Shown: piece after piece, positions 1 to 64,000 of the stretch
How the letters are laid out: every line of letters starts with the position of its first letter
How positions within the stretch are numbered: position 1 is the first letter of the stretch
Assembly (NCBI GenBank): GCA_944323625.1
Contig: CALUTD010000002.1
Location: 102,168 to 166,167, forward strand
Direction: 5' to 3'
DNA: 64,000 nt
Origin: Candidatus Gastranaerophilales bacterium
GTDB taxonomy: Bacteria > Cyanobacteriota > Vampirovibrionia > Gastranaerophilales > Gastranaerophilaceae
The notes under the pieces: generated by a model
What the model saw: the letters and a program-made list of their open reading frames with translations, nothing else
Told to the model about the DNA's origin: nothing
Databases searched by the model: none
Position numbers and translations under genes: made by a program

Positions 1-278
1 TTTGCTTTGGCAATTTGTTTTGCTTTTATTGATTCGCTAATTTTATTATATTGCTGTTCTAAACGGTAACGCATAACATCTATCGAAGTAAGAGCTTGCT
101 TTTTAGCCTCTTTTATTTCCGGAGTATATTTTTGGGCAATATCCGTAATAGCGTTTTCAACATCTTTTCTTGTTTCTTCACCCGATTTAGGTGCAAATAA
201 AACTGCAGCAATAACACCGCCTACAACACCAACTAATAACCCGACTCCAAAACTGATTGAACTGTCTTCTTTTGACAT
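1..278 (-). CDS. YtxH-domain membrane-anchored protein; the C-terminus runs off the left edge
   Basis: My translation of the minus strand from ATG 278 gives MSKEDSSISFGVGLLVGVVGGVIAAVLFAPKSGEETRKDVENAITDIAQKY... One hydrophobic helix followed by LFAPKSGEETR is the YtxH signature. GGAGGA at 284-289 serves as the RBS. The ORF is absent from the track because it has no stop inside the window. Confidence 0.7.
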   Translation of the reverse strand, partial: MSKEDSSISFGVGLLVGVVGGVIAAVLFAPKSGEETRKDVENAITDIAQKYTPEIKEAKKQALTSIDVMRYRLEQQYNKISESIKAKQIAKA

Positions 279-457
279 TTTGTCCTCCATTCACATTGTG
301 TATCCGATTGTAACATTTTTTTCATAATCTTGCAATTATACCCTTCTATTAGAATACCCGATATTCTAAAATTACTAACATTTGAATAAGTTTCTAATGT
401 TACAATAACCTTTCTCTACTTCTTCTGTATGATTTTTTACGGTGATTCGGTTAATAG

Positions 458-466
458 TGGTATAAT
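458..466 (+). promoter_or_regulatory. Extended -10 promoter element (TGgTATAAT) for the helicase gene
   Basis: The sequence tggtataat lies 31 nt upstream of ATG 497. It matches the TGnTATAAT extended -10 consensus. Confidence 0.45.
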
Positions 467-496
467 CTTATATACAGTATTTTTACAGGGGATAAT

Positions 497-3400
497 ATGC
501 TTCAGGAAGCCACCAAAATTTTAAATTCAGCATTTCATAACAGTTTTATAAAAAGATTAAGTCTTTATCTTCACGATTGTGTTCGTGAAGAAGTTCAAAG
601 TTCAACTTTCAGAAATTTAAAACAGGATAAAGAAAACAAATGGATTTTTCTTGAAACGGAAAATCAAGATAAAAATACTTCTCTATTGAGTAATGAAAAA
701 TTATTTACTTCATACCCTCAACCCCTAAAATTAGACGGTTCTGATTCATATTTAACCGAACTTATGCTTCTAAGCGAAAACAGCCAAAAAGACAAATATT
801 TGATATACGGATATTTATTTTTAGTCGGTAAAAATGCAAAAACAAAAAGAAAAAATGAATTTCTGACTCCATTATTATATTCAACCTGTAAATTGGAAAG
901 AACAGGCATGAATATTGAGTGTTCAATCTTAGAAGAAGGCTTATCCTTAAATACTGCAGCGCTCACAAGCCTAATGAATTTACAGGGAGAAGAGGATGAA
1001 ATTGACAACATGCTTGACGGACTTTTGGATGTTGTACCTAAACTTCCTTTAAAAGAAGAAGATTTAAGTATATTTTTAACAACTTTAAAATCTTTAATCC
1101 CTGATTTGGAGTTTGAATTAAACAAAGAAGAAAATCTTGAGAATAATGTTGAAGATGATTCTAATGACTTTTATCAAGATAAACAGATAAATTACGAAAA
1201 TCTTCAAGAAGCAATAGAAGAAGCGGAATCTGACAAACCCAAACAAAAGCTAAAAGCGGATAAAGTTGTTTTAACAAACAAAAGTGCCGTAATACTTACT
1301 AAAAGACCTTTAGTTACTGCAGGCGTTTTATATGAATTAATGCAGATAGCAGAAAAGCCTTCAGGTGTCATCAGAGAAACTGCTTTAAATATCGTTAATG
1401 AAGAATATCTTCAGGGTAAAGGCAAAATGGCTTCAAAGATTATTAAAGAAAATAATTTTAAAGATTTTGTTGCTGTAACTCCTTTATCATTAAGTGATTC
1501 GCAGGAAGATGTTATAAAGAATCTTGAAGATAACAGTATATTATCGGTATATGGACCCCCCGGGACAGGTAAATCTCAAACAATAGTTAATCTAATTTGT
1601 CATCTTATTTCAAACGGCAAAACGGTTTTGGTCGCTTCCAGAATGGATAAGGCAACAGACGTTGTGGCCGACAGATTAAATGAATTCGGAGCCCCTTTTC
1701 TTGCTTTAAGAGCAGGCAGACCCAATTATCAAAAACAGTTATCTTTTGACTTGCAGGATTTAATTTCAAATAAAGTTGATTTGGATACAAATTTTGAAAA
1801 TTCTTTGGTTGTTGATGTTGATGATATGTATAAACTTGTAATGTCAATCAGAGAACGGGAAAATAAGTGTGAAGAAATAATAAAGCTTGAACAGGACTGG
1901 TATCAGATTACAAAAGAAAAAGAAGAAAAAGAAAATCAAATAGGAGAACTTGAATTTTTAAACAACAAATTGACTTTGCAAGAAATTGATGAAATTGATA
2001 ATGCCATAAAAAATCTTGAAAAAAACTCTGAAAAACAAGGATTTTTCTCTGATATAACAACAAAGTTTGCAAATTATCAATTGAAAAAAATAATACAAAA
2101 CAAAAATTTTAAACCCGATTTTGAGAATCTTGAACGTTTGAAAACCGAGCTTATAATTGCAAGACTTGCGGCACAGGCAAGATATAAAGAAGCTCAAATA
2201 TTTAAAACAGGTAATATTCACTCACTTTTAGAAGAAATAAAAGTACTTAAAAGAAAACAAAAAACTCTTGCTGTTGAAATATTAAAAGGAAAAAGAAGAA
2301 ACTCATTAAAAGGACTATTGCGCGACCAAATTAAACGCCAGCGCTTAATTGTTCATACAAAGGCACTTGTAACAAGAAAGAAAAATCTTCAAAACAGACT
2401 TTTGGAAGATGAGGATTTTAAACCGCTGTTGGAGGCTTTCCCATGTTGGTGTACAACAACTTATGCGGTATCAAATTCACTTCCCCTAAAACCCGGGTTA
2501 TTTGACGTTGCAATTATTGATGAGGCTTCTCAATGTGATATTGCAAGCTGTATACCTATTTTATACAGATGTAAAAAAGCTGTAATAGTAGGTGATGATA
2601 AGCAGCTGCCGCATCTATCCTTTTTGGAAAAATCAAAAGAACAGTCATTTTTAAGCCAGTATGAAATTCCCGATAAATACCAGTTAATGTGGAGATTCAG
2701 AACAAATTCCATGTTTGATTTGGCTAACTATTATTCTTCAAGACCGGTATTGCTTGATGAACATTTTAGAAGTTACGCTCCGATTATTGATTTTAGCAAC
2801 AAAGAATTTTATGGCGGCAGAATAAGAATAATGTCGAAATGTAACAGTAATGATGTATTAGAATTAATTCAAGTGCCTGACGGTAAAGTAGATGCTGAAA
2901 TGACAAGGAACATGCCTGAAGTTGAAGCTATTATGCAAAGATTACAGGAAATTATTCAGGATGATGAAAGAAGAAAAGATTCACATACTCCCGTTTCAGT
3001 CGGAATTATTTCTCCATTTAGAGGTCAGGTTGAATTAATTAAAAAAGCTGTTCATCAGTTATTTTCAGAGTCAGTTATAAGAAAACATAAGATTGAAATA
3101 GGTACGGCACATACGTTTCAAGGTGATGAAAGAGATATAATAATGCTTTCATGGGCGGTTGCCAATAACAGTTTTAATCAAAGCCTTACATTTTTACAGA
3201 TTCCGAATTTGTTTAACGTAGCTATAACCCGAGCAAGAAAAAAACAAATAATATTCTTATCAAAAGACCCTAAAACACTTCCGGCAGGGCTGTTAAGAGA
3301 TTATATAGAATTTGTTCAAACATATATTGATAGAAATAAAGTTCAAGAAGAACTCAATTTAGATGACAATATTTATAAAAATTCATTTGAAAAAGAAGTT

Positions 3401-3679
3401 GCCAAATATTTGCGAGATGAAGGCTATGAAGTAAAAGCCGGTAAAATTCTTGCAGGTTTAAGTGCCGATTTAACAGTTACATCTCCGTCAGGGAAAGTAC
3501 TTATTATTGAATGCGACGGAGTTGAAGATAACATAAAATCGAATAAACCACAGATTATAAAACAAACTTTACTTGAAAGAACAGGCGCAACAGTTGAAAG
3601 AATTTCAGCCAGGGAATGGCATGTAAGCCCTCAAGGTTGTATTGCAAGAATTAAAAATATATTTGAAGATATTACTTAA
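497..3679 (+). CDS. SF1B (Upf1/DNA2-like, AAA_11/AAA_12) helicase with a C-terminal Vsr/DUF559-like PD-(D/E)xK module
   Basis: 1060-aa ORF. Helicase motifs present: Walker A GPPGTGKS (nt 1553-1576), motif II AIIDEASQ, VIVGDDKQLPH, ISPFRGQ, TFQGDERD and NVAITRARKK. A coiled-coil insert lies between motifs I and II. The last ~100 aa (FEKEVAKYLRDEGYEV..SADLTV..LIIECDG) resemble a restriction-endonuclease-fold tail. The helicase call is firm; the nuclease call is tentative. Confidence 0.8.
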   Translation: MLQEATKILNSAFHNSFIKRLSLYLHDCVREEVQSSTFRNLKQDKENKWIFLETENQDKNTSLLSNEKLFTSYPQPLKLDGSDSYLTELMLLSENSQKDKYLIYGYLFLVGKNAKTKRKNEFLTPLLYSTCKLERTGMNIECSILEEGLSLNTAALTSLMNLQGEEDEIDNMLDGLLDVVPKLPLKEEDLSIFLTTLKSLIPDLEFELNKEENLENNVEDDSNDFYQDKQINYENLQEAIEEAESDKPKQKLKADKVVLTNKSAVILTKRPLVTAGVLYELMQIAEKPSGVIRETALNIVNEEYLQGKGKMASKIIKENNFKDFVAVTPLSLSDSQEDVIKNLEDNSILSVYGPPGTGKSQTIVNLICHLISNGKTVLVASRMDKATDVVADRLNEFGAPFLALRAGRPNYQKQLSFDLQDLISNKVDLDTNFENSLVVDVDDMYKLVMSIRERENKCEEIIKLEQDWYQITKEKEEKENQIGELEFLNNKLTLQEIDEIDNAIKNLEKNSEKQGFFSDITTKFANYQLKKIIQNKNFKPDFENLERLKTELIIARLAAQARYKEAQIFKTGNIHSLLEEIKVLKRKQKTLAVEILKGKRRNSLKGLLRDQIKRQRLIVHTKALVTRKKNLQNRLLEDEDFKPLLEAFPCWCTTTYAVSNSLPLKPGLFDVAIIDEASQCDIASCIPILYRCKKAVIVGDDKQLPHLSFLEKSKEQSFLSQYEIPDKYQLMWRFRTNSMFDLANYYSSRPVLLDEHFRSYAPIIDFSNKEFYGGRIRIMSKCNSNDVLELIQVPDGKVDAEMTRNMPEVEAIMQRLQEIIQDDERRKDSHTPVSVGIISPFRGQVELIKKAVHQLFSESVIRKHKIEIGTAHTFQGDERDIIMLSWAVANNSFNQSLTFLQIPNLFNVAITRARKKQIIFLSKDPKTLPAGLLRDYIEFVQTYIDRNKVQEELNLDDNIYKNSFEKEVAKYLRDEGYEVKAGKILAGLSADLTVTSPSGKVLIIECDGVEDNIKSNKPQIIKQTLLERTGATVERISAREWHVSPQGCIARIKNIFEDIT

Positions 3680-3688
3680 TATATATAA

Positions 3689-3697
3689 GGGGGGGGG
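3689..3697 (+). repeat. Homopolymer G9 tract, 10 nt after the helicase stop codon
   Basis: Direct count: g at positions 3689-3697. Confidence 0.95.
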
Positions 3698-3797
3698 TGA
3701 CAATCCAAGTAACAATATATTAAAACTAATACTCAAGTTTACATTTGTAAAAATTAGGGAAGATATGATAGTATAAAGCAAATAAGGAGATAAAATT

Positions 3798-4530
3798 ATG
3801 AATAAATTAATTGACCACTACGGGGGGGGGTAGAAACAGAGTAGTTTTTAGAATACTCTTTTCTTCACAAAAATTTTCATTTACACTTGCAGAAGTACTA
3901 ATAACACTTGTTATTATCGGAGTTATTGCAGCTATAACGGTTTCTTCTTTAATTGCTAATACCCAAAAACAAGAATATATTTCAAGATTAAAAAAGGCCG
4001 ATTCCGTTTTAAGACAGGCATTATATAAAGTCGCAATTGACTCGGGATATCCTGTTGGTGATTTTTCTTTTGTTTCAGATTATGAGTTTTTTGATGTTCT
4101 TAAAAAACATCTGAATACTATAAAAGTTTGTACAAAATCAGGTCAAGACTGTTTTCCTTCCGGTACAAAAACTTTAAAAGGGCAATTTCATTCTGATTAT
4201 AATAATATTGTATCATATTACACTCCGGCTTTTGTAACAGCTGACGGAATTGCGTTTAATTTTCAATGTTACGGAAGTGAAAAGTATTCATTTCAAAATA
4301 AAGGAATTTCAGAAGAAGATATTGAAAATGCACTTTGCAGAATTATGATAGATGTAAACGGGCAAAGTTCTCCCAATACATTTGGACGTGATTCTTTTTT
4401 TCTAATTATAGTAAACGGTAAAGGAGTTGTCGCAGCAGGGAGCGGAAATGACTCTGCAGATTGCAGCAAAAACGATAAAGGTTTTACATGTGCCGCACGA
4501 GTTTTGAAAACCGGTAAAATGGATTACTGA
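3798..4530 (+). CDS. Type IV pilin/pseudopilin-like protein (prepilin-type N-terminal FTLAEVLITL helix), out of frame as sequenced (phase-variable)
   Basis: RBS AAGGAGA at 3784-3790 and ATG 3798 give MNKLIDHYGGG and then stop at TAG 3831. The body (track ORF 3811..4530, ...RNRVVFRILFSSQKFSFTLAEVLITLVIIGVIAAI...) lies in the +1 frame. Eight or eleven G would restore the frame. Confidence 0.8.
3822..3830 (+). repeat. Homopolymer G9 tract inside the pilin leader codons (slipped-strand switch candidate)
   Basis: Direct count: g at positions 3822-3830, flanked by tac...tagaaacag. Confidence 0.95.
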
Positions 4531-4917
4531 TTAATTCTTTTTTGTATTTTCCAAAAAAGCCCTTATACACTGGTTTATGCTTGCCGGGGTACTTAATGTA
4601 TTCTTTCTTTTTCGCTTATTATGCTTTATATTGGAGGTTTCAATATATTCATAATTGTTATTATCGGGTTTTATTCTTTTTTTATAAAAAAAGTAAAACC
4701 CATAAATAACCAAAATACACAAAAACATTACCCCGAAAGATATTGCAATTTTCCCCATAACAAACGATAATTCACTATTTGCGGCCGAAGATTGTTCGCT
4801 TTCTAAGTTTAAAGGTTCAGAAGAGACAGAAACAGTAGTTTCTGTCTCTTTAGGTAATTCGGGTATAACAGTATTAAATAAATCACTGTTTGCAGCAATA
4901 ATATAATTATTATGCAT
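4531..4917 (-). CDS. Small single-pass membrane protein, function unknown
   Basis: 128-aa ORF with one hydrophobic helix (IAISFGVMFLCILVIYGFYFFY). It overlaps the rne stop by 8 nt, so it belongs to the same operon. Confidence 0.55.
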   Translation of the reverse strand: MHNNYIIAANSDLFNTVIPELPKETETTVSVSSEPLNLESEQSSAANSELSFVMGKIAISFGVMFLCILVIYGFYFFYKKRIKPDNNNYEYIETSNIKHNKRKRKNTLSTPASINQCIRAFLENTKKN

Positions 4918-6736
4918 TTACAACCGCTTCACTTTCAGTTTTCTTTTTATTTTTAGAAGGTTTTCGCCCCGGTTTCTTTTTTGGAGTTTGTTGTACATCA
5001 TCTTCTGATATACTTACCGTTGAAGGTTCATCCGGCTTAACTTCTTGAACAGTTTGAGCTTGTTTTCTTTTTCTGCCGGCGCCTCTTTTTGGTTTCTTTT
5101 CAGATTTTGTTTCTTCAACCGGCTCTTCAATTACAGGCTCTTGTAAACCATTTGTTTCAGATGGAATTAAAAGTTGTTTTTCTTCCTGCTCAATAACAGC
5201 CTGTTCTTCAAGCACAACGGGCTGTAAATCTTTAATTTCTTCAATTATTTGTTCTGAAACCTCAGATGGTTTATTGTTTTCCTGTCTGCGATCATTTCTG
5301 TATTTAAAGTTTTTCTTTTGATTATTATTATACTGATTATTTTGATTGTTATTTTGCCCGTTATTCTGTTGTACGGCAGAATTTTGTTCTGTTTCTAAAA
5401 GCGGGTTATTATTAGGATTATTAAATACCTTGTTCTGTTTATAATTAGGTGTTTTATTTTTTACCTGTTGAACAGGAATTTTAAGTTTTGCTGCTTTTGC
5501 TTTAATTTCACCTTCTGCAACGGGAGAAGAGAATGTTAAATCATCGGCAATATAACCTGTTCCCTGACAGTGAGGACATTTTTTTCCAAAAATTTCCGAT
5601 AAAGCTTGCCCCTGACGATGTCTTGTGAGTTCTACCAAACCCAAATCAGATAACTGACCTACTTGAGGTTTTGCTTTATCTTTTTCAAGCGCAATTTCAA
5701 GCTCTTCCATTACTGCCAGTTTATCTTTTCTGTTGTTCATATCGATAAAATCTATAATAACCATACCGCCGATATTTCTAAGCCTTAACTGGCGGGCAAT
5801 TTCATGTACTGCTTCAAGATTTGTTTTTACAATAGTCTCATCCTGCGTATTTGAACTTACAAATTTTCCGCTGTTTACGTCAATAACGGTCAAAGCTTCT
5901 GTTGTCTGTACAAAAAGGTAGCCGCCGCTGGGAAGATTTACTTTTGTTTGAAGTGCTGCTTTTATTTCTTTTACGACTCCGGAAGCAGCCAAAAGAGTTT
6001 CAGAACCTTTATAAACGTTTACTTCAATATTTTTTGTCATATTCCAATTTTGCAAAATCTGTTGTGTTCTGTGAACACCATAAGAAGTATCCAAAATTAT
6101 TTCGTCGACATCCTCGGTGCATTCTTCTCTCATAACTCTGTATAACAAATCCTGATCTCTATATAAAAGACTTGGAGCAGGTCTTGTTTCTGCAGCCGTC
6201 ACGATGGTATTCCATTTTTCAAGCAAAATTTCCAAATCTTCCTGAATATCGGCATCTGACTGACCTTCTGCTTCTGTTCTGACTATAACACCGACTCCCA
6301 CGGGTTTTAGTAGTCCGATTATTGATTTTAATCTTGCTCTTTCTTTCATATTTACTATTTTTTTTGAAACATTAATACCCGTTTCTTGAGGCATTAAAAC
6401 TAAAAAACGCCCCGGTAAGCTTATCAGAGTGGAAACTCTCGGCCCCTTATGCCCTACGGGTTCTTTTACTACCTGAACAATAAGTTTTTGTTTCGGAGCA
6501 AGTTTCTCTTTTAAAGTTCCTTTTCCTATTGCATCATGAGCATGCAAAAAGCCCATCTTATCATATCCGACATTTACAAATGCCGCATCTATACTGGGGA
6601 GTATATTATCTACGGTTGCAAGATATACATCATTAAGAAGCATATCCCCTTTCTGAACATAAAATTCACAAATTTTTCCGTCTTCTATAACTGCCGCAAT
6701 ATTATCTCTTTCAGCTACAACTATTGCTTTTGACAT
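4910..6736 (-). CDS. rne: Ribonuclease E/G family endoribonuclease
   Basis: N-terminal S1-like region; MVIIDFIDM catalytic-core motif; CPHCQGTGYI zinc-link motif. The tail is long, rich in N/Q and K/E, and of low complexity. Confidence 0.85.
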   Translation of the reverse strand: MSKAIVVAERDNIAAVIEDGKICEFYVQKGDMLLNDVYLATVDNILPSIDAAFVNVGYDKMGFLHAHDAIGKGTLKEKLAPKQKLIVQVVKEPVGHKGPRVSTLISLPGRFLVLMPQETGINVSKKIVNMKERARLKSIIGLLKPVGVGVIVRTEAEGQSDADIQEDLEILLEKWNTIVTAAETRPAPSLLYRDQDLLYRVMREECTEDVDEIILDTSYGVHRTQQILQNWNMTKNIEVNVYKGSETLLAASGVVKEIKAALQTKVNLPSGGYLFVQTTEALTVIDVNSGKFVSSNTQDETIVKTNLEAVHEIARQLRLRNIGGMVIIDFIDMNNRKDKLAVMEELEIALEKDKAKPQVGQLSDLGLVELTRHRQGQALSEIFGKKCPHCQGTGYIADDLTFSSPVAEGEIKAKAAKLKIPVQQVKNKTPNYKQNKVFNNPNNNPLLETEQNSAVQQNNGQNNNQNNQYNNNQKKNFKYRNDRRQENNKPSEVSEQIIEEIKDLQPVVLEEQAVIEQEEKQLLIPSETNGLQEPVIEEPVEETKSEKKPKRGAGRKRKQAQTVQEVKPDEPSTVSISEDDVQQTPKKKPGRKPSKNKKKTESEAVVNA

Positions 6737-9261
6737 AATTTTTCCTTTTCTGAATCCTTATAACTTAACTCATTCATATTTTCGTCATAGAATTTAGTTC
6801 TTACAATTCTGAACTTAACATCAGGCCTAAACAATCCGATTACATCTTCAGGTTTTACGGACGGTATATCCATTGATTGCCCTGTTTTTAAAATCATATA
6901 CAGAGTATTATTTTTTACTTCTGCAGATTTTATTGACGGTTTAATATTAACAAGTTTTTTAATACCTTTTTTATTTATCTTCTCAATTAATATTTCATCC
7001 TTCGAAGATATCATATTTTTAATATACAACAAATCTTCATTTTTTAAAATACCCTCTTTTAACGAAGTAAAAGTATACAATGCCCATTGTGCAGTTATAT
7101 CAATAGATGGGGTATTTTTATCAATTTTTACTGAATTTATTACATTTATATTATTGGGCAGAACATTATTTAATATATTTGTTAATTTATCAGGGGGTAA
7201 ATCATTATAAATCTCTATATCAATTAATTCACAAATACTTTCAACAAAAATCGGAAGCGCAATACCGAGCGAAAATTTTGGTGACGGATTAAAACCTTGT
7301 GAAAAACATAAATCAAGTCCTGAACGGTATAACGCTTTTATAATTGTATTTTGCCAATCTAAATGAGATATATATCTCATTTCATTTTCTTTTGTAATTT
7401 TAATTCTGTATCTGTATGATATACGTTCTTTTGTATTTTCAACATTATTCTGAGTATATTCAAACGGTTTATCCAAAACTTTATGAGTCTTAAAATTTTT
7501 ACATACACCGCAATTTACACACATAAACTCGCAAGGAGTAATGTTTACGGCATTCATTGCATTATTATACTGCTCAATAAGCCATTTTTTATCAATTCCC
7601 GTATCAATAATATCCCATGGGAGTTCTTCATTAATACAAAAACTTTTTTGTGCCTCTTCATCTATATTGAAGCCGCATTCAAGTGCCGTCTCTTCCCACA
7701 AATTCTTATCTATATTTTCATCCCATGTAGAAAGGTATACTCCTTTTTTATGAAGTGACAGTATGAAATCATTGTATTTGCTGTCGCCTCTTGTTAATGC
7801 ACATTCAACTTTCGAAGTAAAACTATTGTGATAATTGAGTTTTACACCTTTTATAGATTTTACTTTTTCTTTTAAATATATTATTTTTTCTCTTACACTT
7901 TTTTGTGACTCTTGAGGACACCACTGAAAAGGCGTAAAAGGTTTAGGAACAAAAATTGAAACCGTACAGGTTAAATTTAGCCCATCTTTTAATTCAAATT
8001 CTTTTTTTATTTGTTTTGATTTATATCGTATTTTTGCAAGTAATTCTGCCATTTCATCTAAATCTTCATAAGTTTCGGATGGCAGCCCTATCATAAAATA
8101 CAGTTTTACATTTGTAAATCCTGATTTATAACATTTTAAAATTGTGCTTATAATTTGTTCTTCACTAAGATTTTTATTAATTACATTCCTTAATTTTTGG
8201 CTTCCTGCTTCAGGAGCAAGAGTAACTGTTGTTGAGCGAACTCCTCTGACCAAATGCGCCAGTTTTTGGCTGTATCTGTCTATTCTTTGGCTTGGAAGAG
8301 AAACCGATATTCTTTTTTTATTCATTTTTTCGGAAAGTGTTTCAATAAGACTTTCTATATTCTGATAATCATTTGATGACAACGAAAGAAGCGAATACTC
8401 ATTATATCCCGACAAAGCTGTTGATTCTTCAACCATTTTGATAATATCGGAAGCTTTTCTTTCACGAACGGGAAGATTTACATGCCCGGCCTGACAAAAT
8501 CTGCACATTCTTCCGCAGCCTCTTCTTATTTCAACTATCGTTCTATCGTGTATTCCCGATGAATAGGGAACGGGAGATTTTATTATTTTTGTATCACGGG
8601 AAATATCATATATTCGTTTTTTTGTTTTATTTTCTTCTTCGGGAGAAAATATTCCTTCAATTTTTGATAATTCTTTTATTATTTGTTTTCGATTTAAACC
8701 TAGTTTTTTTAATTCATAATAATTTTGCATAAGTTCAGGCAAAAGCTCTTCACCGTCACCAATCATGAATAAATCAATAAAATACTGAATAGGGCGCGGA
8801 TTAAAACAGCAAGGACCGCCTGCCGTTACTATAGGCATTTCTTCTGTTCTTTTCTTTCTTAAAACAGGGATTCCCGATAATTTTAGCATTTCAAGTACTG
8901 TTGGATATGCAAGCTCATATTGAAGTGAAAATCCGATAATATCAAAATCTTTAACCGGTTTCTTGCTTTCAAGCGAAGAAAGCAGCCTGTTTTCAGATAT
9001 TAAAATTTCACGGTAATCGGTTTCGGGAGCATAAACTCTGTCGGCCATAAAATTTTCGTGAGAATTAATAACATCATAAAGTATTTTTTGGCCTAAATTG
9101 CTTATTGCAATCTCATATTTATCAGGGAATGCAAAGACCATTTTAACCTTTGCAGCATCAAAATCTTTGTTATATGCCAAATATTCCGACCCTATATATT
9201 GATATGGCTTTTTTACATTATATAAATTACACTGGGTATCTATAGGTAATTCTGTATTCAT
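6721..9261 (-). CDS. Radical SAM protein fused to a DUF2344-like C-terminal domain (TIGR03960 + TIGR03936 type)
   Basis: 846 aa with the CGRMCRFCQAG (CxxxCxxC) cluster motif. The N-terminus resembles a B12-binding-like region. The C-terminal ~230 aa (YRYRIKITKENEMRYISHLD...) matches the radical-SAM-associated domain family. Confidence 0.7.
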   Translation of the reverse strand: MNTELPIDTQCNLYNVKKPYQYIGSEYLAYNKDFDAAKVKMVFAFPDKYEIAISNLGQKILYDVINSHENFMADRVYAPETDYREILISENRLLSSLESKKPVKDFDIIGFSLQYELAYPTVLEMLKLSGIPVLRKKRTEEMPIVTAGGPCCFNPRPIQYFIDLFMIGDGEELLPELMQNYYELKKLGLNRKQIIKELSKIEGIFSPEEENKTKKRIYDISRDTKIIKSPVPYSSGIHDRTIVEIRRGCGRMCRFCQAGHVNLPVRERKASDIIKMVEESTALSGYNEYSLLSLSSNDYQNIESLIETLSEKMNKKRISVSLPSQRIDRYSQKLAHLVRGVRSTTVTLAPEAGSQKLRNVINKNLSEEQIISTILKCYKSGFTNVKLYFMIGLPSETYEDLDEMAELLAKIRYKSKQIKKEFELKDGLNLTCTVSIFVPKPFTPFQWCPQESQKSVREKIIYLKEKVKSIKGVKLNYHNSFTSKVECALTRGDSKYNDFILSLHKKGVYLSTWDENIDKNLWEETALECGFNIDEEAQKSFCINEELPWDIIDTGIDKKWLIEQYNNAMNAVNITPCEFMCVNCGVCKNFKTHKVLDKPFEYTQNNVENTKERISYRYRIKITKENEMRYISHLDWQNTIIKALYRSGLDLCFSQGFNPSPKFSLGIALPIFVESICELIDIEIYNDLPPDKLTNILNNVLPNNINVINSVKIDKNTPSIDITAQWALYTFTSLKEGILKNEDLLYIKNMISSKDEILIEKINKKGIKKLVNIKPSIKSAEVKNNTLYMILKTGQSMDIPSVKPEDVIGLFRPDVKFRIVRTKFYDENMNELSYKDSEKEKLCQKQ

Positions 9262-9591
9262 TTATGCTAAATCTTCCGGAACATATCTTTCTACATCTAT
9301 GACAACTCCGTATGATTTATTGTTTCTAAATTCATTTAAAAATTTTAAAAGAGAATCATAAGGAACTTTATATTTGTATAAAGAAACCCCGACACCGTTT
9401 TTTTTCATAACCGTTACAATATAAAAACACATTGAAGCGTAATCAAGCAAAGCCTCTTCTTTAAAATAATTTCCATTCTCATCTTTTGAAATTTTAATAT
9501 ATGGAAATCCTTTGAAAAATCTTTGATTTTCTAAATTGTTTTTGCTCTTTTTAAATAAATTAATAACTTTATCATTATGGTTGTCAGACAT
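9262..9591 (-). CDS. Hypothetical 109-aa protein
   Basis: The ORF abuts the radical SAM start with no spacer. No motif recognised. Confidence 0.5.
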   Translation of the reverse strand: MSDNHNDKVINLFKKSKNNLENQRFFKGFPYIKISKDENGNYFKEEALLDYASMCFYIVTVMKKNGVGVSLYKYKVPYDSLLKFLNEFRNNKSYGVVIDVERYVPEDLA

Positions 9592-9647
9592 ACTACAATT
9601 GAATCTGATTTTAAGTCTACAGTCAAATTTTTAACAAATGTTCAATA

Positions 9648-10433
9648 TTATTTGCATTCCCTTTTTCCGCCCCAGGATAAATCACTGCACCTTAGGTAGT
9701 CCATATTTTCATTATAAATTACCCACGCAGTGCAGCCCATTCCGTTAACATAACTGTCATACGCACTACCAAATTTCTTAGTGTTTGTACAATACTTATA
9801 AAAAGAAATATGGTCTCCGTTTGTTCCGATAGGGTAAATTTCATCTTTTGTAAAATAAAAATCAAATAAATCACGACCCATAACATTGGGATTTTTATTT
9901 CCGTTTATGTCAACATTTATGTGACCGCATACATTCTTTACTTTTCCATATGTAAAACTACAATTCTTATTCCATGCTCTAAATTGAAAAACAAGCCCGT
10001 TAATTGTTTTAAATGCAGAATGAGTTTGTGTATTTAAATTCCTATAACAATTTTTTATTGCTTCTGCAGACGTCATATCCGTACAATCAGTTTGAACCTT
10101 CATATAAGGTATAAATTTTTTAGCAAGAATTTTATGTGATATATCATCATACATTCCCTGCATTCCCCATTCATCAGGACTTCCCTCATCTTTTAATATC
10201 ATTCCGTATGCTTGAGAAAGCATTGAATAGGCCTGTTTTACTCTTTGTACCGTTGCTTTTTCCTGTATATCCGTAATTAAAATCATAATGGTTATTGCGG
10301 CAATGACCCCTATTACAACCAAAGTAATTAAAACTTCCGAAAGAGTGAATGAGAAATATTTACAAAGGAAGGAGTTTTTAAAAAGTAACCTGTTTCTACC
10401 CCCCCCCCCGTGGCGGTTTAATGATTTATTCAT
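9648..10433 (-). CDS. Type IV pilin/pseudopilin-like protein, paralog of 3798..4530, in frame
   Basis: MNKSLNRHGGGGRNRLLFKNSFLCKYFSFTLSEVLITLVVIGVIAAI... with a Cys-containing globular C-terminal domain. AGGAG (plus-strand ctcct 10442-10446) sits 8 nt from the ATG. Confidence 0.85.
   Translation of the reverse strand: MNKSLNRHGGGGRNRLLFKNSFLCKYFSFTLSEVLITLVVIGVIAAITIMILITDIQEKATVQRVKQAYSMLSQAYGMILKDEGSPDEWGMQGMYDDISHKILAKKFIPYMKVQTDCTDMTSAEAIKNCYRNLNTQTHSAFKTINGLVFQFRAWNKNCSFTYGKVKNVCGHINVDINGNKNPNVMGRDLFDFYFTKDEIYPIGTNGDHISFYKYCTNTKKFGSAYDSYVNGMGCTAWVIYNENMDYLRCSDLSWGGKRECK
10399..10409 (-). repeat. Homopolymer G11 tract (C11 on the plus strand) encoding the GGGG of the pilin leader
   Basis: Direct count: c at positions 10399-10409. 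Confidence 0.95.
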
Positions 10434-10556
10434 AATTTCTTCTCCTTTTTAATTTATATTACTATATTTTCAAAATATATCAAATATTGATTCATAAATC
10501 TTAATATATAAGCAAATTTTATGTTTCACCGATTTTAAACGTAAAGGGCAAAGGAA

Positions 10557-13307
10557 ATGTCTATGATTATTTCTTCAATTAATAATATTTCACCTTCTAA
10601 AATTTTAAATAATAAGAATACTATAACTTCAAATAAAGTAAGTGTTCTTGAAAATGATGTCTTCGAAAGAAAAAACATCTCTTTCGGATATAGTTATGAT
10701 GATTATTTTAACTATGAAAATGAAGATGAATTAACTTCAACTATACGTAAAGAAATATATGAAATAAAATTGCAACATTATTTGAATGTTTTTACGGATA
10801 AAAACATTCAAAATAAACTTATGTCCTACAAAAAGATGAAAATATCAGATTTTAATAATATGTATAATGTTGAAGCTCTGATAGATAAAAAGTTCTTAAA
10901 TGAGTTTTTAGATGGAAATGGAATTAAAACATTAGCTCAGTTACAAAATTTTATTAAATTTGGATTTTCAAACAAAGAAACAAAAAATGTTTTTAATTAC
11001 CAAAATATAGAAGCACTTGAAATATATGGATTGTTAAATTCAAAAGATAGCTTAAATAAATATCCACAAATGCTTTTATACTTATATAAAACAGAGAAAG
11101 CAAAACCCGAGCCGAATTTCGATAAATTAAACACTTATTCCAATTTCTTAAAAGAGATGGGGTTAAGTAATTTTGATAATTTTAATATCAAATTTTCTCA
11201 TCTTAAACCAAAATTTAATGACTTTGAAAGTATCACCGATCAAATAGATGCAATTGACTATATGATGGATACGTATGATGACAAAATTGATTATTTAAAT
11301 AAACTTATCAATTCAAATTCTAGAATTGTAAAAAAAGATGCAAGAACTCTATATAAAAATCAAAATGATATAGTTGAGTGTATTTACGGACAAAAAGACA
11401 GTAAATCTTTCTATAATTATTCATCCTTAATGGATTTAGTTTTCTCAAGTGACAAATTCTCGCGCTTAGCATTAAAAAATGTTGAACAGTATTTTAACAA
11501 TTTTGAAAATCCTGAAGATAAATTAGAATTCTACAAACTTCTAAAAAGTTGCAATGTTACCATATCTGAATTTAATAATTTATGCAGCAAAACAATATTA
11601 TCAGATTGTAATCCAGTTGATAATATTATAAACAAAGAAATAATTCCTGAAAATCTATCTAAATTTTTTGATAGCGACAAGCAAAAAGCCAATGAGTTTT
11701 ATTTGAAATTCGGCGGCATTGTAAATGCATTATGCGAACAAGATAACTTGCAAGGTTTTTCTAGCCTATTGAAAATTATTGATAAATACGAGTTAAAAAC
11801 TCAAGATGATATATTAAAATTCTATAATAAATGTTCAAATACGAAACAAAAAAGTATAACTTCCAAAGAATTAACAGATTTTATTGAATTATTTAATTAT
11901 GCACCTGATGAAAATGTTATTCAAAGAGCAAAAACAAAAAATGTTTCGGCTGTTGAGTATTTAAAATTACGAAAAGAAGAATTTAAAAACTTTGAAGGAG
12001 ATATAAGTCAGTTTTTATCAGAAGATAATACAGGATATTTTGCCGGTAAAAAACTTATAGAAATTTTTAATAAATATAAAGAAGCAATCAGACAGAATCC
12101 TAAAAACATATCAACCACTCTAAAAAATATAGTTGATTTTAATATATCCGGCTCAGAAGAATATAATAACAATCTTGCCCAAATCAACAAATTTTTAAGA
12201 CATTTTCCTGACAGAAAATCAGTTTTAAGGTTCATATCTGATAATAATATCAGTTTTGAAAATACAAAAGAAGCATCAGAATACCGGGAAAACTGCCTTG
12301 AAATTTTGGACATTCTAAATGACAAAAATAATATTAAACAATCACAAAAGAGAATTAAACAAATTTCCGAATCAAGGTTTTTGCCTTCATCTGAATCAGG
12401 TTTAACTACATTCTTAAAAGGTTTTAACACTCTTGAAGAAAAAAGAGAAATATTAAACATAATTGCAGACAGAAAAGTCCCTTCTTTAAGACAGTGGCAT
12501 TCTTTTTTAATTAAATATAAAGCTCAAAAAGGCAGTTATGACAAAGATGTAGTAAAATATTTTAACTCTATTGATGAAAATATTAATTTTAAAAGTATTA
12601 CACAACATTTAGATACTTTGCAAAAAGAAATAGATAAATATGGTATTGATGCTAAAATTACCGCACAAAATATGTCTGCGGCCAAAATTGATTTATATAA
12701 TCCTCAGGATTTTTATAATATGCTAAATAATCTTATTTCTAACGGAAATGAAAAGGCTAATTTTATTTCGAGCCTTCCATATACATTTAAAGAAACCGGC
12801 GATAACTATAATGCTTTTCAAATAGCTAATGAAATAGTGGATCAAAATATATTAACCCATAATAATAAATATGAAAACATACCAAGATTACTGGGTATTA
12901 ATAATGTAATCAATTCACAAAATCAAATAAAAACACTTTATTCCTTAATTGAAATTATTAAATCATGTATTCCTCAAAAATTTATAGATTTCGTTAATTC
13001 TAATGAATGGCTGGATTTCTCTTCAGAGGGTAAAATTCCTAACATATCTTTGCACGCTAAATTAAGAGCCATAGACAGATTCGCCCTGGCTGATGCAAAA
13101 ACAATTGATGAACTTTATTCTGATAAAACAAAAAATTTATTACAAGATTTATTTAGAACAATCTATATACAAACCCCAAAAAACGTTAAACGAGCTGATA
13201 AAGAAGATTCAAATCGCCTTGTAGTATATACAAAAAATAATAAAGACAAAATTAAAACAGTTTTTACCAATAAAGGCTCAATGATTACAGTTGTGAAAAG
13301 AAACTAA
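10557..13307 (+). CDS. Large (916 aa) N/K/I-rich hypothetical protein with no signal peptide
   Basis: Long uninterrupted ORF with genome-typical composition. The C-terminal ~85 aa (SLHAKLRAIDRF...LVVYTKNNKDKIKTVFTNKGSMITVV) weakly resemble DUF4258-type small toxin modules. Confidence 0.6.
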   Translation: MSMIISSINNISPSKILNNKNTITSNKVSVLENDVFERKNISFGYSYDDYFNYENEDELTSTIRKEIYEIKLQHYLNVFTDKNIQNKLMSYKKMKISDFNNMYNVEALIDKKFLNEFLDGNGIKTLAQLQNFIKFGFSNKETKNVFNYQNIEALEIYGLLNSKDSLNKYPQMLLYLYKTEKAKPEPNFDKLNTYSNFLKEMGLSNFDNFNIKFSHLKPKFNDFESITDQIDAIDYMMDTYDDKIDYLNKLINSNSRIVKKDARTLYKNQNDIVECIYGQKDSKSFYNYSSLMDLVFSSDKFSRLALKNVEQYFNNFENPEDKLEFYKLLKSCNVTISEFNNLCSKTILSDCNPVDNIINKEIIPENLSKFFDSDKQKANEFYLKFGGIVNALCEQDNLQGFSSLLKIIDKYELKTQDDILKFYNKCSNTKQKSITSKELTDFIELFNYAPDENVIQRAKTKNVSAVEYLKLRKEEFKNFEGDISQFLSEDNTGYFAGKKLIEIFNKYKEAIRQNPKNISTTLKNIVDFNISGSEEYNNNLAQINKFLRHFPDRKSVLRFISDNNISFENTKEASEYRENCLEILDILNDKNNIKQSQKRIKQISESRFLPSSESGLTTFLKGFNTLEEKREILNIIADRKVPSLRQWHSFLIKYKAQKGSYDKDVVKYFNSIDENINFKSITQHLDTLQKEIDKYGIDAKITAQNMSAAKIDLYNPQDFYNMLNNLISNGNEKANFISSLPYTFKETGDNYNAFQIANEIVDQNILTHNNKYENIPRLLGINNVINSQNQIKTLYSLIEIIKSCIPQKFIDFVNSNEWLDFSSEGKIPNISLHAKLRAIDRFALADAKTIDELYSDKTKNLLQDLFRTIYIQTPKNVKRADKEDSNRLVVYTKNNKDKIKTVFTNKGSMITVVKRN

Positions 13308-15922
13308 TCTTCTTCTATATATGAAACAATTTTATTTATATTTGTATCAAAACTTGATAGTTTTTGCTCAATAACTTTCATTGTATCTTCAGAAGCTTGT
13401 CTTGTTTTTGCATATTCACTTACAACTGAAATTTCAGATACTATATAACTTAACATATCTTTCATATCATATTCTTTGTAGTCTTCTGTTAATATTTCTA
13501 TTAATTTGTCAAACTTGCTATTAAAATCATTTATTTTGTTTGTTAAATGGTTAATTTGTTTGGTTTGATTCTCAATTTTGGTATTAAATGATTCTTCCAA
13601 CTGTTTTAGTTTATTATTATTTTCTTCGGCAAGTTTTTCTATTTTTTCATTTATTAAATCAATATTAGGATTTAATGCCGTATTAATTTGAACAATTATT
13701 CCAGATAGTAAACTCTTTAGTTCCGAAATATCTTCATGTTTTAAACTGTCCGAAATATTTTCAATATCTTTTAATTTATTATTATATAAAGAAACTTCCT
13801 GTTTTAGTTCTTTAATATCATCACAAACAGTTTTTTGGATGTTAGTTTCATCTTGGGCTATCAAGCTGCTTATATCATTTTGAATTTCATTTAAAACACG
13901 CCCTGAAGCATCTACCCACTCGGCAAGATATATAAAAGCTCTGTTTAAATTATTATTTGCTATAAGACTGTTTTGAGATAATATGGATATTTTATTTAAG
14001 TGTTCATTGAGCAGACTAAATTTTATATCCGTATTCCACTCTTTTCTTTCTTTATTAAAATCAAGAATAGAGTTTTTAAATACTTCAAGATGAGATTTAA
14101 ATTCTTTATTTGCATCGTCTGCAGTAAGAATTAATTTGTTTGTTCTTAAACTTATACTTGAAATATCATCATTTAATTCAGAAAAACGTTCTTTTAAAGA
14201 ATTGATATCATTTGATGTTATTTGAGTATTATCATCTAAAAATTTGTGCAATTTTAAGAAATCAGATTCTATATCAAGTAAAGTAGAATGCATATTACTT
14301 GATATTTCATTTATTTTTTCGCTTAACTCAGGAACATTATCTACCAGGTTACTTGTTTTATCAAGCATAGACTTTATATCATCAATTTTGGAATGAAGTT
14401 CAGATTCTGTTTCTTTTATTGTGTTTTCTGAATTTTCCGAAATTTTAATAAGTTCATCAATCTTTCCTGCCCATAAGTTAATTGATGAAAGATTATCATA
14501 GATAATATCAACTTTATTAATCGTATCAACAATGTCAATATCTTCAGGCAACATTGAACTGTTTTTATCTTTAATTAGATTTATGGAATTATTTATATTC
14601 TTAAGTTCAGATGTCAAAGAAGATAAATTTGAAACTTTTTGATTAATTTCATCAACTTCACCATTAACATTATCAAGCTTTTCAGCCCAACTATTTAATG
14701 CGGAGATATTTTCATAAATAATATCAATTTTATCAGAAACTTCATCTAGCAGGTTATTTGTATTATCAATATTACTAGAATTTTCTTCAGTAACTGCCAT
14801 TGAATTGTTTATTGAAATTAATTTATTATCTAATTCAGCAACCGAATCTCCTACTTTATCTATTTTAAGCGCCCAATCGTTAAGTGCAGCAATATTGTCA
14901 TAAATTATGTCAACCTTATCTGAAATATCTTCAAAATCAATATTATAACCAAGTTTAGATGATATTATATCAAGTGCTTTATTTACTTCTTCTTTTGAAG
15001 AAGTGATTGTTTTATCAATCTCTGCTACACTTTTTTCTAATGTTTCAACACCATTTACAATATTTGCCAATTCCGTAATATTTTCATAAACAGAATTAAT
15101 TTTATCCGAAACGTCATTAAAATCTGAATTAGCTGTAGATTCCGAATATAACTTTTCAAGTGTTTCAGTAATATTACCTGCTTTTTCAACCCATGAACAG
15201 ACAACATTCAAATTATCATATATACTGCTTATTTTTAAGATTTGATTTACAATATCAGAACTTTTAATATCCGATTGTAAATTCGATATTGATGTTTGTA
15301 TTTCTTTTAATAATTCCGAAGTATCGGATATATTAATATTTTGACTATTGTTTAAATTACTTAAAATCTCTTTTATTTCATTATTAAAATCAGGGATTTC
15401 ACTTATTTTTAATGAAATTTGTTCAACATACGTATTAAGATTTTGATGAAGATTTTCAATACTTTCTTCCAATATTTTAATATTTTCACTACTTTCACCA
15501 ATTGAAGAATTTGTTTTTATTTCTGCAAGTTTTTGAAAAACATTTTCTTGTGTTTTTAATGTCAAATCCAACTGTTGTTTCTGATATTCCTCAAATTCTG
15601 CTGTAGTAATGGCCATATTTTGGTTATTTTGAATATTCTCAAGTTTCAAACCAACATCTTCAAATGTAGTTTTTAATTCATTAATATCATTATAAAGATT
15701 TTTTATAAAAGCTTCATTACAGCTGTCTATATTATAAGCAACAGATTCAAGTTTATCTTTTATTTCCTGAAAATTTAATTTGGCCTGTGTATCAGTTAAC
15801 AAATCTTCTATTGATTCAACAGAATTCTTTATTTCGGTAATATCAATTTCTTTAACCGAATTCATTGATTGAATTTTTGTACAAACATCTTCCAAAATTT
15901 CTTTATAATTATCTGCAGCCAT
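13304..15922 (-). CDS. Large (872 aa) acidic coiled-coil protein with internal ~45-65-aa repeats
   Basis: Heptad-like composition throughout. The repeat unit SDK(V/I)DIIY(D/E)NI.ALN.WA.K(I/L)D recurs at least 4 times (about nt 14365-15160). Confidence 0.6.
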   Translation of the reverse strand: MAADNYKEILEDVCTKIQSMNSVKEIDITEIKNSVESIEDLLTDTQAKLNFQEIKDKLESVAYNIDSCNEAFIKNLYNDINELKTTFEDVGLKLENIQNNQNMAITTAEFEEYQKQQLDLTLKTQENVFQKLAEIKTNSSIGESSENIKILEESIENLHQNLNTYVEQISLKISEIPDFNNEIKEILSNLNNSQNINISDTSELLKEIQTSISNLQSDIKSSDIVNQILKISSIYDNLNVVCSWVEKAGNITETLEKLYSESTANSDFNDVSDKINSVYENITELANIVNGVETLEKSVAEIDKTITSSKEEVNKALDIISSKLGYNIDFEDISDKVDIIYDNIAALNDWALKIDKVGDSVAELDNKLISINNSMAVTEENSSNIDNTNNLLDEVSDKIDIIYENISALNSWAEKLDNVNGEVDEINQKVSNLSSLTSELKNINNSINLIKDKNSSMLPEDIDIVDTINKVDIIYDNLSSINLWAGKIDELIKISENSENTIKETESELHSKIDDIKSMLDKTSNLVDNVPELSEKINEISSNMHSTLLDIESDFLKLHKFLDDNTQITSNDINSLKERFSELNDDISSISLRTNKLILTADDANKEFKSHLEVFKNSILDFNKERKEWNTDIKFSLLNEHLNKISILSQNSLIANNNLNRAFIYLAEWVDASGRVLNEIQNDISSLIAQDETNIQKTVCDDIKELKQEVSLYNNKLKDIENISDSLKHEDISELKSLLSGIIVQINTALNPNIDLINEKIEKLAEENNNKLKQLEESFNTKIENQTKQINHLTNKINDFNSKFDKLIEILTEDYKEYDMKDMLSYIVSEISVVSEYAKTRQASEDTMKVIEQKLSSFDTNINKIVSYIEED

Positions 15923-16023
15923 CTTATATTTTCTACATCCTCTTTTTATAATATTTATTCTACCAAAAGAAAAATAAAGCGTATACTTTGTTACAATTTA
16001 TGTTAAAAGTATATCCCTAGGTA

Positions 16024-16596
16024 TTAGATAAACTCTTTTATTTTCAGTAAATCTTGCTTTGTAAGCCATCTGGGAGAACCATGTTCTTCCGAATGATTTC
16101 TTAAAAGATACGAAGGATGGAATATAACGGTTGTGTCAATATTATTAAATAGTTTATACCATTTACCTCTTATTTGTGAAATTTTTATTTTGCTGCCTAA
16201 AAAGGACTTTGCACTTGTAGCACCACAAAGAACGATAACTTTCGGATTAACTGTTTTTATTTGTTCAAGTAAAAAATTTTCGCAAAGTTTTTTTTCTTCA
16301 TCAGTAGGAACTCTATTTTCAGGGGGTCTACATTTTACAGTATTACAAATATAAAAATCATCTTTTCTTGAAAAACCGCAATCTTCAATAAGCTTTGTCA
16401 ATAGTTTACCTGCTCTTCCGACAAAAGGAATTCCTGATGCATCTTCATCTGCACCCGGGGCTTCTCCTATTAGTAAAATTTTTGCATCTGCACTTCCGTC
16501 AGAAAATACAATATTTTTTCTTGTCTTACCCAGCTCACATGCCCTGCACTCTATGCATTTCGTCTTTAATCTGTTTAATTCTTCCGATTTTGACAT
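16024..16596 (-). CDS. Uracil-DNA glycosylase, family 4
   Basis: GEAPGADEDASGIPFVGRAGKLL motif plus N-terminal Cys residues (CIECRACEL). Confidence 0.85.
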   Translation of the reverse strand: MSKSEELNRLKTKCIECRACELGKTRKNIVFSDGSADAKILLIGEAPGADEDASGIPFVGRAGKLLTKLIEDCGFSRKDDFYICNTVKCRPPENRVPTDEEKKLCENFLLEQIKTVNPKVIVLCGATSAKSFLGSKIKISQIRGKWYKLFNNIDTTVIFHPSYLLRNHSEEHGSPRWLTKQDLLKIKEFI

Positions 16597-16801
16597 ACTC
16601 TCACCTACTTTATAATACTTTTTTATTTTACATTAGTTTAATTAATAATACAAATTTTGAAGAATGTTTTTTAAACAAAAGTATAACTGATAAATATAGT
16701 CATTAAGTAGAATGAATCAGTAAGTAAAATATTCTATTATATAAAAGTAAATCCTCAACTCTTCTGATTGCTTATTCTTAGTGCTCATCCCCTTCTTAAA
16801 T

Positions 16802-18184
16802 TTAAGAAGGGTTTTCTTTATTTGTTATAAGTTTGTATTTTTGCCATACATAATAAACAGGTATTCCGGTTGCTATTATTAATAAAGATTTCATAGAATT
16901 TGCAAATTTATGCATAGTTAAAGAATAAATAATAAATATTCCCAGTAGCGAAAAAAGCATACCGAATACGGAATTAATTTTTTTGCAATTTGGATATTTG
17001 TATCTGTATATAAAAATACCTATAGCAGTAAGCACATAAAAAATCAAAGCGGCGTAAATGACATAATCCAATAATTCGCTGTAATTTCCGCAGAACAAAA
17101 TAAATATACAAGACCAAAAACATTGAAGCCAAAGTGAATTTACAGGGACTTTTGTTTTTCTGTTAACAACGGCAAGATTTCTGAATAAAAGTCTGTCTTT
17201 GGCCATTTGATAATATACTCTTGCCCCTGTGAGTATAAGTCCATTTGCGCTTCCTGCAGCAGATATCATAATAATTATTGCAATTATATATTTACCTATT
17301 TCACCTGTTATATTTTGCATTAAAACAACGGCAACTATATCTTCAGGCGCTGTTTTTATTTGTTCAAGAGGTATAGAGAATGTATATAAAATATTTATAA
17401 GAAAATACAAAATTCCTACAAGCACAACACCCCAAAACAATGCCAAAGGTATATTTTTATCTGGATTTTTTACTTCTGCCGATATAAATGTAATATTATT
17501 CCAGGTAACCATTGAAAATATTGCGCCTACTGCAGCAGCAGAAATTATTTCTAAATTAGAAAATGTAAAATCACTAAAACTTAATGTATTAAAAAAATTG
17601 GATTTTATTACGGGAAGGCTACAGCCAAAAAACAAGCCAAATACTATTATAGCAAGTATGGAGAGTATTTTTGTAGCCGTGAAAATATTTTGGGTTAAAA
17701 CTCCGTATTTTATTCCTTTTGAATTTACATATGTTAAAATAATACAAACTAAAAGCGCAAAAATTTGCTGCAAAGAAATATGACAAAACGGAAGATTAAT
17801 CAAATAAATTGAAGAACTAATAAACGGGAATATTATACCGATAAACTTACCTACAGCAATACAAACAGCCCCTATTGTTGCCGTTTGTATAACCAAAAGC
17901 AAAGACCAGCCGTACAAAAAAGCAGTTAAATCATTATACATTTTTTTTAAAAACATATATTGACCGCCGTCCTCTTTTATATTTAAGACGGGTTCCGTAT
18001 ATGCCAATGCGCCTGAAAGTGAAAATACTCCGGCTAATATCCAAACAAACAATAAAAACCAGGTATTATTTGTCTGCCTTGCAATATCCGCAGATACAAT
18101 AAAAATTCCGCAGCCTATCATTGAGCCTGCAACTACAGATATTGAATCTTTTAAATTTAAAGTTCTTTTTAAATCATTGCTCAT
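16802..18184 (-). CDS. APC-superfamily amino acid permease
   Basis: 460 aa with about 12 hydrophobic helices and an N-terminal GSMIGCGIF permease signature. Confidence 0.75.
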   Translation of the reverse strand: MSNDLKRTLNLKDSISVVAGSMIGCGIFIVSADIARQTNNTWFLLFVWILAGVFSLSGALAYTEPVLNIKEDGGQYMFLKKMYNDLTAFLYGWSLLLVIQTATIGAVCIAVGKFIGIIFPFISSSIYLINLPFCHISLQQIFALLVCIILTYVNSKGIKYGVLTQNIFTATKILSILAIIVFGLFFGCSLPVIKSNFFNTLSFSDFTFSNLEIISAAAVGAIFSMVTWNNITFISAEVKNPDKNIPLALFWGVVLVGILYFLINILYTFSIPLEQIKTAPEDIVAVVLMQNITGEIGKYIIAIIIMISAAGSANGLILTGARVYYQMAKDRLLFRNLAVVNRKTKVPVNSLWLQCFWSCIFILFCGNYSELLDYVIYAALIFYVLTAIGIFIYRYKYPNCKKINSVFGMLFSLLGIFIIYSLTMHKFANSMKSLLIIATGIPVYYVWQKYKLITNKENPS

Positions 18185-19703
18185 TATTAAACCATACTTT
18201 ATTCATTTTATATATCAGATTATGTTTTTTGCAATAAGTTATTAATTCAGACTTTATATCTTTAATCAGAACAAATATTGCAATCAGATTAGGAACAGAC
18301 ATTAAAAGATACGTTGCATCCGTAAAATCAATAACGCTTTTTATATTCATTGAAGAACCTATGATTATAAATAAACAGAAAATAATTTGATATATTTTAA
18401 TACGTTTGAATCCTTCGCCGACTAAGAAAGTCCAGGCTTTTTGCCCGTAATATGCCCATGAAATAGTAGTAGAAAGGGCAAATAAAATAATAACTACTGA
18501 CAGAATATATGGGAAAAACGGAATAACACTTTGAAAAGCGGCTGAAGTAAGTTCAACACCCGATATTCCGTCAGAATAATTAAGATATTCACCTGTAAGA
18601 ATTATTACAAATGCAGTCATTGAACAAACAATAACCGTATCTAAAAACGGTTCAAGCATTGAAACAAACCCCTGAGAAGCCGGTTCATCTGTTTTAACTG
18701 CGGCATAAGCAATAGGTGATGAGCCGATACCAGCTTCGTTGGATTGAATTGAACGTCTTAAACCTATAATAATTGTACCTATAATACCGCCTGCAACAGC
18801 TTTAGGGAAAAAAGCCTCATGTAATATTGTACATATTGCATCGGGTATATGCATAAAATTAACAGCAATAATAATTATGCAGGTACCGGCATATAAAAGA
18901 CACATAACGGGAACTATCTTGGAAGTTACATTTGCAATACTCTTAATTCCCCCGACAATAACAAGTGCAACAACAATGGCTGTTAACAAACCAAATACCC
19001 AGCTATGTAAAGCAAAAAAACTATTATCTCCGCCTGTAATAATAATAAATTGACGTGCAGCCTGATTCGTTTGAAGCATACAACCTCCGCCTACAGTTGC
19101 AGGTAAAAATGCAAGCGCATATACATAAGAAAGAGTTTTACCCAAACTATGATATCCCTTTCTTGCGAAACCGCGTTCAATATAAAACATAGGTCCTCCC
19201 GATACAGAGCCGTCCGAATTAAATCTTCTGTATTTTAATGAAAGAGTAACCTCGCAAAACTTAAGCGCCATACCGAATATTGCACCAATACACATCCAAA
19301 ACATAGCCCCGGGACCACCTATAGATATAGCTATTGCGACACCGGCAATATTGCCTAAACCAACTGTTCCGGAAAGTGCGGTTGCCAATGCTCCGATTGA
19401 AGATACTTCGCCTAAATGATCTTGATTTTCTGTATCTTTTTTATGAAAAATTTGTTTGAGAGAATGTCTAAAGCCCCATATTGCTATTCCCCTAAAATAA
19501 AAAGTGCAAAATATACTCGCTGCAATCATAAAAAATATTAAAATCGGAACTTCAGCGCCAAAAATTTCCACCGAGGTAAATATAAAAGAAGAAAAAGAAT
19601 CAGAAAACGGAGAAAAATATTTTTCTATAAACTCATCTACTCCTGCCGCATAAACTTTTTGATTAAAAAGCAATAAAATTAAAAATGTAATTAAAATTCT
19701 CAT
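18174..19703 (-). CDS. Sodium:alanine (AGCS family) symporter
   Basis: GGPGAMFWMCIGAIFGMALKF signature in a polytopic protein. I chose the start at ATG 19703 (AGGA 9 nt upstream). The track ORF extends to 19772. Confidence 0.8.
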   Translation of the reverse strand: MRILITFLILLLFNQKVYAAGVDEFIEKYFSPFSDSFSSFIFTSVEIFGAEVPILIFFMIAASIFCTFYFRGIAIWGFRHSLKQIFHKKDTENQDHLGEVSSIGALATALSGTVGLGNIAGVAIAISIGGPGAMFWMCIGAIFGMALKFCEVTLSLKYRRFNSDGSVSGGPMFYIERGFARKGYHSLGKTLSYVYALAFLPATVGGGCMLQTNQAARQFIIITGGDNSFFALHSWVFGLLTAIVVALVIVGGIKSIANVTSKIVPVMCLLYAGTCIIIIAVNFMHIPDAICTILHEAFFPKAVAGGIIGTIIIGLRRSIQSNEAGIGSSPIAYAAVKTDEPASQGFVSMLEPFLDTVIVCSMTAFVIILTGEYLNYSDGISGVELTSAAFQSVIPFFPYILSVVIILFALSTTISWAYYGQKAWTFLVGEGFKRIKIYQIIFCLFIIIGSSMNIKSVIDFTDATYLLMSVPNLIAIFVLIKDIKSELITYCKKHNLIYKMNKVWFNNEQ

Positions 19704-19901
19704 CCCAAACATTCCTTTTTCTTCTTCCTTTTTATAGCCTGTATTTGAGCATATCAAAAACAATATGCACAAACAAGATATTTGAAATTACGAATATAAA
19801 TCTATCCCTTTTTACAAAAAACTTTCAATTTTATTAACAGATTGAAAATACAGTTATTTAATTGTAGAATTGTTTTATACAAAATAAAAAGGGGATGTTA
19901 T

Positions 19902-20699
19902 ATGAAATTAATGGAAGGCAAAAGAGGTGTTATATTCGGCGTTTCTAACACTCATGGAATTGCATACGGTATCGCAAAACAATTATTTGAAGCAGGTGCC
20001 GAAATAGCATTTACTTATGCGGGCGAAGTAATGGAAAAACGTGTACGCCCGATAGCTGAAGGCATGAATGCAAAAGTCATTATGTCATGCGATGTAACAA
20101 AAGAAGAAGAAGTAAAAGCTGTATTCGCAGAACTGGAAAAAGTTTACGGAAAAATTGATTTTGTTGTTCATGCAGTTGCTTTTGCAAACAGAGAAGACTT
20201 AACCGGCGAATTTATTAATACATCAAAAGCAGGCTGGGATTTGGCAATGGGTGTAAGTGCATATTCACTTGTATCTTTAGCAAGAAATGCAAAACCGATT
20301 ATGAATGAAGGCGGTTCAATTTTAGCGTTAACATATCTTGGCGGTGAAAAAGTCGTTGCAAATTATAACATTATGGGAGTTGCTAAAGCTGCTTTAGAAT
20401 CATCTGCAAGATATTTAGCAGAAAACCTTGGCAAATGCGGTGTAAGAGTTAACTGTATATCTGCAGGTGCAGTTAAAACACTTGCGGCTTCAGGTATTGA
20501 CGGATTTGGAAAAATGCTTAAAGCTGCTGTATTAAAAGCTCCATTAAAAAGAAATGTAACTCTTGAAGATGTCGGAAAAACAGGTTTATACCTTTTATCT
20601 GATTTATCATCAGGTGTTACAGGTGAAATTATTCACGTAGATTGCGGATGTCATTGTGTATATGCCTCAAGCGAAGAAATGGAACTTGTTACAAAATAG
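19902..20699 (+). CDS. fabI: Enoyl-ACP reductase (NADH) FabI
   Basis: MKLMEGKRGVIFGV..., with LTYLGGEKVVANYNIMGVAKAALESSARYLA and RVNCISAGAVKT. The start at 19902 has AAGGGGA upstream. Confidence 0.9.
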   Translation: MKLMEGKRGVIFGVSNTHGIAYGIAKQLFEAGAEIAFTYAGEVMEKRVRPIAEGMNAKVIMSCDVTKEEEVKAVFAELEKVYGKIDFVVHAVAFANREDLTGEFINTSKAGWDLAMGVSAYSLVSLARNAKPIMNEGGSILALTYLGGEKVVANYNIMGVAKAALESSARYLAENLGKCGVRVNCISAGAVKTLAASGIDGFGKMLKAAVLKAPLKRNVTLEDVGKTGLYLLSDLSSGVTGEIIHVDCGCHCVYASSEEMELVTK

Positions 20700-20718
20700 T
20701 TAATAACAATCTAATCTA

Positions 20719-21150
20719 GTGTCGCCCCAATTTTTCGCCGTGTGTCTTGAATTTTCTTTACGCTCCAAGCGTATCGCCTCTGAGGCTTTGCCTCTGCCGG
20801 CTTTTGCTTGTCGCTTACCGGGCTGCGCCCGTCCGAAAATTCGCTCATCCACGCCGAAAAATTGGGGCTCACCTTTTGAAGCGCCCTCACCTAGCAGCTA
20901 CGCTGCGTCGGATACAAGCTCACAAGCATCACCTTCGGTTCTGCTGTTCGTTTTGTAACAAAAAGTTACTCACACCCTTCGGGCATCTTGGATTTTTCTG
21001 TCTTTCGGGCAAGTCGTTCATTACGCTATCGCTGTCATTCACTATTGCCCTCATATACTCGGGCTTTCGCCCTTTCGAAAAATCCGCTTATCGTAACTTT
21101 TTGCTCGGACAAATTTAGAATTGTTGTGGTAGAAACCACAACCTACATTT
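20719..21150. ncRNA. Candidate structured RNA or GC-rich intergenic element, class unknown
   Basis: GC-enriched by hand count (58% over 20761-20940) in an AT-rich genome. It contains several helices, including an 18-bp long-range one. It has no credible ORF. The strand is unresolved. Confidence 0.35.
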
Positions 21151-21224
21151 GAAACTTTTTGTTCGGATATTCTAAACAGACTTTAATTTTTTTGATATAT
21201 ACTTATTTATATAGGACATAGAAA

Positions 21225-22637
21225 ATGTATAAAATTAATTCCGACAAAGCAGAAACATTTATTTCAAATGAAGAAATTATAGCAACAATAGAGTTTGCAC
21301 AAAAAAATAAAAATAACAAAGCATTTATAAAAGATATTCTAAATAAAGCGAACGAAAAAAAAGGCTTAAATCATAGAGAAGCTGCAATACTTCTTTTATG
21401 TGAAGAGAAAGAAATTATTGAAAAAATTTTTACACTGGCAAAAGAAATAAAACAAGAGTTCTACGGAAACAGAATTGTTTTGTTTGCACCATTATACTTA
21501 TCAAATTATTGTATAAACGGATGTACATATTGCCCATATCATCTTATAAATAAACATATTCCAAGAAAAAAAATGACCCAGGAAGAAATAAGAAATGAAG
21601 TAATTGCACTTCAGGATATGGGGCATAAAAGACTTGCAATAGAATCAGGCGAAGATCCTGTTAATAATCCGATTGAATATATACTGGAATCAATAGAAAC
21701 AATATATTCCGTAAAGCATAAGAACGGTGCAATAAGACGGGTCAATGTAAATATTGCGGCAACAACGGTTGAAAATTACAAAAAGCTTCACAATGCTAAA
21801 ATAGGAACATATATACTGTTTCAAGAAACATATAATAAAAAGACGTATGAAGAATTACACCCGTTCGGGCCGAAACATAACTATCAATACCATACGGAAG
21901 CTTTGGACAGAGCTATGCAAGGCGGCATTGATGATGTAGGAATGGGAGTCTTATTTGGGCTTGATAATTATTTATATGAATTTATCGGGCTTCTTATGCA
22001 TAAAGAACATTTAGAATCCGTTTATAATATAGGACCTCATACTATCAGTCTGCCAAGGATTAGAAAAGCTGATGATATAGAAGTTTCAAACTTTAAAAAT
22101 TCTATAGATGATGACACATTTAAAAAAATAACAGCTTTAATAAGAATATCAGTACCTTATACGGGGCTTATAATCTCAACAAGAGAAAACGAAAAAATGA
22201 GAGAAAAACTTCTTGAACTCGGAGTATCTCAAATTTCAGGAGGTTCAAAAACAAGCGTCGGTGGTTATTATAAACAAGAGAAAGAGGACTCAAGCCAGTT
22301 TGAAGTTAATGATAACAGAACTCTTGATGAAGTAGTAAATTGGCTAATGAAACTCAATTATCTTCCGAGTTTTTGTACTGCTTGTTACGGAAACAACAGA
22401 ACCGGCGAAAAATTTATGTCTTTATGCAAAGAGAAACAAATACACAACTTTTGTCATCCGAATGCAATAATGACCTTAAAAGAATATCTAACGGATTATG
22501 CTTCCAATGAATCGAAATTGACAGGTGAAAAACTTATTCAATCAGAAATTAGCAAAATAAAAAATGAAACAATAAAACAATCAGTACTGACAAATATCTC
22601 AAAAATATCCAACGACGAAAGAAATTTTAAATTTTAA
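21225..22637 (+). CDS. hydG: [FeFe]-hydrogenase maturase HydG (radical SAM tyrosine lyase)
   Basis: 470 aa with the CINGCTYCPY radical-SAM motif and the C-terminal CTACYGNNRTGEKFMSLC...FCHPNA auxiliary-cluster motif. Confidence 0.85.
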   Translation: MYKINSDKAETFISNEEIIATIEFAQKNKNNKAFIKDILNKANEKKGLNHREAAILLLCEEKEIIEKIFTLAKEIKQEFYGNRIVLFAPLYLSNYCINGCTYCPYHLINKHIPRKKMTQEEIRNEVIALQDMGHKRLAIESGEDPVNNPIEYILESIETIYSVKHKNGAIRRVNVNIAATTVENYKKLHNAKIGTYILFQETYNKKTYEELHPFGPKHNYQYHTEALDRAMQGGIDDVGMGVLFGLDNYLYEFIGLLMHKEHLESVYNIGPHTISLPRIRKADDIEVSNFKNSIDDDTFKKITALIRISVPYTGLIISTRENEKMREKLLELGVSQISGGSKTSVGGYYKQEKEDSSQFEVNDNRTLDEVVNWLMKLNYLPSFCTACYGNNRTGEKFMSLCKEKQIHNFCHPNAIMTLKEYLTDYASNESKLTGEKLIQSEISKIKNETIKQSVLTNISKISNDERNFKF

Positions 22638-22677
22638 ATGTTTGCCTTTATTATACTTTAAGAATAGAATATAATAT

Positions 22678-22971
22678 ATGATTGGAGAAATGATGAGCGA
22701 AGATAAAATAATAGTAACGATTTCAGGAAAAGACGGAATAGGTATAGTTGCCGAAATAGCCGGAGTTCTTGCTAAATACGGCGTCAATATTGAAGATATA
22801 CGTCAAACAATTATGCAGGGATGTTTTATGATGTTTCTGCTGGGTGATATCAGTAAATCCAAATATTCTTTCAAAGAAATAAAGGATGCAGTAACGGAAT
22901 CAGGCAAAAAACTCGGAATGGAAATTTGGATACAAAAAAAAGAAATTTTTGATAAAATGCATACTATTTAA
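22678..22971 (+). CDS. ACT-domain protein (UPF0237 type)
   Basis: IIVTISGKDGIGIVAEIAGVLAKYGVNIEDIRQT. It is paired with the UPF0210 gene, as is typical. Confidence 0.75.
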   Translation: MIGEMMSEDKIIVTISGKDGIGIVAEIAGVLAKYGVNIEDIRQTIMQGCFMMFLLGDISKSKYSFKEIKDAVTESGKKLGMEIWIQKKEIFDKMHTI

Positions 22972-22981
22972 GGGAAAATAA

Positions 22982-24349
22982 ATGTCTTTTTTTAATGAAC
23001 ATTCAATAATTGAAACAATAAATATGATAAAGGTTCACAATCTTGATATAAGAACCGTAACTTTGGCCTTGAGTTTACGCGATTGCTGTTGCAATGACGT
23101 AAAAAAGACAGGAGATAAAATATATAACAAAATTACAAAATACGCAAAGCACCTTTGTGAATATGCACAAGAAATTGAAGAAGAATATTCTATTCCTATT
23201 ATAAATAAACGAATTGCGGTTACCCCAATTTCATTAATAGGAGAATCCTGCAAAGAATATGATTATGTTTATCTTGCAAAAGTGCTTGATGAAGCGGCTA
23301 AAGAAGTGAATGTTAATTTTATCGGCGGCTTTTCCGCACTTGTTGAAAAAGGATGTACAAAAGGGGATACAGCGCTTATTGAAAGTATTCCCGAAGCTTT
23401 AAAAACCACTCAAAGAGTATGTTCATCGGTTAACCTTGCCTCTACAAAAGCAGGAATTAATATGGATGCCGTAAAAAAAATGGGCGGAATAATAAAGCAG
23501 GCAGCAGAATATACAAAAGAAGAGGACGGAATAGGTGCGGCAAAACTTGTATGTTTTTGCAATGTTCCGGGGGATAATCCTTTTATGGCAGGGGCTTTTC
23601 ATGGTTATGGCGAGCCTGAATGCGCACTAAATATAGGTGTATCAGGCCCGGGGGTTGTTAGGGCCGCAGTTGAAAATCTCCCAAAAAATGCAGACTTTGG
23701 AGAACTTGCTAACAAAATTAAACAAATAGCTTTTAAAATAACATCAACAGGTGAACTTGTCGGCCGAAGGATGGCAAAGAAAATGAATATTCCTTTTGGG
23801 ATTATAGATTTATCTCTTGCGCCAACACCTGCCATAGGCGACTCTGTTGCAGGAATTTTTCAAGCCATGGGATTAGAACATGCCGGCGCTCACGGAACTA
23901 CTGCTGCCCTTGCAATGCTTAATGATGCGGTTAAAAAAGGCGGTATAATGGCAAGTTCCTATGTCGGCGGGTTATCAGGCGCTTTTATTCCGGTTTCTGA
24001 AGATGCAGGCATGATTGAAGCAGCGAAACAAGGTGTTTTAACATTTGATAAATTAGAAGCAATGACTTGTGTATGTTCTGTAGGACTTGATATGATCGCA
24101 ATTCCAGGAAATACACAAGAATCTACTATATCAGGTATTATTGCTGATGAAATGGCAATAGGAATGATTAACAAAAAAACAACTGCTGTAAGAATAATAC
24201 CGGTGCCGGGGAAAACCGTGGGAGATTATGCCGTATATGGCGGACTTTTGGGTGAAGCACCTATTATGCCCGTAAACAAGCTATCATCTGAAATATTTGT
24301 CAACCGTGGCGGCAGAATTCCGGCACCGATACATAGTTTAAATAACTGA
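22982..24349 (+). CDS. UPF0210/DUF711 (PFL-like) family protein
   Basis: 455 aa with N-terminal [12 protein letters not shown]. The size and the ACT partner fit the family. Confidence 0.7.
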
Positions 24350-24371
24350 TTGTATCAAAAATTCTTAAAAG

Positions 24372-24791
24372 TTATTCAGATTCCGAATCTGATATTTTAT
24401 CCTTTACAAATTCAACTATTTCACCCGTCATAAGAGTTGAGCTAACAACACCTTTTTTAATTCCATCAATTAAGGATTCGCCTAATTCTTCAGTATTTTC
24501 TTTTAATGTTTCAACAAATTCTGCACCGCCGGCTTTTGCTTTGTCAAGAATTGAACCTTCTTCTTCAACTGCTGCTTTGCCGCCTTGAATAAAAGCATTG
24601 CCTTCTGTAGCAATTCCATTAACTAAGAATTCGCCTAATTCTTCAGTATTTTCTTTTAATGTTTCAACAAATTCTGCACCGCCGGCTTTTGCTTTGTCAA
24701 AAATTGAACCATCTTCTTCAATTGCAGCTTTGCCGCCCTGAATAAAAGCACTGTGCTCTGCAGCATTTTCAAAAATTTTTTTAATTTCCAT
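24372..24791 (-). CDS. Small acidic protein made of two tandem 51-aa repeats, function unknown
   Basis: AFIQGGKAA(I/V)EE(D/E)GSI(F/L)DKAKAGGAEFVETLKENTEELGE occurs twice. No signal peptide or transmembrane segment. Confidence 0.6.
   Translation of the reverse strand: MEIKKIFENAAEHSAFIQGGKAAIEEDGSIFDKAKAGGAEFVETLKENTEELGEFLVNGIATEGNAFIQGGKAAVEEEGSILDKAKAGGAEFVETLKENTEELGESLIDGIKKGVVSSTLMTGEIVEFVKDKISDSESE
24476..24751 (-). repeat. Intragenic tandem duplication (period 153 nt, two ~123-nt near-identical copies)
   Basis: 24476-24598 versus 24629-24751. The first 72 nt are identical, followed by about 6 mismatches. Confidence 0.9.
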
Positions 24792-24831
24792 AAATTTATC
24801 CTTTCCTTTTTTCTACAAGTTAAATATCGGT

Positions 24832-24990
24832 CGGGGGGGGGGAACTTTAGGGTTTAATTCGCATAATTTACAAAAATTAACAATAGTAAAATATTTTTTA
24901 ACAAAAAAATATTTACGTGGTTTTAAAATAGCATATTAATAAACAGGAACAAAAAAACATGAAAAAATTATCAAAAAATCCCCCCCCCCG
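24832..24990. promoter_or_regulatory. Segment bounded by a perfect 12-nt inverted repeat, cG10a (24832-24843) and tC10g (24979-24990); candidate phase-variation element
   Basis: Direct count of both tracts. The 135-bp AT-rich interior lies upstream of the gene starting at 24791 and contains TTGTAA-N18-TAAAGT on the minus strand, abutting the tract. Confidence 0.5.
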
Positions 24991-25085
24991 TAGTAATTAA
25001 GTTGTTAAGTTTATGTAAAACATGTGCACCATCTTAAAAGGTGAGAGAAAAATAATTTAAAATTTTAGCTTATTAATCTAACTTC

Positions 25086-25120
25086 AAAAAAGCCCTAAAC
25101 TCTTTTAGTTTAGGGCTTTT
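25086..25120 (-). terminator. Rho-independent terminator after sucD (also usable in the opposite direction)
   Basis: 10-bp stem agccctaaac/gtttagggct (25091-25100 and 25108-25117) with a 7-nt loop and T-runs on both strands. Confidence 0.8.
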
Positions 25121-25127
25121 ATAGTTA

Positions 25128-26000
25128 TTAATTGTTTAAAATATTTTTAATAGTAATACCCAAATCTGCAGGATTCTTACAAACCGTTACACCACTAGAA
25201 GTCAATGCCTGCATTTTACTTGCGGCGGTTCCCTTTCCGCCTGAAATAATAGCCCCGGCATGGCCCATTCTTTTCCCTTCCGGCGCACTTAACCCGGCAA
25301 TAAAGCTTACAACGGGTTTTGTAACATATTGTTTTATAAATTCCGCCGCTTCTTCTTCCGCACTTCCGCCTATTTCTCCTATCATACATATTACATCAGT
25401 TTCACTGTCATCTTGAAATGCTTTTAAAACGTCTATAAAACTTGTACCTATAATAGGATCGCCTCCGATACCTATACATGTTGATTGACCGATTCCAAGT
25501 TGAGTTAACTGATAAACAGCTTCATAAGTAAGTGTTCCGCTTCTTGAAACAACACCTGCATTCCCTTTTTTATGTATTGCAGAAGGCATAATTCCGATTT
25601 TGGATTTTCCAGGAGATATTAACCCCGGACAATTCGGACCTATTAGTCTTGCTCCGTTCATTTTTACCGCTTTTTTGGCATTTATCATATCATAAACTGG
25701 AATACCTTCCGTTATACATACAATAAGCTTAATACCGGCTTCCGCAGCTTCAATTATTGCACCGGCAGCAAATCTTGCAGGCACAAATATCATGCTTGCA
25801 TCGGGTTTAACTTCGTTTACCGCTTCTTTAACAGTATTAAAAACAGGAACATCTAAAATTGTTGTGCCGCCTTTTTTCGGAGTTACTCCTCCAACCAGCT
25901 TTGTTCCGTATTCCTGACAGCTCTTTGCGTGAAAAGAACCTTCTTTTCCCGTTATACCCTGTACTATTAATTTTGTATTTTCATTTATAAATATAGACAT
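25128..26000 (-). CDS. sucD: Succinyl-CoA synthetase alpha subunit
   Basis: [19 protein letters not shown] and [14 protein letters not shown] motifs. Confidence 0.92.
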
Positions 26001-27130
26001 TATATCTTTCTGATTACCTCTATTGCTTCATTTAAATCTTTTACTACAGTAAATTTCAACCCTGATTCATTGAGAATTTCAGCGCCCTTCTCTTTGTTTG
26101 TTCCTTCCATTCTTACAATAACAGGACATTGAACATTCAAAGTTTTAATAGCGTTTTTAACACCTTCAGCTAAAAAGTCACATCTTAAAATTCCGCCGAA
26201 TATGTTTATAAATACTCCTTCCAAATTTTTGTCGGAAATTAACAGTTTAAATGCCTTTTCTATTTTTTCACTGCTTGCGCCGCCGCCTACATCTAAAAAG
26301 TTTGCGGCATCTTTTCCCGCTAAGCGTATTACATCCATTGTTGCCATTGCTAAACCTGCACCGTTTACCATACAGCCTATTGTTCCTTCCAGTTTTATAT
26401 AATTTAAACCGTCTTTTTGTGCTTCAAGCTCAAAGGGATTTTCTTCCGTTTCATCCTTTAATGCTAAAATATCTTCATGTCTAAATAGGGCATTGTCATC
26501 AAAATTCATTTTTGCATCAATTGCTATAACTTCATTGTTTTTTGTAATTACAAGAGGATTAATTTCTACCAGTGAAGCATCTTTTTCGAGTGCAAGTTTA
26601 TATAAAGCATTAACTATTTCCTTGATTTGTTTATTAATTTGTTCATTAAATCCTAGTCTTTTTATTGTTTCTATCGGATTAAAATTTTCATTTATCAATT
26701 CGGTATATATTTTATCGGGAGAATTCTTTGCGGCTTCTTCAATATCCATACCGCCTAACGGAGATATAATAAACGCAATACACTCATTTGCCCTGTCAAA
26801 AGTAAGACTTAAATACAATTCTTTATCAATATCAACAGCATCTTCTATCAATATTTTATTAACTTTTTTCATTCCTGCCTGTTTTGATTTAAGTTCCATT
26901 CCGAGTATATTATTTGCCGTTTCAACGGCACTAATGTAATCTTTTGCAAGTTTTACTCCGCCTGCTTTTCCTCTTGCACCTGAATGAACTTGCGCTTTAA
27001 TAACGCAAGGCATTTTCACTTTTTTTAAAATCGACTCTATTTCACTTCTATCCGTACAAAGCACTGATGAAGGAACTTTTATTCCGTATTGTTTAAATAA
27101 TTCTTTTGCTTGATATTCGTGTATTTTCAT
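26000..27130 (-). CDS. sucC: Succinyl-CoA synthetase beta subunit
   Basis: [20 protein letters not shown]... ATG 27130 overlaps the upstream stop as ATGA. The track ORF extends to 27187. Confidence 0.9.
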
Positions 27131-28497
27131 TGTTCCGCCGTTTTTTCTTCTCTTGTTAAAACCGTTAATACTGCCGCCATAGTCCAAAATATAAATTGAA
27201 CCTGAGGTCTAAAGTATATTGTATCAAAAAAACCGTGAACCATTACGGCAATTATTGAAATTATTGATACAAATAATAAAATTTTATAATTGAAATTTTT
27301 ACTGTTTATAAAACATTTTATTCCTGAACTTAACAGAGTACCTATAAACATTAAATATGCAATAAGTGCAAATATACCACTTTCAACAGCCATTTCAAGA
27401 AAAATACAATAACAGCTTAAAGCATCAAAGCCCGACATCATATATAGTCCGTATATTTCTCTGAAAACTTTATTGCCAACTCCTATACCAAACAACCAAT
27501 TATCCTGAAACATTTGAACTGCAGAGCTGTATACATTCATCCTGAAAGAGGCTGATGAATCACCTCTTAAAAGAAATATCGACATTAATCTTTGCAAAAT
27601 TTTATGATTCAATGCCATAAAAGCAAGAAATCCGAATATAAATACAGCTAAAAATCTTTTCCATATAAGTTTATATTTATCTGTATTTAAATCATTAAAA
27701 ACAATTTGAAAAGAAGCGGCTATTATACCTAAAAATATTGTAAACAACGAAATATAAACAGCTCTTGAGCCTGTCAAAAATATTGTAAATGAAGAAAGTA
27801 AAAAGAATAAAAACACTACGGCTGAAGTTTTATATTGTTTTTTTGTAAAAGCACTACAACTACACCATATAAGACAAGAAATACCTGCAATCATAAAACC
27901 TGCAAGTAGATTCGGGTTATACGGCTTAAGAGTTCCATATACTCTTGAAAGCACATCTTCAGGGTTTAAATAACTTACATCCTGCCATGTAGCTAAATTT
28001 TCAACTCTGATTATATTTTGGGAAATTCCTATAATACCCTCAAAGCCCACACATACAGCAATTACGGCAAATAAAAGAGATATATGGTGTTTATTATTTT
28101 TTAAAAACTGGCAAAGCGCAAAATAGAATCCAAAGTACATTAATGTTTTTGAAAAACCGTATATACTCTGCGGTATCATTGAAGATGTAAAGTTACTTAT
28201 AAAACATATAAGAAGATATATTAATAAATAAAAATTACATTTTTCAAGTTCAATTTTTTCACCTTTTGTTATTATAAATTTTAAAGAAACAAGAATCGGT
28301 ACAAAAAGCGCAACTGCTGCAATAGCATTTGTATTTTCAAATAATGATACAAAATATGTAAGAACAACAAAAAACAGTATTATATAATCAATGTTTGATA
28401 ATAAAAAGCTGTTCTTTCTTAATAACTCGGTTTTGCTTTGTATAAAAGCAAAAACCGAGTTTAAAAAGTCAAATATTGATGATTCCAAAATTTTCAT
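27127..28497 (-). CDS. O-antigen ligase/polymerase-like (Wzy_C-type) polytopic membrane protein
   Basis: 456 aa with more than 10 helices and a central FLTGSRAVYISLF loop typical of the family. Confidence 0.5.
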   Translation of the reverse strand: MKILESSIFDFLNSVFAFIQSKTELLRKNSFLLSNIDYIILFFVVLTYFVSLFENTNAIAAVALFVPILVSLKFIITKGEKIELEKCNFYLLIYLLICFISNFTSSMIPQSIYGFSKTLMYFGFYFALCQFLKNNKHHISLLFAVIAVCVGFEGIIGISQNIIRVENLATWQDVSYLNPEDVLSRVYGTLKPYNPNLLAGFMIAGISCLIWCSCSAFTKKQYKTSAVVFLFFLLSSFTIFLTGSRAVYISLFTIFLGIIAASFQIVFNDLNTDKYKLIWKRFLAVFIFGFLAFMALNHKILQRLMSIFLLRGDSSASFRMNVYSSAVQMFQDNWLFGIGVGNKVFREIYGLYMMSGFDALSCYCIFLEMAVESGIFALIAYLMFIGTLLSSGIKCFINSKNFNYKILLFVSIISIIAVMVHGFFDTIYFRPQVQFIFWTMAAVLTVLTREEKTAEQ

Positions 28498-29024
28498 TAT
28501 TCGGCAGTTTCTTCTTCAACCTTTTGTTCAACTTCTTCTACTTTAGAAATAGTACCGGAATATTTATATTTTTCACCTTCTATAACAACAGGAATACCCA
28601 TTTTTATTTTATTACCGCCGGCTACATATCCGTCGGGAGTCTTTTTTGCTTTATCTTCAAGTTTAACTATAAAGTCATACAAATTTGGAGTAGCTGCATC
28701 TTCCGCAATAATATAGCCCGGCTCTTTTGCAGAAGGAAGAAGTTTCATTCTCGGTCTGCCGTCAAGTGCAACTATTTTTAACTTTGTATAAGGTACATTT
28801 CTTATTGTAATAAAAGCATCATCTCCGACTGCAAACGGAACAACCGTATCAGAGATTGTAACCCCTCTGAAGAATACTTCAAACTGAATTGTTGCTTCTT
28901 TTTCAATAGGCAGTTTTGAAAAATTTTTCTTTTTTAATACGGCGAAAGAACCTATTCCGACTAAAATAATTATACCTAATATTATTAAATAATCGGTAAC
29001 TTTTAATTTTTTGAAAATATTCAT
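28497..29024 (-). CDS. Membrane-anchored hypothetical protein (DUF4330-like)
   Basis: An N-terminal transmembrane helix followed by a beta-rich domain. The family assignment is from memory only. Confidence 0.45.
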   Translation of the reverse strand: MNIFKKLKVTDYLIILGIIILVGIGSFAVLKKKNFSKLPIEKEATIQFEVFFRGVTISDTVVPFAVGDDAFITIRNVPYTKLKIVALDGRPRMKLLPSAKEPGYIIAEDAATPNLYDFIVKLEDKAKKTPDGYVAGGNKIKMGIPVVIEGEKYKYSGTISKVEEVEQKVEEETAE

Positions 29025-29033
29025 GACATCTCC

Positions 29034-30068
29034 TTATTTTCTTATTGTATACGTATCATTATCCATTTTTGTCAAAGTATCTTTAAGAATATCAACGGTT
29101 GTAGTTGCGCAGCCAAAGTATCTTATTACTATACTTGCGGCAAGATTACCTATAAATGCGGCATTTTTTTTGCTTAACCCTGCTGCCATAGCAAGAGTAT
29201 AAGCTGCAACAACGGTATCACCGGCACCTGTTACATCAAATACATCAGTTTTATTGAATACCGGAACTTTATTATAACTTCCGTCTTTTTCAAAAAGTGC
29301 CATTCCATCACCGCCTAAGGTAATCAAAACGGAATCTGCATTTGTTTTATCAAGAAGAATATTACCTGCTTTTTTGAGTGATTCTTCATCTTTTATAAGT
29401 ATTCCTGCAGCTTTTTCACTGTCAGGCTGATTTGGAGTCATGGATGTAACTCCCTTGAACCTTTCCAAGTCTTTTTGTGCATCAACAACTATAATTTTAT
29501 TGTATTTTTTGCATAGTTCAATTGCTTTACTTATAATGTTATCGGTTAATAAGCCTATATTGTAGTCGGATAAAATAACTGCATCGTGCAGAGGAATTGC
29601 TTTTTCCATTCTTGAAATAACTTTATCTTCGGTTTCTTTTGAAACAGGGTCAATTGTTTCTCTATCAATTCTAACAATTTGCTGAGTTACAGACTGAGAA
29701 CAAGAACCTGAAATTCTTGTTTTGACCGTTGTAGCACGGGTTTCATCCTGAACCATATATTCTGTATTAACATTCGCTTCTTTAAATGCATTTAAAAGGA
29801 TAGGAGCATAATAATCATCACCATGAACACCGATTACACTAACCTTTCCACCGTTAAGTGAGGCAATATTGTGTGCGGCATTTGAAGCACCGCCAAGTAT
29901 GATTTTAGTTTTATAATGCCTTAAAATAAGAACAGGCGCTTCTCTGGACATTCTGTCAGTTGTTCCGTAAACCATTTCATCAATTGCCATATCACCTATA
30001 ACAAGAACAGACGGATTCAAAAGTTTATCAATACTGTTTAAAATTTCTTTTTTTTCGGCATTCAACAT
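29034..30068 (-). CDS. PfkB-family sugar kinase, RfaE-domain-I-like (heptose 7-phosphate kinase type)
   Basis: DVTGAGDTVVAAYTLAMAAG PfkB signature and GGASNAAHN. The 344-aa size fits. Confidence 0.7.
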   Translation of the reverse strand: MLNAEKKEILNSIDKLLNPSVLVIGDMAIDEMVYGTTDRMSREAPVLILRHYKTKIILGGASNAAHNIASLNGGKVSVIGVHGDDYYAPILLNAFKEANVNTEYMVQDETRATTVKTRISGSCSQSVTQQIVRIDRETIDPVSKETEDKVISRMEKAIPLHDAVILSDYNIGLLTDNIISKAIELCKKYNKIIVVDAQKDLERFKGVTSMTPNQPDSEKAAGILIKDEESLKKAGNILLDKTNADSVLITLGGDGMALFEKDGSYNKVPVFNKTDVFDVTGAGDTVVAAYTLAMAAGLSKKNAAFIGNLAASIVIRYFGCATTTVDILKDTLTKMDNDTYTIRK

Positions 30069-30121
30069 ATTTACCCTCTGTAATTTTTTATTTTATTACT
30101 CTATAATATTATCATAAAATT

Positions 30122-30754
30122 ATGGATATATTAAAAAATAAAGATTTAAAAATTTCATTTGTAGGCATGTCCTTAAGTAACCTCAGTACTGTTGAATCTG
30201 CGGTTGCTGTTCTTGATACAAATTTAAAAATAGTTCTTTTGGAAAAACTGTTTTCGATGAACGATGTTAAATACTTTTTGGATAATCTTTCAGGTAAAAA
30301 AAATTCGGTAATTATGGTTTCTATTCCGGAAAACGAAGTTATGCTTAACAGTAAGTGGAAATATAATTCAAGAACATACGACACTGTTAACTTGGAAGAA
30401 AAGATTCACAATTATGACGGCTGGGCAGATAGATTTTCCACCCGCGGCTGCGAATATTTTAAAGAGTTGAGTGACCAAAATATTGATATTTTCAGGTTTG
30501 ATATAGATAATATGAAAAAGATGTTCGGCAGTTGTTTTGCATATAGAGATAGAAGTCCCATTGATTGTAAATCGCTTCAGGATACATTAAGAATCAAATA
30601 TAACATGAGCGAGCTTCCTGTAAATATGCTGCCTGTTGCTCAATTAGAGGCTATTTTAGGTTCAGTTCTCGCCCGTATGACAGCTATGGGTAGCGAAAAT
30701 TTTACCCCTAAAATTATTGGAACTTATTCAAAACTTCCGGTTATAGGAATTTGA
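30122..30754 (+). CDS. Hypothetical 210-aa protein
   Basis: ORF only; no motif recognised with confidence. Confidence 0.45.
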   Translation: MDILKNKDLKISFVGMSLSNLSTVESAVAVLDTNLKIVLLEKLFSMNDVKYFLDNLSGKKNSVIMVSIPENEVMLNSKWKYNSRTYDTVNLEEKIHNYDGWADRFSTRGCEYFKELSDQNIDIFRFDIDNMKKMFGSCFAYRDRSPIDCKSLQDTLRIKYNMSELPVNMLPVAQLEAILGSVLARMTAMGSENFTPKIIGTYSKLPVIGI

Positions 30755-30865
30755 AACATACAATCCAATATTACAGACTATTCCCATCAGATGTTTTAAA
30801 ATTTTGTTTGGACATTTTTTTATGCTATGATTTTTTTAGTAGCACATATATTCTAAGGAGTTAAG

Positions 30866-31828
30866 ATGTCAATCATGAATAAAAAATACAAAATAGGGGT
30901 AGATGTCGGAGGAACAAACGTAAAAGTTGCGCTTGTTGATAAATCAGGCAGTATAGTTTATTCCGATACCGTTCCTACGAGAGCCGAAATGGGTTATGAA
31001 TACACTATTTCAAATATAATCAAAGCTATTCAAAGCCTTATGAAAGAATCAAAAGTTGATAAAAGCAATATAGAAGGAATCGGTTTTGGTTTCCCGGGTC
31101 AGATTGACTGTGATAACGGTATAGTAAGATTAGCTCCTAATATTCCCGGTTGGGTTAATATTCCTATAGCAGATATTGTGTCAAAAGAATTTGATATACC
31201 CGTAAGAGTTGATAATGATGTAAGATGTGCAGCACTTGCAGAATTAAATTACGGTGCAGGCAAAGGTTCTAAAAATATGATATGTATAACAGTCGGAACC
31301 GGTATAGGTTCAGGATTAATTGTCAACGGAAAACTTGTCAGAGGCGCAAGCAATGCAGCCGGAGAATTAGGACATATAAAACTCCAAATGGAAAACGGAC
31401 CAATATGCGGCTGCGGTGACAGAGGTTGTTTGGAAGCTTTTGCTTCAGGGCCTTCTATTGTCGCTATGGCGGAAGAATATATTAAAGGCGGTAAATCGAC
31501 AAAATACAGAGTCCTTGCGAACCCTGATATTACTCCATATATTGTTGCCGAAGCTGCAAAACAAGGCGATGTTGTCGCAAAACAAATATACGAAACAATA
31601 GGTAATTATATAGGTATAGGGCTTGCAAGTGTGGTTAATCTCTTAAATCCCGAAAAAATTGTTATAGGCGGCGGAGTCGCCGATGCCGGTGATTTACTGT
31701 TTAATCCCATTAAAGAAACACTGAAAAAACGTGCAATGCCTATTCAGGGCAATGCCGTTGAAGTCGTTCATGCAGAACTCGGCAACACGGCAGGCGTTAT
31801 AGGGGCAAGTTTACTTATTGAAAACTAA
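30866..31828 (+). CDS. glk: ROK-family glucokinase
   Basis: DVGGTNVKVALVD and the CGCGDRGCLEAFASG zinc motif. Confidence 0.8.
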   Translation: MSIMNKKYKIGVDVGGTNVKVALVDKSGSIVYSDTVPTRAEMGYEYTISNIIKAIQSLMKESKVDKSNIEGIGFGFPGQIDCDNGIVRLAPNIPGWVNIPIADIVSKEFDIPVRVDNDVRCAALAELNYGAGKGSKNMICITVGTGIGSGLIVNGKLVRGASNAAGELGHIKLQMENGPICGCGDRGCLEAFASGPSIVAMAEEYIKGGKSTKYRVLANPDITPYIVAEAAKQGDVVAKQIYETIGNYIGIGLASVVNLLNPEKIVIGGGVADAGDLLFNPIKETLKKRAMPIQGNAVEVVHAELGNTAGVIGASLLIEN

Positions 31829-31831
31829 AAT

Positions 31832-32803
31832 ATGGCAGTATTTTTATTTTACGGACAAGAAGAATATTTAATGGAAAAAGAGATTAAGAAGCTTAAAGAT
31901 GAGCTTCTTAATGCTTCTTTTGCTTCTATGGCTTATAAAGTTTTTGACAATCCTTTATATAATACTCTTATTGAATGTGTTCAAAGTTCACCTTTGATGT
32001 TCGGAAATACTTTAAATCTCATTCATATTGATAAATATTTAATAGGAAATAAAATGAGCCTGGATGATAAACAAATGGAAGTATTTTCACAGGCTTTGGA
32101 GTCATTAAATCCCAGTGTTAATATTATATTCGTTTGTAAAATTCCGCGTGATGAAACGAAAAAACCTGATTCAAGAAAAAAAATTTACAAAATCATTTCA
32201 AAATATTCTCAAGTTCATGAATTTGCACAATTTAAAACTTATCAAAAGGAATTAAATACTCAAATTTCAAAAATGGCAAAAGAAAAAGATTTGGTAATTA
32301 GCTCCGATAATATATCGTTACTTATTGAACAATTGGGCTCTAATCTTACATTAATTGATTCCGAGCTCGAAAAACTTAAAACTGCTTTGCACCCCGACAA
32401 AACCATTACAACAGAAGCAATTAAACAATATTGTACTTCAACTGAAGATGTTTTTACGCTTGCCGATTTATTAATTCAAGGGAATAAAAATGAAATTTTA
32501 AAACAGTATAATCTTTTGACTGAAAAAAGACATCCCCTGGAAATTTTTTCAGTACTTCAAGGCAGTTTTCAACGTTTTATATTTATAAAAAATTACGAAA
32601 AACGAATGAGTGATAAAGATATATCATTAAAATTAAGGCTTCATGAATTTATTGTTATGAAAACAAGAGAAAAATTAAAAAATACTCCGCTTAACAAATT
32701 GGTAAAAATAAGAGAAAACTTAACCGATGCAGAATATAAACTAAAAACAGGGCAAGGAGCTTCAAGTGATATAATATTAGAACTCATTTTATTAAGTCAG
32801 TAA
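31832..32803 (+). CDS. holA: DNA polymerase III delta subunit
   Basis: 323 aa with an FLFYGQEEYLMEKEI start. It is adjacent to holB. Confidence 0.7.
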   Translation: MAVFLFYGQEEYLMEKEIKKLKDELLNASFASMAYKVFDNPLYNTLIECVQSSPLMFGNTLNLIHIDKYLIGNKMSLDDKQMEVFSQALESLNPSVNIIFVCKIPRDETKKPDSRKKIYKIISKYSQVHEFAQFKTYQKELNTQISKMAKEKDLVISSDNISLLIEQLGSNLTLIDSELEKLKTALHPDKTITTEAIKQYCTSTEDVFTLADLLIQGNKNEILKQYNLLTEKRHPLEIFSVLQGSFQRFIFIKNYEKRMSDKDISLKLRLHEFIVMKTREKLKNTPLNKLVKIRENLTDAEYKLKTGQGASSDIILELILLSQ

Positions 32804-32819
32804 GGCGGAAAATTAAAGT

Positions 32820-33767
32820 ATGAATCAATTATTAGATAAAAAATATACATATTTAAGTAATTTTTTTAAAACTGCAATTGAACAAAATAAATTGTTTCAT
32901 TCACTTATTTTTTACGGCAGCAATAATTTTATGCAATATGCAATGGCCATGGAACTTTCAAGATTATTAAATTGTACGGGTGATAAAACAGAAACCTGCT
33001 CTTGCCAAAATTGCCGTTGGATAAGAGAAAATAAACATCCTGCGGTTATGACAATATCAAAAATTGATAATAAAACAGATTCAAGTAAAACTGTTATATC
33101 TGAAGAACAGGTAAATCAAGTACTTGATACATTAATAAATTCATCCGATTACCACCGTGTATTTATATTTTGCGATGCCCAATTAAAAAAATTATCAGAT
33201 GAAGAATTGACGGAATATGAAGAGTATAAAACAACAGGATTTAACATTCCGCAAGAACCTGACGGTGATAAATTATGGTATCCGTCGGGAGTAAATACAA
33301 ATTGTTTTTCTACAGTTGCTGCAAACTCAATGCTTAAATCAATTGAAGAACCACCGTCAAACGTTACTTTTATTTTTCTTTCAAATAATAAAGATGACTT
33401 GCTCCAAACAATTATATCCCGTTCTGAATCTTTTTATATTGCAGATGTAAAAAATACAAAATATCAAACTGAATTTTTTGAAAAATTCTTTAGTTCCTAT
33501 CCCTTATTTGAAAAACAACATGTACTGGATTTTTCACAGTGTCTGCTAAACTTTCAAACCGAAAATAATATGAACCCAAAATATATCATAGATTGTATTC
33601 AATATTATCTGATTCAACTTCTAAAATCAAATTCAAATAACAAATTATTATTAAACAGAATTCTTAAAGATATTCAAAAAACGGAAAAATCAAAAAAAAT
33701 GATTGATTCATATATAAAAGAACAAACAGTATATGAGGATTTAGCATTTTATTTCTTTGGCAGATAA
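32820..33767 (+). CDS. holB: DNA polymerase III delta-prime subunit
   Basis: Degenerate P-loop region, a CSCQNCRWIRENKHPAV zinc module and an SRSESFYI sensor region. Confidence 0.7.
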   Translation: MNQLLDKKYTYLSNFFKTAIEQNKLFHSLIFYGSNNFMQYAMAMELSRLLNCTGDKTETCSCQNCRWIRENKHPAVMTISKIDNKTDSSKTVISEEQVNQVLDTLINSSDYHRVFIFCDAQLKKLSDEELTEYEEYKTTGFNIPQEPDGDKLWYPSGVNTNCFSTVAANSMLKSIEEPPSNVTFIFLSNNKDDLLQTIISRSESFYIADVKNTKYQTEFFEKFFSSYPLFEKQHVLDFSQCLLNFQTENNMNPKYIIDCIQYYLIQLLKSNSNNKLLLNRILKDIQKTEKSKKMIDSYIKEQTVYEDLAFYFFGR

Positions 33768-33915
33768 AGATAAGATAAATCAATTTAATTCAGTGTTGCC
33801 CACATTGCTTGGTTGCTCGCGTGAAACTCATAAAAATAATCTGCGAAAAACTCGGATACGGTATAGAATTTTATAAAATTGATTAAAAAATTTTTGTTTG
33901 AATTATACTAAGATT

Positions 33916-35061
33916 ATGAGTTTTTATAGCGAAGAATTAAATAAATTAGTTGAAAAAGATAATTTCAGGCAAATCAGAGATATTGATGAAAAATATGCCA
34001 AATACATATTCACAGGTGGAAAACGCCTGATTAATTTTTCATCGAACGATTATTTAAATTTGAGTACGGATAGAGAACTTATCGGGGAATTTGTCGAAAA
34101 ATATAAAAATGATAATGAATTTATATTTTCTTCCGCATCTTCAAGACTTTTAACAGGTACTTCAAAAATATACAAAAAGCTCGAAAATCATATTGCTTCA
34201 TTATTTCAAAAAGAATCATGCCTGCTTTTTAATACCGGTTATCAGTGCAATTTGGGTGTTGTTTCATCTCTTGTAAACAGAGATGATGTAATATTTTCCG
34301 ATAAATTGAACCATGCCAGTATAATTGACGGAATGAAGCTTTCGGGAACTAAATTTTTCCGATACAGACATTTGGATTACGAAAATCTTGAAGAACTTTT
34401 AAAAAAGAACAGAAACAGCTACAAAAAAGCATTTATAATATCTGAATCGGTATTTTCGATGGATGGTGATATTGCGGATATAAGAAAACTAATAGAATTA
34501 AAGCAAAAATACAACGCATATTTAATGATTGATGAAGCGCATGCTTTCGGAGTTTTTGGCGAAAATCTTGCCGGTGTATCAGATGAAAACGGTATAAGAG
34601 AAAATGTTGATATAATTACTGCTACTTTAGGTAAATCATTCGGGGCTATGGGGGCATTTTGCGTTTCAAATAAAGTGATTATTTATTATTTAATAAATAA
34701 GGCGGATTCATTTATTTTTTCAACTGCTTTGCCTTCCGTGAATATAATGTGGTCTGATTTTTTGATATCCGAAAAGTTTGATTTTGTCAGAGAAAAATCA
34801 CTCAAACTGAGAAATTTAATAAACGAGGCTCATTTATATATAAAAGATGGCGGATTAACTCAAATTATACCTGTTATTATCGGAGAGAATAATAAAACGG
34901 TAAAAATAGCTCAGGAACTTCAAAGTAAGGGATTCTATATTCTTCCGGTCAGACCGCCTACGGTGCCTGTCAATACTTCAAGGCTCAGACTCTCATTAAC
35001 ATCAGATATAACTAAAGAAGAATTTAAAACTGTTATAGACATTGTAAACGGGGCTTTATAA
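33916..35061 (+). CDS. bioF: 8-amino-7-oxononanoate synthase
   Basis: DEAHAFGVFG and TLGKSFGAMGAF (PLP lysine). I chose ATG 33916; the track uses TTG 33898. Confidence 0.85.
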   Translation: MSFYSEELNKLVEKDNFRQIRDIDEKYAKYIFTGGKRLINFSSNDYLNLSTDRELIGEFVEKYKNDNEFIFSSASSRLLTGTSKIYKKLENHIASLFQKESCLLFNTGYQCNLGVVSSLVNRDDVIFSDKLNHASIIDGMKLSGTKFFRYRHLDYENLEELLKKNRNSYKKAFIISESVFSMDGDIADIRKLIELKQKYNAYLMIDEAHAFGVFGENLAGVSDENGIRENVDIITATLGKSFGAMGAFCVSNKVIIYYLINKADSFIFSTALPSVNIMWSDFLISEKFDFVREKSLKLRNLINEAHLYIKDGGLTQIIPVIIGENNKTVKIAQELQSKGFYILPVRPPTVPVNTSRLRLSLTSDITKEEFKTVIDIVNGAL

Positions 35062-35687
35062 TGGAATATAAATGGATTAATAAACAAAATAATAAAAATC
35101 TTATAGTGTTTTTTAACGGCTGGGGTATGAATGAAAGAATTGTTTCTTCTTTAGGGTTTCAAAATTTTGATGTACTTGTTTTTTATGACTACAGAAATTT
35201 TGAATTAGGAGAATTTAATTTTTCTCAATATGAAAACAAAAATTTAGCGGCCTGGTCATTAGGGGTTTATGTATGTAATAATTTTTATTCTCAATTTAGT
35301 GATTTTGGTAACTTTGTAGCTATTAACGGAACTCAAAAGCCTGTTGATGATAATTTCGGAATCCCTGAAAAAATTTACAATTTGACTGTTGATAATTTTA
35401 ATGAACTTTCATGCAGAAAGTTTATGAAAAAAATATCTTCCGATATAAATATTCAGGACTATTGTTCTCGTAATTGTAATGAATTAAAAGAAGAATTAAT
35501 TTCCATAAGAGATTTAAAACCAAATAAATTTTTTAAGTTTAATAAAGCTTATGTTTCATTGAATGATAAAATTATTCCGGCAAAAAATCAAATAAATTTT
35601 TGGGAAAAAGAAGGTGTTGAAGTTATAAAGCTTGATAAAATGCATTATATTTTTGATTCTTTTAAAAACTGGAGTGATTTATTATGA
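35061..35687 (+). CDS. bioG: Pimeloyl-ACP methyl ester esterase BioG (DUF452)
   Basis: LIVFFNGWGMNE and AWSLGV motifs. The gene sits between bioF and bioC. Confidence 0.65.
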   Translation: MEYKWINKQNNKNLIVFFNGWGMNERIVSSLGFQNFDVLVFYDYRNFELGEFNFSQYENKNLAAWSLGVYVCNNFYSQFSDFGNFVAINGTQKPVDDNFGIPEKIYNLTVDNFNELSCRKFMKKISSDINIQDYCSRNCNELKEELISIRDLKPNKFFKFNKAYVSLNDKIIPAKNQINFWEKEGVEVIKLDKMHYIFDSFKNWSDLL

Positions 35688-36421
35688 TTGATAAATCTCT
35701 TGTAAAAAGAAGATTCAAAAAGAGTTTTACTACATACGATAATAACGCCGTTGTTCAAAAATGTACTGCAAAAGAGTTAATTAAACTTCTGCCGTCTAGA
35801 GAATTTGATTATATATTTGAAACAGGATGTGCAACGGGTATTTTAACCAAAGAAATTAAACAAAATTTAACTTTTAAAAAATTCTGCGCAAATGATATTG
35901 TTGAAGAAGCAAAACAGTATATTGACTTAATAATTCCCGACAATACTTTTATATTCGGTGATATAGAAGAAATTGAACTGAAAGATAAATACGACTTAAT
36001 AATTTCTAATGCCAGCCTTCAATGGTGCAATGACATTAAATCAGTAATCAAAAAACTGTATTCTTCACTTAATGATAGAGGAATACTGTTATTTTCTGTT
36101 TTTTCAGACAATAATTTAAAAGAAATAAAAGATATTTTTAATATTAAAAATAAAAATTATTCCATAAATGATTTAAAAGACTTTATAGCGCAATACAGGG
36201 TTGAATATTATAATGAAGAAGAAAAAGAGCTATATTTTGATACTCCCCTGGATGTTTTAAAACATTTAAAATTGACGGGTGTAAATGCCGTAGAGGAGAT
36301 GAAATTTACAAAAAAGAAACTCTTAAATTTTGAAACACAATATTTAAAAAAGTACTCAAAAAATAATAAAGTTACACTTACATATAATCCTGTAAATATT
36401 TTGATAACAAAAAGTTCATAA
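35684..36421 (+). CDS. bioC: Malonyl-ACP O-methyltransferase
   Basis: SAM-methyltransferase motif I ETGCATGILT, in a bio-cluster context. Confidence 0.75.
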   Translation: MIDKSLVKRRFKKSFTTYDNNAVVQKCTAKELIKLLPSREFDYIFETGCATGILTKEIKQNLTFKKFCANDIVEEAKQYIDLIIPDNTFIFGDIEEIELKDKYDLIISNASLQWCNDIKSVIKKLYSSLNDRGILLFSVFSDNNLKEIKDIFNIKNKNYSINDLKDFIAQYRVEYYNEEEKELYFDTPLDVLKHLKLTGVNAVEEMKFTKKKLLNFETQYLKKYSKNNKVTLTYNPVNILITKSS

Positions 36422-36474
36422 AGTGATATTGTTATTTGTTTTATGTTACAATATGCCGGGGATGTCGAGATAAA

Positions 36475-37794
36475 ATGAGACTTAGTTTAACAGAAATTAT
36501 AAAAGCTTCAGAAGCGGAAATTATTAAAGAAATCGGTAATAACACTGATTTTGGATTCTCGTCCGATACAAGAACAATAAAAGAAGATGAACTGTATATT
36601 CCTTTAAAAGGTGAAAATTTTGACGGTGAAAATTTTATAGAAAAAGCCATTGAACAGGGAGCTGCAGGGTATTTTACATCAGATAAAAATAAAGTGTTGG
36701 AATCTGCAAAAGTTGTTTTGTATACGGAAGATACAAAAGAAACTTATTTAAAACTCGCCAATTTTTATAAAAATAAAATCAATCCGTATACTATTGCTAT
36801 AACAGGAAGCAGCGGTAAAACAACCGTAAAAGAAATGATGTATTCCGTTTTTAAAAATGCCGGTAATACAGTAAAATCAATATTAAATCACAATAATGAA
36901 ATAGGTTTATGTCAAACTCTTTCATCTCTTGAAAAGTCAAGCCGTTATTTAATTGTTGAGATGGGTATGCGCGCAATGGGAGAAATTGAGCTTTTATCAA
37001 AATATACACAGCCCGATATTGCAGTTATAGTTAATTCGGGAAGTGCGCATATAGGCAGATTAGGCTCATTATTAAATATTGCAAAGGCTAAATTTGAAAT
37101 TGCCAAATATATAAAACCAAATGGCATACTTATCTCTCACGATAATCCTTTAATCAGACAAATAAATGATAACAGGCATGAAACGATATATTTTAGTCTT
37201 AATGATAAAAATTTAAATATTATAGAGATGACACTGGATAAATCTGTTTTTGAGTATAAGGGTTATAAATATACACTAAATAGCGCAGGAGAACACAATA
37301 TACAAAATGCACTAGCAGTTATAGAAACAGGACTTTATGCTAACCTTGAGCCTGAAATTATATCAAAAGGTCTAAAGGAGTTTAAACCGATTGAAAAAAG
37401 ATGGGATATTCAGGATATAAAAGGGTTTAAAATCATAAATGACAGTTACAATTCGAACCCCGAATCCGTAAAAGCCGCAATCAAAACTTTCCTGGAATTT
37501 ACTCCGAATCCAAAAGTTATAATACTTGGTGATATGGGAGAACTTGGCAAAGATGAAAAAGAGTATCATATTAAAATCGGTGAGTTTTTAGATTCTTTTG
37601 AATGTGATTATGTTTTAACTTTGGGAGAACTGGCAAAAAATATTAATCCACAAAAGATAAAAACCGTCCATTTTGATACAATAAATGAAATTGCAGAATT
37701 TATAAAAAATAAATTAACTCCGGGGGCAAATATTTTATTAAAGGCATCTAGGTTTATGAAGTTTGAAGAGATTATTGAGGAGCTAAAAAAATAA
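36475..37794 (+). CDS. murF: UDP-MurNAc-tripeptide--D-Ala-D-Ala ligase
   Basis: ITGSSGKTTVKEMM in a dcw context. The start is ATG 36475; the track uses TTG 36436. Confidence 0.85.
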   Translation: MRLSLTEIIKASEAEIIKEIGNNTDFGFSSDTRTIKEDELYIPLKGENFDGENFIEKAIEQGAAGYFTSDKNKVLESAKVVLYTEDTKETYLKLANFYKNKINPYTIAITGSSGKTTVKEMMYSVFKNAGNTVKSILNHNNEIGLCQTLSSLEKSSRYLIVEMGMRAMGEIELLSKYTQPDIAVIVNSGSAHIGRLGSLLNIAKAKFEIAKYIKPNGILISHDNPLIRQINDNRHETIYFSLNDKNLNIIEMTLDKSVFEYKGYKYTLNSAGEHNIQNALAVIETGLYANLEPEIISKGLKEFKPIEKRWDIQDIKGFKIINDSYNSNPESVKAAIKTFLEFTPNPKVIILGDMGELGKDEKEYHIKIGEFLDSFECDYVLTLGELAKNINPQKIKTVHFDTINEIAEFIKNKLTPGANILLKASRFMKFEEIIEELKK

Positions 37795-38768
37795 TGGATT
37801 TTAATATACTGATAGTTGTATCAATGCTTGTAGCGTTTGTACTTGCGTTATTATCGGGAGTTGTATATATAGACTTTTTAAAAAAGAAAATGTATACCCA
37901 ATATATACTGGAAGATGTACCTGAAAATCATGCAAAAAAAGCCGGAACTCCTACAACAGGAGGTGTATTTATTGTCTTTTCGACGGTAATTGCATCCCTT
38001 GCTGTTTTAACTATGAACCAGGGGATTACTCCCGTACCGTTAATTGTGTTAATGAGTTTTGTATTCTTTATGCTTGCCGGATTAACAGATGATTTAGGAA
38101 AAATTAAACATAAAGAAAATAAGGCAGGTTTAACACCAAGAAATAAATTGTTTTTGCAGTTTGCCATATCAATACTGCCGGCTGTTTATATGACTATAAC
38201 GGGGCAGACTTATTTAGGATTTGGCCCTTACAACATAGATATACACTATCTATATCCTGTATTTGCCATTTTGTTTATTGCGGGAGTATCAAATGCGGTA
38301 AATTTAACTGACGGCTTAGACGGACTTGCTTCATCAAATACTGCTGTTGCTATGATTATATGCAGTATAATATGCGCAATAACAGGACAAAATAATCTTG
38401 CAATTATTACCGCTGCTGCAGCAGGGGCTTGTATTGGTTTTTTGTATTTTAATAAATATCCGGCAAAAGTATTTATGGGGGATACCGGCTCTCTTGCACT
38501 TGGCGGATTACTGGGCTGCATAGCGGTTATGGGAAAGTTTGAACTTTGGATTTTATTTGTCGGGATTGTATTTTTTCTTGAAACACTTTCCGTTATAATT
38601 CAGGTTACGAGCTTTAAATTGACAGGAAAAAGAGTTTTCAAAATGAGCCCTATTCATCATCATTTTGAACTTTGCGGTTGGAGTGAAAATAAAATCGTAT
38701 TGGTTTTCTCCTGCGTAAGTTTGTTATTCGGGCTTTTTGCCGTAGTTTTATTTAATATATTTTGGTAG
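37794..38768 (+). CDS. mraY: Phospho-MurNAc-pentapeptide translocase
   Basis: NAVNLTDGLDGLA and MGDTGSLALGG motifs. Confidence 0.92.
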   Translation: MDFNILIVVSMLVAFVLALLSGVVYIDFLKKKMYTQYILEDVPENHAKKAGTPTTGGVFIVFSTVIASLAVLTMNQGITPVPLIVLMSFVFFMLAGLTDDLGKIKHKENKAGLTPRNKLFLQFAISILPAVYMTITGQTYLGFGPYNIDIHYLYPVFAILFIAGVSNAVNLTDGLDGLASSNTAVAMIICSIICAITGQNNLAIITAAAAGACIGFLYFNKYPAKVFMGDTGSLALGGLLGCIAVMGKFELWILFVGIVFFLETLSVIIQVTSFKLTGKRVFKMSPIHHHFELCGWSENKIVLVFSCVSLLFGLFAVVLFNIFW

Positions 38769-38777
38769 GATTTTATT

Positions 38778-40127
38778 ATGAAAAGAAAATGGATAGATAA
38801 AAAAGTTTTAATCTTAGGGCTTTCAAAAAGCGGATGTGCAGCTGCCAGGTATCTTTCAAAACAAGGTGCCGATTGCTATATAACAGAGTCAAAACCTCTT
38901 GATGATAAAAATGAAGAACTGGTTAGAGAGCTTGAAAAAGAAGGAATAAAAGTAGAAACCGGCGCTCATTCCGATGAGTTTATTAATGATTCTTATATTG
39001 CAATAACAAGCCCGGGGATACCGCCTAAAAGCGAAATATTTAAAAGAGTCAAGGCACAAAATATTCCTATAATCAGTGAAATAGAACTTGCATACCTTGA
39101 AGCTCAAGCACCTTTTATAGCTGTTACCGGAACTAACGGTAAAACAACCACTACTTATTTAATTTCACATATACTCTCAAGTGAATATAATGCCCCGGTA
39201 TGCGGGAATATAGGCATTCCTCCCACTTCATTATTGGAAGATAAACCCGATTTCTTTGTATGTGAGGCAAGTTCATTTCAGCTTGCAATGTCGCCGACAT
39301 TCAGACCTCAAATAGGATGTTTCCTGACATTTACACCTGACCATATTGACTGGCATGAAGGACTTGATAACTACTTTGAAGCTAAAATAAGTCTATTCAA
39401 AGATTATAAACAGCCTATGTATGCAGTATTTAGCGGTGTTGATGAAAAAATTTATGATTTTGCAAAAAAATATACAGGCGAAAAATTTATCTATGCAAAA
39501 GAACTCGACAAAAATTGCTGTTACATAAAAAATGATACAATATGTTTTAAGAGAAATAAAGAAGAAGAAATTATTAAATTAAACGAGATTTCACTTGTCG
39601 GAGAACATAATTATCAAAATATAATGTGCGCTGTTGTTGTTGCCAAATTGATAGGTATATCAAATGAACATATAAAAGAAAGAATAATGTCTTTTAAGGC
39701 TGTAGAGCACAGAATTGAGTATGTTGCGGACATAAACGGAAAATCTTTTTATAATGATTCAAAAGCAACAAACCCCGAAGCATCATTTGTTGCCATTAAG
39801 GCATTTGAAGGTAAAAAACTTACCCTTATTGCGGGAGGACGTGATAAAAATACCGATTTGACCGAATTTTGCAAAGATTATATAAATAAATATGTTTCAA
39901 CTGTTATATTAATAGGTGAAGCTACTATTCGATTTAAAGAAAATATGGAAAAAAATGGGTTTGATAATATAATATTGGCAAACTCATTGGAGGAGGCAGT
40001 TGATATTTCATTGACTCTTGATAATGAAATAGTTCTTCTTTCGCCGGCATGTGCAAGTTACGATATGTTTAACAGTTATGAACACAGAGGAGAAGTGTTT
40101 AAAGAATATGTCAAATCCAAGTTATAA
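38778..40127 (+). CDS. murD: UDP-MurNAc-L-Ala--D-Glu ligase
   Basis: VTGTNGKTTTTYL and an N-terminal GLSKSG Rossmann region. Confidence 0.88.
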   Translation: MKRKWIDKKVLILGLSKSGCAAARYLSKQGADCYITESKPLDDKNEELVRELEKEGIKVETGAHSDEFINDSYIAITSPGIPPKSEIFKRVKAQNIPIISEIELAYLEAQAPFIAVTGTNGKTTTTYLISHILSSEYNAPVCGNIGIPPTSLLEDKPDFFVCEASSFQLAMSPTFRPQIGCFLTFTPDHIDWHEGLDNYFEAKISLFKDYKQPMYAVFSGVDEKIYDFAKKYTGEKFIYAKELDKNCCYIKNDTICFKRNKEEEIIKLNEISLVGEHNYQNIMCAVVVAKLIGISNEHIKERIMSFKAVEHRIEYVADINGKSFYNDSKATNPEASFVAIKAFEGKKLTLIAGGRDKNTDLTEFCKDYINKYVSTVILIGEATIRFKENMEKNGFDNIILANSLEEAVDISLTLDNEIVLLSPACASYDMFNSYEHRGEVFKEYVKSKL

Positions 40128-41247
40128 TATCCAAAATAATAATGAACAAAAAACGGTAATGTTGTCATCGTATGATTCAACACTGGTTTTTATTGTCATT
40201 TTTTTGATTATAGCAGGTCTTTTGGCAATATTTTCCGCCGGAGCACCAAAATGTATAATGCAGGGAGTATCTTCAACTTATTTTGTTGCAAGACAATTTA
40301 TATGGTTTATTTTGGGCTGCTTTGCAATGTTTTTTATAAGCCGTATTAATTATAAAGCTTTAAATAAATTGTCAATTCCGTTTGCATGGTTTATTATTTT
40401 GCTTTTAATTGCGGTGCATTTTGCAGGAACAACGGTAAATGGCGCAACAAGATGGCTTACTTTAGGTCCTATACAGTTTCAACCGTCAGAGGCTTCAAAA
40501 CTGGCAGTTATTATGCTTCTTGCAAGCGCATTTTCAAAAGATATAAATTTATTTAATCCTAAATTATACAAGTATTTTATCCCTATAATTATAATGATTT
40601 TATTAATATTTAAACAGCCCAATTTAAGTATGGTATTGATTTTGTTATCTTCGTCGGCTGCAATATATTTTGCAGCAGGCGGGTCAATAAAATTAATAAT
40701 AAGCGCTATATGTATGGGGGTATTTGGTTTAAGTTTTGTTATACATTCGTTTCAAAAACAAAGAATATTGATATGGCTTGACCCTGAATCAGACCCATAC
40801 GGAGCCGGATATAATATTATACAAGCAATGCTGGCATTTGTTGCAGGCGGTTTTTTCGGTGAAGGTTACGGAAATTCAAGACAAAAACTCGGCTGGCTGC
40901 CAGAAGGACATACAGATTTTATTTTTGCCGTGTTTGCGGAAGAATTTGGATTTTTAGGCTGCATTTTGATTATAGGATTGTTTTTGGCATTTCTGCAAAG
41001 AGGGCTTTTGGTTTCCGCAAAATGCGAGGATTTATTCGGCAAACTACTTGCTGCAGGTATTACAATTTCAATATGTCTGCAGGCATTTATAAATATGTCT
41101 GTAGCGAGTTCAATGCTCCCGGCAACCGGTGTCCCGCTTCCTTTTATAAGTTATGGAGGTACCTCTTTATTTATAACAATGTGCATGATAGGCGTTTTAC
41201 TCAATATTTCAAAAAAAAGAATAAGAAGGTTCCCTAATGTCAGATAA
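40108..41247 (+). CDS. ftsW: SEDS-family peptidoglycan glycosyltransferase FtsW/SpoVE
   Basis: LPEGHTDFIFAV and PFISYGGTS motifs. ATG 40108 overlaps the murD end. Confidence 0.88.
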   Translation: MSNPSYNIQNNNEQKTVMLSSYDSTLVFIVIFLIIAGLLAIFSAGAPKCIMQGVSSTYFVARQFIWFILGCFAMFFISRINYKALNKLSIPFAWFIILLLIAVHFAGTTVNGATRWLTLGPIQFQPSEASKLAVIMLLASAFSKDINLFNPKLYKYFIPIIIMILLIFKQPNLSMVLILLSSSAAIYFAAGGSIKLIISAICMGVFGLSFVIHSFQKQRILIWLDPESDPYGAGYNIIQAMLAFVAGGFFGEGYGNSRQKLGWLPEGHTDFIFAVFAEEFGFLGCILIIGLFLAFLQRGLLVSAKCEDLFGKLLAAGITISICLQAFINMSVASSMLPATGVPLPFISYGGTSLFITMCMIGVLLNISKKRIRRFPNVR

Positions 41248-42352
41248 AAAAATATATTTTATAACCGGCGGAGGCACGGGAGGACATATCTATCCCGCTT
41301 TTACCGTTGTTGAAAAACTTTTAAAACAGGATGATACGGAAAAAATATATTATATCGGGAATCCGAAAAATTTGGAATATGATATATCTAAACAGTATCC
41401 CGATGTTCAGTTTTTACCGGTAAATGTATCGGGAATGCCAAGAAAATTGAGTTTTAGTTTCTTTAAATGGAGCTTTCAAATCGTATTGGCAATAATAAAA
41501 ACGATATTTTATATGAAAAAGTATAAACCAAATGCGGTTTTTGCAACAGGCGGTTATGTTTCAGCCCCGCTAGTAATTGCTTCTCAAATATTAAAACATC
41601 CTTATATGATTCATGATTGTGATTCCGTTCCCGGGATAGTTTCTAAAATTTCGGCTCCAAAGGCTCAAGTTGTTTCAGTTGCTTTTGAAGCTTCAAAAAA
41701 TGTTTTAAAATCAAATAATATAATTTGTAACGGAAATCCGGTCAGAGAGGCATTTTTTATTGTTACAAAGCATGAGTCGAAAAATAAATTGAATATCCCC
41801 TATGACAAAAAAGTAATATTTGCGACTGGAGGTTCACAAGGCGCAAAAACTATTAATGATTCAATGATAAAATTATTAAAACCCCTTAGCGAAGATATGA
41901 ACTATTTTGTTATACTTCAAACCGGCAAAAAGAATTATGAAAATGTTATAAATGAGCTTGAAAATATATATCCGGATTTTAAGAGCAATAAAAATTTACT
42001 GATAAAACCGTATTTTGATGAATCGGTATACCCTATGAAAGCGGCAGATATAGTTATATCGCGCGCGGGTTCGGTAAGTTTAAGCGAAATTATTCAGTGC
42101 GCTTCTGTATCTGTTTTAATTCCGTATCCTTATGCAGCGCAGGACCATCAAAGAAAAAATGCAAAAGAAATGTGTGAAAAAGGTGTATCATTATATTTAG
42201 AGGACTCTGAATGTAATAATATAACTCTTATGGAAAAAATTAAAGAACTTACTCCTGATAAACTACTTGAAATGAGTAAGAAAACAAAATTAATGTCAAA
42301 ATCAAATCCTACGGAAGAAATAGTTAATCAACTAAAAAGTACAATAAAATGA
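41237..42352 (+). CDS. murG: UDP-GlcNAc:lipid I GlcNAc transferase
   Basis: GGGTGGHIYPA and a C-terminal SRAGSVSLSE motif. Confidence 0.88.
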   Translation: MSDKKIYFITGGGTGGHIYPAFTVVEKLLKQDDTEKIYYIGNPKNLEYDISKQYPDVQFLPVNVSGMPRKLSFSFFKWSFQIVLAIIKTIFYMKKYKPNAVFATGGYVSAPLVIASQILKHPYMIHDCDSVPGIVSKISAPKAQVVSVAFEASKNVLKSNNIICNGNPVREAFFIVTKHESKNKLNIPYDKKVIFATGGSQGAKTINDSMIKLLKPLSEDMNYFVILQTGKKNYENVINELENIYPDFKSNKNLLIKPYFDESVYPMKAADIVISRAGSVSLSEIIQCASVSVLIPYPYAAQDHQRKNAKEMCEKGVSLYLEDSECNNITLMEKIKELTPDKLLEMSKKTKLMSKSNPTEEIVNQLKSTIK

Positions 42353-43581
42353 TTTCAACATACCAAGATATAACTAAAATACTAACATCACAGGGAAAAT
42401 TTTGTATAAAGCCGGGACTTGAAAGAGTCGGGGCTGTATTAGATCTCCTGGGCAACCCTCAGGATAAAACTGCTATAATACATGTTGCAGGTACAAACGG
42501 TAAGGGGTCTGTTTCATCTGTACTGGCAAATATATTAAAATGTGCAGGCTATAAAACAGGATTATATACAAGCCCTCATTTGACAGAATATACGGAAAGA
42601 ATAAAAATAAATAATATTGATATCTCAAAAAATGATTTTTCAAAATATATAAGTGGTATTTGCTCGCTTGCCGATAAAAATCATATAGATTTAACCGAGT
42701 TTGAAATTCTTACGGCAGCGGCTTATAAATATTTTTACGATAACAAAGTTGATATTGCAGTAATCGAAACAGGACTTGGCGGCAGATTTGATGCAACAAA
42801 TGTAATAAAAAATCCTGTTTTGTCAATTATAACATCTATTTCGCTTGACCATACAGACAGACTCGGCAATACTTATGATGAAATAGCATACGAAAAGAGC
42901 GGAATTATAAAACCTAATACCCCTGTTATTACAGCAAAATACAATAATGGTTTTAACGTAATAAAATCGGAAGCCTTTAAAAAACATTCAAAACTAATTT
43001 ATGAACAATCAGGAATTAAACTTTTGTTTGAAAACGGACGAAATTACACACTTTACAACGAAAAGGAATATGAATTTCCGCTTTTGGGGCTTTATCAAAA
43101 AAAGAATCTTGAACTTGTTTTAAGTGCCGTAAATTATTTAAAGGAAACAGGATATAAAATTTATGAATGTGATATTGAAAAAGGTTTGAAAACCGTTAAA
43201 TGGGGGGCAAGGCTTGAATATATACCCGATAAAAATATTATTATAGACGGAGCTCATAACCCTGATGCTGCACTTGAACTAAAGAAAAGTCTTGATTATT
43301 ATTTTAAAAATCAAAAAAGAATCTTTATATATTCAACCTTAAATACAAAAGATTATAAAAAAATCTCAGAAATATTATTTAATAAGAATGATGAAATTTA
43401 CTTTTTTGAGTTTAATCATAAAAACGCTGTTAGTTTTAATGAATATAAAAAAATAGTTCCAAACATTAAACCATTTAACAAAGAAAAATTAAACGAAATT
43501 TTAGATAAAGACGGTTTAAAAATAATAACAGGCAGCCTTTATATGATTGGTGAATTGTATGTAAAACTCTGCACAAAATAA
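42349..43581 (+). CDS. folC: Folylpolyglutamate synthase/dihydrofolate synthase
   Basis: IHVAGTNGKGSV and YTSPHLTEYTERIKINN. Confidence 0.8.
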   Translation: MISTYQDITKILTSQGKFCIKPGLERVGAVLDLLGNPQDKTAIIHVAGTNGKGSVSSVLANILKCAGYKTGLYTSPHLTEYTERIKINNIDISKNDFSKYISGICSLADKNHIDLTEFEILTAAAYKYFYDNKVDIAVIETGLGGRFDATNVIKNPVLSIITSISLDHTDRLGNTYDEIAYEKSGIIKPNTPVITAKYNNGFNVIKSEAFKKHSKLIYEQSGIKLLFENGRNYTLYNEKEYEFPLLGLYQKKNLELVLSAVNYLKETGYKIYECDIEKGLKTVKWGARLEYIPDKNIIIDGAHNPDAALELKKSLDYYFKNQKRIFIYSTLNTKDYKKISEILFNKNDEIYFFEFNHKNAVSFNEYKKIVPNIKPFNKEKLNEILDKDGLKIITGSLYMIGELYVKLCTK

Positions 43582-43592
43582 ATAGATATAAA

Positions 43593-43632
43593 TATGCCGG
43601 GATTAATAAAGCCCGGCATAAATTTATTTTTA
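43593..43632. terminator. Hairpin between convergent genes (bidirectional terminator candidate)
   Basis: 9-bp stem tatgccggg/cccggcata (43593-43601 and 43612-43620) with T-rich flanks. Confidence 0.55.
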
Positions 43633-43644
43633 ATATACTGCATA

Positions 43645-44832
43645 CTAATCCGTATTATAAAATCTATAGGCATTAAACCCGGCTTTTACCGCATCAAAGA
43701 ATGAAGCATCTTTGTCAAAAATCTCTTCATCAATGACAAATTCAGCCAAAAGTTTATTTGTATTTGCACTATAAATTTTAGTTTTTGGCAATTCCGAATT
43801 TTTTGAAAAAGTTTTAAAGTCTTTAGGATTCGTTTCTTTATATTTTTTTGTTTTTTCGCTTGCCGCAATACCGGCAGCTAAATCGATTAAATTTTTCTTT
43901 TGACTAAAAGAACTGCTTTCCCAATCCGAATCTAAAATATAAAATGCATTTTCATTTTCATTTATTTCATAACTTTGAAAGTATATAGAAGCATATTTTG
44001 ACGTTAAATCTTCTATTTTTGAAACTAAACTTTCCGCTTTTTCAGGGTTTTCTTTAATTGTTGTATTTATATGCGAAATTAAAGCAAAAACAAGACCGAA
44101 TAACAATATAAAATATACTAACGGAATAATAATAAAATAAAATATTAACCAAAATAAAGCTTGATTTTCCTGAGATTTATTAAATTTTTTAACATCTGTC
44201 CATTTCTTATTTTTATATGCCCATTCATTACCTTTAAGACCGCATATTAATTGAAAATAAAATCCCCAAGGAGTAAAAAATATCAATATATACCATAAAG
44301 GAATATAAGATTTATTAAATAAACCCCATAGCCAAGTTCCGAAAAAAGCACCCCAGTTAAATTCCTTTGTAAAATCATAAGGCAGCTTAGATGTTATTTT
44401 TCCACTTTTAAATAAAAGAATAAAATACATAATCATTGCTGCAAAAGAAATTAAAAAAGCATATCCTAAAGGCATTAAAATACTAAAATAAGCTAATACC
44501 CAAATTGCCGAGCAAAATATATTTACACCTGAATTAACAGATCCGTTTATATCGTTTAAACGTTTTATGATATTGGATACAAAAAGCACACATATTCCTG
44601 CAGTTCCTAAAAGGACCCAAACCTGAAGCAAAACAGGTGCAGCAAAAAAATATTTTCCATAATCAAAATATTCCGTCAATGTTTGCATTTTGGTCATAAA
44701 CCAAGTCATATAAGGCAGTATAAAAAACATATATATTGAAACAATGTATATACTGTTAAGAAAAAAATCTCTTCTTCCAATTATTCCGCCAAATTCAAAT
44801 AATTTAGGATTCAACCTCAATTTATCATTCAT
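43645..44832 (-). CDS. Polytopic membrane protein (DUF805-like N-terminus + NWGAF...GNEWAYKN module + soluble C-terminus)
   Basis: GIIGRRDFFLNSIYI, then EFNWGAFFGTWLWGLFNKSYI...GLKGNEWAYKNKKW, a module shared with the next gene. Confidence 0.6.
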   Translation of the reverse strand: MNDKLRLNPKLFEFGGIIGRRDFFLNSIYIVSIYMFFILPYMTWFMTKMQTLTEYFDYGKYFFAAPVLLQVWVLLGTAGICVLFVSNIIKRLNDINGSVNSGVNIFCSAIWVLAYFSILMPLGYAFLISFAAMIMYFILLFKSGKITSKLPYDFTKEFNWGAFFGTWLWGLFNKSYIPLWYILIFFTPWGFYFQLICGLKGNEWAYKNKKWTDVKKFNKSQENQALFWLIFYFIIIPLVYFILLFGLVFALISHINTTIKENPEKAESLVSKIEDLTSKYASIYFQSYEINENENAFYILDSDWESSSFSQKKNLIDLAAGIAASEKTKKYKETNPKDFKTFSKNSELPKTKIYSANTNKLLAEFVIDEEIFDKDASFFDAVKAGFNAYRFYNTD

Positions 44833-44850
44833 TTTAAATTCTCTCCGCTA

Positions 44851-45297
44851 TTAATACATACTACCTTGAGGCATACCGGCACCTGACATTAATAAACCAA
44901 AAATAGCTATAAAATAAAATACAGAGAAAATTAAACCTATAATAAGTAATATAAGTCCGGCAATTACCCATTTTTTTTGATATTCATGAAATTGCCTTAC
45001 ACCTTCAAAATATTTATTTTGCCACGCCCATTCATTACCTTTTATACCAAACCAAATTAAAACACCTAAATTTACAAAAGGAATCCAGCAAAGAACCAAA
45101 TATAACAATGTTATATATGATTTATTACCGATACCCCATATCCAGGATAAAAGAAAAGCACCCCAGTTAAAATGGTTTTTTACAACGGCAGGTACATTAA
45201 CTCTGCTGCCTTTCCCTGAATTATTTACAAACTTTCTTTTCGGCGGGTTGCTATTTTTTGTAATCTCACATTTTGAGAACTATTTTCATCTGACATA
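44851..45297 (-). pseudogene. Frameshifted paralog of the NWGAF/GNEWAW membrane-protein module
   Basis: ATG 45297 (RBS AGGAGA) opens MSDENSSQNVRLQKIATRRKESL and then stops. The conserved NHFNWGAFLLSWIWGIGNKSYI...GIKGNEWAWQNK continues in another frame with no ATG. One extra A in the A6 run (about 45253-45258) would join the two. Confidence 0.6.
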
Positions 45298-45431
45298 ATA
45301 ATCTCCTATTATTGTAACTTTAAATATTATATAATTTTACAAATTTATTGAACTCATATAAAAAACTTATTTGCTTGTTAAAATAAGAAATTTTATGTAG
45401 AATAAAGTTATTGTTAAAGAGTGGAGGCAAG

Positions 45432-46253
45432 ATGGTTAATAAAGTTAAATTAAGAGATTTTGAAATAGGCGGTAAAAAATTAACAATTCTTGCTGGTCCA
45501 TGTGCTATAGAATCAAAAGATATTTTGTTTAAAACTGCAGAATATTTGAAAAAGCTCACAACTGAGCTTGATATAAATTATGTTTTTAAAGCTTCATACG
45601 ATAAAGCAAACAGAAGTTCAATAAACTCATATAGAGGGTTGGGAATTGAAAAGGGGCTTTCTCTGTTAGCGGAAGTAAAAAAAGAATTTGATGTTCCGAT
45701 AGTTACGGATATACATGAGTCTAATCAGGCGCAGATAGCATCAGAAGTTGCCGATATAATTCAAATACCTGCATTTTTGTGCAGACAAACGGATTTGCTT
45801 ATTGCTGCCGCAAAAACAAATAAGATAATAAATATAAAAAAAGGTCAGTTTTTGGCGCCTTCACAAATGAAGTCCATAGCTCAAAAAGTTATTGATTCAG
45901 GTAATAAACAGGTAACAATAACAGATAGAGGTGTATCTTTCGGATATAACAATCTAGTTTCTGATATGAGGGCAATTCCTATAATTCAAGAGATGGGTTA
46001 TCCCGTTATATTTGATGCTACACATTCCGTTCAACTGCCTGGCGGTTTTGGCGAAAGTTCATCTGGCGAAAGAAAATTTGTGCCTGTTCTTGCTAAAGCG
46101 GCAGTTGCTTCAGGTGCAAACGGGCTGTTTTTTGAAGTCCATCCTTCTCCTGATTGTGCTTTATGCGACGGAGCTAATATGATTAATTTTGAACAGGCTA
46201 AAAATATATTTAATATATGTAATGAAATTTTTAAACTCGTAAATAACGTTTAA
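45432..46253 (+). CDS. kdsA: 3-deoxy-8-phosphooctulonate synthase
   Basis: LAGPCAIES, FKASYDKANRSS and FDATHSVQ motifs. The start is ATG 45432, after GGAGG. Confidence 0.9.
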   Translation: MVNKVKLRDFEIGGKKLTILAGPCAIESKDILFKTAEYLKKLTTELDINYVFKASYDKANRSSINSYRGLGIEKGLSLLAEVKKEFDVPIVTDIHESNQAQIASEVADIIQIPAFLCRQTDLLIAAAKTNKIINIKKGQFLAPSQMKSIAQKVIDSGNKQVTITDRGVSFGYNNLVSDMRAIPIIQEMGYPVIFDATHSVQLPGGFGESSSGERKFVPVLAKAAVASGANGLFFEVHPSPDCALCDGANMINFEQAKNIFNICNEIFKLVNNV

Positions 46254-46334
46254 TAAAAATTCCAATACCGTTTAACTAATTATGAAAAATATACAGGTAT
46301 GATAAAAAAATTACATTTTGATTTAAAAACTAAA

Positions 46335-47396
46335 TTAATTTTCAAACTTAATTTCTTTTAGTCCGAATCCGTTTAAATCTATTTCAACATTCGTTGAATC
46401 AATTGATATAAGCATAGATTTTTCTTCATTATAATCAATACTCCAAGTTCCAAGGAATAAAGGATTATCTTTGGTAAAAGCGTAAGCATATACAATAAGC
46501 CTTTCGGGATTATTTTTATCCCATCCTATTGGGAAAATATCCCACATATAGTCTTTTAAATCAATTTGTTTGTTTTGGCGCCACCAGTATATAATAGCTT
46601 CACGCACCGCCAAAAGCCGCTTCCAACTTTTTGTTTTAAAATCATAAATTATAACATTGGTTTGCCAGGTTTCTTCTAAATTTGAACCTATTTTTTCTTT
46701 AAAAGCTATTTTGGTACTGTCTTTTGAAAAATCAATAGGGAATAACGTTTTAAACTGATATGTTTGAATTTCATCCATCCCTGTTTTAACAATAGATGTA
46801 GTATCACCTTCCATAACATTAGTCATATAAAGTGCATCATAAGCATCTTTATAACGTTTGTTGACAGGAATATAATAAGCTGATGAGGAAGTTTGTGATA
46901 ATTTAGGATAAAAAAAACATTTTGTGTAAACCATTTTGGTTTTATCGGGCGACAAAATTCCTGCGGATGAAACTGTTCTTTTGGAAACAATTTGAGACAG
47001 GTCAATATTTCTTTGTCCCGGCGGAGTATTATATCTTATTACTCTGTAATGAGAATCGGGGATTATAATATCATCTTCTGAAGTAAAAATAGGTTCAGGG
47101 ATTTCAAAATCTTTACGTTTTTTATCTGCCGCTGCTGTGTGATAATCTTCCATCGTTAGCGGAATATGTGATTTATCAATATTGTGATAATAAATTTTCT
47201 TTGTTTTTGGCAGATGAAGTTTTTCTCTTAATTTTTCATTGAGAGTCCTGGGGTCAGATTCTTTGACAGGTTCTTCAATTTTAGAAGAGTCTAAAACAGG
47301 CGAGTTTAAATATAAAGGGTCGGGAATATTTTCTTTTGATAAACAATTTATTCCTGAAATACAAAACAAAACCAGCAGTAAAAAGGTCTTTTTCAT
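46335..47396 (-). CDS. Lipoprotein/secreted hypothetical protein
   Basis: MKKTFLLLVLFCISGINC lipobox-like signal. It is the last gene of the HK-RR operon. Confidence 0.55.
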   Translation of the reverse strand: MKKTFLLLVLFCISGINCLSKENIPDPLYLNSPVLDSSKIEEPVKESDPRTLNEKLREKLHLPKTKKIYYHNIDKSHIPLTMEDYHTAAADKKRKDFEIPEPIFTSEDDIIIPDSHYRVIRYNTPPGQRNIDLSQIVSKRTVSSAGILSPDKTKMVYTKCFFYPKLSQTSSSAYYIPVNKRYKDAYDALYMTNVMEGDTTSIVKTGMDEIQTYQFKTLFPIDFSKDSTKIAFKEKIGSNLEETWQTNVIIYDFKTKSWKRLLAVREAIIYWWRQNKQIDLKDYMWDIFPIGWDKNNPERLIVYAYAFTKDNPLFLGTWSIDYNEEKSMLISIDSTNVEIDLNGFGLKEIKFEN

Positions 47397-48067
47397 TAAA
47401 CAAGTCCTTCTTTTACAGCTTGAATAGTTGCCTGTGTTCTGTTTGAAACATAAAGTTTTTGTAAAATACTGTGTACATGAGCTTTTGCTGTTGCAAGAGT
47501 TATAAATAATTTATCTGCAATTTGTGCATTATTTAACCCTTCAACAATTAAAGCCAACACCTGAATTTCCCTGTCTGTAAGGCCATAGATATTTTTAGCC
47601 GTTTTGGCGCCATTGGGGTTAGACTCTACAACAGGCGAATTTTGTTTTCTGACATTTGATAAAACAAGCCTTGCAATGGCAGGGTCAAGCCAGGCTGTGC
47701 CTTCCGATACCGCTTTAATTGCACTTATAAGCTGATCTTCATTTGCACCTTTCATTATATAGCCGTCCGCACCTGCTGCTAATGAATCAAAAACATCATC
47801 ATCTGATTCTCGTGAAGTAAAAATCAGAATCTTTATATTAGGATTATTTTTCTTAATTATTTCTGTCGCTTGTATTCCGTCAAGTTCAGGCAGACCTATA
47901 TCCATAAGAACAACATCGGGATTAAGACTTAAAGCAAGTTCAACACCTTTTTTACCGTCTTCGGCTTCGGCGGTTAAATCAATGTCTTTGCAATTCTCAA
48001 ATACTAAAGACAGCCCCAATCTTACCATTTTATGATCTTCTACAAGTAAAACCTTTATGCCGTCCAT
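47396..48067 (-). CDS. NarL/LuxR-family response regulator
   Basis: REC domain (DVVLMDIGLPELDG) plus a C-terminal LuxR helix-turn-helix (LTDREIQVLALIVEGLNNAQIADKL). Confidence 0.88.
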   Translation of the reverse strand: MDGIKVLLVEDHKMVRLGLSLVFENCKDIDLTAEAEDGKKGVELALSLNPDVVLMDIGLPELDGIQATEIIKKNNPNIKILIFTSRESDDDVFDSLAAGADGYIMKGANEDQLISAIKAVSEGTAWLDPAIARLVLSNVRKQNSPVVESNPNGAKTAKNIYGLTDREIQVLALIVEGLNNAQIADKLFITLATAKAHVHSILQKLYVSNRTQATIQAVKEGLV

Positions 48068-49611
48068 ATTTCATCCTTTTCTTCCGTTAAAACCGAATCG
48101 GGAAGAAGAAAGAAAAACTCGCTTCCCTTCCCTTTATCACTTTCAAGCCATATTTTCCCGCCATGAGCATCTATTATTTGTTTTGATAAATAAAGCCCAA
48201 GCCCGGTACCAATTGAGCGTTTTTCTTGTGTCCCTTGCGAAAAACGTTTAAATAGTTTCGGAATATCTTTCTTATAGAGCCCTTCCCCGTTATCTTTTAC
48301 TGAAAATCTTAAATCATTATTATCTATTTCTGCTTTTATTTCTATTAAACCTTTTTCTTGCGTATATTTTATGGCATTACCCAAAAGATTTATTATAACG
48401 CGCCTTAGTTCATTGCGATCAGCTATTATTTTTTTTGTTTCTGTATTTATAAAATGTTTTTCAATTGTCTGATTTTTTGCTTGTGCAAGCGGAAATACTT
48501 GGGCAATACATTCATTAACGAGTGAATCAATCTCAAACGGTGTTTTTACTAATTTTAAACGTCCCGATTCGTACTTGTATACTTCTAAAAGCGTATTTAC
48601 AAGCCCTAACATATCTTCGCTGCTTTTCTTCATTGTTTGAAGAAGTAAAGTTTGTTTATCCGTTAATGTGCCGAGTTTTCCGTTAAGAAAATATTCTAAA
48701 GTCTGTATTGTAGCAACAGAAGGAGTTCTTAAATCATGAGTTAGGGTTGCAATAAAATCTTCCCTTAAACGCTCCATTTCCTTTTGAAGATGTACATTTC
48801 TTATAACAAAAACATATTTACCTTTATCTTGAGATGATTTAGGAGGAATAAAAGCACTGCTTATTTCAACAGGAATAATATTGCCATTTACAGCATTCTC
48901 AACTTCTATCTCTCTTAATAATTTGTTCTCATCCGAAGAAAATACTTTATTAAAATTAACTTCTTTTGTAATAAATAAATCATAAACCGTTTTTGTTGTT
49001 AATAGATTGTGTGCGGCACCAAATAAAGACTCACAAGCAGGATTTACGTCCAAAATATTTCCATTGTAAGATACCAGCATAATACCATCAGCACAATTAT
49101 TTATAACAGCACTCAAATGCTCATTCATCTCTGCAATATCCGAAGTCTTTTCCCTTACTAATTCCTCCAAATGAACAGAATATTTTTTTAATTCTTTATT
49201 TGATTCCTCCAGTTTTTCTATTAAATTTGCCCGCTCACACGCATTTTTTATATTTATTATAAGTTCATCGTTATCCCACGGTTTTTCTATATATTTATAA
49301 AGCCCGACCTCATTTATAGCTTTTATTGCATTTTCTTTATCCGCATATCCCGTAAGAAGAATCATGCTTGCAAAAGGATACAGTTTCTTCGCTTCAGACA
49401 AAAATTCAATACCATTCATAGATGGCATCATAAAATCAGATATAATAACGTCGCGGGGATTATTTTTTAAATATTCCAAAGCTAATACAGGCTCATTAAA
49501 AAATACGGCATCATGAAAGTCCTCTATCACTAAAAGCGATTTTAATGACGAAGTAACAAGTTTATCATCATCAAGAATTAATATCTTATACGAAAGCTGC
49601 ATCTTAACCAC
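48055..49611 (-). CDS. Hybrid sensor histidine kinase (N-terminal REC, PAS, HisKA, HATPase)
   Basis: REC (VIISDFMMPSMNG), PAS, H-box FIATLTHDLRTPS, N-box LLGNAIKYT and G-boxes DNGEGL and GTGLGL. No transmembrane segment. Confidence 0.85.
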   Translation of the reverse strand: MVKMQLSYKILILDDDKLVTSSLKSLLVIEDFHDAVFFNEPVLALEYLKNNPRDVIISDFMMPSMNGIEFLSEAKKLYPFASMILLTGYADKENAIKAINEVGLYKYIEKPWDNDELIINIKNACERANLIEKLEESNKELKKYSVHLEELVREKTSDIAEMNEHLSAVINNCADGIMLVSYNGNILDVNPACESLFGAAHNLLTTKTVYDLFITKEVNFNKVFSSDENKLLREIEVENAVNGNIIPVEISSAFIPPKSSQDKGKYVFVIRNVHLQKEMERLREDFIATLTHDLRTPSVATIQTLEYFLNGKLGTLTDKQTLLLQTMKKSSEDMLGLVNTLLEVYKYESGRLKLVKTPFEIDSLVNECIAQVFPLAQAKNQTIEKHFINTETKKIIADRNELRRVIINLLGNAIKYTQEKGLIEIKAEIDNNDLRFSVKDNGEGLYKKDIPKLFKRFSQGTQEKRSIGTGLGLYLSKQIIDAHGGKIWLESDKGKGSEFFFLLPDSVLTEEKDEIWTA

Positions 49612-49697
49612 AATCTCCCTAATAAAATAATAATTTAATTTTGTAAAATAAACAAATATTTTACAAATATTAAACAGTCTAGACTCAATTAAAGTCT

Positions 49698-51650
49698 TTA
49701 TATGGTTACACTTTCTTCAATTTCTTTTGCTTTTTCTTGCAAATCACTTATTGTTGACTCAATAAGGTAAATTTCTGTTTGAAGTTGATTTATTTGTTGC
49801 GGAATCTTAACATAATTTTGTTTTTCATTTAATCGTCTTATATCTTCAGAATATTGCCGACTTTTTTGTAATGCCTCATCTTTGCTCATTTTTGTTGTAA
49901 TTTGTGTTAAATTCCGTATTTGTTCTTTTAGAACTTGTATTTGATTTTTTATATTTCCTTTATTTTTATTACTTCTTTCTGCAAGCTTTTTATATTCTTT
50001 TTTCTTTTCATTCATCAAAAAATCTTTTACAATTTTTGTTTGTTTTAAATTCTGCAATTCAGTTTGAAGAACATCTTGCGCCGCAGAATGAATACAAACT
50101 TTAATACTGCCTCCATTTGGATGTGCAACTATATATTCCAGTGCTTCTTTTATTGTTTGATATTGGCTTAACATATTTTGTTCATTTTCATTATAAGCAC
50201 TCACATCAAAACCTTCAGATGGAAGCTGTCCAATAAATGTTTCTAATCTTGTACTTTCAATATCTTCTTCATCATATTTTGCTTGCAATGATTCTAATTC
50301 TGAATGTTTTTCATCCAAACTTTTATAAGCATTATAAACTCTCTCAGCTTGTGATTTTTGAAATTCAATCATTTCTATAGTAGGAAAGTCTATGTTCAAG
50401 TTTTCTAACTCAACTTCAAAATTAAACTTCATTTCTTCATTGTTTGATATTTGTTCTGAACATCTTTGTAACTCTGCTTTTAGCTCCCTATTCTTCTGTT
50501 CAATTTTCTGTTTTTCGTCTTGATTTATTTGAGAAGTTTTTTGTTTGGTTTTGCTTTTCTTTGAACCTTTTTTATTATTAATATCATTATTTTTATTTAT
50601 TGCCTGACTTAAATTAGATTTTCGTTCTTTTAGTGAGTTAATAGCAGTCTGTTCCGCTTGAATATTATTTAATAACTCCTGCCTTTTTACGATTGCCATA
50701 TATTCAGGGTCTTTTTTTAATTTTTCATGTTTTGTTTTTAATTCGGTAATTTCATGCTCTTTTGCTTTTATATCCTCTTTGCATGACTCAACCGTAGTAT
50801 TAATAGTAGATTTACATCCTTTAATTCTGAAATCAACGGAATCTAAATTTCTTAAAACCTCATCTCTTTGAGCAAATAATCGTTTTAAATGACTTAATAA
50901 TGTTGCAGCAGATAAACGTTTTAATATACTTTCTTGAGAAAAATCTAAAATATTAGACATCGCAAATTTGAACTTTTCTACAGGCATATTATTTTTTATT
51001 GTCGGAAACATTGCATAAAATTCATCAAATGCTACGCCTTTTTTTAAGTCATGATTACAGCAGTAACAAGCTTCAACAAGATTAATATCTGAATTTAAAT
51101 TATCTTTTTGCTCATTTTGGGGAGAAATATGGTCAACAGTTGCTAACAAAGGATGCATGTTCTTCTTAAGCATGACAAGCGCTTTATCTTTATCAATTTC
51201 ATCAACTTGGTGAAATATTGCTTCACCTTTTAAATACGATTTATTAGAAGCATTTTCAAGAAATCGGCTAAAAAACTTTATTTCATCTTCGTTTTCTAAT
51301 CTCTTAGCTAATGATAATTCTTGAGAATTTTTAGCCTCTGTTAATTTTTCAAGAACACTTTTTATTTTTCCTTCGAGTCTGCCTGCCTTTGTTGTTAACA
51401 TTTCTTTTGCAAGACTGTCAATTTGATTTTCACTATATACTTTACACCCACAATACGCACAATGCCCCGTAGGATTCAATATGTCATCTTTGTCATAGTT
51501 CTTTGCTTTAAAACTGACTGTATCAGACCTTAATTGATTAACCGGCGAAATGACATTATAGCTATTTCGCAGGGGGGAGGGTAGTTTTTCATTTGATTTT
51601 GAAAATGGGTTAGTAAATTTATATGCATAGTTTATATTTTGAATTTTCAC
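49698..51650 (-). CDS. HNH-motif protein fused to a ~450-aa coiled coil
   Basis: CAYCGC (residues 64-69), then VDHISPQNE (172-180), N190 and CYCCNHDLKKG (195-205). The remainder is K/E/Q-rich heptad sequence. Confidence 0.6.
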   Translation of the reverse strand: MKIQNINYAYKFTNPFSKSNEKLPSPLRNSYNVISPVNQLRSDTVSFKAKNYDKDDILNPTGHCAYCGCKVYSENQIDSLAKEMLTTKAGRLEGKIKSVLEKLTEAKNSQELSLAKRLENEDEIKFFSRFLENASNKSYLKGEAIFHQVDEIDKDKALVMLKKNMHPLLATVDHISPQNEQKDNLNSDINLVEACYCCNHDLKKGVAFDEFYAMFPTIKNNMPVEKFKFAMSNILDFSQESILKRLSAATLLSHLKRLFAQRDEVLRNLDSVDFRIKGCKSTINTTVESCKEDIKAKEHEITELKTKHEKLKKDPEYMAIVKRQELLNNIQAEQTAINSLKERKSNLSQAINKNNDINNKKGSKKSKTKQKTSQINQDEKQKIEQKNRELKAELQRCSEQISNNEEMKFNFEVELENLNIDFPTIEMIEFQKSQAERVYNAYKSLDEKHSELESLQAKYDEEDIESTRLETFIGQLPSEGFDVSAYNENEQNMLSQYQTIKEALEYIVAHPNGGSIKVCIHSAAQDVLQTELQNLKQTKIVKDFLMNEKKKEYKKLAERSNKNKGNIKNQIQVLKEQIRNLTQITTKMSKDEALQKSRQYSEDIRRLNEKQNYVKIPQQINQLQTEIYLIESTISDLQEKAKEIEESVTI

Positions 51651-51727
51651 AACTTAATCTCTTAAATCTATATAAGTTCGAAAAACTAAATATAATATTT
51701 TTTGTTATAATATTAAAAATATGTTAC

Positions 51728-51756
51728 AAAAAAAGAGCTCTGAATAATCAGAGCCC
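51728..51756 (-). terminator. Rho-independent terminator after tuf
   Basis: Minus strand gggctctga-ttat-tcagagctc followed by a run of 7 T. Confidence 0.85.
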
Positions 51757-51777
51757 TTTTCGTATTAAATAAAATTA

Positions 51778-52986
51778 TTATTCAGTAATTTTATCTACAA
51801 CGCCTGCGCCAACTGTACGTCCGCCTTCTCTGATAGCGAATCTCATACCTTGTTCAATAGCAACAGGAGAGATTAACTCAACGTCCATAACAACGTTATC
51901 ACCAGGCATAACCATTTCACCGTCAAATTTAATTGAACCGGTAACGTCAGTTGTTCTGATGTAGAACTGAGGTCTGTAACCCGGGAAGAAAGGAGTGTGA
52001 CGTCCGCCTTCATCTTTAGTTAAAACGTAAACGTTTGCAGTAAACTTAGTGTGTGGTTTTATTGAACCGGGAGCTGCTAAAACTTGTCCTCTTTGAACTT
52101 CAGTTTTATCAACACCTCTTAATAAAGCACCGATATTGTCACCTGCAATACCTTCATCAAGAAGTTTTCTGAACATTTCAACACCTGTTACGGTAGTTTT
52201 CTTGGTTTCGCCGAAACCAACGATTTCAACTTCCTGACCTACTTTAACTTTACCACGTTCAACTCTACCTGTAGCAACTGTACCACGACCTGTGATAGAG
52301 AAAACGTCTTCAACCGGCATTAAGAACGGTTGATCAACATCACGTTCGGGAGTAGGAATCCAAGTATCAACTGCATCCATAAGTTCCCAAATTTTATCTA
52401 CCCATTTATCTTGACCGCGGGCAATTGTAGGATTAGCTTGAACAGCTTCCAATGCTTTTAATGCAGAACCTTTGATGAATGGAGTATTGTCACCGTCAAA
52501 TTCATATTTTGACAATAATTCTCTTGATTCCATTTCAACAAGTTCAAGTAATTCTTCATCTTCAACCATATCGCATTTGTTGAGGAATACAACCAATTTA
52601 GGAACACCAACCTGTCTTGCAAGTAAGATGTGTTCTCTTGTTTGAGGCATTGCACCGTCTGTAGCTGCAATAACGAGGATTGCACCGTCCATTTGAGCAG
52701 CACCTGTAATCATGTTTTTTACATAGTCTGCGTGCCCGGGGCAGTCAACGTGTGCATAGTGTCTTGCATCTGTTTCGTATTCTACGTGTGCTGTAGAAAT
52801 AGTAATACCTCTTGCTTTTTCTTCGGGAGCTGCGTCGATTTCGTCAAACTTTTTAGCTTGAGCTTTACCAACAGCTGCCATACAAGATGTAATTGCTGCA
52901 GTTAACGTTGTTTTACCGTGGTCTACGTGTCCGACGGTACCAATGTTAACGTGCGGTTTGGTTCTTTCAAACTTTTCGCGTGCCAT
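51778..52986 (-). CDS. tuf: Elongation factor Tu
   Basis: [18 protein letters not shown] and NKCD motifs; 402 aa. Confidence 0.98.
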
Positions 52987-53051
52987 GAGTTTAAACTCCT
53001 TTTTCTTAGATATTTTCTACTGTATTGTACTTTCAATTGTTATTATTAAAC

Positions 53052-53123
53052 AGCCCTTGACGGGACTTGAACCCGTGACCTTTCCCTTACCAAGGGAATG
53101 CGCTACCACTGCGCCACAAGGGC
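53052..53123 (-). tRNA. tRNA-Thr (anticodon GGU)
   Basis: Hand-folded cloverleaf: acceptor GCCCTTG/CAAGGGC, anticodon loop TTGGTAA, T-arm ACGGG-TTCAAGT-CCCGT. Confidence 0.9.
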
Positions 53124-53229
53124 AAACTTAAATTTAATTTAACGCACATTCCTTACGGGAATGTTGCCTCTCGGCAGAGTCACTGTGCCGCAAGACAAAT
53201 GACTTTGCACCGTATGGGCTCATAAAAAA

Positions 53230-53312
53230 TGGGCAGAGGTGGATTCGAACCACCGTAGACTCGCGTCAACAGATTTACAGTCTGTCGCCTTTAGCCACTC
53301 GGCCATCTACCC
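53230..53312 (-). tRNA. tRNA-Tyr (anticodon GUA), long variable arm
   Basis: Anticodon stem ACAGA/TCTGT with loop CTGTAAA, T-arm GGTGG-TTCGAAT-CCACC; 83 nt. Confidence 0.9.
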
Positions 53313-53348
53313 ACGTTATATTCAATTTCTAATGTACAACCTATAAAC

Positions 53349-53420
53349 AGCCGGTGATAGGAATCGAACCTACAACCTACGGTTTACAAAACCGTTGCTC
53401 TACCGTTGAGCTACACCGGC
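53349..53420 (-). tRNA. tRNA-Thr (anticodon UGU)
   Basis: Acceptor GCCGGTG/CACCGGC, anticodon loop TTTGTAA, T-arm GTAGG-TTCGATT-CCTAT. Confidence 0.9.
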
Positions 53421-53584
53421 ATAATTTAATGCTTCTTGTATAATATAAAGGACATAAAAGATTGTCAAGAAAAATTATTTTATTTGATAATATATACTTA
53501 AATTCAAATACTTTACCGATTTACATCAATGCTATATTATTTTATTTATAATTGATATATAATAAATTTCAGGAGAATATAAAA

Positions 53585-53917
53585 ATGGCAGAAGTTAAAG
53601 AAATTACCGATGAATTGTTTGAGTCAGAAGTCTTAAATGAAGAAAAACTTACTCTTGTTGATTTTTGGGCAACATGGTGCGGACCATGCCGCAAGCTTGC
53701 TCCTGTTATTGATGAGCTTGCAATTGAATATAAAGATAAAGTTAAATTTGTTAAAATTAAAGCCGATGAAAATATTCAAACAGCTCAAAAATATTCTGTA
53801 AGCGGGATACCTTGTATTTTATTTTTTAAAAATGGCGAGCCTGTTGAAAGAATTGTAAATTTAGTGCCGAAATCAATCATTGCTTCCGGAATAAACAAAT
53901 ATTTAAATACCGATTAG
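53585..53917 (+). CDS. trxA: Thioredoxin
   Basis: WATWCGPCRKLAP. The start is ATG 53585, after AGGAG. Confidence 0.92.
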   Translation: MAEVKEITDELFESEVLNEEKLTLVDFWATWCGPCRKLAPVIDELAIEYKDKVKFVKIKADENIQTAQKYSVSGIPCILFFKNGEPVERIVNLVPKSIIASGINKYLNTD

Positions 53918-53929
53918 AAGAGGTTTTTT

Positions 53930-54388
53930 ATGGGATTTAACGATTATAATAATGATTTTTTAAGCTATCAGGGCACAATAAGCAGAAAAAACTATGCAAT
54001 TAATATGCTTATTCTTGCTGCTTTATATATTGTTATTTCTCTAGTAAGATTTGATGTTTTACTCCAATTTATAACTTTTAAATTTTTGTTTTCGATTTTG
54101 ATGTTTATGGTTGGTTTAGTTAAATTTGTGATACTTATGTCGGCGCTTTCAGTTGTATACAGACGGTTTGCTGATATTTCAAAATTTAAAACGTATAATT
54201 TTAATATAAATATGAAGCGGCTTTTTGTTTTTCTTTTTGTTTTGCCTGTTTTGTATCTTTTTTGTATCAGATATTTTTTGGATTTTATGCCTTTTTTAAT
54301 TAATATACTTGATTTAGTAACTTTTTTTGTATTGATGCCGTTAGGACTTATAACTGCATTAGTGCTATGCTTTATTAAAGGAAATTAA
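53930..54388 (+). CDS. DUF805-like small polytopic membrane protein
   Basis: YQGTISRKNYAINMLIL N-terminal motif and 4 helices. Confidence 0.55.
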   Translation: MGFNDYNNDFLSYQGTISRKNYAINMLILAALYIVISLVRFDVLLQFITFKFLFSILMFMVGLVKFVILMSALSVVYRRFADISKFKTYNFNINMKRLFVFLFVLPVLYLFCIRYFLDFMPFLINILDLVTFFVLMPLGLITALVLCFIKGN

Positions 54389-54460
54389 TTTATTTGTATT
54401 ATTGATAATTATTATCTGTTCACTTATAATAAACTACTATGAATGGGAAGGAGTAAATTT

Positions 54461-54931
54461 ATGAGCGATGACAGACTTTTTGCATCAAATAATCCTATAG
54501 GAAGAAAATGGTATTTTATAAATATATTATTAATTGCAATAATAACAGCAGCAATATATTTTGGAATGACAAAAGGGGTTATTCCCAATGTTACAAACAA
54601 TGACTATATAGTCATAGGCAACTGGATACTAAATATAGCAATGTTTATATGTGCAATAACATTCTTTTCTTTAATAGACAGGAGGCTGTATGATGTATCG
54701 GGCTCAAGAGATAAAGGTATATATAAATCATTAGCCCCTGTTTTAACATTTATTGTTTTATTTGTTGTGATTGTTGTTGTGTTTAATGTTTATCCTACAA
54801 TAGAAATGGGCGGAAGAAATTTATCTCTGCCTCTTGAAATATTTAATCCGATAGCAATTCTTTTAAGCTTTGTTTTTGCAATAATAGTTTTTGTTATTGG
54901 ACTCAAAAAAGGTAAAAAAACAAAACAGTAA
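54461..54931 (+). CDS. DUF805-like small polytopic membrane protein (paralog)
   Basis: NPIGRKWYFINILLIAI motif. ATG 54461 follows GGAAGGAG. Confidence 0.55.
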   Translation: MSDDRLFASNNPIGRKWYFINILLIAIITAAIYFGMTKGVIPNVTNNDYIVIGNWILNIAMFICAITFFSLIDRRLYDVSGSRDKGIYKSLAPVLTFIVLFVVIVVVFNVYPTIEMGGRNLSLPLEIFNPIAILLSFVFAIIVFVIGLKKGKKTKQ

Positions 54932-54936
54932 TACAA

Positions 54937-55869
54937 ATGAAAGAAATAAGAAATATTTTAATATGCGGTCTTGGAGCAATAGGATGTGTTTGCGCCTGCC
55001 ATATTTACGAGAAGAAAGAATATAATTTAAAAATACTGGTTGATGAATCAAGACTGAAAAGATATATTGAAAATCCGACTATTTTTAATTCTAAAGAATA
55101 CAGATTTGATTATGTTTTGCCGTCAGAAACTGGTTTTAAGGCTGATTTAATAATTATTGCAACAAAAAATTATGCTTTTGACTTTGTTGTGGATAGTATT
55201 AAAAACTTTGTTACAAAAGAAACAATATTTATGTCGCTTTTAAACGGAGTTCAAAGTGAACAGAAACTTGCCTCAGTATATGGTTCTGACAACTTGTTGA
55301 TATCTTTTTATATAGGGGCCTCCTGTGTGAGAGAAGGCAGAAACATAAAACAGGATAAAGGTGAATATTGCATAGAAACAGGTCCTTATGATAATTCAAA
55401 ACCGCAAGCAGCCGAAGCTGTTTCACATTTTTTTGATAATGCGGGTATAAAATATATTTGTTCATTAAATATAAAAGAAGAATACTGGAAAAAATTTATA
55501 ATTAATACCGGAATTAACCAGCTTTCCGCAGTTTCCGGTAAAACTCTTAAAGAAATAAAACAGAATCCCGAACTTGTTAAAAGACTTAAAGCTCTTATGT
55601 ATGAAGCGGCACTTACAGCAAAAGTTTCAGGAATAACTCATTATAAAGAAATTTATGATTCTGCCGTTAAATTTTTGATGGAAGAAATCGAAGATGCAAC
55701 CCCTTCTATGCTTCAGGATATAAAAAGCGAAAGAAAAACAGAAGTTGATATTTTTTCGGGATATATTATTCAAATTTGCTCAAAAAACAACATAAAAACC
55801 CCTGAAAATGAAAAAATACATAACGAAATTAAACAAATTGAATTAAAATTTGACAAAAATATGGTATAA
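54937..55869 (+). CDS. Ketopantoate reductase (PanE/ApbA) family oxidoreductase
   Basis: N-terminal ILICGLGAIGC Rossmann motif; 310 aa, a family-typical length. Confidence 0.6.
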   Translation: MKEIRNILICGLGAIGCVCACHIYEKKEYNLKILVDESRLKRYIENPTIFNSKEYRFDYVLPSETGFKADLIIIATKNYAFDFVVDSIKNFVTKETIFMSLLNGVQSEQKLASVYGSDNLLISFYIGASCVREGRNIKQDKGEYCIETGPYDNSKPQAAEAVSHFFDNAGIKYICSLNIKEEYWKKFIINTGINQLSAVSGKTLKEIKQNPELVKRLKALMYEAALTAKVSGITHYKEIYDSAVKFLMEEIEDATPSMLQDIKSERKTEVDIFSGYIIQICSKNNIKTPENEKIHNEIKQIELKFDKNMV

Positions 55870-55899
55870 TTTAACCAATTGATAAAAAAAGGGAAAATT

Positions 55900-57210
55900 A
55901 TGCCGAAAAAATACATTTATTTTGTCGATGTAACAAACAGAGACGGTGTTCAAACTTCAAGATTAGGTTTAGCTAAATTACAAAAAACAATCATTAATCT
56001 TATGCTTGATGATATAGGTATTACTCAGTCAGAGTTTGGCTTTCCGACAACAAGACATGAAATCAATTATTTAAATGGGAATTTAGAACTTGTTGACAGA
56101 GGTGTTATTACAAAAACAAAACTTTCAGGATGGATGAGAGGAATTTCTGAAGATGTACTTTTATCTTTCCAAAATGTACCGAGATTAAAATATATTAATC
56201 TTTCCGTATCAACATCAGACCAAATGATAAAAGGGAAATTTGGCGGAAAGAAAACACGTGAAGATATTATAAAGTCAACAGTAAAAGCACTTGATACAGC
56301 AATTGCCTGCGGAGCTCAAGATATTGGCGTTAATGCCGAAGATGCTTCAAGAACGGATATTAATTATTTAATTGATTTTGCACTGGAAGCAAAAAAACAT
56401 GGAGCAAAAAAGTTCAGATACTGTGATACATTAGGTTATGACGATCCTATAAGTGCGTATGAGCGCATTTCACAAATTGCAAAAGCAATACAAATGGATA
56501 TTGAGCTTCATTTCCATAATGATCTCGGCATGGCGGCAGGGAATTCCGTTATGGGGGCAAAAGCCGCAATAGATGCCGGCGTTAATGCTTATATTAACAC
56601 AGCAATAAACGGAATGGGAGAGAGAGCCGGAAATGCAGATTTAATTTCATGCCTATTGGGAGTTTTAAAATCAAGCGGAATGCATGGCAGGTATGAAATT
56701 GACCCGAATATAGATCTTTCGAAAACTTGGAAACTTGCAAAATATACTTCATACGCATTTAATGTACCTATCCCGATAAACCAGCCGGCGACAGGTGATA
56801 ACGCATTTGCACATGAATCAGGTATACACGCGGATGGAGCACTAAAAGACAGATTAAATTACGAATTATACGATTTTGAAGAACTTGGAAGAGGTGAACC
56901 CGAAATAGTTGAAACCGGAAGAATGATTACAACAGGTGAATATGGCGGTATTAAGGGCTTCAGAAATGTATATGAAAAAATGGAAATAGAATTTAAAGAT
57001 GAAGATGAGGCACGAAATATTCTCGAACTTGCCCGTTATGCAAATGTTCATACTCAAAAGCCTTTAACACAAAGTGAACTTAAATTTATATATTATTATC
57101 CGGATATAGCGGCAAAAATTATGACTGTTACACCTTTTTATATGCCGACAGGCAGTTTAAAACAAAGGGTTGATAATCACTTTATAACTAAACCGCATTT
57201 ATTTGTATAG
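55900..57210 (+). CDS. HMGL-like 2-oxoacid:acetyl-CoA condensing enzyme (homocitrate / Re-citrate / isopropylmalate synthase family)
   Basis: DVTNRDGVQT (variant of the RDGEQ motif), HFHNDLGMAAGNS and HESGIHADG. Confidence 0.7.
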   Translation: MPKKYIYFVDVTNRDGVQTSRLGLAKLQKTIINLMLDDIGITQSEFGFPTTRHEINYLNGNLELVDRGVITKTKLSGWMRGISEDVLLSFQNVPRLKYINLSVSTSDQMIKGKFGGKKTREDIIKSTVKALDTAIACGAQDIGVNAEDASRTDINYLIDFALEAKKHGAKKFRYCDTLGYDDPISAYERISQIAKAIQMDIELHFHNDLGMAAGNSVMGAKAAIDAGVNAYINTAINGMGERAGNADLISCLLGVLKSSGMHGRYEIDPNIDLSKTWKLAKYTSYAFNVPIPINQPATGDNAFAHESGIHADGALKDRLNYELYDFEELGRGEPEIVETGRMITTGEYGGIKGFRNVYEKMEIEFKDEDEARNILELARYANVHTQKPLTQSELKFIYYYPDIAAKIMTVTPFYMPTGSLKQRVDNHFITKPHLFV

Positions 57211-57218
57211 GAGAGATT

Positions 57219-58472
57219 ATGGGACAAACAATTGCAGAAAAAATTTTATCGGAACACGCAAATAAACCCGTAAAACCGGGTGAATTGGTAATAGCAAATA
57301 TTGATGCGGTAATGGTTCAGGACGGAACAGGGCCTCTTGCCGTAAGTGAATTTAAAAAGCTTAATAAAGATAAACTGTTTAATCCTCAAAGAACAATACT
57401 GTTCATAGACCATGCCGCACCGAGTCCGCGAAAAGAACTTTCAAATTCACATACCGTATTAAGAAATTTTGCTAAAGAATATGGTGCTGTATTATCAGAA
57501 GTCGGAGAAGGTGTATGCCATCAAAGACTTATTGAAAGTTATGTAAACCCCGGTGAAATACTTTTGGGTGCAGACTCTCATACATGTACATCAGGAGCAT
57601 TAGGTGCACTCGCCACAGGTGTTGGTTCTACGGATATAGCGGTTGTTATGGCGCTTGGCAAAACCTGGCTTAAAGTTCCGTCAACATATAAAATAGTACT
57701 CGAAGGCGAGTTTCCCAAAGGTGTTTATGCAAAAGATTTAATTCTTCATTTAATAGGTTTAATAGGGGCTGATGGTGCTACATATAAGGCTCTTGAGTTT
57801 ACGGGAAGCGCTGTTAAAAACCTTTCAATGTCAGACAGGTTTACGATTTCAAATATGGCTGTCGAAGCAGGGGCAAAAGCAGGTCTTTTTGAAACTGACG
57901 AAAAAACCTTTGAATACCTTAAAGAACATTCACGGGCTGATAAATATAAACAAATAAAAGCTGATTCTGATGCCGTATATGAAAGGGTAATTAATATAAA
58001 TCTTAACAATTTAAAACCGACCATTTCTTGCCCTCACACGGTTGATAATACTAAAACAATAGATGAAATTGATAAAATTGAAATAAATCAGGTATATATA
58101 GGAACCTGTACAAACGGTCGTATTGAAGATTTAAGAATAGCAGCTGAAATTTTAAAAGGTAAAAAAGTAAAAGAAGGCGTAAGGCTTTTAGTCGCCCCCG
58201 CTTCAAGAAAAGTATTTTTAGAAGCGCTTAACGAGGGAATAATTTCGACTCTTGTAGAATCAGGTGCATCTATTGTAACATCAGGCTGCGGCGCTTGTGT
58301 TGGTGTCCATGCCGGTATACTCGGCGACGGAGAGGTTTGTTTGGCAACACAAAACAGAAACTTTAAAGGCAGAATGGGTAATACTGAAGGTTTTATATAT
58401 TTGTCATCGCCGGCAACAGCTGCATATAGTGCGATAAAAGGATACATAGCCGATGTGAGGGAGGTTTTATAA
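57219..58472 (+). CDS. Aconitase-family dehydratase large subunit (LeuC/HacA type, 417 aa)
   Basis: ADSHTCTSGALGA, GTCTNGR and SGCGACVG cluster ligands. Confidence 0.8.
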   Translation: MGQTIAEKILSEHANKPVKPGELVIANIDAVMVQDGTGPLAVSEFKKLNKDKLFNPQRTILFIDHAAPSPRKELSNSHTVLRNFAKEYGAVLSEVGEGVCHQRLIESYVNPGEILLGADSHTCTSGALGALATGVGSTDIAVVMALGKTWLKVPSTYKIVLEGEFPKGVYAKDLILHLIGLIGADGATYKALEFTGSAVKNLSMSDRFTISNMAVEAGAKAGLFETDEKTFEYLKEHSRADKYKQIKADSDAVYERVININLNNLKPTISCPHTVDNTKTIDEIDKIEINQVYIGTCTNGRIEDLRIAAEILKGKKVKEGVRLLVAPASRKVFLEALNEGIISTLVESGASIVTSGCGACVGVHAGILGDGEVCLATQNRNFKGRMGNTEGFIYLSSPATAAYSAIKGYIADVREVL

Positions 58473-58972
58473 TGGAATTAAAAGGAAAAGCATTTAAATT
58501 TGGAGACAATATATCAACAGACCATATAGCGCCGGGCAGATTATTTCACCTTCGCTCTAACCTTCCTGAACTTGCAAAGCATGTATTGGAAGATGCAGAT
58601 CCTGAATTTGCTTCAAAAATGAAAAAAGGTGATTTTGTTGTTGCAGGTAATAATTTCGGACTCGGTTCTTCAAGAGAACATGCACCTCAAATTATAAAAA
58701 TAGCCGGTGTTGGCGCAGTTTTGGCAAAAAGTTTTGCAAGAATATTTTACCGTAATGCAATAAATATAGGACTTCTTTTAATTGAATGCGATACAGATAA
58801 AATTAATGACGGTGATGAACTTGAAATAGACATAAAAGAAGGTTATGTACATAATAAAACTCAAAATACAAAAATGCCTATTACTCCTTTACCTGATGTT
58901 ATGATAAAACTGCTTAATGAGGGCGGCTTAATTGAACACATCAAACTTCACGGTGATTTTGATTTGGTATAA
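58472..58972 (+). CDS. Aconitase-family dehydratase small subunit (LeuD/HacB type)
   Basis: GNNFGLGSSREHAP; 166 aa. The start overlaps the stop of the large-subunit gene. Confidence 0.8.
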   Translation: MELKGKAFKFGDNISTDHIAPGRLFHLRSNLPELAKHVLEDADPEFASKMKKGDFVVAGNNFGLGSSREHAPQIIKIAGVGAVLAKSFARIFYRNAINIGLLLIECDTDKINDGDELEIDIKEGYVHNKTQNTKMPITPLPDVMIKLLNEGGLIEHIKLHGDFDLV

Positions 58973-58981
58973 GGAGTTATT

Positions 58982-59977
58982 ATGCAAATAGTTACATTAA
59001 TCCCAGGCGACGGTATAGGGCCTGAAATAACGGATTCGGTTGTTAAAATTTTAAAAGCGGCAGATGCACAAATAGAATGGGACATCCAAACAGCAGGAGC
59101 CGATGTTGCCGAAGTTGAAGGCACTGCGTTGCCTCAAAGAGTTATTGATTCAATCAAAAAAAATAAAATTGCACTCAAAGCCCCGGTTACAACTCCTATA
59201 GGAAAGGGGTTTAGAAGTGTAAATGTTGCTCTCAGAAAAGAACTTGATTTATATGCAAATTTACGCCCCTGCAAAAATATTGAAGGCATAAAGACACGTT
59301 TTGATAACGTTGATTTGGTTATAGTAAGAGAAAATACAGAAGATTTATACGCAGGAATTGAAAGACAAATTGATGATGATACTGCTGAATCAATAAAAAT
59401 AATTACAAGAAAAGCATCTGAAAGAATAGCCAAATTCGCATTTGATTATGCAGTTAAGAATAAACGCAAAACCGTTACGGCAGTTACAAAAGCTAACATT
59501 TGCAAATTAACTGACGGTTTATTTTTAAATTGTGCAAGAGAAGTTGCTCAAAATTATCCCGAAATAAAATATAATGAAGTTTTAGTTGATAATCTATGTA
59601 TGCAATTAGTTCAAAATCCGGAAAAATATGATGTTTTAGTACTCCCTAATTTGTACGGGGATATTGTTTCTGATCTTTGTGCAGGTTTAATCGGTGGTTT
59701 AGGAATTGCAAAAGGTGCGAATATAGGAATTGACACTGCGGTATTTGAACCCGTTCATGGCAGCGCTCCTGATATTAAAGGTCAAAATAAAGCAAATCCT
59801 ACGGCACTACTTCTTTCTGCAATTGATTTATTAAAATATATAAACCAAAATCAAGTAGCAAAAAAAATTGAAAATGCTCTTTATAAAACATTAAAAGACG
59901 GAAAAATATTAACATATGACCTTGGCGGAAATGCCTTATGTTCTGAATTTACAAATGAGATAATAAACAATATATAA
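58982..59977 (+). CDS. Isocitrate/homoisocitrate/isopropylmalate dehydrogenase family enzyme
   Basis: IPGDGIGPE, VRENTEDLYAG and NLYGDIVSDL; 331 aa. Confidence 0.8.
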   Translation: MQIVTLIPGDGIGPEITDSVVKILKAADAQIEWDIQTAGADVAEVEGTALPQRVIDSIKKNKIALKAPVTTPIGKGFRSVNVALRKELDLYANLRPCKNIEGIKTRFDNVDLVIVRENTEDLYAGIERQIDDDTAESIKIITRKASERIAKFAFDYAVKNKRKTVTAVTKANICKLTDGLFLNCAREVAQNYPEIKYNEVLVDNLCMQLVQNPEKYDVLVLPNLYGDIVSDLCAGLIGGLGIAKGANIGIDTAVFEPVHGSAPDIKGQNKANPTALLLSAIDLLKYINQNQVAKKIENALYKTLKDGKILTYDLGGNALCSEFTNEIINNI

Positions 59978-60011
59978 TATAGAATTAGACGTTGTAACAA
60001 TTAGCTAAAAA

Positions 60012-60045
60012 AACATTCTAAATAAATTTAGAATGTTTTTTATTT
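60012..60045 (+). terminator. Rho-independent terminator after the dehydrogenase gene
   Basis: Stem aacattcta/tagaatgtt followed by a T-run. Confidence 0.75.
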
Positions 60046-60152
60046 GATATATTAAATTATGTTACAAAAATTATATACTCTTGTCATGTTTACAGGTAAA
60101 AAAAACTTTATATAACCATAAGAGAGTTTTAACATGAAAGAGAGAGTATATT

Positions 60153-60653
60153 ATGGGAATTAACAGTGTATTTAATCACTTTGATTACAGTAATTATCAA
60201 AAAAGTTCATCATCAAACGAAAATGCAAAACTAGCAGAATATGCAAAGCAATTTCAAGGATACAATGAATCTGACGGAAGTGCAAATATATTTCTTGGCG
60301 GCGGCAGTTCATCGGCAACACCTTGGTGCGCTGCATTTGTTGAATATTGTGTTGAAAACTGCGGTGATTCTGACATAGCAGATTGGTATGAAGATGTCGG
60401 CAATAAATGGTATTGCCCTGATATTTATGCCGCAGCTGAAGAAGCAGGTGCAATAGTAGACTCCAAAGAAGCTCAAATAGGTGATTTAGTTTTATTTGAC
60501 TGGGAAGGCGACGGAGTTCAAGATCATATCGGAATTTTCTTAGGATATGATGATGATGGAAATATGCTGACAATGGAAGGTAATACAAACGGCGGAGAAG
60601 CAAAAATCCAAAAAAGAAGTTTAGATAACGCAACATTCTGCTCTATGGCATAA
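60153..60653 (+). CDS. CHAP-domain (Cys/His amidohydrolase/peptidase) protein, leaderless
   Basis: ATPWCAAFVEYC (catalytic Cys), QDHIGIFLGY (His) and TMEGNTNG. No signal peptide. Confidence 0.75.
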   Translation: MGINSVFNHFDYSNYQKSSSSNENAKLAEYAKQFQGYNESDGSANIFLGGGSSSATPWCAAFVEYCVENCGDSDIADWYEDVGNKWYCPDIYAAAEEAGAIVDSKEAQIGDLVLFDWEGDGVQDHIGIFLGYDDDGNMLTMEGNTNGGEAKIQKRSLDNATFCSMA

Positions 60654-60667
60654 AAGATAAATGTAAT

Positions 60668-60702
60668 AAAAGGACTTTTATATAAAAGTCCTTTTATTTT
60701 TT
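60668..60702 (+). terminator. Rho-independent terminator
   Basis: Stem aaaaggactttt/aaaagtcctttt followed by a T-run. Confidence 0.8.
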
Positions 60703-60770
60703 ATAAAAAGTCAATTTTTATAAACAAAATTTTTTTATATATATATAAATTAAAAAGAGAGAGTCAATAT

Positions 60771-62684
60771 ATGAATATTAATTCATTAAAATCAGGATTT
60801 AAAGAATATCTGCAAGAATTAAATCAAATATCAAACAAAAACTATAAAACAGATTCGGATTATAGTATTTTTGAGTATTCAAATGAATTCTTAAAATATT
60901 TATCTGATGAAGTTCAAACAGATGCTTCTGTTTTTTCAATGAATATTAATGATATTTCAAATAATGATATTACAAACGGAGAAATAGATTTTGACAATCA
61001 AACAGGAGATTCGTATGAATCATCATCAACAGAAGAAGATTTAGCCAAGTTATTAAATACAATGTTTGAATTAGAAAATGTAAAATCGATAATTGATGCT
61101 GATTCCAACGGAGAACTTGATGATGATGAAATAATGAATTTTCTAAATTCAATTATCGGGTATGATAATAACGAAAAAACGCTTTCATTGGAAGATATAA
61201 TCAGCGCAATGAAAGATATAAATGATAATAATTTTAAGCTAAAAGAAGAAAGTCAAACAGAAACACAACCTCAATCAACAAATAATGCTACTTCTGGCAC
61301 AGCAGGTTCTTCAGGGGCAGCAGGTACTTCAGGAGGTGCTTCAGGTGTTTCAGGCTCGAGTTCTGCCGGCAGTGCGGGAAGTGCAGGTTCTTCATCAGGA
61401 ACCGGTTCATCAAGTAGTACATCAAGTGTTGATGACGGTGAAACATTAGAAGAATTAGAATCTTTAAGAACGGAAAAACAAGGCGAATTACAAGAAGCGC
61501 AAGATGCGGTAAGTGACGTTTATTCGGGTGAAAACGAAGCTGTAAAGCAGGCACAAGAAGATAGTGATAAAGCACAAGAAGAATATGATAAAGCTGTTGA
61601 AGAAGATGAAAATATATCAGAAGAATTAAAACAACAAAAAGAAGAAAACGATAAACAAATAGCAGAAAAAGAAAATACAATAAATCAAAAAAAGGCAGAC
61701 ATAAATACTAAAGAAAATGAAATTTCCGCAAAAGAATCGGAATTATCATCAGAACAATCTAATCTTGCTGCACTTCAATCGGCCCTTGCCACTTATGAAA
61801 CAACAAGCGAAGACTCTGAAAATCAGCAAGAAATGGCAGAAAAAAAAGCTGCCGTTAAACAAAAAATAGCTGATTCCGAAAAGAAAATTCAAGATATTAA
61901 AGATGCTATTCAAAAACTGAATGATGACAAAAAAACTCTTGAAGATGACAAAAAAATTGCAGAAGATGACCTCAACGGATTAAAACAGGATCAAACAACT
62001 ATACAAGGAGAAATAGCAAAAGTATGTAAACCTGAAACAAAAGAAGCAATGCAGGCTTGTAATGATGCAAAAAATAACTTAGAACAAGTAAAAACAACAG
62101 AAGAAACTAAAGCAAAAGAAGTTGTTGAAACCAAACAATCAGAATTAGATGAAATTAATAAAAAAATTGATGATAAAAAAGCACAAGAAACAATAAAAGA
62201 AAATTCTGCACAAGATAAATCAGTACAAGCTCTTCTTGATTTTGCATTATCAAAAGATGGTTTATCTGCAGAACAAATGAAAAAATTAATGCAAGAAGCC
62301 GGCTGTCAGTTTGATGATGGACAATGGTGTGCCGATTTTGTAACATATTGTTTAAAGCAGGTATATGGTGATGACATCCCGGGTGATTTTGCAAATACCT
62401 GCTCAAATACGGCATATTGCCCAACTATAGAAGAATGGGCAAAAAGTAACGGCTCTTATACAACAGATTCAAGCCAAGTTGAACCCGGTGATTTAATTAT
62501 TTATACAAGAAAAGGACAAGCCGGTCACATTGGTATTGTAACTTCCGTAAATGCAGACGGAACTGTAAATACAATTGAAGGCAACACTTCAAATGACAGC
62601 GGTGGTTACGGAAGCGGCTGGGTAAATGAGCATCATAATGTTAGCGACGCGAGAAGTTTTGTCAGACTAAGTGCGTTAAAATAA
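60771..62684 (+). CDS. Modular protein: conserved N-module, EF-hand-like loop, Ser/Gly linker, long coiled coil, C-terminal CHAP domain
   Basis: DADSNGELDDDE (nt 61095-61130), S/G tract (about 61289-61428), E/K/Q coiled coil, then QWCADFVTYC...GHIGIVTSV...IEGNTSN. Confidence 0.75.
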   Translation: MNINSLKSGFKEYLQELNQISNKNYKTDSDYSIFEYSNEFLKYLSDEVQTDASVFSMNINDISNNDITNGEIDFDNQTGDSYESSSTEEDLAKLLNTMFELENVKSIIDADSNGELDDDEIMNFLNSIIGYDNNEKTLSLEDIISAMKDINDNNFKLKEESQTETQPQSTNNATSGTAGSSGAAGTSGGASGVSGSSSAGSAGSAGSSSGTGSSSSTSSVDDGETLEELESLRTEKQGELQEAQDAVSDVYSGENEAVKQAQEDSDKAQEEYDKAVEEDENISEELKQQKEENDKQIAEKENTINQKKADINTKENEISAKESELSSEQSNLAALQSALATYETTSEDSENQQEMAEKKAAVKQKIADSEKKIQDIKDAIQKLNDDKKTLEDDKKIAEDDLNGLKQDQTTIQGEIAKVCKPETKEAMQACNDAKNNLEQVKTTEETKAKEVVETKQSELDEINKKIDDKKAQETIKENSAQDKSVQALLDFALSKDGLSAEQMKKLMQEAGCQFDDGQWCADFVTYCLKQVYGDDIPGDFANTCSNTAYCPTIEEWAKSNGSYTTDSSQVEPGDLIIYTRKGQAGHIGIVTSVNADGTVNTIEGNTSNDSGGYGSGWVNEHHNVSDARSFVRLSALK

Positions 62685-62715
62685 ATTTCATTTATGAAGT
62701 TTTGTAAAAATATGA

Positions 62716-62753
62716 ACAATTTAGATAATTTTTAATTATCTAAATTGTTTTTA
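62716..62753 (+). terminator. Rho-independent terminator
   Basis: Stem acaatttagataatt/aattatctaaattgt followed by tttt. Confidence 0.75.
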
Positions 62754-62783
62754 TAAATATAGGTATTAATTAAGAGAGAAACT

Positions 62784-64000
62784 ATGGACATCAATACATT
62801 AAAATTAGGATTTAATGCATATCTTCAAGAATTAAATGAAATGTCTAATAAGAACTATCAAGAAATAGATTCTGATTATAGCATTTTCAAATATTCCGAT
62901 GAATTTAAAACGTATGTATCTGATGAAGTACAGACAGATGCTTCCATTTTTTCTATGAGTGTAAATGACATATTAGATATGGAAATTGTAAACGGCAAAT
63001 TAGTCGACCCCGAGAAAGAAGCAGAAAAGACACAAGTTGGGGATTCATTTGAAACAACTTCCGAATCGGAAGAAACAAATGATCAAACAGATAACACACA
63101 ACTGCAACAAGGGCAGGAAACAAATCTAACAGATAGTAGCGAAGCAAATAATGAAGAAATTATGCCTGCATTATTAAATGAAATGTTTGAATTGGATTAT
63201 GTGCAAAATGCAATGGATTCAGATTCAAACGGAGAAATAAACGAAGATGAAATGCAGTCATTCTTAACATCAATTAGCGGATTTGATAATAATGAAAATG
63301 ATATCTCGTTAGAAGATATTATGACAGCTTTAGATGAAATAAAAAATGGTACATTTAATCAGGAAGAAGAAATAGAAGAAGCAGAAAATGAAGTTGAAGA
63401 ACTTGCTGCAACTACACCAAGTACCTCTAATTCAACAGGAACTTCAGGTTCTTCAGGTGGTTCAGGTGTTTCAGGAACGTCCGGCGCATCAGGGGTTTCA
63501 GGCTCAGGTTCTGCCGGAGGCAGCGGTTCAAGCGGAACAACAGGAACTCAGGAAAAAACTCTTCAAACAATGAGCAAAGAAGAATTAAATTCAGAATTAA
63601 CAAAAGCAAATTCAGATTTGTCAGATAAACAAGCGGTTCTTGATGGTGTTTTAGACGGCAGTGATCCTGAAATAAAAGCTGCTCAAGAAAATGTTGATAA
63701 AAATTACGAAGAATATCAGGAACAACTTAAAGCAGTTGATGAAGAAATGGCAAAACAAGTTGATGATATAAAAACAAGACAAGATGCTAAACAAGCAGAA
63801 ATCGATGCAAAAGAAGGCGAAATTTCAGATCAGGAATGTGCTGTTTCAGAAGCTGAAACTACATACAATAATGCAGTTACAACAAGAGAAACATTAGAAA
63901 CTACTCTTCAAGGACTTGAAAGCGCTGATCAAAGTGACATGGATGCAACAAAAAAAGGTGAATTAAATTCACAAATATCCGAGTTAAAAGGTAAAATTTC
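62784..64000 (+). CDS. Paralog of 60771..62684 (N-module, EF-hand loop, S/G linker, coiled coil); the 3' end lies beyond the window
   Basis: My translation from ATG 62784 is open to the window edge: MDINTLKLGFNAYLQELNEMSNKNYQEIDSDYSIFKYSDEF...DSDSNGEINEDE (63216-63251)...TSGSSGGSGVSG... It is absent from the track because it has no stop in the window. Confidence 0.75.
   Translation, partial: MDINTLKLGFNAYLQELNEMSNKNYQEIDSDYSIFKYSDEFKTYVSDEVQTDASIFSMSVNDILDMEIVNGKLVDPEKEAEKTQVGDSFETTSESEETNDQTDNTQLQQGQETNLTDSSEANNEEIMPALLNEMFELDYVQNAMDSDSNGEINEDEMQSFLTSISGFDNNENDISLEDIMTALDEIKNGTFNQEEEIEEAENEVEELAATTPSTSNSTGTSGSSGGSGVSGTSGASGVSGSGSAGGSGSSGTTGTQEKTLQTMSKEELNSELTKANSDLSDKQAVLDGVLDGSDPEIKAAQENVDKNYEEYQEQLKAVDEEMAKQVDDIKTRQDAKQAEIDAKEGEISDQECAVSEAETTYNNAVTTRETLETTLQGLESADQSDMDATKKGELNSQISELKGKI

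Follow-up and report, generated by a model that had tools for sequence, protein, structure and literature searches.

The locus considered here raises the question of how, and indeed whether, a pilin-like gene can be expressed when its coding body lies out of frame with its own ribosome-binding site and start codon. The gene (hereafter 'gene 1') is found in a stretch of 64,000 nucleotides from a Candidatus Gastranaerophilales bacterium, the whole of which was analysed and is referred to throughout as the window. On the forward strand, as read from the sequence, a Shine-Dalgarno element (AAGGAGA, 3784-3790) is followed, after a spacer of 7 nt, by an ATG at position 3798, from which the codons ATG AAT AAA TTA ATT GAC CAC TAC GGG GGG GGG TAG are read. 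Translation of that leader frame at this tract length (3798-3833, forward strand) gives only the peptide MNKLIDHYGGG, the product of the OFF state, and its stop codon (TAG, 3831-3833) directly abuts a run of nine guanines (3822-3830) that occupies codons 9-11 of the frame opened by ATG 3798, on the coding strand, and constitutes the putative switch. The prepilin body itself (GRNRVVF...KMDY, 233 codons plus a stop; 3829-4530, forward strand) was located in the list of open reading frames in the +1 frame, where it is open from a GGT at 3829 (GGT AGA AAC ...) to a stop at 4528-4530. Because ribosomes that start at ATG 3798 would, at G9, meet TAG 3831, the allele of gene 1 in the window is in an OFF state; a tract of G8 or G11 would join the same ATG to the 233-codon body (that is, the ON lengths in this gene and in its paralogue, gene 2, are those for which n = 2 modulo 3).

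That paralogue, a pilin-like gene encoding 261 aa on the reverse strand of the window (9648-10433) and recognized by a profile match, is organized in the same way and is in frame (ON) in the window. Its Shine-Dalgarno element (AAGGAGA, 10441-10447, reverse strand) is found 7 nt upstream of an ATG at 10433-10431, both the sequence and the spacing being common to the two genes, and that ATG is followed by seven codons, a guanine tract and TAGAAACAG. The tract is G11 in the window (10399-10409, reverse strand; C11 on the forward strand), and the translated in-frame product begins MNKSLNRHGGGGRNRLLF.... The two proteins are 32% identical to each other. An earlier, sequence-only reading of this DNA had predicted that G8 or G11 would fuse the start codon of gene 1 to its body, in a form colinear with gene 2, and the shared layout of the paralogue, with its G11 tract in frame, bears out that prediction.

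The assignment of gene 1 as a type IV pilin-like (prepilin) gene is supported by several features of its product. Both window proteins match NCBIfam TIGR02532, the prepilin N-terminal cleavage/methylation domain (17.4 bits for gene 1 and 17.2 for gene 2, against a cut-off of 16.3), with Pfam N_methyl falling just under its own cut-off (20.6 vs 21.2), and both carry the sequence FTL(A/S)EVLITLV(I/V)IGVIAAI, with its Phe+1 and Glu+5. In gene 1, a motif scan placed the class III prepilin motif at 3877-3954 (forward strand), comprising Ser(-1) at 3877-3879, Phe(+1) at 3880-3882, Glu(+5) at 3892-3894 and the hydrophobic helix FTLAEVLITLVIIGVIAAITVSSLI. The residue at position -1 is serine in both genes rather than the glycine or alanine that is usual among homologues, and cleavage of the leader is therefore not assured. 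Those homologues number more than 1,100; the name given to them, where there is one, is 'type II secretion system protein' of Candidatus Gastranaerophilales, and short leaders (for example, MKKG ahead of FTLAEV) are found in the majority. An AlphaFold2 model of the gene 1 product (pLDDT 89.5) displays a 52-residue N-terminal helix (residues 26-77) and a beta-sheet head of six strands, so that the predicted fold is the generic pilin layout, but a Foldseek comparison of that model with the PDB gave no match to a solved structure (best E 0.76). Gene 1 has housekeeping genes for neighbours (helicase, RNase E/G, radical-SAM enzyme, PGI and RNase P protein), and none of the neighbours with Pfam labels encodes pilus machinery; pilA, B, C, T and D are encoded in a related Gastranaerophilus genome (PMC5877343). 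At an identity of at least 90%, the EF-Tu of the window falls into one cluster with those of Candidatus Avigastranaerophilus, Melainabacteria and 'Cyanobacteria bacterium SIG29'.

Translation of the pilin might begin elsewhere, either at TTG 3811 or 3' of the tract, in which case the G9 run would be irrelevant to expression. TTG 3811 is in frame with the body at G9 and is the start chosen by gene callers (P0001), the listed open reading frame at 3811-4530 depending wholly upon it; in addition, three diverged alleles from other studies (L025, L026 and L027) have a TTG six codons before Phe+1, which would give MLQKAS ahead of FTLAE. Nevertheless, TTG 3811 lies 20 nt from the Shine-Dalgarno element and is gone from L025 and L026 (which read ATTAACC) and from a further allele, L176, and was rejected as the true start for this lack of conservation; the window allele contains no ATG, GTG or TTG in the body frame between the tract and Phe+1; the downstream TTG of the other alleles is not preceded by a Shine-Dalgarno element; and the SD-ATG pair, with its 7-nt spacing, is kept in both paralogues and across the wider family described below. 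A start other than ATG 3798 is thus very improbable. The sequence-only reading had identified the same Shine-Dalgarno element, ATG, G9 tract and TAG, every one of which was found in its place, and had described the body as a +1 frame without a usable start of its own and the listed open reading frame as owed to TTG 3811 alone, with no Shine-Dalgarno element. Inspection of the frames and start codons confirmed both descriptions, and the loss of that TTG from three alleles reinforces the second. The same reading had named an invariant G9 accompanied by a downstream start as one result that would speak against a switch; no conserved start was found 3' of the tract.

Long guanine tracts are themselves unexpected in DNA of this composition. 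The window has a G+C content of 31.7%, and five runs of at least nine G or C residues (of lengths 9-11) were observed against 0.007 expected, with no G/C runs of length 7-8 anywhere in the window. The codon GGG accounts for 11.7% of glycine codons in the window, and the remaining four Gly-Gly-Gly tripeptides in its long open reading frames are encoded by mixed codons, from which it follows that the homopolymer is selected as DNA and not as polyglycine. A second G9 tract, absent from the earlier reading, is intergenic (3689-3697, forward strand), 8 nt past the stop codon of the helicase gene, with ATG 3798 approximately 100 nt further on. Strains of the window type share this length of G9, whereas the run is G4 in L025-L027 and G3 in L176; it may serve transcription or spacing at the gene 1 locus. 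Further intergenic G/C tracts are present in the window at 24833 and 24980. Rfam provided no match near any tract (the sole matches in the window being three tRNAs), and an RNA element enclosing the tract, with pairing between the Shine-Dalgarno sequence and an anti-Shine-Dalgarno sequence, was rejected, the folds of three leaders being no better than those of shuffled sequences (z 0.07-0.30). A quadruplet-decoding tRNA-Gly (of the sufD kind) was also considered, and no tRNA-Gly was found within the window.

The behaviour of both tracts across samples was determined from consensus contigs only, many of them at 3-10x coverage, and, as look-up by exact protein is biased to G9 alleles, the loci were re-sampled via their neighbouring genes. 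The comparison of tract lengths among orthologues, which the sequence-only reading had called for, gave G9 or G10 for gene 1 and G9, G10 or G11 for gene 2. For gene 1, G9 was found in the window, in L001-L013 (from three ONAT22 samples, two Logan runs, BRZ_EG and BRZ_BM) and in the diverged L025-L027, in each case where a contig spans the tract; at least 11 assemblies agree on that length. A tract of G10, followed by CAG in place of TAG, was found in the one allele L176 (BRZ_N). Both of these lengths are OFF, and gene 1 was at an ON length in none of approximately 14 assemblies, including alleles diverged at a dS of about 0.2. For gene 2, the tract is G9 (OFF) in L173 and L174, G10 (OFF) in L001, L003/L017, L018 and L175, and G11 (ON) in the window and in L172, upon flanks that are otherwise identical between samples of differing tract length; the length of the cassette therefore varies in nature, and all three frames are visited.

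Homopolymers are prone to error, and the true tract of gene 1 might be G8 or G11 and simply in frame. In keeping with that view, contigs end in or beside tracts (L014 and L032), L003 begins with an adapter remnant adjoining the tract, L030 is a chimera with its junction at a C tract, the tract of L009 is interrupted beside a scaffold gap, and coverage is low (3-10x) in many contigs. Such an error would, however, have had to recur identically in at least 11 assemblies that come from several studies and were built by different assemblers (contigs named scaffold_, NODE_ and k87_, and Logan contigs). A single contig (L001) bears tracts of different length in the two genes (G9 in gene 1, but G10 in gene 2), and calls of G11 and G12 are common in the same data sets, all of which argues against a systematic miscall of one base; it is quite improbable that gene 1 only appears to be out of frame.

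The generality of this arrangement was established by scanning a metagenome collection for tracts of G8 or longer placed 30-60 nt upstream of DNA encoding FTL(A/S)EV. The scan yielded 105 loci, mainly in human-gut assemblies and often several per assembly, and its 107 further tract cassettes correspond to 78 distinct genes at 95% identity. An SD-ATG pair was found 20-100 nt upstream of the tract in 96 of the 107 instances, with the Shine-Dalgarno element and spacing of gene 1; relative to that ATG, the body is OFF in 86 of the 96 and ON in the other 10. The tracts of the 107 are dominated by G10 (69 cassettes), followed by G11 (17), G9 (8), G12 (6) and G8 (2), with five longer. Among OFF cassettes, 57 require the gain of one nucleotide and 27 the loss of one, and lengths are nearly uniform within a class (54 of the 57 cassettes in need of +1 being G10). 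Length varies in three of the 14 genes that were sampled in at least two assemblies, and two of those three are ON/OFF pairs: G11 ON in L118 against G10 OFF in L142/L152, and G10 ON in L120 against G11 OFF in L133. Of the 141 tracts of G8 or longer within the 747 kb fetched, 123 are situated, in the sense orientation, in the leader of a pilin motif. Judged from these assemblies, there is in Gastranaerophilales a large family of pilin genes, each copy with its own length-variable G run and most of them OFF.

The leader-tract design was also seen outside the pilins, in L051, a large secreted non-pilin from another Gastranaerophilales species, in which an ATG, 17 codons, G11 and TAGAAAC are found in frame. 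The leader pattern specific to genes 1 and 2 had no match in the metagenome collection. The possibility that G(n)TAGAAACAG represents an autonomous conserved element was rejected: a search of species-representative genomes gave 34 matches, about the number expected by chance. None of them was laid out as in the pilin genes, no match fell in the species of the window, and only L051 shared the design. Repeated copies of the G(n)TAGAAACAG type in RGIG6874 and Elusimicrobia occur in different contexts, and in RGIG6874 a tract of C8-9 directly adjoins a TATAAT sequence ahead of pilin genes.

A gene that is out of frame in every assembly in which it was seen could be regarded as a decaying pseudogene, killed by a frameshift. 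The body of gene 1 (702 nt) differs from the alleles L025-L027 at 41 positions, with a dS of 0.18-0.20, a dN of 0.026-0.030 and a dN/dS of 0.13-0.16, and contains no stops or indels relative to those alleles at that divergence (dS about 0.19); in the same comparison, the 100 nt upstream of the Shine-Dalgarno element are identical. By these substitution ratios gene 1 is under purifying selection, and it must therefore be expressed at times. The family behaves similarly, as 67 of 68 OFF bodies remain open for at least 147 aa, and OFF and ON bodies have the same median open length (225 aa) when measured from Phe+1. Decay was rejected on the dN/dS values and the intact OFF bodies, and, with the conserved upstream region also against it, is the least probable of the alternatives considered here.

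The explanation that probably applies is classical slipped-strand phase variation in the prepilin leader of a large Gastranaerophilales pilin family, with OFF as the default state. Ribosomes would start at the SD-ATG pair (3784/3798) and, at G8 or G11, would translate the tract into Gly-Gly-Gly(-Gly) and continue into the prepilin, whereas at G9 they would stop at TAG 3831. Slipped-strand mispairing in replication would gain or lose single guanines and thereby create a reversible and heritable on/off switch. The tract, being in the leader, is expected to be removed by prepilin peptidase, and ON lengths that differ by three would therefore leave the mature pilin unchanged. Since each copy in the family has its own tract and most are OFF, a population could display different sets of pilins, in the manner of the opa genes discussed below. 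The frames, the excess of tracts, the purifying selection, the differences in tract length between samples and the design common to the family were all observed, whereas the reversibility and rate of switching, the cleavage of the leader and the display of the pilin at the surface are inferred; the selective agent may be host IgA, phage or niche. The proposal of a slipped-strand switch made from the sequence is thus supported by the polymorphism of gene 2 and by the 78 genes of the family, with the caveat that no ON length was encountered for gene 1 itself.

The predominance of OFF alleles would arise because the ON frame is found at G8 and G11, while poly-G tracts gravitate to G9-G10. In Campylobacter jejuni, the modal length of such tracts is G9-G10, with G8 and G9 favouring insertions and G10 and G11 favouring deletions, and the measured rates per division are 38.8e-4 for G11 to G10 and 3.7e-4 for G10 to G11 (PMC3401435). 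A similar bias, if it operates here, would produce an OFF default with a small ON subpopulation, and it fits gene 1 (G9/G10), gene 2 (mostly G9/G10 and sometimes G11) and the major class of cassettes (54 G10 OFF). The C. jejuni rates alone predict a ratio of G10 to G11 of approximately 10:1, and 54 G10-OFF cassettes were seen against 5 that are G11-ON, across all classes; by this calculation the OFF majority need not come from selection alone. The ERZ779843 class departs from that bias: its tracts are G11 although G10 would place them ON, and selection against the ON state is therefore implied as well. Counting against phase variation is the narrow spread of lengths within classes, since hypermutable tracts that change independently might be expected to scatter more.

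That same uniformity is one basis of a different proposal, namely that the out-of-frame lengths are the working state, and that polymerase slippage or ribosomal frameshifting (+1 at GGG-TAG for G9, and -1 within the run for G10) delivers a fixed, low fraction of full-length product in every cell. Such recoding would be compatible with 86 of 96 cassettes being out of frame with their bodies intact, with purifying selection upon a gene 1 that was never seen ON, and with lengths that are nearly uniform within classes; furthermore, the window sequence GGG GGG GGG TAG A resembles a shifty stop after an SD-like G run. In prfB, a shifty stop is preceded by an SD-like run. The proposal is nonetheless opposed by several observations: (i) the required shift differs from gene to gene, being +1 nt in 57 cassettes and -1 nt in 27; (ii) gene 2 is found in all three frames (G9, G10 and G11); (iii) some samples have an in-frame allele as their consensus; (iv) the TAG that is 3' of the tract is CAG in L176; and (v) the mutational bias of C. 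jejuni accounts for the dominance of OFF alleles with no need of recoding. A conserved slippery codon with an in-frame stop, of the prfB kind, is consequently not what the alleles display (CAG in L176, and three frames in gene 2), and of the stimulatory elements sought, the G run is itself SD-like, whereas RNA structure in the leaders is no better than in shuffled sequences (z about 0). Recoding as the working state is therefore unlikely, and may instead make OFF states leaky. It is slightly less likely again that the G tracts are more than stochastic DNA switches and that near-uniform lengths one base from ON, among them the G9 of gene 1, are held by selection, with expression normally proceeding via slippage or frameshifting on the G run; were that the case, every cell would produce a low and tunable dose of many pilin paralogues, and an uncultured sister lineage of Cyanobacteria would possess a recoding-based pilin repertoire.

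Slipped-strand phase variation, the preferred account, is a known mechanism; what is new is the lineage, the previously undescribed gene family, the target, in that the pilin subunits carry the tract, and the scale. The closest precedents are found in Neisseria. The opa genes contain CTCTT repeats in leader-coding DNA, and their copies switch independently, with most OFF at any time (PMC3960869). The cassettes described here similarly form a multigene family of surface proteins in which each copy has its own simple-sequence repeat within the DNA of a cleaved leader. They differ in that the opa repeat is a pentanucleotide, within a Sec signal peptide, and serves outer-membrane beta-barrel adhesins, whereas here it is a mononucleotide, within a class III leader, and serves pilins in another phylum. 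A poly-G tract is also present in pilC, where it falls in the signal-peptide region. This tract, of at least nine guanines near the 5' end of the gene in Neisseria gonorrhoeae and N. meningitidis, switches pilC ON and OFF by frameshift (PMC5953494, citing Jonsson 1991), and to that extent it resembles the present case as a poly-G run near the 5' end of a pilus-related gene. PilC, however, is a tip adhesin or retraction antagonist present in one or two copies, and the genes described here encode pilin subunits, with two in the window and often several per assembly.

In its genomic setting, the window resembles the C. jejuni phasome, where a genome of about 30% G+C contains a strong excess of G/C tracts 8-11 long, which are found for the most part within the reading frames of surface-structure genes, on their coding strand (PMC3401435); the window is likewise low in G+C, with strongly over-represented G/C tracts. 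The C. jejuni targets are, by contrast, mainly enzymes of glycosylation, capsule, LOS and flagellar modification, with tracts spread through the frames and with no paralogous family that shares a conserved leader cassette, and approximately 29 loci per genome have been verified there experimentally. Promoter poly-C switches, of which Bordetella fim is one example, represent a separate class. Neisseria opc is another (PMC3960869). Both are transcriptional, in contrast to the translational mechanism proposed for gene 1, and they bear instead upon the C8-9/TATAAT tract of RGIG6874 and the intergenic tracts at 3689, 24833 and 24980.

Homopolymer phase variation is textbook knowledge for a few pathogens (Neisseria, Campylobacter, Helicobacter and Haemophilus), and the present case concerns uncultured, non-pathogenic gut Gastranaerophilales (Melainabacteria), which no paper in the literature searched had linked to phase variation. 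The scale is that of a family: a single scan yielded 78 distinct genes and, where an SD-ATG pair is recognizable, about 90% are in the OFF state. If confirmed, the finding would mean that gene callers systematically mis-annotate such cassettes as truncated or TTG-started open reading frames (P0001 and P0129), and that G tracts break or chimerise metagenome contigs. It would further mean that these commensals are continually varying their pili, probably under pressure from host antibody or phage.

The tract-based design found in the pilin family, in which the length of a leader poly-G tract sets the frame between a Shine-Dalgarno (SD)-ATG start and the gene body, was also encountered on a gene of a different kind. 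At locus L051 (CALUUI010000001.1, from Ca. Gastranaerophilales BRZ_AN bin102), a tract at locus positions 5548-5558 is embedded in the arrangement SD-ATG-17 codons-G11-TAGAAAC, in frame and organized as in the pilin cassette, while the product is a large secreted protein that is not a pilin (MDIKSLQFNNNNTSSPAGGGGRNSAIPVKTIVLAVLLFCVSPFAMAAG...); the switch is therefore not limited to pilins. Additional tracts were located in six gut loci recovered by the metagenome scan, five of them G10 (L071:5095, L128:472, L076:5686, L107:661 and L113:1304) and one G9 (L140:6397). When read on the opposite strand, these tracts display the order SD-ATG-about 8 codons-C(n), and on that basis a second class of non-pilin genes, bearing a 5' poly-C tract, seems to be present in gut loci.

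Assembly is itself disturbed by poly-G and poly-C tracts, as is evident at five loci from other assemblies: contig ends fall within the tracts of L014 and L032, an Illumina adapter remnant adjoins the tract at the start of L003, L030 is a chimera with its junction at a C run, and at L009 the tract is interrupted (GGGGGGAGGG), the upstream sequence differs, and an N10 scaffold gap lies alongside.

Tracts in further lineages occupy different positions relative to their genes. In the sheep-rumen bacterium RGIG6874 (L037, L040 and L048), a C8-9 tract immediately adjoins a TATAAT box, approximately 110-130 nt 5' of pilin genes belonging to the same family (FTLAEVLITLVIIGVIA), an arrangement suggestive of a poly-C switch of the promoter type and not of the leader-coding type. 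In Elusimicrobia MAGs (L039, L042, L046 and L047), tracts of G8-G12 are found at the ends of small leader ORFs (MKNIF...) that have a sigma-70-like promoter on one side and secreted-protein genes on the other; the 5' flank CCGACGG(A/T)AAAATT(TT)C is common to L039 and L042, and near variants of it occur in L046 and L047.

The window contains further tracts outside the pilin leaders. An extra G9 at 3689-3697 lies 8 nt past the stop codon of a helicase gene and about 100 nt 5' of the ATG of gene 1; its length is G9 in strains of the window type, whereas L176 has only G3 and the diverged gene 1 alleles L025-L027 only G4. From this tract to the SD, the intervening 100 nt are 100% conserved, as against a dS of approximately 0.19 for the gene 1 body, and the tract may be another variable element, acting on transcription, or may have expanded de novo. 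Elsewhere, two intergenic tracts, G10 at 24833-24842 and C10 at 24980-24989, form an inverted 10-mer pair with a spacing of 137 nt. They lie 5' of a gene for an internally repeated protein of 139 aa (24372-24791, minus strand), with one tract about 41 nt from its ATG, and neither is accounted for by an ORF or an Rfam family. In L031 both lengths are unchanged; L029 carries C8, with substitutions close by.

With respect to the encoded pilins, gene 1 (3877-3879) and its paralogue gene 2 (10352-10350) both have Ser at position -1 of the prepilin motif, where most of the 120 homologues listed have Gly or Ala. The allele P0128 (L028), which lies in another genomic context, carries a short leader, MKKN|FTLSEV, without a tract. 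A structure model of gene 1 predicts its head domain with high confidence; a Foldseek search of that model against the PDB returned no match for the head (best E 0.76), which may be an undescribed pilin head fold. The conserved cysteines C107, C114, C218 and C227 suggest two disulfide loops. Gene 2 gives a weak match to Pfam DUF6613.

Gene 1 (plus strand) and a 128-aa ORF (minus strand, 4531-4917) converge with 0 intergenic bases (window 4528-4533), so that a terminator cannot fit between them. Gene 2 is the first gene of a dense, partly overlapping minus-strand block (4531-10433), and is followed by a 109-aa ORF, a radical-SAM/DUF2344 gene, RNase E/G and the 128-aa ORF. Should this block be co-transcribed, early termination within gene 2 in its OFF state could act polarly on housekeeping genes.

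Follow-up and report, generated by a model that had tools for sequence, protein, structure and literature searches.

A probable poly-G phase-variation switch in the leader region of putative DUF6613 type IV pilin-like genes of Gastranaerophilaceae

We analysed a stretch of 64,000 nt from a Candidatus Gastranaerophilales bacterium (contig CALUTD010000002.1 of assembly GCA_944323625.1), which is referred to as the window in the following. It encodes two type IV pilin-like proteins, gene 1 on the plus and gene 2 on the minus strand, whose features are collected in Table 1. In each gene a long run of G lies within the leader-coding region, i.e., between an ATG that is linked to a Shine-Dalgarno sequence (SD) and the predicted prepilin cleavage site. 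We use ON for tract lengths that place this ATG in the pilin frame and OFF for all others, and we call the segment from the SD over the ATG to the tract and its flanks the cassette.

At 93% identity, the EF-Tu from positions 51778-52986 (minus strand) of the window matches those of Candidatus Limenecus avicola and Ca. Spyradomonas excrementavium, two members of the Gastranaerophilaceae (Melainabacteria). Otherwise, the window is of housekeeping character (RNase E/G, radical SAM, succinyl-CoA ligase, Mur ligases, leucine/TCA-type enzymes and tRNAs), and no prepilin peptidase or pilus machinery genes were found within it. For Ca. Gastranaerophilus termiticola, pilA, pilB, pilC, pilT and pilD have been reported (PMC5877343). 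An Rfam scan of the window returned three tRNAs only and no match at the locus, and scanning the surroundings of gene 1 and gene 2 for promoters and terminators gave no more matches than the shuffled expectation.

Table 1. Features of gene 1 and gene 2 (positions of the window)
Feature	Position	Strand	Basis
Further G9 tract, intergenic, 101 nt upstream of gene 1 ATG	3689..3697	+	strain-specific expansion
Gene 1 Shine-Dalgarno (3785-3789), ATG (3798-3800) and pre-tract leader MNKLIDHY	3785..3821	+	sequence read
Gene 1 poly-G tract, G9, OFF	3822..3830	+	ATG frame ends at TAG 3831-3833
Gene 1 post-tract pilin frame GRNRVVFRILFSSQKFS before FTLAEV, intact, under purifying selection	3829..4530	+	dN/dS 0.10-0.16
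Gene 2 mature type IV pilin-like protein, probably DUF6613 (FTLSEV)	9648..10349	-	Pfam N_methyl (E=8.7e-4), homologs, AF2
Gene 2 post-tract leader RNRLLFKNSFLCKYFS, ends at predicted prepilin cleavage site	10350..10398	-	sequence read
Gene 2 poly-G tract, G11, ON	10399..10409 (C on plus strand)	-	sequence read, run-length count
Gene 2 ATG (10433-10431) and 7 pre-tract leader codons, MNKSLNRH	10410..10433	-	sequence read, translation
Gene 2 Shine-Dalgarno AGGAG	10442..10446	-	sequence read; 8 nt to ATG

Gene 2 opens with the codons ATG AAT AAA TCA TTA AAC CGC CAC. The G11 tract together with the next T is then read as GGGG and followed by AGA AAC AGG (RNR), and the ORF from this ATG comprises 261 aa without interruption to the stop at 9648. 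In gene 1 we find AGGAG, 8 nt, ATG, 21 nt, G9 and then TAGAAACAG. Its pilin frame starts with GGT (3829-3831), continues with RNRVVFRILFSSQKFS before FTLAEV and is open to 4530. A preliminary description of this DNA had given the layout of gene 2 (AGGAG, 8 nt, ATG at 10433, MNKSLNRH, G11 read as GGGG, RNR) and had called gene 2 in frame and gene 1 out of frame, with both genes in frame solely for tract lengths of 3k+2; our reading of both frames agrees with all of these details. That the two genes share this rule follows from the homology of their 5' ends, which have a 24-nt pre-tract sequence and the post-tract sequence in common.

Neither gene has an in-frame ATG, GTG or TTG between the tract and the cleavage site, such that a functional prepilin must be translated through the tract. 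Gene callers choose TTG 3811 as the start of gene 1, which is in frame at G9. We rejected this start since it is located 21 nt from the SD and is replaced by TTA in two related loci (L029, L030). The site of the further G9 tract upstream of gene 1 reads GGGG or AGGG in the loci L028-L031.

The proteins of gene 1 and gene 2 are type IV pilin-like and probably members of the large DUF6613 family. Residues 29 onward of gene 2 (FTLSEVLITLVVIGVIAAI) represent the methylation/cleavage motif found at the N-terminus of such pilin-like proteins, and the elements of the pilin motif (small residue at -1, Phe+1, Glu+5 and a hydrophobic helix of ~20 residues) are present in both gene 2 (FS-FTLSEVLITLVVIGVIAAI) and gene 1 (FS-FTLAEVLITLVIIGVIAAI). 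Instead of the canonical Gly, both window genes have Ser at position -1, and other strains have either Ser or Cys; most homologs have Gly or Ala there. The scores for Pfam N_methyl (PF07963) of 19.2 and 20.6 bits are both slightly under the curated cut-off of 21.2, with the pre-cleavage positions of the profile unmatched; many homologs pass this threshold. Furthermore, the NCBIfam GspG model matches the N-terminal region with E=1e-5, and a comparison of the family profile with solved PilA, PilE, GspG and geopilin chains gives matching N-termini at E=1e-6 to 1e-3. The AF2 model of gene 2 (39 homologs) reaches a pLDDT of 89.9 and shows a 53-residue helix (31-83) followed by an alpha/beta head, with residues 1-30 of low confidence and without regular structure. 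A Foldseek search of the model against the PDB gave no match for the whole model (best E=2.3) and none for the head.

With regard to DUF6613 (PF20318), the Pfam scan of gene 2 reports no hit at E<=0.01, and a precomputed hit on the 212-aa form is marked as weak. PF20318 is carried by homologs with 40-81% identity to gene 2, and the shared C-terminal motif CTAWV.YNENMDYL is present. A word-indexed search found 138 homologs at E<=1e-3, most of them with PF20318, either with or without PF07963. Member names in the protein cluster of gene 2 include Ca. Scatousia and Ca. Stercorousia as well as "Brachyspira sp. CAG:484" and "Fusobacterium sp. CAG:439", which we take to be wrongly named melainabacterial bins. 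An exhaustive profile search puts the size of the family at 4,560 clusters at 50% identity (E<=1e-30). Most family members have short classical leaders, e.g., MKKG or MKKA. GGG is found in the called leader of 12/139 family representatives, mostly within the first 25 residues, and in the mature part of ~230 residues in 4/139, a count that cannot see OFF alleles. Judged by the sequences of the family, the tract-bearing long leader is an add-on in a minority of its genes.

Long G tracts occur in the window far beyond chance. For G/C runs of at least 8 nt we count 14 overlapping matches, compared to 0.13 expected from shuffles. The length distribution of the G/C runs is bimodal, i.e., a few runs of 5-6 nt are followed by runs of 9, 9, 10, 10 and 11 nt, whereas the A and T runs show a smooth fall-off. 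The window has a GC content of 32%, and GGG is the rarest Gly codon of its genes (12%). A pilin N-terminus is present in only two ORFs of the window, namely gene 1 and gene 2, and in both the distance from the end of the tract to the Phe+1 codon is exactly 49 nt. We also considered the other three G tracts of the window as extra copies of the cassette and rejected them, as shuffles revealed no similarity of their flanks to the cassette (P>0.05).

To compare tract lengths, we reached the locus in other assemblies through a neighbouring 109-aa gene. All lengths given here are assembly consensus, and homopolymers of this size (10-13 G) are error-prone. A 148-kb contig from another sample (L007) aligns with window positions 1262-17592, i.e., over 16,331 bp, with 0 substitutions and one indel, and this sole difference is the tract of gene 2 (G10 in L007 vs. 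G11 in the window). The same picture is observed for L010 over 4 kb, again with G10 in gene 2. G10 (OFF) is also found in L008, and a diverged strain with the leader MNTSLNSH (L032) has G11 (ON). Within the 90%-identity cluster of gene 2, products of 261 aa (ON) are encoded on 2 contigs and N-truncated calls of 212 aa (OFF) on 10. One of the 261-aa products (P0372, on a 178,829-bp contig) is identical to gene 2 of the window.

For gene 1, we observe G9 in the window, L007, L029, L030 and L031 and G10 in L028. That is, its tract shows little length variation (G9 in 5/6 assemblies) and is never ON (OFF 6/6). Its post-tract frame nevertheless spans 234 codons without stops or indels in five distinct sequences, and the dN/dS values of Table 1 were obtained from pairs with dS of 0.13-0.20. 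On these values, gene 1 is no pseudogene and is under purifying selection, though it is OFF in 6/6 consensus sequences. An intact gene under selection that is out of frame in every consensus leads to the picture of a contingency locus, i.e., a simple-sequence-repeat phase-variation switch. The same observation would be accounted for by an action at the RNA level, where RNA polymerase slips or the ribosome shifts frame on the G run such that some messages are read in frame. The tract would then tune expression, and OFF alleles would be leaky alleles of low expression. RNA polymerase is known to slip on long homopolymers, chiefly those of A or T, and there is less documentation for G runs of 9-11 nt, which speaks against such a mechanism here. 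Furthermore, ON and OFF alleles are found at the DNA level in the same clusters, which is predicted by a DNA switch and not needed by an RNA mechanism. We therefore consider the RNA-level explanation improbable.

The contingency-locus reading is also in accordance with other genomes, as the layout of SD, ATG, 8-11 codons, poly-G, long leader and FTLAEV recurs in at least three further species of the Gastranaerophilaceae, with tracts of 9-14 G and with ON and OFF alleles within single 90%-identity clusters. The second species (L002/L003, GCA_944323725.1) has two tandem DUF6613 genes with AGGAGG, ATG, 11 codons and poly-G. With tracts of G12 and G11, neither gene is in the frame of its SD-linked ATG, and the lengths needed for ON would be 3k+2 and 3k+1, respectively. 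Two tandem genes with near-identical cassettes (AAAGGAGG, 7 nt, ATGAATAGTCAGCAAT..TT, Gn, CTCGCGG) are likewise found in the third species (L021-L027). Here, the downstream gene is ON in four loci (G11, 304 aa) and OFF in three, two of them with G12 and one with G13; the OFF alleles are gene-called as 276 aa, and a 305-aa cluster member with GGGG (P0359) implies a G14 allele. The upstream gene has G12 in 5/5 loci. In the fourth species (L033-L036, human gut), the order is AAGGAG, 7 nt, ATG, 9 codons and poly-G, with G10 in 4/4 loci. This length is OFF, with a stop two codons on, while the ON allele P0007 (RLSGGGQGN) implies G9, i.e., ON corresponds to 3k. The 3n+2 rule, which the preliminary description had presented as shared, thus holds for the two genes of the window and fails as a general rule, given that ON is 3k or 3k+1 in other species.

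We also scanned all GTDB species representatives with the pattern GGGGGGTAGAAACAG, 36-44 nt, TTYACNYT, and found no instance of G(6 or more)-TAGAAACAG combined with a pilin start. The sole match of the scan is located in a Blautia MAG with 46-52% GC and has no pilin context, such that we discarded it as a chance match.

Given these data, one can ask whether the tracts are real while their length differences are sequencing or assembly errors and the out-of-frame genes are decaying pseudogenes, i.e., no switching takes place. A one-base difference in a homopolymer of 10-11 nt could be an Illumina or assembler error, and assemblies do break or turn chimeric at the tracts: L008 has a scaffold N-gap with garbled sequence exactly at the tract of gene 1, and L018 is a chimera. 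That gene 1 is OFF in every assembly examined fits this explanation as well. On the other hand, decay is at odds with the intact 234 codons of gene 1 in five strains and their low dN/dS. Furthermore, the downstream tract of the third species varies between 11, 12 and 13 while its equally long neighbour is constant, which is unexpected from length-dependent error alone (in a small sample). Finally, the position of the poly-G run in the leader is kept in four species with fully diverged flanks. Taken together, we regard error and decay as a very improbable explanation of the data.

The contingency-locus reading leaves the question of how the cassette relates to the remaining gene. For the comparison of paralogs we used ungapped alignments with shuffles as well as BLAST and discarded gapped global identity, since it is ~75% even for shuffled sequence. 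The DNA similarity of gene 1 and gene 2 is limited to the range from ~40 nt upstream of the ATG through the end of the N-terminal helix. Identities are 73% for the 45 nt before the tract, 73% for the 30 nt behind it and 66% for the N-terminal helix region, while the heads share 26% protein identity and no DNA similarity. The close match of the tract flanks that had been pointed out before can thus be quantified, and the cassette is more conserved than the rest of the gene. For the paralogs of the third species the respective values are 91%, 90% and 67%, with 22% protein identity of the heads and again no DNA similarity between them. Between species, the cassettes are unrelated, with the pre-tract leaders reading MNK..H, MQN.II..KL, MNSQQ.L and MENTVKTRLS.

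Two further loci show the mature pilin together with a short leader. L001 carries a mature part of gene 2 with 98% identity along with the downstream gene. In L001 the leader is short (MKKN) and free of a tract, and the neighbours differ. The Phe+1 codon is the exact point at which its homology to gene 2 stops. In L021, i.e., for the upstream paralog of the third species, the cassette is followed by TTGCAA-17-TATAAT, GAGGT and ATG AAA AAA GGA (MKKG before FTLAEV). This short-leader gene may be expressed regardless of tract length, i.e., given a promoter-like site, an SD and an MKKG leader past the cassette, the tract need not control expression there. These patterns may point to concerted evolution of the 5' ends of pilin genes or to an exchange of modules there. 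One may go further and take the whole SD-ATG-poly-G segment as the trace of a 5' module that is portable or undergoes gene conversion and has spread among pilin paralogs by recombination, with switching as a side effect and not its selected function. The conserved flanks next to dissimilar heads, the unrelated cassettes of different species, the end of homology in L001 and the complete short-leader gene behind the cassette in L021 are all in line with this, yet repeats, transposase and recombinase sites are absent from the flanks of the cassette, none of the other three G tracts of the window resembles it in its flanks, and such a module is compatible with a switch rather than a true alternative to it. 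Of the rival explanations, we regard it as the least probable.

We thus read the tract as a contingency locus that lies within the 5' coding part of a DUF6613 type IV pilin-like gene, a reading to which we assign a probability of about 0.8. Three features by which such loci are recognized are observed here: a homopolymer of ~8 nt or more (G11, G9) lies in the 5' coding region and shifts the frame, near-identical genomes differ in its length at the assembly level (G10 vs. G11, as well as 11, 12 and 13 with an implied 14 at one locus of another species), and the OFF allele of gene 1 is intact and under selection. The preliminary description had argued for an evolved, switchable pilin repertoire and against a sequencing accident. 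This view gains support from independent assemblies of several studies that have the tract at an identical site, the lone G10/G11 difference within 16.3 kb, the other species, the selection on gene 1 and the conservation of the cassette.

In mechanistic terms, translation would have to begin at the only SD-bearing start codon, which is placed 8 codons upstream of the G9-G11 run, as the prepilin frame past the tract lacks one up to the cleavage site. When the DNA is replicated, slipped-strand mispairing would presumably alter the run by at least one G and thereby move the ATG into or out of the pilin frame; within a clone, the switch should be reversible. ON alleles (G11 in gene 2) would yield a prepilin with a basic leader of 28 residues including Gly3-4. 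If the prepilin peptidase cuts this leader before Phe+1 and after Ser-1, as we assume, the mature pilin would be identical at any in-frame length (G8, G11, G14), since the run resides inside the removed leader. From OFF alleles, such as G9 in gene 1 or the G10 form of gene 2 in other assemblies, a peptide of 11-12 residues would result. The paralogs would switch separately and thus produce a combinatorial set of surface pilins, which are presumably assembled into pili and exposed to a selective agent such as phage, host immunity or adhesion.

A considerably more tentative extension concerns the Gastranaerophilaceae as a whole. They might possess a large combinatorial pilin phasome based on a portable module (SD, ATG, 8-11 codons and poly-G) that is homogenised by gene conversion or recombination and swapped at Phe+1, which would turn constitutive short-leader pilins into stochastic switches, while point mutations interrupting the tract would lock genes ON. 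Decayed leaders (SGGGD, RGVGL, HGWGL) suggest such locking through mutations that break the run. We consider this scenario rather doubtful at present.

Switches of this kind are known from other bacteria. The poly-G targets of Campylobacter jejuni are mainly glycosyltransferases and genes for capsule and flagellar modification, and to our knowledge there are no pilin leaders among them. Similar to the window, C. jejuni is an AT-rich gut bacterium with few long G/C tracts, which are found within as well as between genes. Its G tracts of this size undergo indels at 1e-4 to 1.6e-3 per division, with mismatch repair being absent (PMC8355987). A close parallel for the tract position is given by pilC1/pilC2 of Neisseria gonorrhoeae and N. 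meningitidis, where a homo-G tract in the signal-peptide region causes RecA-independent ON/OFF frameshifts in two paralogs that switch independently (PMC5354566). In both systems the homo-G tract lies in the leader-coding region of two paralogs, and the pilC product also belongs to the type IV pilus. In contrast to the window pilins, PilC is a large tip adhesin/assembly factor with a Sec-type signal peptide and not a class III (prepilin) leader, its host is a proteobacterial pathogen and not a melainabacterial gut commensal, and we found no sequence relationship between PilC and the window pilins. For the opa genes of Neisseria, a repeat in the leader-peptide region switches ~11 paralogs independently ON and OFF, which results in a combinatorial surface repertoire (PMC5354566). 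As in the window, the location of the repeat in the leader region leaves the mature protein unaffected, while the opa repeat is a pentamer (CTCTT) with outer-membrane adhesins as products, compared to a homopolymer and pilins here.

Variable pilins also arise by other means, e.g., through DNA inversion in Moraxella. In Neisseria, pilE/pilS provide pilin variation through gene conversion (PMC5354566). The outcome, i.e., variable expression or sequence of type IV pilins, is the same, while it is reached by recombination or inversion and not by repeat slippage. On a more general level, a survey of homopolymeric tracts is said to emphasise the 5' ends of prokaryotic genes. Judging by its title and abstract, it puts forward that prokaryotes generally use homopolymeric tracts inside coding genes for regulation, with the DUF6613 family, the Gastranaerophilaceae lineage and the placement in prepilin leaders not described there (PMC2831843). 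Our literature search found no paper that links DUF6613 or pilins of Melainabacteria/Gastranaerophilales to phase variation. Very probably, we deal with a well-known type of switch in an unstudied lineage and in a large and uncharacterised pilin family.

The tracts also have a practical consequence. Gene callers systematically shorten the tract pilins to products of 212, 234 or 276 aa that are without signal sequence, and the pilin repertoires of MAGs are therefore under-annotated. The ON/OFF states, in turn, are directly readable from existing metagenomic reads. Gut Melainabacteria are uncultured, and their dealings with hosts and phages are almost unstudied. If poly-G pilin switches are indeed found throughout the lineage, these bacteria would follow the same bet-hedging strategy as Neisseria, Campylobacter and Helicobacter, and the switches would mark pili as the surface that is under the strongest diversifying pressure.

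The G/C tracts are sites where assemblies fail, as observed for two loci from other assemblies. In L018, foreign high-GC DNA is fused to the locus at a poly-C run (1450-1460), forming a chimera, while L008 shows an N-gap together with garbled bases at the tract of the pilin-like gene 1 (equivalent to window 3776-3831).

We also found a copy of the pilin-like paralog gene 2 that carries no tract. L001 1963-3039 is 98% identical to window 9273-10349, a segment comprising the mature region of gene 2 and the 109-aa gene downstream of it, and the homology ends exactly at the Phe+1 codon. The leader of this copy is short and tract-free (MKKN), and its upstream neighbours (ferritin, HhH-GPD) differ from those in the window. 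Five contigs of the window's locus terminate within gene 2 (10122-10203), which is expected if the window and L001 copies co-occur in samples.

Further tracts and neighbouring genes in the window
Feature	Coordinates	Strand	Location
1060-aa helicase-like protein gene	497-3679		immediately upstream of gene 1
G9 tract	3689-3697		101 nt upstream of gene 1 ATG, right past stop of 1060-aa gene
139-aa gene	24372-24791	minus	
G/C tract, 10 nt	24833-24842		intergenic, sucD / 139-aa gene
G/C tract, 10 nt	24980-24989		intergenic, sucD / 139-aa gene
sucD	25128-26000	minus	

Upstream of gene 1, the additional G9 is a strain-specific expansion, since the site reads only GGGG or AGGG in strains L028-L031. 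The 1060-aa protein combines superfamily-1 helicase domains (AAA_11/AAA_12) with a C-terminal REase_MTES_1575 nuclease domain and is possibly a defence-type helicase-nuclease.

Both 10-nt tracts lie within the 336-nt spacer between sucD and the 139-aa gene, and their flanks show no relationship to the pilin cassette (SD, ATG, 8-11 codons and poly-G run). The end of one tract is separated by 41 nt from the downstream ATG of the 139-aa gene, and the other is preceded by a plus-strand mini-ORF of 7 codons (ATGAAAAAATTATCAAAAAAT-C10). In strain L017, the tract adjoining the 139-aa gene is broken up (C8GTCA). Within the 139-aa gene itself, a stretch of about 160 nt is duplicated in tandem at 91% identity, visible as off-diagonal BLAST hits.

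The leaders also vary among homologous proteins. In P0029, P0055, P0068 and P0376, part of the pilin N-terminus occurs a second time inside the leader (FTLAEGATHV...), and the genuine FTLAEV that starts the mature pilin lies some 15-40 residues further on. This pattern resembles the outcome of in-frame insertions, accompanied by target duplication, at the 5' end of the pilin. Within the gene 1 subfamily, the leaders of P0494, P0486, P0487, P0469 and P0476 are 26 residues long and similar in layout, with a Gly run that has seemingly decayed (SGGGD, RGVGL, HGWGL, RGCGL and PGIGL). That is, their tracts may have been broken by point mutation, leaving locked-ON genes. Finally, downstream of the poly-G cassette in the third species (L021 270-345), the same pilin gene has a promoter-like site close to consensus (TTGCAA-17-TATAAT), followed by an SD and a short leader of the canonical type (MKKG|FTLAEV). 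Expression of this gene could be independent of the tract.

Follow-up and report, generated by a model that had tools for sequence, protein, structure and literature searches.

A GC-rich, hairpin-rich fabI-hydG spacer in a Gastranaerophilales bacterium as a probable copy of a family of nested mosaic repeats

What occupies the long, GC-rich spacer between fabI and a hydG-like gene in a bacterium that the names of homologues place in Gastranaerophilales? We analysed a stretch of 64,000 nucleotides (64 kb; hereafter the window), in which an earlier note had proposed a candidate large structured RNA of unknown class at this position. The gap measures 525 nt, as that note had it, from the fabI stop codon (20697-20699) to the hydG ATG (21225); the radical-SAM/BATS protein encoded downstream has homologues that carry the name HydG in their sources. 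The long GC-rich and helix-rich gap is itself real. The hand-counted G+C values (104/180, 77/180 and 19/60) were exact on recount, and in a window of 31.7% GC the segment 20760-20959 (56% GC) forms the GC-richest 200 nt, ahead of a tRNA-Thr/tRNA-Tyr/tRNA-Thr cluster on the minus strand (53052-53420), which is the second GC-richest spot and adjoins a 402-aa ORF (51778-52986). That this is the longest intergenic gap is probably right: when ORF-free stretches are ranked by the list of ORFs of at least 90 aa, the sole longer one (44833-45410; 28% GC) contains a small membrane-protein ORF.

The helices that had been described are present in the sequence: a long-range helix joining 20724-20742 with 20850-20868 (19 nt per arm, 18 paired, 95% complementary), GCAGC-tac-GCTGC (20894-20906), GTAAC-aaaaa-GTTAC (20955-20969), GGGC-tttc-GCCC (21061-21072) and GTTGTGGT-agaa-ACCACAAC (21123-21142). 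Both C(UUCG)G sites exist as well, but the predicted fold turns them into the triloop hairpins ACC-UUC-GGU and CCC-UUC-GGG. Measured against dinucleotide shuffles, the gap folds strongly on the plus strand (-152.4 kcal/mol, z -6.6) and on the minus strand (-170.1 kcal/mol, z -5.9); on neither strand did any of 100 shuffles equal the native fold. The 79-aa and 123-aa ORFs previously dismissed as noise exist, and neither matches Pfam. An Rfam scan, as suggested in that note, returned no family for the gap at the gathering score or at E<=10, in keeping with a region that is non-coding, strongly structured and outside the Rfam families. Neither a tRNA nor a tmRNA was found in the gap, and a promoter and terminator scan gave no terminator-like site and promoter-like sites no commoner than chance. 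At E<=0.1, seven related loci yielded nothing relevant in Rfam and no repeat copy was matched; Rfam matches elsewhere at the searched loci were tRNAs, RNase P RNA and chance matches only.

Segment 20710-21169 is a composite of repeat copies, and the high GC content and helices of the gap are explained by its being built of palindromic modules (Table 1; other contigs are designated L and a number, and L137, L135 and L139 may be of other species than the window's). The window copy holds two hairpin units of ~95 nt, U1 and U2, in nested arrangement. U1 encloses two hairpins, one of them branched and the other GGGC-tgc-GCCC (20821-20831); a similar unit lies at 16077-16180 of L139. In U2, a closing stem P1 (20990-20998 with 21077-21085) contains P2, the GGGC-tttc-GCCC hairpin given above, and P3, GGGCAA (21007-21012)/TTGCCC (21046-21051), around a conserved core (21010-21043) that is 85-91% identical in L095 and L138. 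This unit interrupts the helix PR, and comparison of its filled site with the empty one (GGGC^TTATCG) leaves a junction that allows a target duplication of 0-2 bp. The central module is 85% identical in L135 and L139a and is missing from the 119-nt copy L139b. The whole element has terminal inverted repeats of only 4 bp, TGTC...GACA, its outer ends being otherwise asymmetric. A direct repeat, D4 (AACTTTTTGYTCGGA), occurs at 21095-21109 and again at 21153-21167 in the short segment E2; E2 is probably a degenerate minimal element in tandem with E1, as the 34-nt minimal copy of L137 suggests by comparison.

Table 1. Positions of the repeat element, its modules and the flanking genes in the window
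Feature	Position	Strand	Evidence or remarks
fabI (enoyl-ACP reductase), upstream flank	19902..20699	+	Pfam adh_short_C2, 1.2e-86
Element E1, full mosaic repeat copy from constant left to constant right end	20710..21111	+	402 nt; L008 diverges from 20710; ends common to L137, L135/L136, L139
Constant left end TCTAATCTAGTGTCGC (family consensus TAATCYAGTGTCGC)	20710..20725	+	Motif opens every copy (pattern matches, alignment)
Outer hairpin P0, arms 20724-20742 / 20850-20868, encloses U1	20724..20868	+	19-nt inverted repeat, 95% complementary
Unit U1, closing stem P1 GAATTTTC (20749-20756) / GAAAATTC (20835-20842)	20745..20845	+	Folding, unit comparison
Central ~68-nt module CCTAGCAGCTACGCTGCG...GTTCGTTTTGTA	20890..20957	+	Most widely conserved part
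Helix PR of right-end module, arms 20959-20969 / 21093-21103	20959..21103	+	11-bp perfect inverted repeat
Unit U2, 101-nt insertion relative to short-form copies	20985..21085	+	Empty site GGGC^TTATCG in L137 and L010
Constant right end TTATCGTAACTTTTTGCTCGGACA	21088..21111	+	Flanks of copies/strains diverge directly after ...GGACA
E2, short second segment: left-end-like start AATTTAGAATTG, hairpin 21123-21142, right-end-like repeat 21151-21169	21112..21169	+	
hydG-like radical SAM maturase gene, downstream flank	21225..22637	+	Pfam radical-SAM/BATS; source names of homologues

As conspecific we took the 17 contigs that carry exactly the window's FabI or HydG. At least 13 of them end inside the element, fabI-side contigs stopping at 20784-20959 and hydG-side contigs starting at 20930-21132, which is explained by a multicopy repeat. 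An assembly artefact or chimera in the window contig, which so many breaks might bring to mind, is nevertheless the least probable reading of all, to be entertained hardly at all: an independent contig, L014, spans the entire gap at 99.3% identity, so that the window arrangement is real, and contigs from several samples overlap both element junctions at 100% identity. Two contigs, L008 and L017, are without the element. In L008, ~1.1 kb replaces 20710 to ~21167, where homology to the window resumes, and this DNA brings with it a terminator hairpin for fabI as well as a pilin-like DUF6613 gene on the minus strand. The fabI of the window allele has no terminator hairpin of its own; the element thus stands where another strain has a terminator and a pilin-like gene, and since it replaces that segment only a hairpin-rich spacer separates fabI and hydG. 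The L008 site carries other DNA, and hence there is no true empty site for the whole element. L010 retains 20710-20984 and 21086-21111, followed directly by another pilin-like gene, which is found in a different context in L054. Turnover is also seen in the pair L135 and L139a. Their flanking genes agree at 99.5-99.6% identity, yet over 227 nt the elements show 3 SNPs, besides which a 36-nt indel separates them and the DNA to the right is unrelated; the element therefore turns over faster than the genes around it. The flanks are swapped exactly at ...CTCGGACA, both between the window and L010 and between L135 and L139a.

Among more distant relatives the element does not accompany either gene. 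The nearest other HydG is 79% identical, and those genomes keep hydG-ACT-DUF711 with short, unrelated upstream spacers; the hydG neighbourhoods of relatives at 77-79% identity hold no homologous element. The same applies to the fabI neighbourhoods of relatives at 66-94% identity, except for single units upstream of fabI in L095 and L061, and at 88-94% FabI identity the downstream gaps are AT-rich and 56-137 nt long. Neither gene therefore has the element as a conserved companion. In two relatives with FabI at 66-68% identity, L101 (886-1045) and L098 (2586-2790), the fabI stop is directly followed by a non-coding element of another sort, GC-rich and purine-rich. These two elements are 88% identical to each other, that of L101 has a 26-nt direct repeat containing GTACCCGAAAGGCAAGGAGCCGACG, and neither shows an Rfam match or blast similarity to the window element. 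Among candidate HydG relatives, P0002 and P0003 (L048, L049; 627-631 aa) were rejected as Roseburia-type proteins with an internal duplication of ~125 aa of the radical-SAM core, because of which their score against the window HydG is inflated; the duplication could be real or an assembly artefact.

Within the 64-kb window a self-search detected no second copy. Blastn in distant mode against phage and plasmid collections found no match, nor did a word-indexed protein search with six-frame translation, and in an exact look-up of the window ORFs none was present in the protein collection. Searched as patterns, the internal module gave 30 matches in the genome contig collection, all by chance, the left arm gave none in the metagenome and viral contig collections, and the module and core patterns gave none in the viral contig collection. 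Against the FabI loci, blastn returned a 34-nt match in L095 (91%, E 5e-7), which lies where a spacer rich in hairpins separates prfB from fabI. When the concatenated six-frame translation was compared exhaustively with 1.84 billion proteins by phmmer, 14 hypothetical ORFs came up (45-94% identity), one of them annotated as Candidatus Gastranaerophilales. They match in four different frames and on both strands, which indicates homology of DNA and not of protein, the ORFs being spurious calls over homologous DNA. None has a significant Pfam match, the only one listed being P0252 to DUF7864 at 16.8 bits, below the 27-bit cut-off; for P0241 no contig location was found.

Such results also bear on the possibility that the gap holds a decayed protein-coding gene, or a foreign fragment of higher GC captured at a recombination hot spot. 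Its GC lies far above the genome average, all six frames are poor in stops and the locus is a hot spot, where other strains have a pilin-like cassette. Nevertheless, no Pfam match was obtained, so large a protein collection gave only domain-less ORFs in conflicting frames, the phage and plasmid collections were silent, and the scarcity of stops is explained by the pyrimidine-rich composition of the strand. We thus regard this origin as extremely improbable.

Copies of the element were found in at least five other intergenic contexts, where they are 34 to ~300 nt long. Copy lengths in the family are 34, 119, ~225, ~262, ~300 and 402 nt, and module content differs. The short form in L137 (4047-4344), 96.7% identical, lies between a crp-like gene and mnmE, while the copies of L135/L136 and L139a, 85% identical in the central domain, directly follow a peptidase_M10 gene. 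Further copies are L139b (L139 9855-9973), the 34-nt copy of L137 (7825-7792) and an additional right end at L139 16434-16484; L095, L138 and L061 have unit-only copies, which in L138 stand in tandem. All full copies start with TAATCYAGTGTCGC and finish with CTTATCGTRAMTTTTTSCTCGGACA, and the flanks beyond are unrelated. The interior modules are optional, comprising a 5' domain of two alternative kinds, the ~68-nt central module and the 101-nt U2. All five copies that could be oriented (5/5) are co-directional with both neighbouring genes, and copies begin 3-50 nt past a stop codon. The family is non-coding, multicopy and strain-polymorphic and resides in short intergenic spacers; judged from these sequences, it seems to be specific to Gastranaerophilales, and its copy number appears to be in the tens, not the hundreds.

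Some copies touch the genes next to them. In L137 (7819-7825, minus strand) the annotated acetyltransferase gene upstream ends on a TAG that belongs to the repeat left end AATCTAGTGTCGC, and the ORF call upstream of the 119-nt copy in L139 (9147-9998) runs on through that copy without a break; these repeats therefore lie at, or overlap, gene 3' ends. An RNase P RNA gene (Rfam RF00010) occurs 20 nt downstream of a repeat copy at L139 7728-8061, where the near-identical L135 has unrelated DNA after the same copy, and another is present at L138 11387-11744 (236-242 bits for the two genes).

The U units, 93-111 nt long, are known from the window (U1 and U2), L095, L138 (three), L139 (two) and L061. 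They share a common plan of closing stem P1, long inner hairpin and small GC hairpin, predicted to form three-way junctions. The P1 arms are fully complementary over 8-9 bp and differ in sequence: GAATTTTC/GAAAATTC in U1, GGATTTTTC/GAAAAATCC in U2, GGATTTGC/GCAAATCC in the U1-like unit of L139, and elsewhere GAATTTCC/GGAAATTC and GGATTTCT/AGAAATCC. Across seven units all cells of P1 are paired (56/56), three of the eight pairs change on both sides, and the covariation score was reached by none of 500 shuffles. The core stem P3 varies likewise, from GGGCAA/TTGCCC to GGACAA/TTGTCC and ACAAAAACAA/TTGTTTTTGT, around a 34-nt loop whose identity stays at 85-91% between species that share only 69% in FabI. 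Compensation extends to the scaffold: the PR arms covary between copies in three compensated versions (AAAAAGTTAC/GTAACTTTTT, AAAAATTCAC/GTGAATTTTT and AAAATTTCAC/GTGAAATTTT), and the central-module hairpin ACC-UUC-GGU (20931-20939) becomes GCC-UUU-GGC in L137, with both sides changed. The check for homologues and covariation that the earlier note had suggested was thus answered in part, homologues being found and several sub-helices showing compensatory changes among a small number of independent copies, but P0, the 14+4-bp long-range helix given first place there, is broken without compensation. Its variants CCCACA and CCCGCA each lose two pairs; CCCACA replaces CCCCAA at 20725-20730 in half of the conspecific contigs, and two pairs are likewise broken in the L137 copy.

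In L095 and L139, U units sit inside the loops of GAYSCTGAAAC...GTTCAGSRTGAC hairpins, which also occur intact elsewhere in L139 with a loop of 2 nt. Segment 15590-16400 of L139 is dense in REP-like hairpins (GTCATCCCGAA..TTCGGGAT, and also GACCCTGAAACAAGTTCAGGGTGAC, which recurs about every 120 nt), with U-type units nested in some of them. In every copy the strand co-directional with the adjacent genes is the pyrimidine-rich one; its purine-rich complement, the minus strand, gave the better fold in each of 11 tests, and the strand cue from G-U versus A-C positions is split 2 versus 2.

The reading that we favour, at a probability of roughly 60%, is that the element belongs to a new family of mosaic repeats, palindromic, nested and non-autonomous, that resemble MITEs and BIMEs. 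It agrees with MITEs in size, lack of coding capacity, the terminal arms of the U units, dispersed copies and insertion polymorphism. Between the constant ends of a scaffold, optional modules are gained or lost, among them the ~95-nt units that lie in the loops of other hairpins. In the mechanism that we put forward, the modules would be mobile DNA of the MITE/REPIN/BIME kind and would depend on an enzyme supplied in trans. Neither the window nor the fetched loci showed a transposase or any other gene for mobilisation, which, together with the want of an unambiguous target-site duplication and the mere 4 bp of terminal inverted repeat on the whole element, counts against the repeat reading. 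A single-strand, hairpin-recognising enzyme (HUH/Y1-type, like IS200/IS605 TnpA or RAYT) would be the favoured mover because the ends are asymmetric, no unambiguous target-site duplication was found, composition and orientation are biased with respect to strand, and insertion is into loops. In addition, copies may be substrates for ectopic recombination, giving arrangements such as that of L010; the flank swaps at ...GGACA would be due to such recombination between copies or to end-mediated rearrangement.

The hypothesis of mobile mosaic repeats and an RNA or single-stranded DNA function of the units are not mutually exclusive. The U units, or whole elements, might be functional RNA modules whose spread is secondary to function, either as a multicopy small-RNA family or in cis on operon transcripts, where they would protect 3' ends, direct processing or bring about termination between fabI and hydG. 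We consider this unlikely. In its favour are the strong fold z-scores, the compensatory changes in P1, P3 and PR, and the 34-nt loop conserved between covarying stems across distant species. So are the strand-asymmetric composition of every copy, the position of the element in place of the L008 fabI terminator, and the orientation and placement of copies shortly after stop codons. Covariation of the stems and the conserved core loop would also be expected of a functional RNA or single-stranded DNA motif, and the uniform orientation of copies may stem from a role as RNA; both count against the repeat reading. Nonetheless, the stems are all Watson-Crick and equally suited to DNA palindromes. The conspecific L008 does without the element, module content varies freely between copies, P0 decays uncompensated and turnover is fast between near-identical strains; the gap has no terminator-like site and only chance-level promoter-like sites, and the relevant strand is ambiguous, the minus folding better and the plus running with the genes. 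As for the ~95-nt U unit taken by itself, it is a candidate, though a rather doubtful one, for a new structured nucleic-acid motif with its own function. As RNA it could, for instance, bind a protein or serve processing within operon transcripts, perhaps read from the purine-rich strand; as DNA, a hairpin-loop-targeting mobile single-stranded element of an undescribed kind is conceivable.

The original proposal, taken as one new RNA gene of ~450-525 nt, large and structured in the manner of OLE, GOLLD or ROOL, is in our view very improbable. The length and GC content of the gap against an AT-rich genome, its strong folding and the lack of an Rfam match do recall such RNAs, and those parts of the proposal stand; its fixed architecture does not, the element being a mosaic of modules that differs between copies. 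A conspecific strain lacks the element, and so do relatives beside fabI and hydG; elsewhere copies measure 34-300 nt and combine other modules, U2 is an insertion, and P0 is not maintained. From the sequences compared, a large RNA gene thus seems largely refuted by the variable architecture. The heuristic of searching long GC-rich intergenic regions in AT-rich genomes catches selfish palindromic repeats and not RNA genes alone, and strain comparison together with a search for copies tells the two apart.

How does the element compare with known repeats? The REP, BIME and REPIN sequences of Proteobacteria are mobilised by RAYT (Y1 HUH) transposases (PMC2817692, PMC3116915). Like them, the element is non-coding, extragenic, palindromic, multicopy and strain-polymorphic, forms mosaic arrays and can fold into single-strand hairpins, and simple REP-like hairpins accompany the family in L139. 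In contrast, there is no sequence similarity, and the units are larger (~95 nt, with three-way junctions) and nested in other hairpins. No GTAG or CGTC tag was seen at hairpin feet in the unit and hairpin sequences read, no RAYT gene was found in the window or fetched loci, and all oriented copies run with the genes, whereas BIMEs alternate. Bacterial MITEs include ERIC/IRU, Correia/NEMIS and RUP (definition in PMC3116915). Shared with these are a length of 100-400 nt, terminal complementary arms, lack of coding capacity, intergenic position, insertion polymorphism, assembly breaks and, presumably, co-transcription with neighbours. Unlike MITEs, it shows no clear target-site duplication, no related autonomous IS was found in the fetched loci, and its terminal arms covary between copies instead of being conserved, with asymmetric outer ends in which TGTC/GACA alone are inverted.

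The Cyanobacteria, the sister lineage of Melainabacteria, have MITEs and small dispersed repeats (SDR), which are mobile, very short and able to build mosaic composites by inserting into each other or into hairpins between genes; such nested repeats were reportedly described by Elhai and colleagues in 2008, as cited in PMC3116915. The present element resembles these SDR in forming nested mosaics, but sequences and unit sizes differ as far as their description goes. Like integron attC sites, it is defined by structure, lies directly after genes in fixed orientation, and has short conserved ends, a variable and sometimes branched interior and an asymmetric active strand; moreover, a neighbouring pilin-like gene cassette changes locus between strains. 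Nevertheless, the R''/R' cores RYYYAAC/GTTRRRY are absent, no intI was seen and the element lies between ordinary housekeeping genes. An attC identity was rejected, with no IntI nearby and arms of the form GRATTT.../...AAATYC lacking the AAC/GTT core, as were a retron, group II intron, omega-RNA or bridge-RNA remnant and rRNA fragment, for which neither a nearby reverse transcriptase or transposase, nor an Rfam match, nor the expected motifs were found. With OLE, GOLLD, ROOL and raiA it has in common a long GC-rich intergenic region in an AT-rich genome and strong predicted structure; in contrast to their fixed conserved architecture and usually conserved context, the element is modular, variable, dispensable and without an Rfam model. 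In the literature on the lineage and on related kinds of repeat we found nothing on such a family; for Gastranaerophilales, which are gut-dwelling, non-photosynthetic relatives of Cyanobacteria, no interspersed repeat family appears to have been described before. With their covarying stems and conserved loop, the nested units are candidates for an RNA motif or for the recognition structure of a hairpin-specific mobilising enzyme.

The family fragments metagenome assemblies of this lineage and marks sites of rearrangement beside phase-variable pilin-like cassettes. Such DUF6613 cassettes, made up of a conserved leader and a gene, lie at L008 3687-4362, L010 2225-2863 and L054 286-786: between fabI and hydG in L008, abutting the repeat right end in L010, and among other neighbours in L054, whose gene is the same as that of L010 (96% identical). 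These strain-variable loci suggest, from their sequence arrangement, a shuffling of cassettes. In addition, the window, of 32% GC, has five homopolymeric G/C tracts of 9-11 nt (3689-3697, 3822-3830, 10399-10409, 24833-24842 and 24980-24989). Those at 3822 and 10399 lie ~8 codons past the ATG of pilin-like genes of N_methyl/DUF6613 type (3811-4530, plus strand; 9648-10433, minus strand), an arrangement that on its face is the classic layout of slipped-strand phase variation. The pilin-like genes of L008 (tract at ~4510) and L010 (~2847) show the same arrangement, and in L010 the frame of the ATG is out of register with 10 G.

Follow-up and report, generated by a model that had tools for sequence, protein, structure and literature searches.

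Paired ten-base G/C runs upstream of an orphan gene in Candidatus Gastranaerophilales, a probable slippage-type control region

The DNA analyzed here is a stretch of 64,000 nucleotides from a Candidatus Gastranaerophilales genome, referred to below as the window; its GC content is about 31%. The minus strand carries an orphan gene (24372-24791) which encodes a protein of 139 amino acids and is preceded by a good ribosome-binding site (RBS); the open reading frame was intact in all strains. The gap of 336 bp given for this locus in the original prediction was correct, measured from the stop codon of sucD (25128) to the ATG of the orphan gene (24791). The intergenic region is bounded distally by the intrinsic terminator of sucD (25088-25120), which has a stem of 14 bp.

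Two homopolymeric runs of ten bases lie in this region. The proximal run (24833-24842) is G10 on the plus strand and reads C10 in the coding direction of the orphan gene, is flanked by c (24832) and a (24843), and ends 41 nt upstream of the orphan-gene ATG. The distal run (24980-24989) is C10 on the plus strand, is flanked by t (24979) and g (24990), and begins 18 nt past an AGGA and ATG of the plus strand and 98 nt before the sucD terminator. With one flanking base on either side, cG10a (24832-24843) and tC10g (24979-24990) are exact reverse complements of 12 nt each, and the predicted perfect inverted repeat around 135 bp was thus confirmed on reading the sequence. The interior (24843-24979) is AT-rich and measures 137 bp from run to run; counted from one 12-nt arm to the other, it has 135 bp.

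Long G/C runs are not expected in DNA of this composition. Matches to G/C 8-mers in the 64-kb window numbered 14, compared to 0.13 ± 0.37 in dinucleotide shuffles. Only five runs of nine or more bases are present, and there are none of seven or eight bases. Four of the five long runs form two pairs with members less than 150 bp apart (P about 6e-4 for random placement); the non-random pairing of runs in the window is real. The inverted repeat extends beyond the homopolymers by one base pair per side, with a chance of about 0.08 for both as estimated from base composition, and its inward extension matches at four of six positions, in AT-rich DNA. It consists essentially of two opposite homopolymers, and the base pair gained at either end has no statistical significance. 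Both G10 and C10 are uninterrupted and exceed the length of about 8 bp from which slippage can be expected, and both are positioned as at such loci, where the run is found in the 5' coding sequence or in the promoter or 5'-UTR; the promoter in question here is putative.

The interior had no match elsewhere in the compared DNA and was identical in the more divergent strain L100. Comparison of the 336-bp intergenic region with the rest of the window and with about 200 loci gave no match except low-complexity A/C runs. A repeated or mobile (MITE-like) element was rejected, as the intergenic region is unique in this material. A replication origin or DNA-unwinding element was rejected as well: DnaA-box-like motifs numbered 4 versus 12.5 expected, with none in the region, and the GC skew in the window simply tracks gene orientation, which counts against an origin. 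Viral and metagenome contigs were additionally scanned for the pattern G9+...C9+. The viral contigs gave 0 matches. The metagenome contigs gave at least 120 stretches, almost all of them low-complexity read-end junk or eukaryote-like repeat families, and this locus was not among the matches listed. Three small families of segments of about 125-150 bp (L108/L115/L161, L118/L149/L159/L166, and L121/L131/L155) were noted among the matches listed. They have extended terminal inverted repeats with G/C-run ends and are located on unrelated, partly eukaryote-like metagenome contigs; these segments, which have no relation to the window, may be hairpin or MITE-like repeats.

Only weak promoter consensus matches were found in the interior, on both strands. 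At a scan threshold of 9 of 12 consensus positions, the region contained four promoter-like sites versus 2.3 ± 1.8 expected, i.e. no enrichment over shuffles, and the consensus scans of the region returned no good minus-strand promoter for the orphan gene. The motif TTGTAA-N18-TAAAGT (24873-24844, minus strand), which had been proposed for this role, is present and adjoins the proximal run, but it matches at 8 of 12 positions and falls below the scan threshold. If TAAAGT is nevertheless the true -10 element, the proximal run would follow directly after it. An alternative -10 candidate, GATATT (24823-24828, minus strand), is located 4 nt downstream of the proximal run and is kept in L100; were this the functional element, the run would lie within the promoter spacer.

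On the plus strand, the sequence TTTACG-N16-TATTAA (24912-24939) was recognized by sequence reading and is absent from the consensus-scan list. It is followed on its 3' side by AGGA (24945-24948) and might serve as a promoter facing a mini-ORF and pointing away from the orphan gene. The mini-ORF (MKKLSKNPPPRSN and stop codon, 24959-25000, plus strand) starts with the ATG at 24959, passes through the distal run, and has 13 codons. On sequence reading its length depends on that run, with 25 codons for C9 or C12 and 11 codons for C11. It is either what remains of a phase-variable gene start that was lost, or fortuitous. The interior also contains a perfect AT palindrome of 11 bp (AAATATTTTTT aaca AAAAAATATTT, 24889-24914), which forms a hairpin in the predicted fold and is situated about 10 bp off the centre of the bracketed segment. 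This palindrome could be an operator between divergent promoters, or it could have arisen by chance in AT-rich DNA.

One explanation of the two runs, a G:C clamp in a long 5' leader, had been offered in the original prediction. For this, transcription would have to start from a promoter located past the sucD terminator and before the distal run. Within the resulting leader of about 250 nt, G10 and C10 would pair and close an AU-rich loop of 137 nt, with consequences for mRNA stability, processing or translation. The pairing itself was predicted, as a 12-bp helix of both runs in the minimum-free-energy and the centroid fold, and equal run lengths in most strains are in line with a helix. The fold as a whole, however, was no better than that of dinucleotide shuffles (z = -1.3). 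Furthermore, the consensus scan of the minus strand gave no promoter-like site upstream of the distal run, and the helix stops about 30 nt before the RBS, which is not sequestered. An Rfam search of the region gave no match near the gathering score of any family. Structured cis-regulatory RNAs are recognized by membership in a known family or by a fold above chance with covariation; the region had neither, and the strains, L100 included, are too similar for covariation. An RNA clamp is considered improbable.

For a comparison of strains, look-ups of exact proteins led to contigs from at least nine other samples; additional strains were sought via the neighbouring DUF711 protein, which returned the same contigs only. 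The locus could be compared in ten independent consensus assemblies (the window, L001, L003, L004, L005, L007, L008, L009, L011, and L100), which stem from several hosts and samples and include a variant strain with 96% identity. The runs recurred with the same flanks in the products of several assemblers and from several samples. A sequencing or assembly artefact, such as two-colour poly-G or a chimeric junction, was rejected on account of this recurrence in independent assemblies.

Tabulation of the tract lengths, which had been suggested as a check, was done at the level of assemblies. Most contigs, among them that of the more divergent strain L100, have lengths of 10/10, and two assemblies deviate. 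The proximal run, read on the coding strand, is C10 in the window, L003, L004, L005, L007, and L100; in L001, which has a low coverage of about 4.7x, it reads C8 followed by GTCACC. For the distal run, in minus-strand reading, most assemblies have G10, and L009 has G11. Of 13 related contigs, five are broken or chimeric at the runs: L008 and L011 stop inside the proximal run, L004 (at its start) and L010 (3610-3640), both from one shared sample, are broken at the distal run, and L002 is chimeric at a run (at about 1628) with a foreign flank of 41% GC. These breaks and length differences fit homopolymer trouble or length heterogeneity, and they provide no evidence for inversion. A metagenome contig was also observed that ends in Illumina adapter sequence (AGATCGGA), and L016 likewise ends at a homopolymer.

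The same assemblies bear on the proposal that the segment is an invertible promoter (inverton). According to this proposal, a recombinase or template switching would flip 24843-24979 between the G10 and C10 arms and turn TTTACG-N16-TATTAA, which now faces the terminator, toward the orphan gene. The assemblies seen would represent the OFF state, and the flipped junctions would read TTACTAC-Gn-AACTTTAGGG and ATCAAAAAAT-Cn-GACCGATATT. Inverted repeats flanking a short segment beside a gene are indeed found here, with homopolymers as arms: the perfect repeat encloses a 137-bp AT-rich segment directly upstream of the gene, the best promoter-like motif of the interior faces away from that gene, and assemblies often break at the arms. 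The orientation of the interior relative to its flanks, however, was identical in all ten assemblies, so that the occurrence of both orientations in populations or strains, as expected of an inverton, was not observed among these consensus sequences. The search for an invertase was negative for the genes of the 64-kb window, since no serine or tyrosine recombinase was among their Pfam results, and no other pair of G and C runs was found in the window. In addition, the arms contain no sequence beyond the homopolymer that a recombinase might recognize, and contig breaks occur also at single runs, where they are expected from homopolymer sequencing errors. Standard pipelines for inverton detection drop inverted repeats that are homopolymeric or whose GC content exceeds 85% (PMC10994844, methods). 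Given such filters, a class of homopolymer-armed invertons would have been missed by surveys. For the present locus, inversion is judged very improbable, and the proposal found no support, also in view of the direct repeats at the pilin-like gene described below.

Further long runs of the window are associated with two prepilin-like genes, designated pil1 and pil2. The gene pil1 (3798-4530, plus strand, ATG 3798) contains a G9 run (3822-3830) that starts 21 nt after the ATG and is G9 also in L015 and L016. G9 puts the gene out of frame, so that the translated product ends with MNKLIDHYGGG. In pil2 (9648-10433, minus strand, ATG 10433) a G11 run (10399-10409) is located 21 nt after the ATG; it is in frame and reads through into the pilin. 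In two other samples (L015/L016, 6329-6338) the pil2 run is G10 and out of frame, which makes the run clearly polymorphic in length. Both proteins have an N-terminal motif of the FTLAEVLI type and belong to the PF07963/PF20318 (N_methyl/DUF6613) family. The frame change at both genes was demonstrated by translation, and the two intragenic runs are, judged from their sequence, textbook slipped-strand phase variation. A second G9 of the pil1 locus (3689-3697, plus strand) lies 109 nt upstream of the pil1 ATG. The helicase gene upstream ends 10 nt before this run, which is kept as G9 in L015; it might act as a spacing element upstream of the promoter.

Comparable runs were found in other members of the lineage. 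Prepilin-like genes of Gastranaerophilales carry G9-G12 or C9 runs about 3-85 nt past the start codon, within the leader. In another metagenome-assembled genome (MAG; L222), one gene has G12 (10015-10026) at position +14 relative to its start, and the leader of the gene that follows contains G11 (11132-11142). Leaders with C9 are present in L225-227 (L225, 2285-2293), and L226 has G10 (639-648) in the leader of a further pilin-like gene. At the protein level, a long leader before the cleavage motif contained GGG(G) in 10 of 120 homologues and PPP in three of 120. In contrast, a single run of eight or more bases was present in about 370 kb of Gastranaerophilales DNA surrounding the housekeeping DUF711 locus; it is situated between genes resembling motA and motB. 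Taken from these sequences, slippage phase variation of pilin-like proteins looks like a lineage-wide trait.

Several observations were made alongside. In L221 (1951-2664), from another sample, the body of the pil2 protein is present with 98% identity in a different neighbourhood, with an ordinary short leader (MKKNFTLSEVLI) and without a G run; the run-containing 5' cassette therefore appears to be exchangeable between near-identical pilin-like genes. In another Gastranaerophilales species, a MotA-like and a MotB/OmpA-like gene have a G10 run (L042, 2560-2569) between them, past the stop codon of the first and before the ATG of the second; this run may act as a slippage switch for a pair of motility or envelope genes. 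Gene callers start the affected pilin-like genes at downstream TTG or ATG codons, by which the switch is hidden.

The arrangement at pil1 resembles that at the orphan gene. The promoter, RBS and start codon of pil1 are bracketed by the two G9 runs, which are direct repeats with 124 nt between them. Read on the plus strand, the region upstream of the orphan gene has the same order of elements: G10, TTTACG-N16-TATTAA, AGGA, the ATG at 24959, 18 nt, and C10. The mini-ORF is comparable in its layout to the starts of pil1 and pil2 and to the PPP-type leaders of homologues. Both loci thus combine a run about 110 nt upstream of an ATG with a run just after it, in direct orientation at pil1 and in inverted orientation here. 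As direct repeats can neither pair nor invert, any common purpose of the layout would be neither pairing nor inversion; the pil1 pair counts against the RNA clamp and the inverton alike. The two-run layout was not seen at the pilin-like genes of other species.

Sequence similarity between the two loci was low. The 5' cassettes of pil1 and pil2 resemble each other with z of about 7-9, compared to z of at most 3.8 for the region upstream of the orphan gene versus either of them. The highest value was obtained for the 5' flank of the distal run in minus-strand reading, which is similar to a pil1 leader that has lost its ATG (z = 3.8 versus shuffles). Against real genomic controls, the best similarity to a pilin cassette had a p of about 0.015-0.027 before correction and was not significant. 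It is conceivable, with a very low probability, that the two-run bracket is a functional unit of its own, made up of a homopolymer upstream of the promoter and another, at a distance of about 125-140 bp, shortly after the start, which is direct at pil1 and inverted here, and which at the orphan gene would constitute a flippable homopolymer-armed inverton.

On balance, the region upstream of the orphan gene is taken to be a slippage-type control region of the contingency kind that is found in this lineage, an interpretation to which we give somewhat better than even weight. Since the sister runs act as slippage switches in pilin-like genes, the two runs of the intergenic region are probably slippage tracts too. 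This reading, one of those offered originally, gained support from the context, namely the pilin-gene switches, the length difference at pil2, and the runs of other species, as well as from the small length differences that the two runs themselves show among assemblies. The proximal run, 41 nt upstream of the orphan ATG, would be located in the putative core promoter or touch it. Gain or loss of a base in this run during replication would alter the promoter geometry, and the altered geometry would lead to expression of the orphan gene that differs stochastically from cell to cell. Such stochastic expression, which had been predicted, is deduced from the position of the run and from the behaviour of similar tracts. 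The distal run, which follows an RBS and ATG of the opposite strand as in the pilin-like genes, would switch the frame of the mini-ORF of 11-25 codons. Alternatively, it could be the stump of a phase-variable gene start that was lost at a rearrangement junction. Slippage would require no DNA inversion and no RNA pairing between the runs, and their inverted symmetry is best regarded as incidental. On the other side, hypermutability of the runs is deduced from two deviating assemblies, of which L001 has a coverage of only about 4.7x, and the mostly exact lengths of 10/10, L100 included, could instead reflect a fixed length.

The orphan gene and its surroundings bear on a further explanation. A Pfam search with the 139-aa protein returned no family. 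Searches that covered 5.8 billion clusters as well as 1.84 billion representative proteins returned only a variant with 96% identity and a fragment as relatives; a third, weak relative, a Calx-beta repeat protein, was discarded as spurious. AlphaFold2 gave a low-confidence, all-helical model with a mean pLDDT of 42. The protein contains a recent internal tandem duplication of about 51 aa, whose repeat units are identical at 135 of 153 nt. Compared to strain L100, the gene has five nonsynonymous differences and one synonymous difference. These counts give no indication of purifying selection. The gene is not pilin-like.

The best relatives of the neighbouring DUF711 protein, with 73-93% identity, come from gut MAGs of animals and humans that are named Candidatus Gastranaerophilales or Melainabacteria. 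In comparisons with related species, nucleotide synteny reaches as far as the end of the DUF711 gene, at about 24345-24361, and no further, and neither sucD nor the orphan gene was found beside DUF711 in any of 80 related loci. The orphan gene and the intergenic region are present only in near-identical strains. On these grounds, the orphan gene and its upstream region are placed at a lineage-specific junction. Downstream of DUF711, the relatives with 73-93% identity in this protein carry unrelated genes, such as those for a TPR protein and several large uncharacterized ORFs in L020, and sucCD was not found near DUF711 in them.

At such a junction the runs and the interior could be functionless relics of phase-variable gene starts, one or two in number and similar in type to the pilin leaders, that were stranded by rearrangement, still slipping and with nothing dependent on them. 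The exact end of synteny at DUF711 and the 0 of 80 loci with sucD or the orphan gene beside it speak for this explanation. The orphan gene has no homologues beyond the 96% variant and is not pilin-like, and its ratio of five nonsynonymous to one synonymous differences may indicate that the runs serve no function. The RBS and ATG before the distal run lead into no gene body and at most 25 codons, and the flank of this run resembles the pil1 leader with the ATG deleted, as described above. That similarity, however, is weak against the real genomic controls. Two unstable 10-bp runs have moreover both been retained, mostly at exactly ten bases, in every strain seen, L100 included, and the ORF of 139 codons is intact with a good RBS in all of these strains. 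The relic explanation is held to be rather unlikely, and a slippage-type control region remains the preferred reading.

If this reading is true, uncultured gut Gastranaerophilales, which are non-photosynthetic relatives of cyanobacteria known from metagenomes only, use poly-G/C slippage switches. Their main targets would be the numerous pilin-like surface proteins, with at least one orphan gene in addition. Contingency loci, which are known mostly from pathogens, would thereby be placed in a commensal lineage. The mechanism of homopolymer slippage is known; its occurrence in Gastranaerophilales is new as far as the literature searched is concerned. Control of pili by slippage of a G-tract is documented in Bifidobacterium breve (PMC9187656), and phase variation by homopolymers is documented in Neisseria and Mycobacterium tuberculosis (PMC6232127, PMC10334774). 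The locus itself is modest, with a known mechanism, a putative effect and an orphan gene. Potentially surprising are the non-random pairing of runs around promoters and, unlikely as it is, a homopolymer-armed inverton of a type that is filtered out of surveys. In practice, such runs break metagenome assemblies or render them chimeric, and gene callers mis-start the affected genes.

Among the known systems, invertible promoters are represented by fimS of E. coli, hin of Salmonella and the capsule promoters of Bacteroides, and have been collected in PhaseFinder-type surveys. The locus resembles them in that short inverted repeats flank a promoter-like segment within the range of 100-400 bp directly upstream of a gene, and in the predicted outcome, a stochastic ON/OFF expression. 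It differs from them in its pure homopolymer arms, which lack a specific recognition sequence, in the single orientation in all assemblies, in the absence of a recombinase nearby, and in the direct repeat of the sister layout at pil1.

Tracts in promoter regions are known from the C-stretch of Bordetella pertussis fim, from the poly-G/C between -35 and -10 of porA and opc in Neisseria meningitidis, from the TAAA repeats upstream of nadA, and from the poly-G of Treponema pallidum tpr. In common with these, the proximal run is located within or beside the putative core promoter, and an extra run is present tens of bp upstream of a promoter, as seen for the upstream G9 of pil1 and, on the plus strand, for the proximal run. 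Unlike in these systems, where one run lies inside the control region, two runs bracket it here, and the promoter elements are putative.

Poly-G/C contingency loci with slipped-strand mispairing are represented by the phase-variable genes of Neisseria, Haemophilus and Campylobacter. The runs described here differ from them in being intergenic, in forming an inverted pair around a whole putative control region, and in serving an orphan gene that, to judge by its product, does not look like a surface-structure gene. The host differs too, as it belongs to the non-photosynthetic Melainabacteria/Gastranaerophilales, for which no report of phase variation was found in the literature searched. In other respects the runs of this lineage agree with such loci: G/C runs of 9-12 bp are located inside the 5' end of surface-structure genes or upstream of them, differences of one base between strains toggle the frame, as between G11 and G10 in pil2, and such runs are rare elsewhere in the genome.
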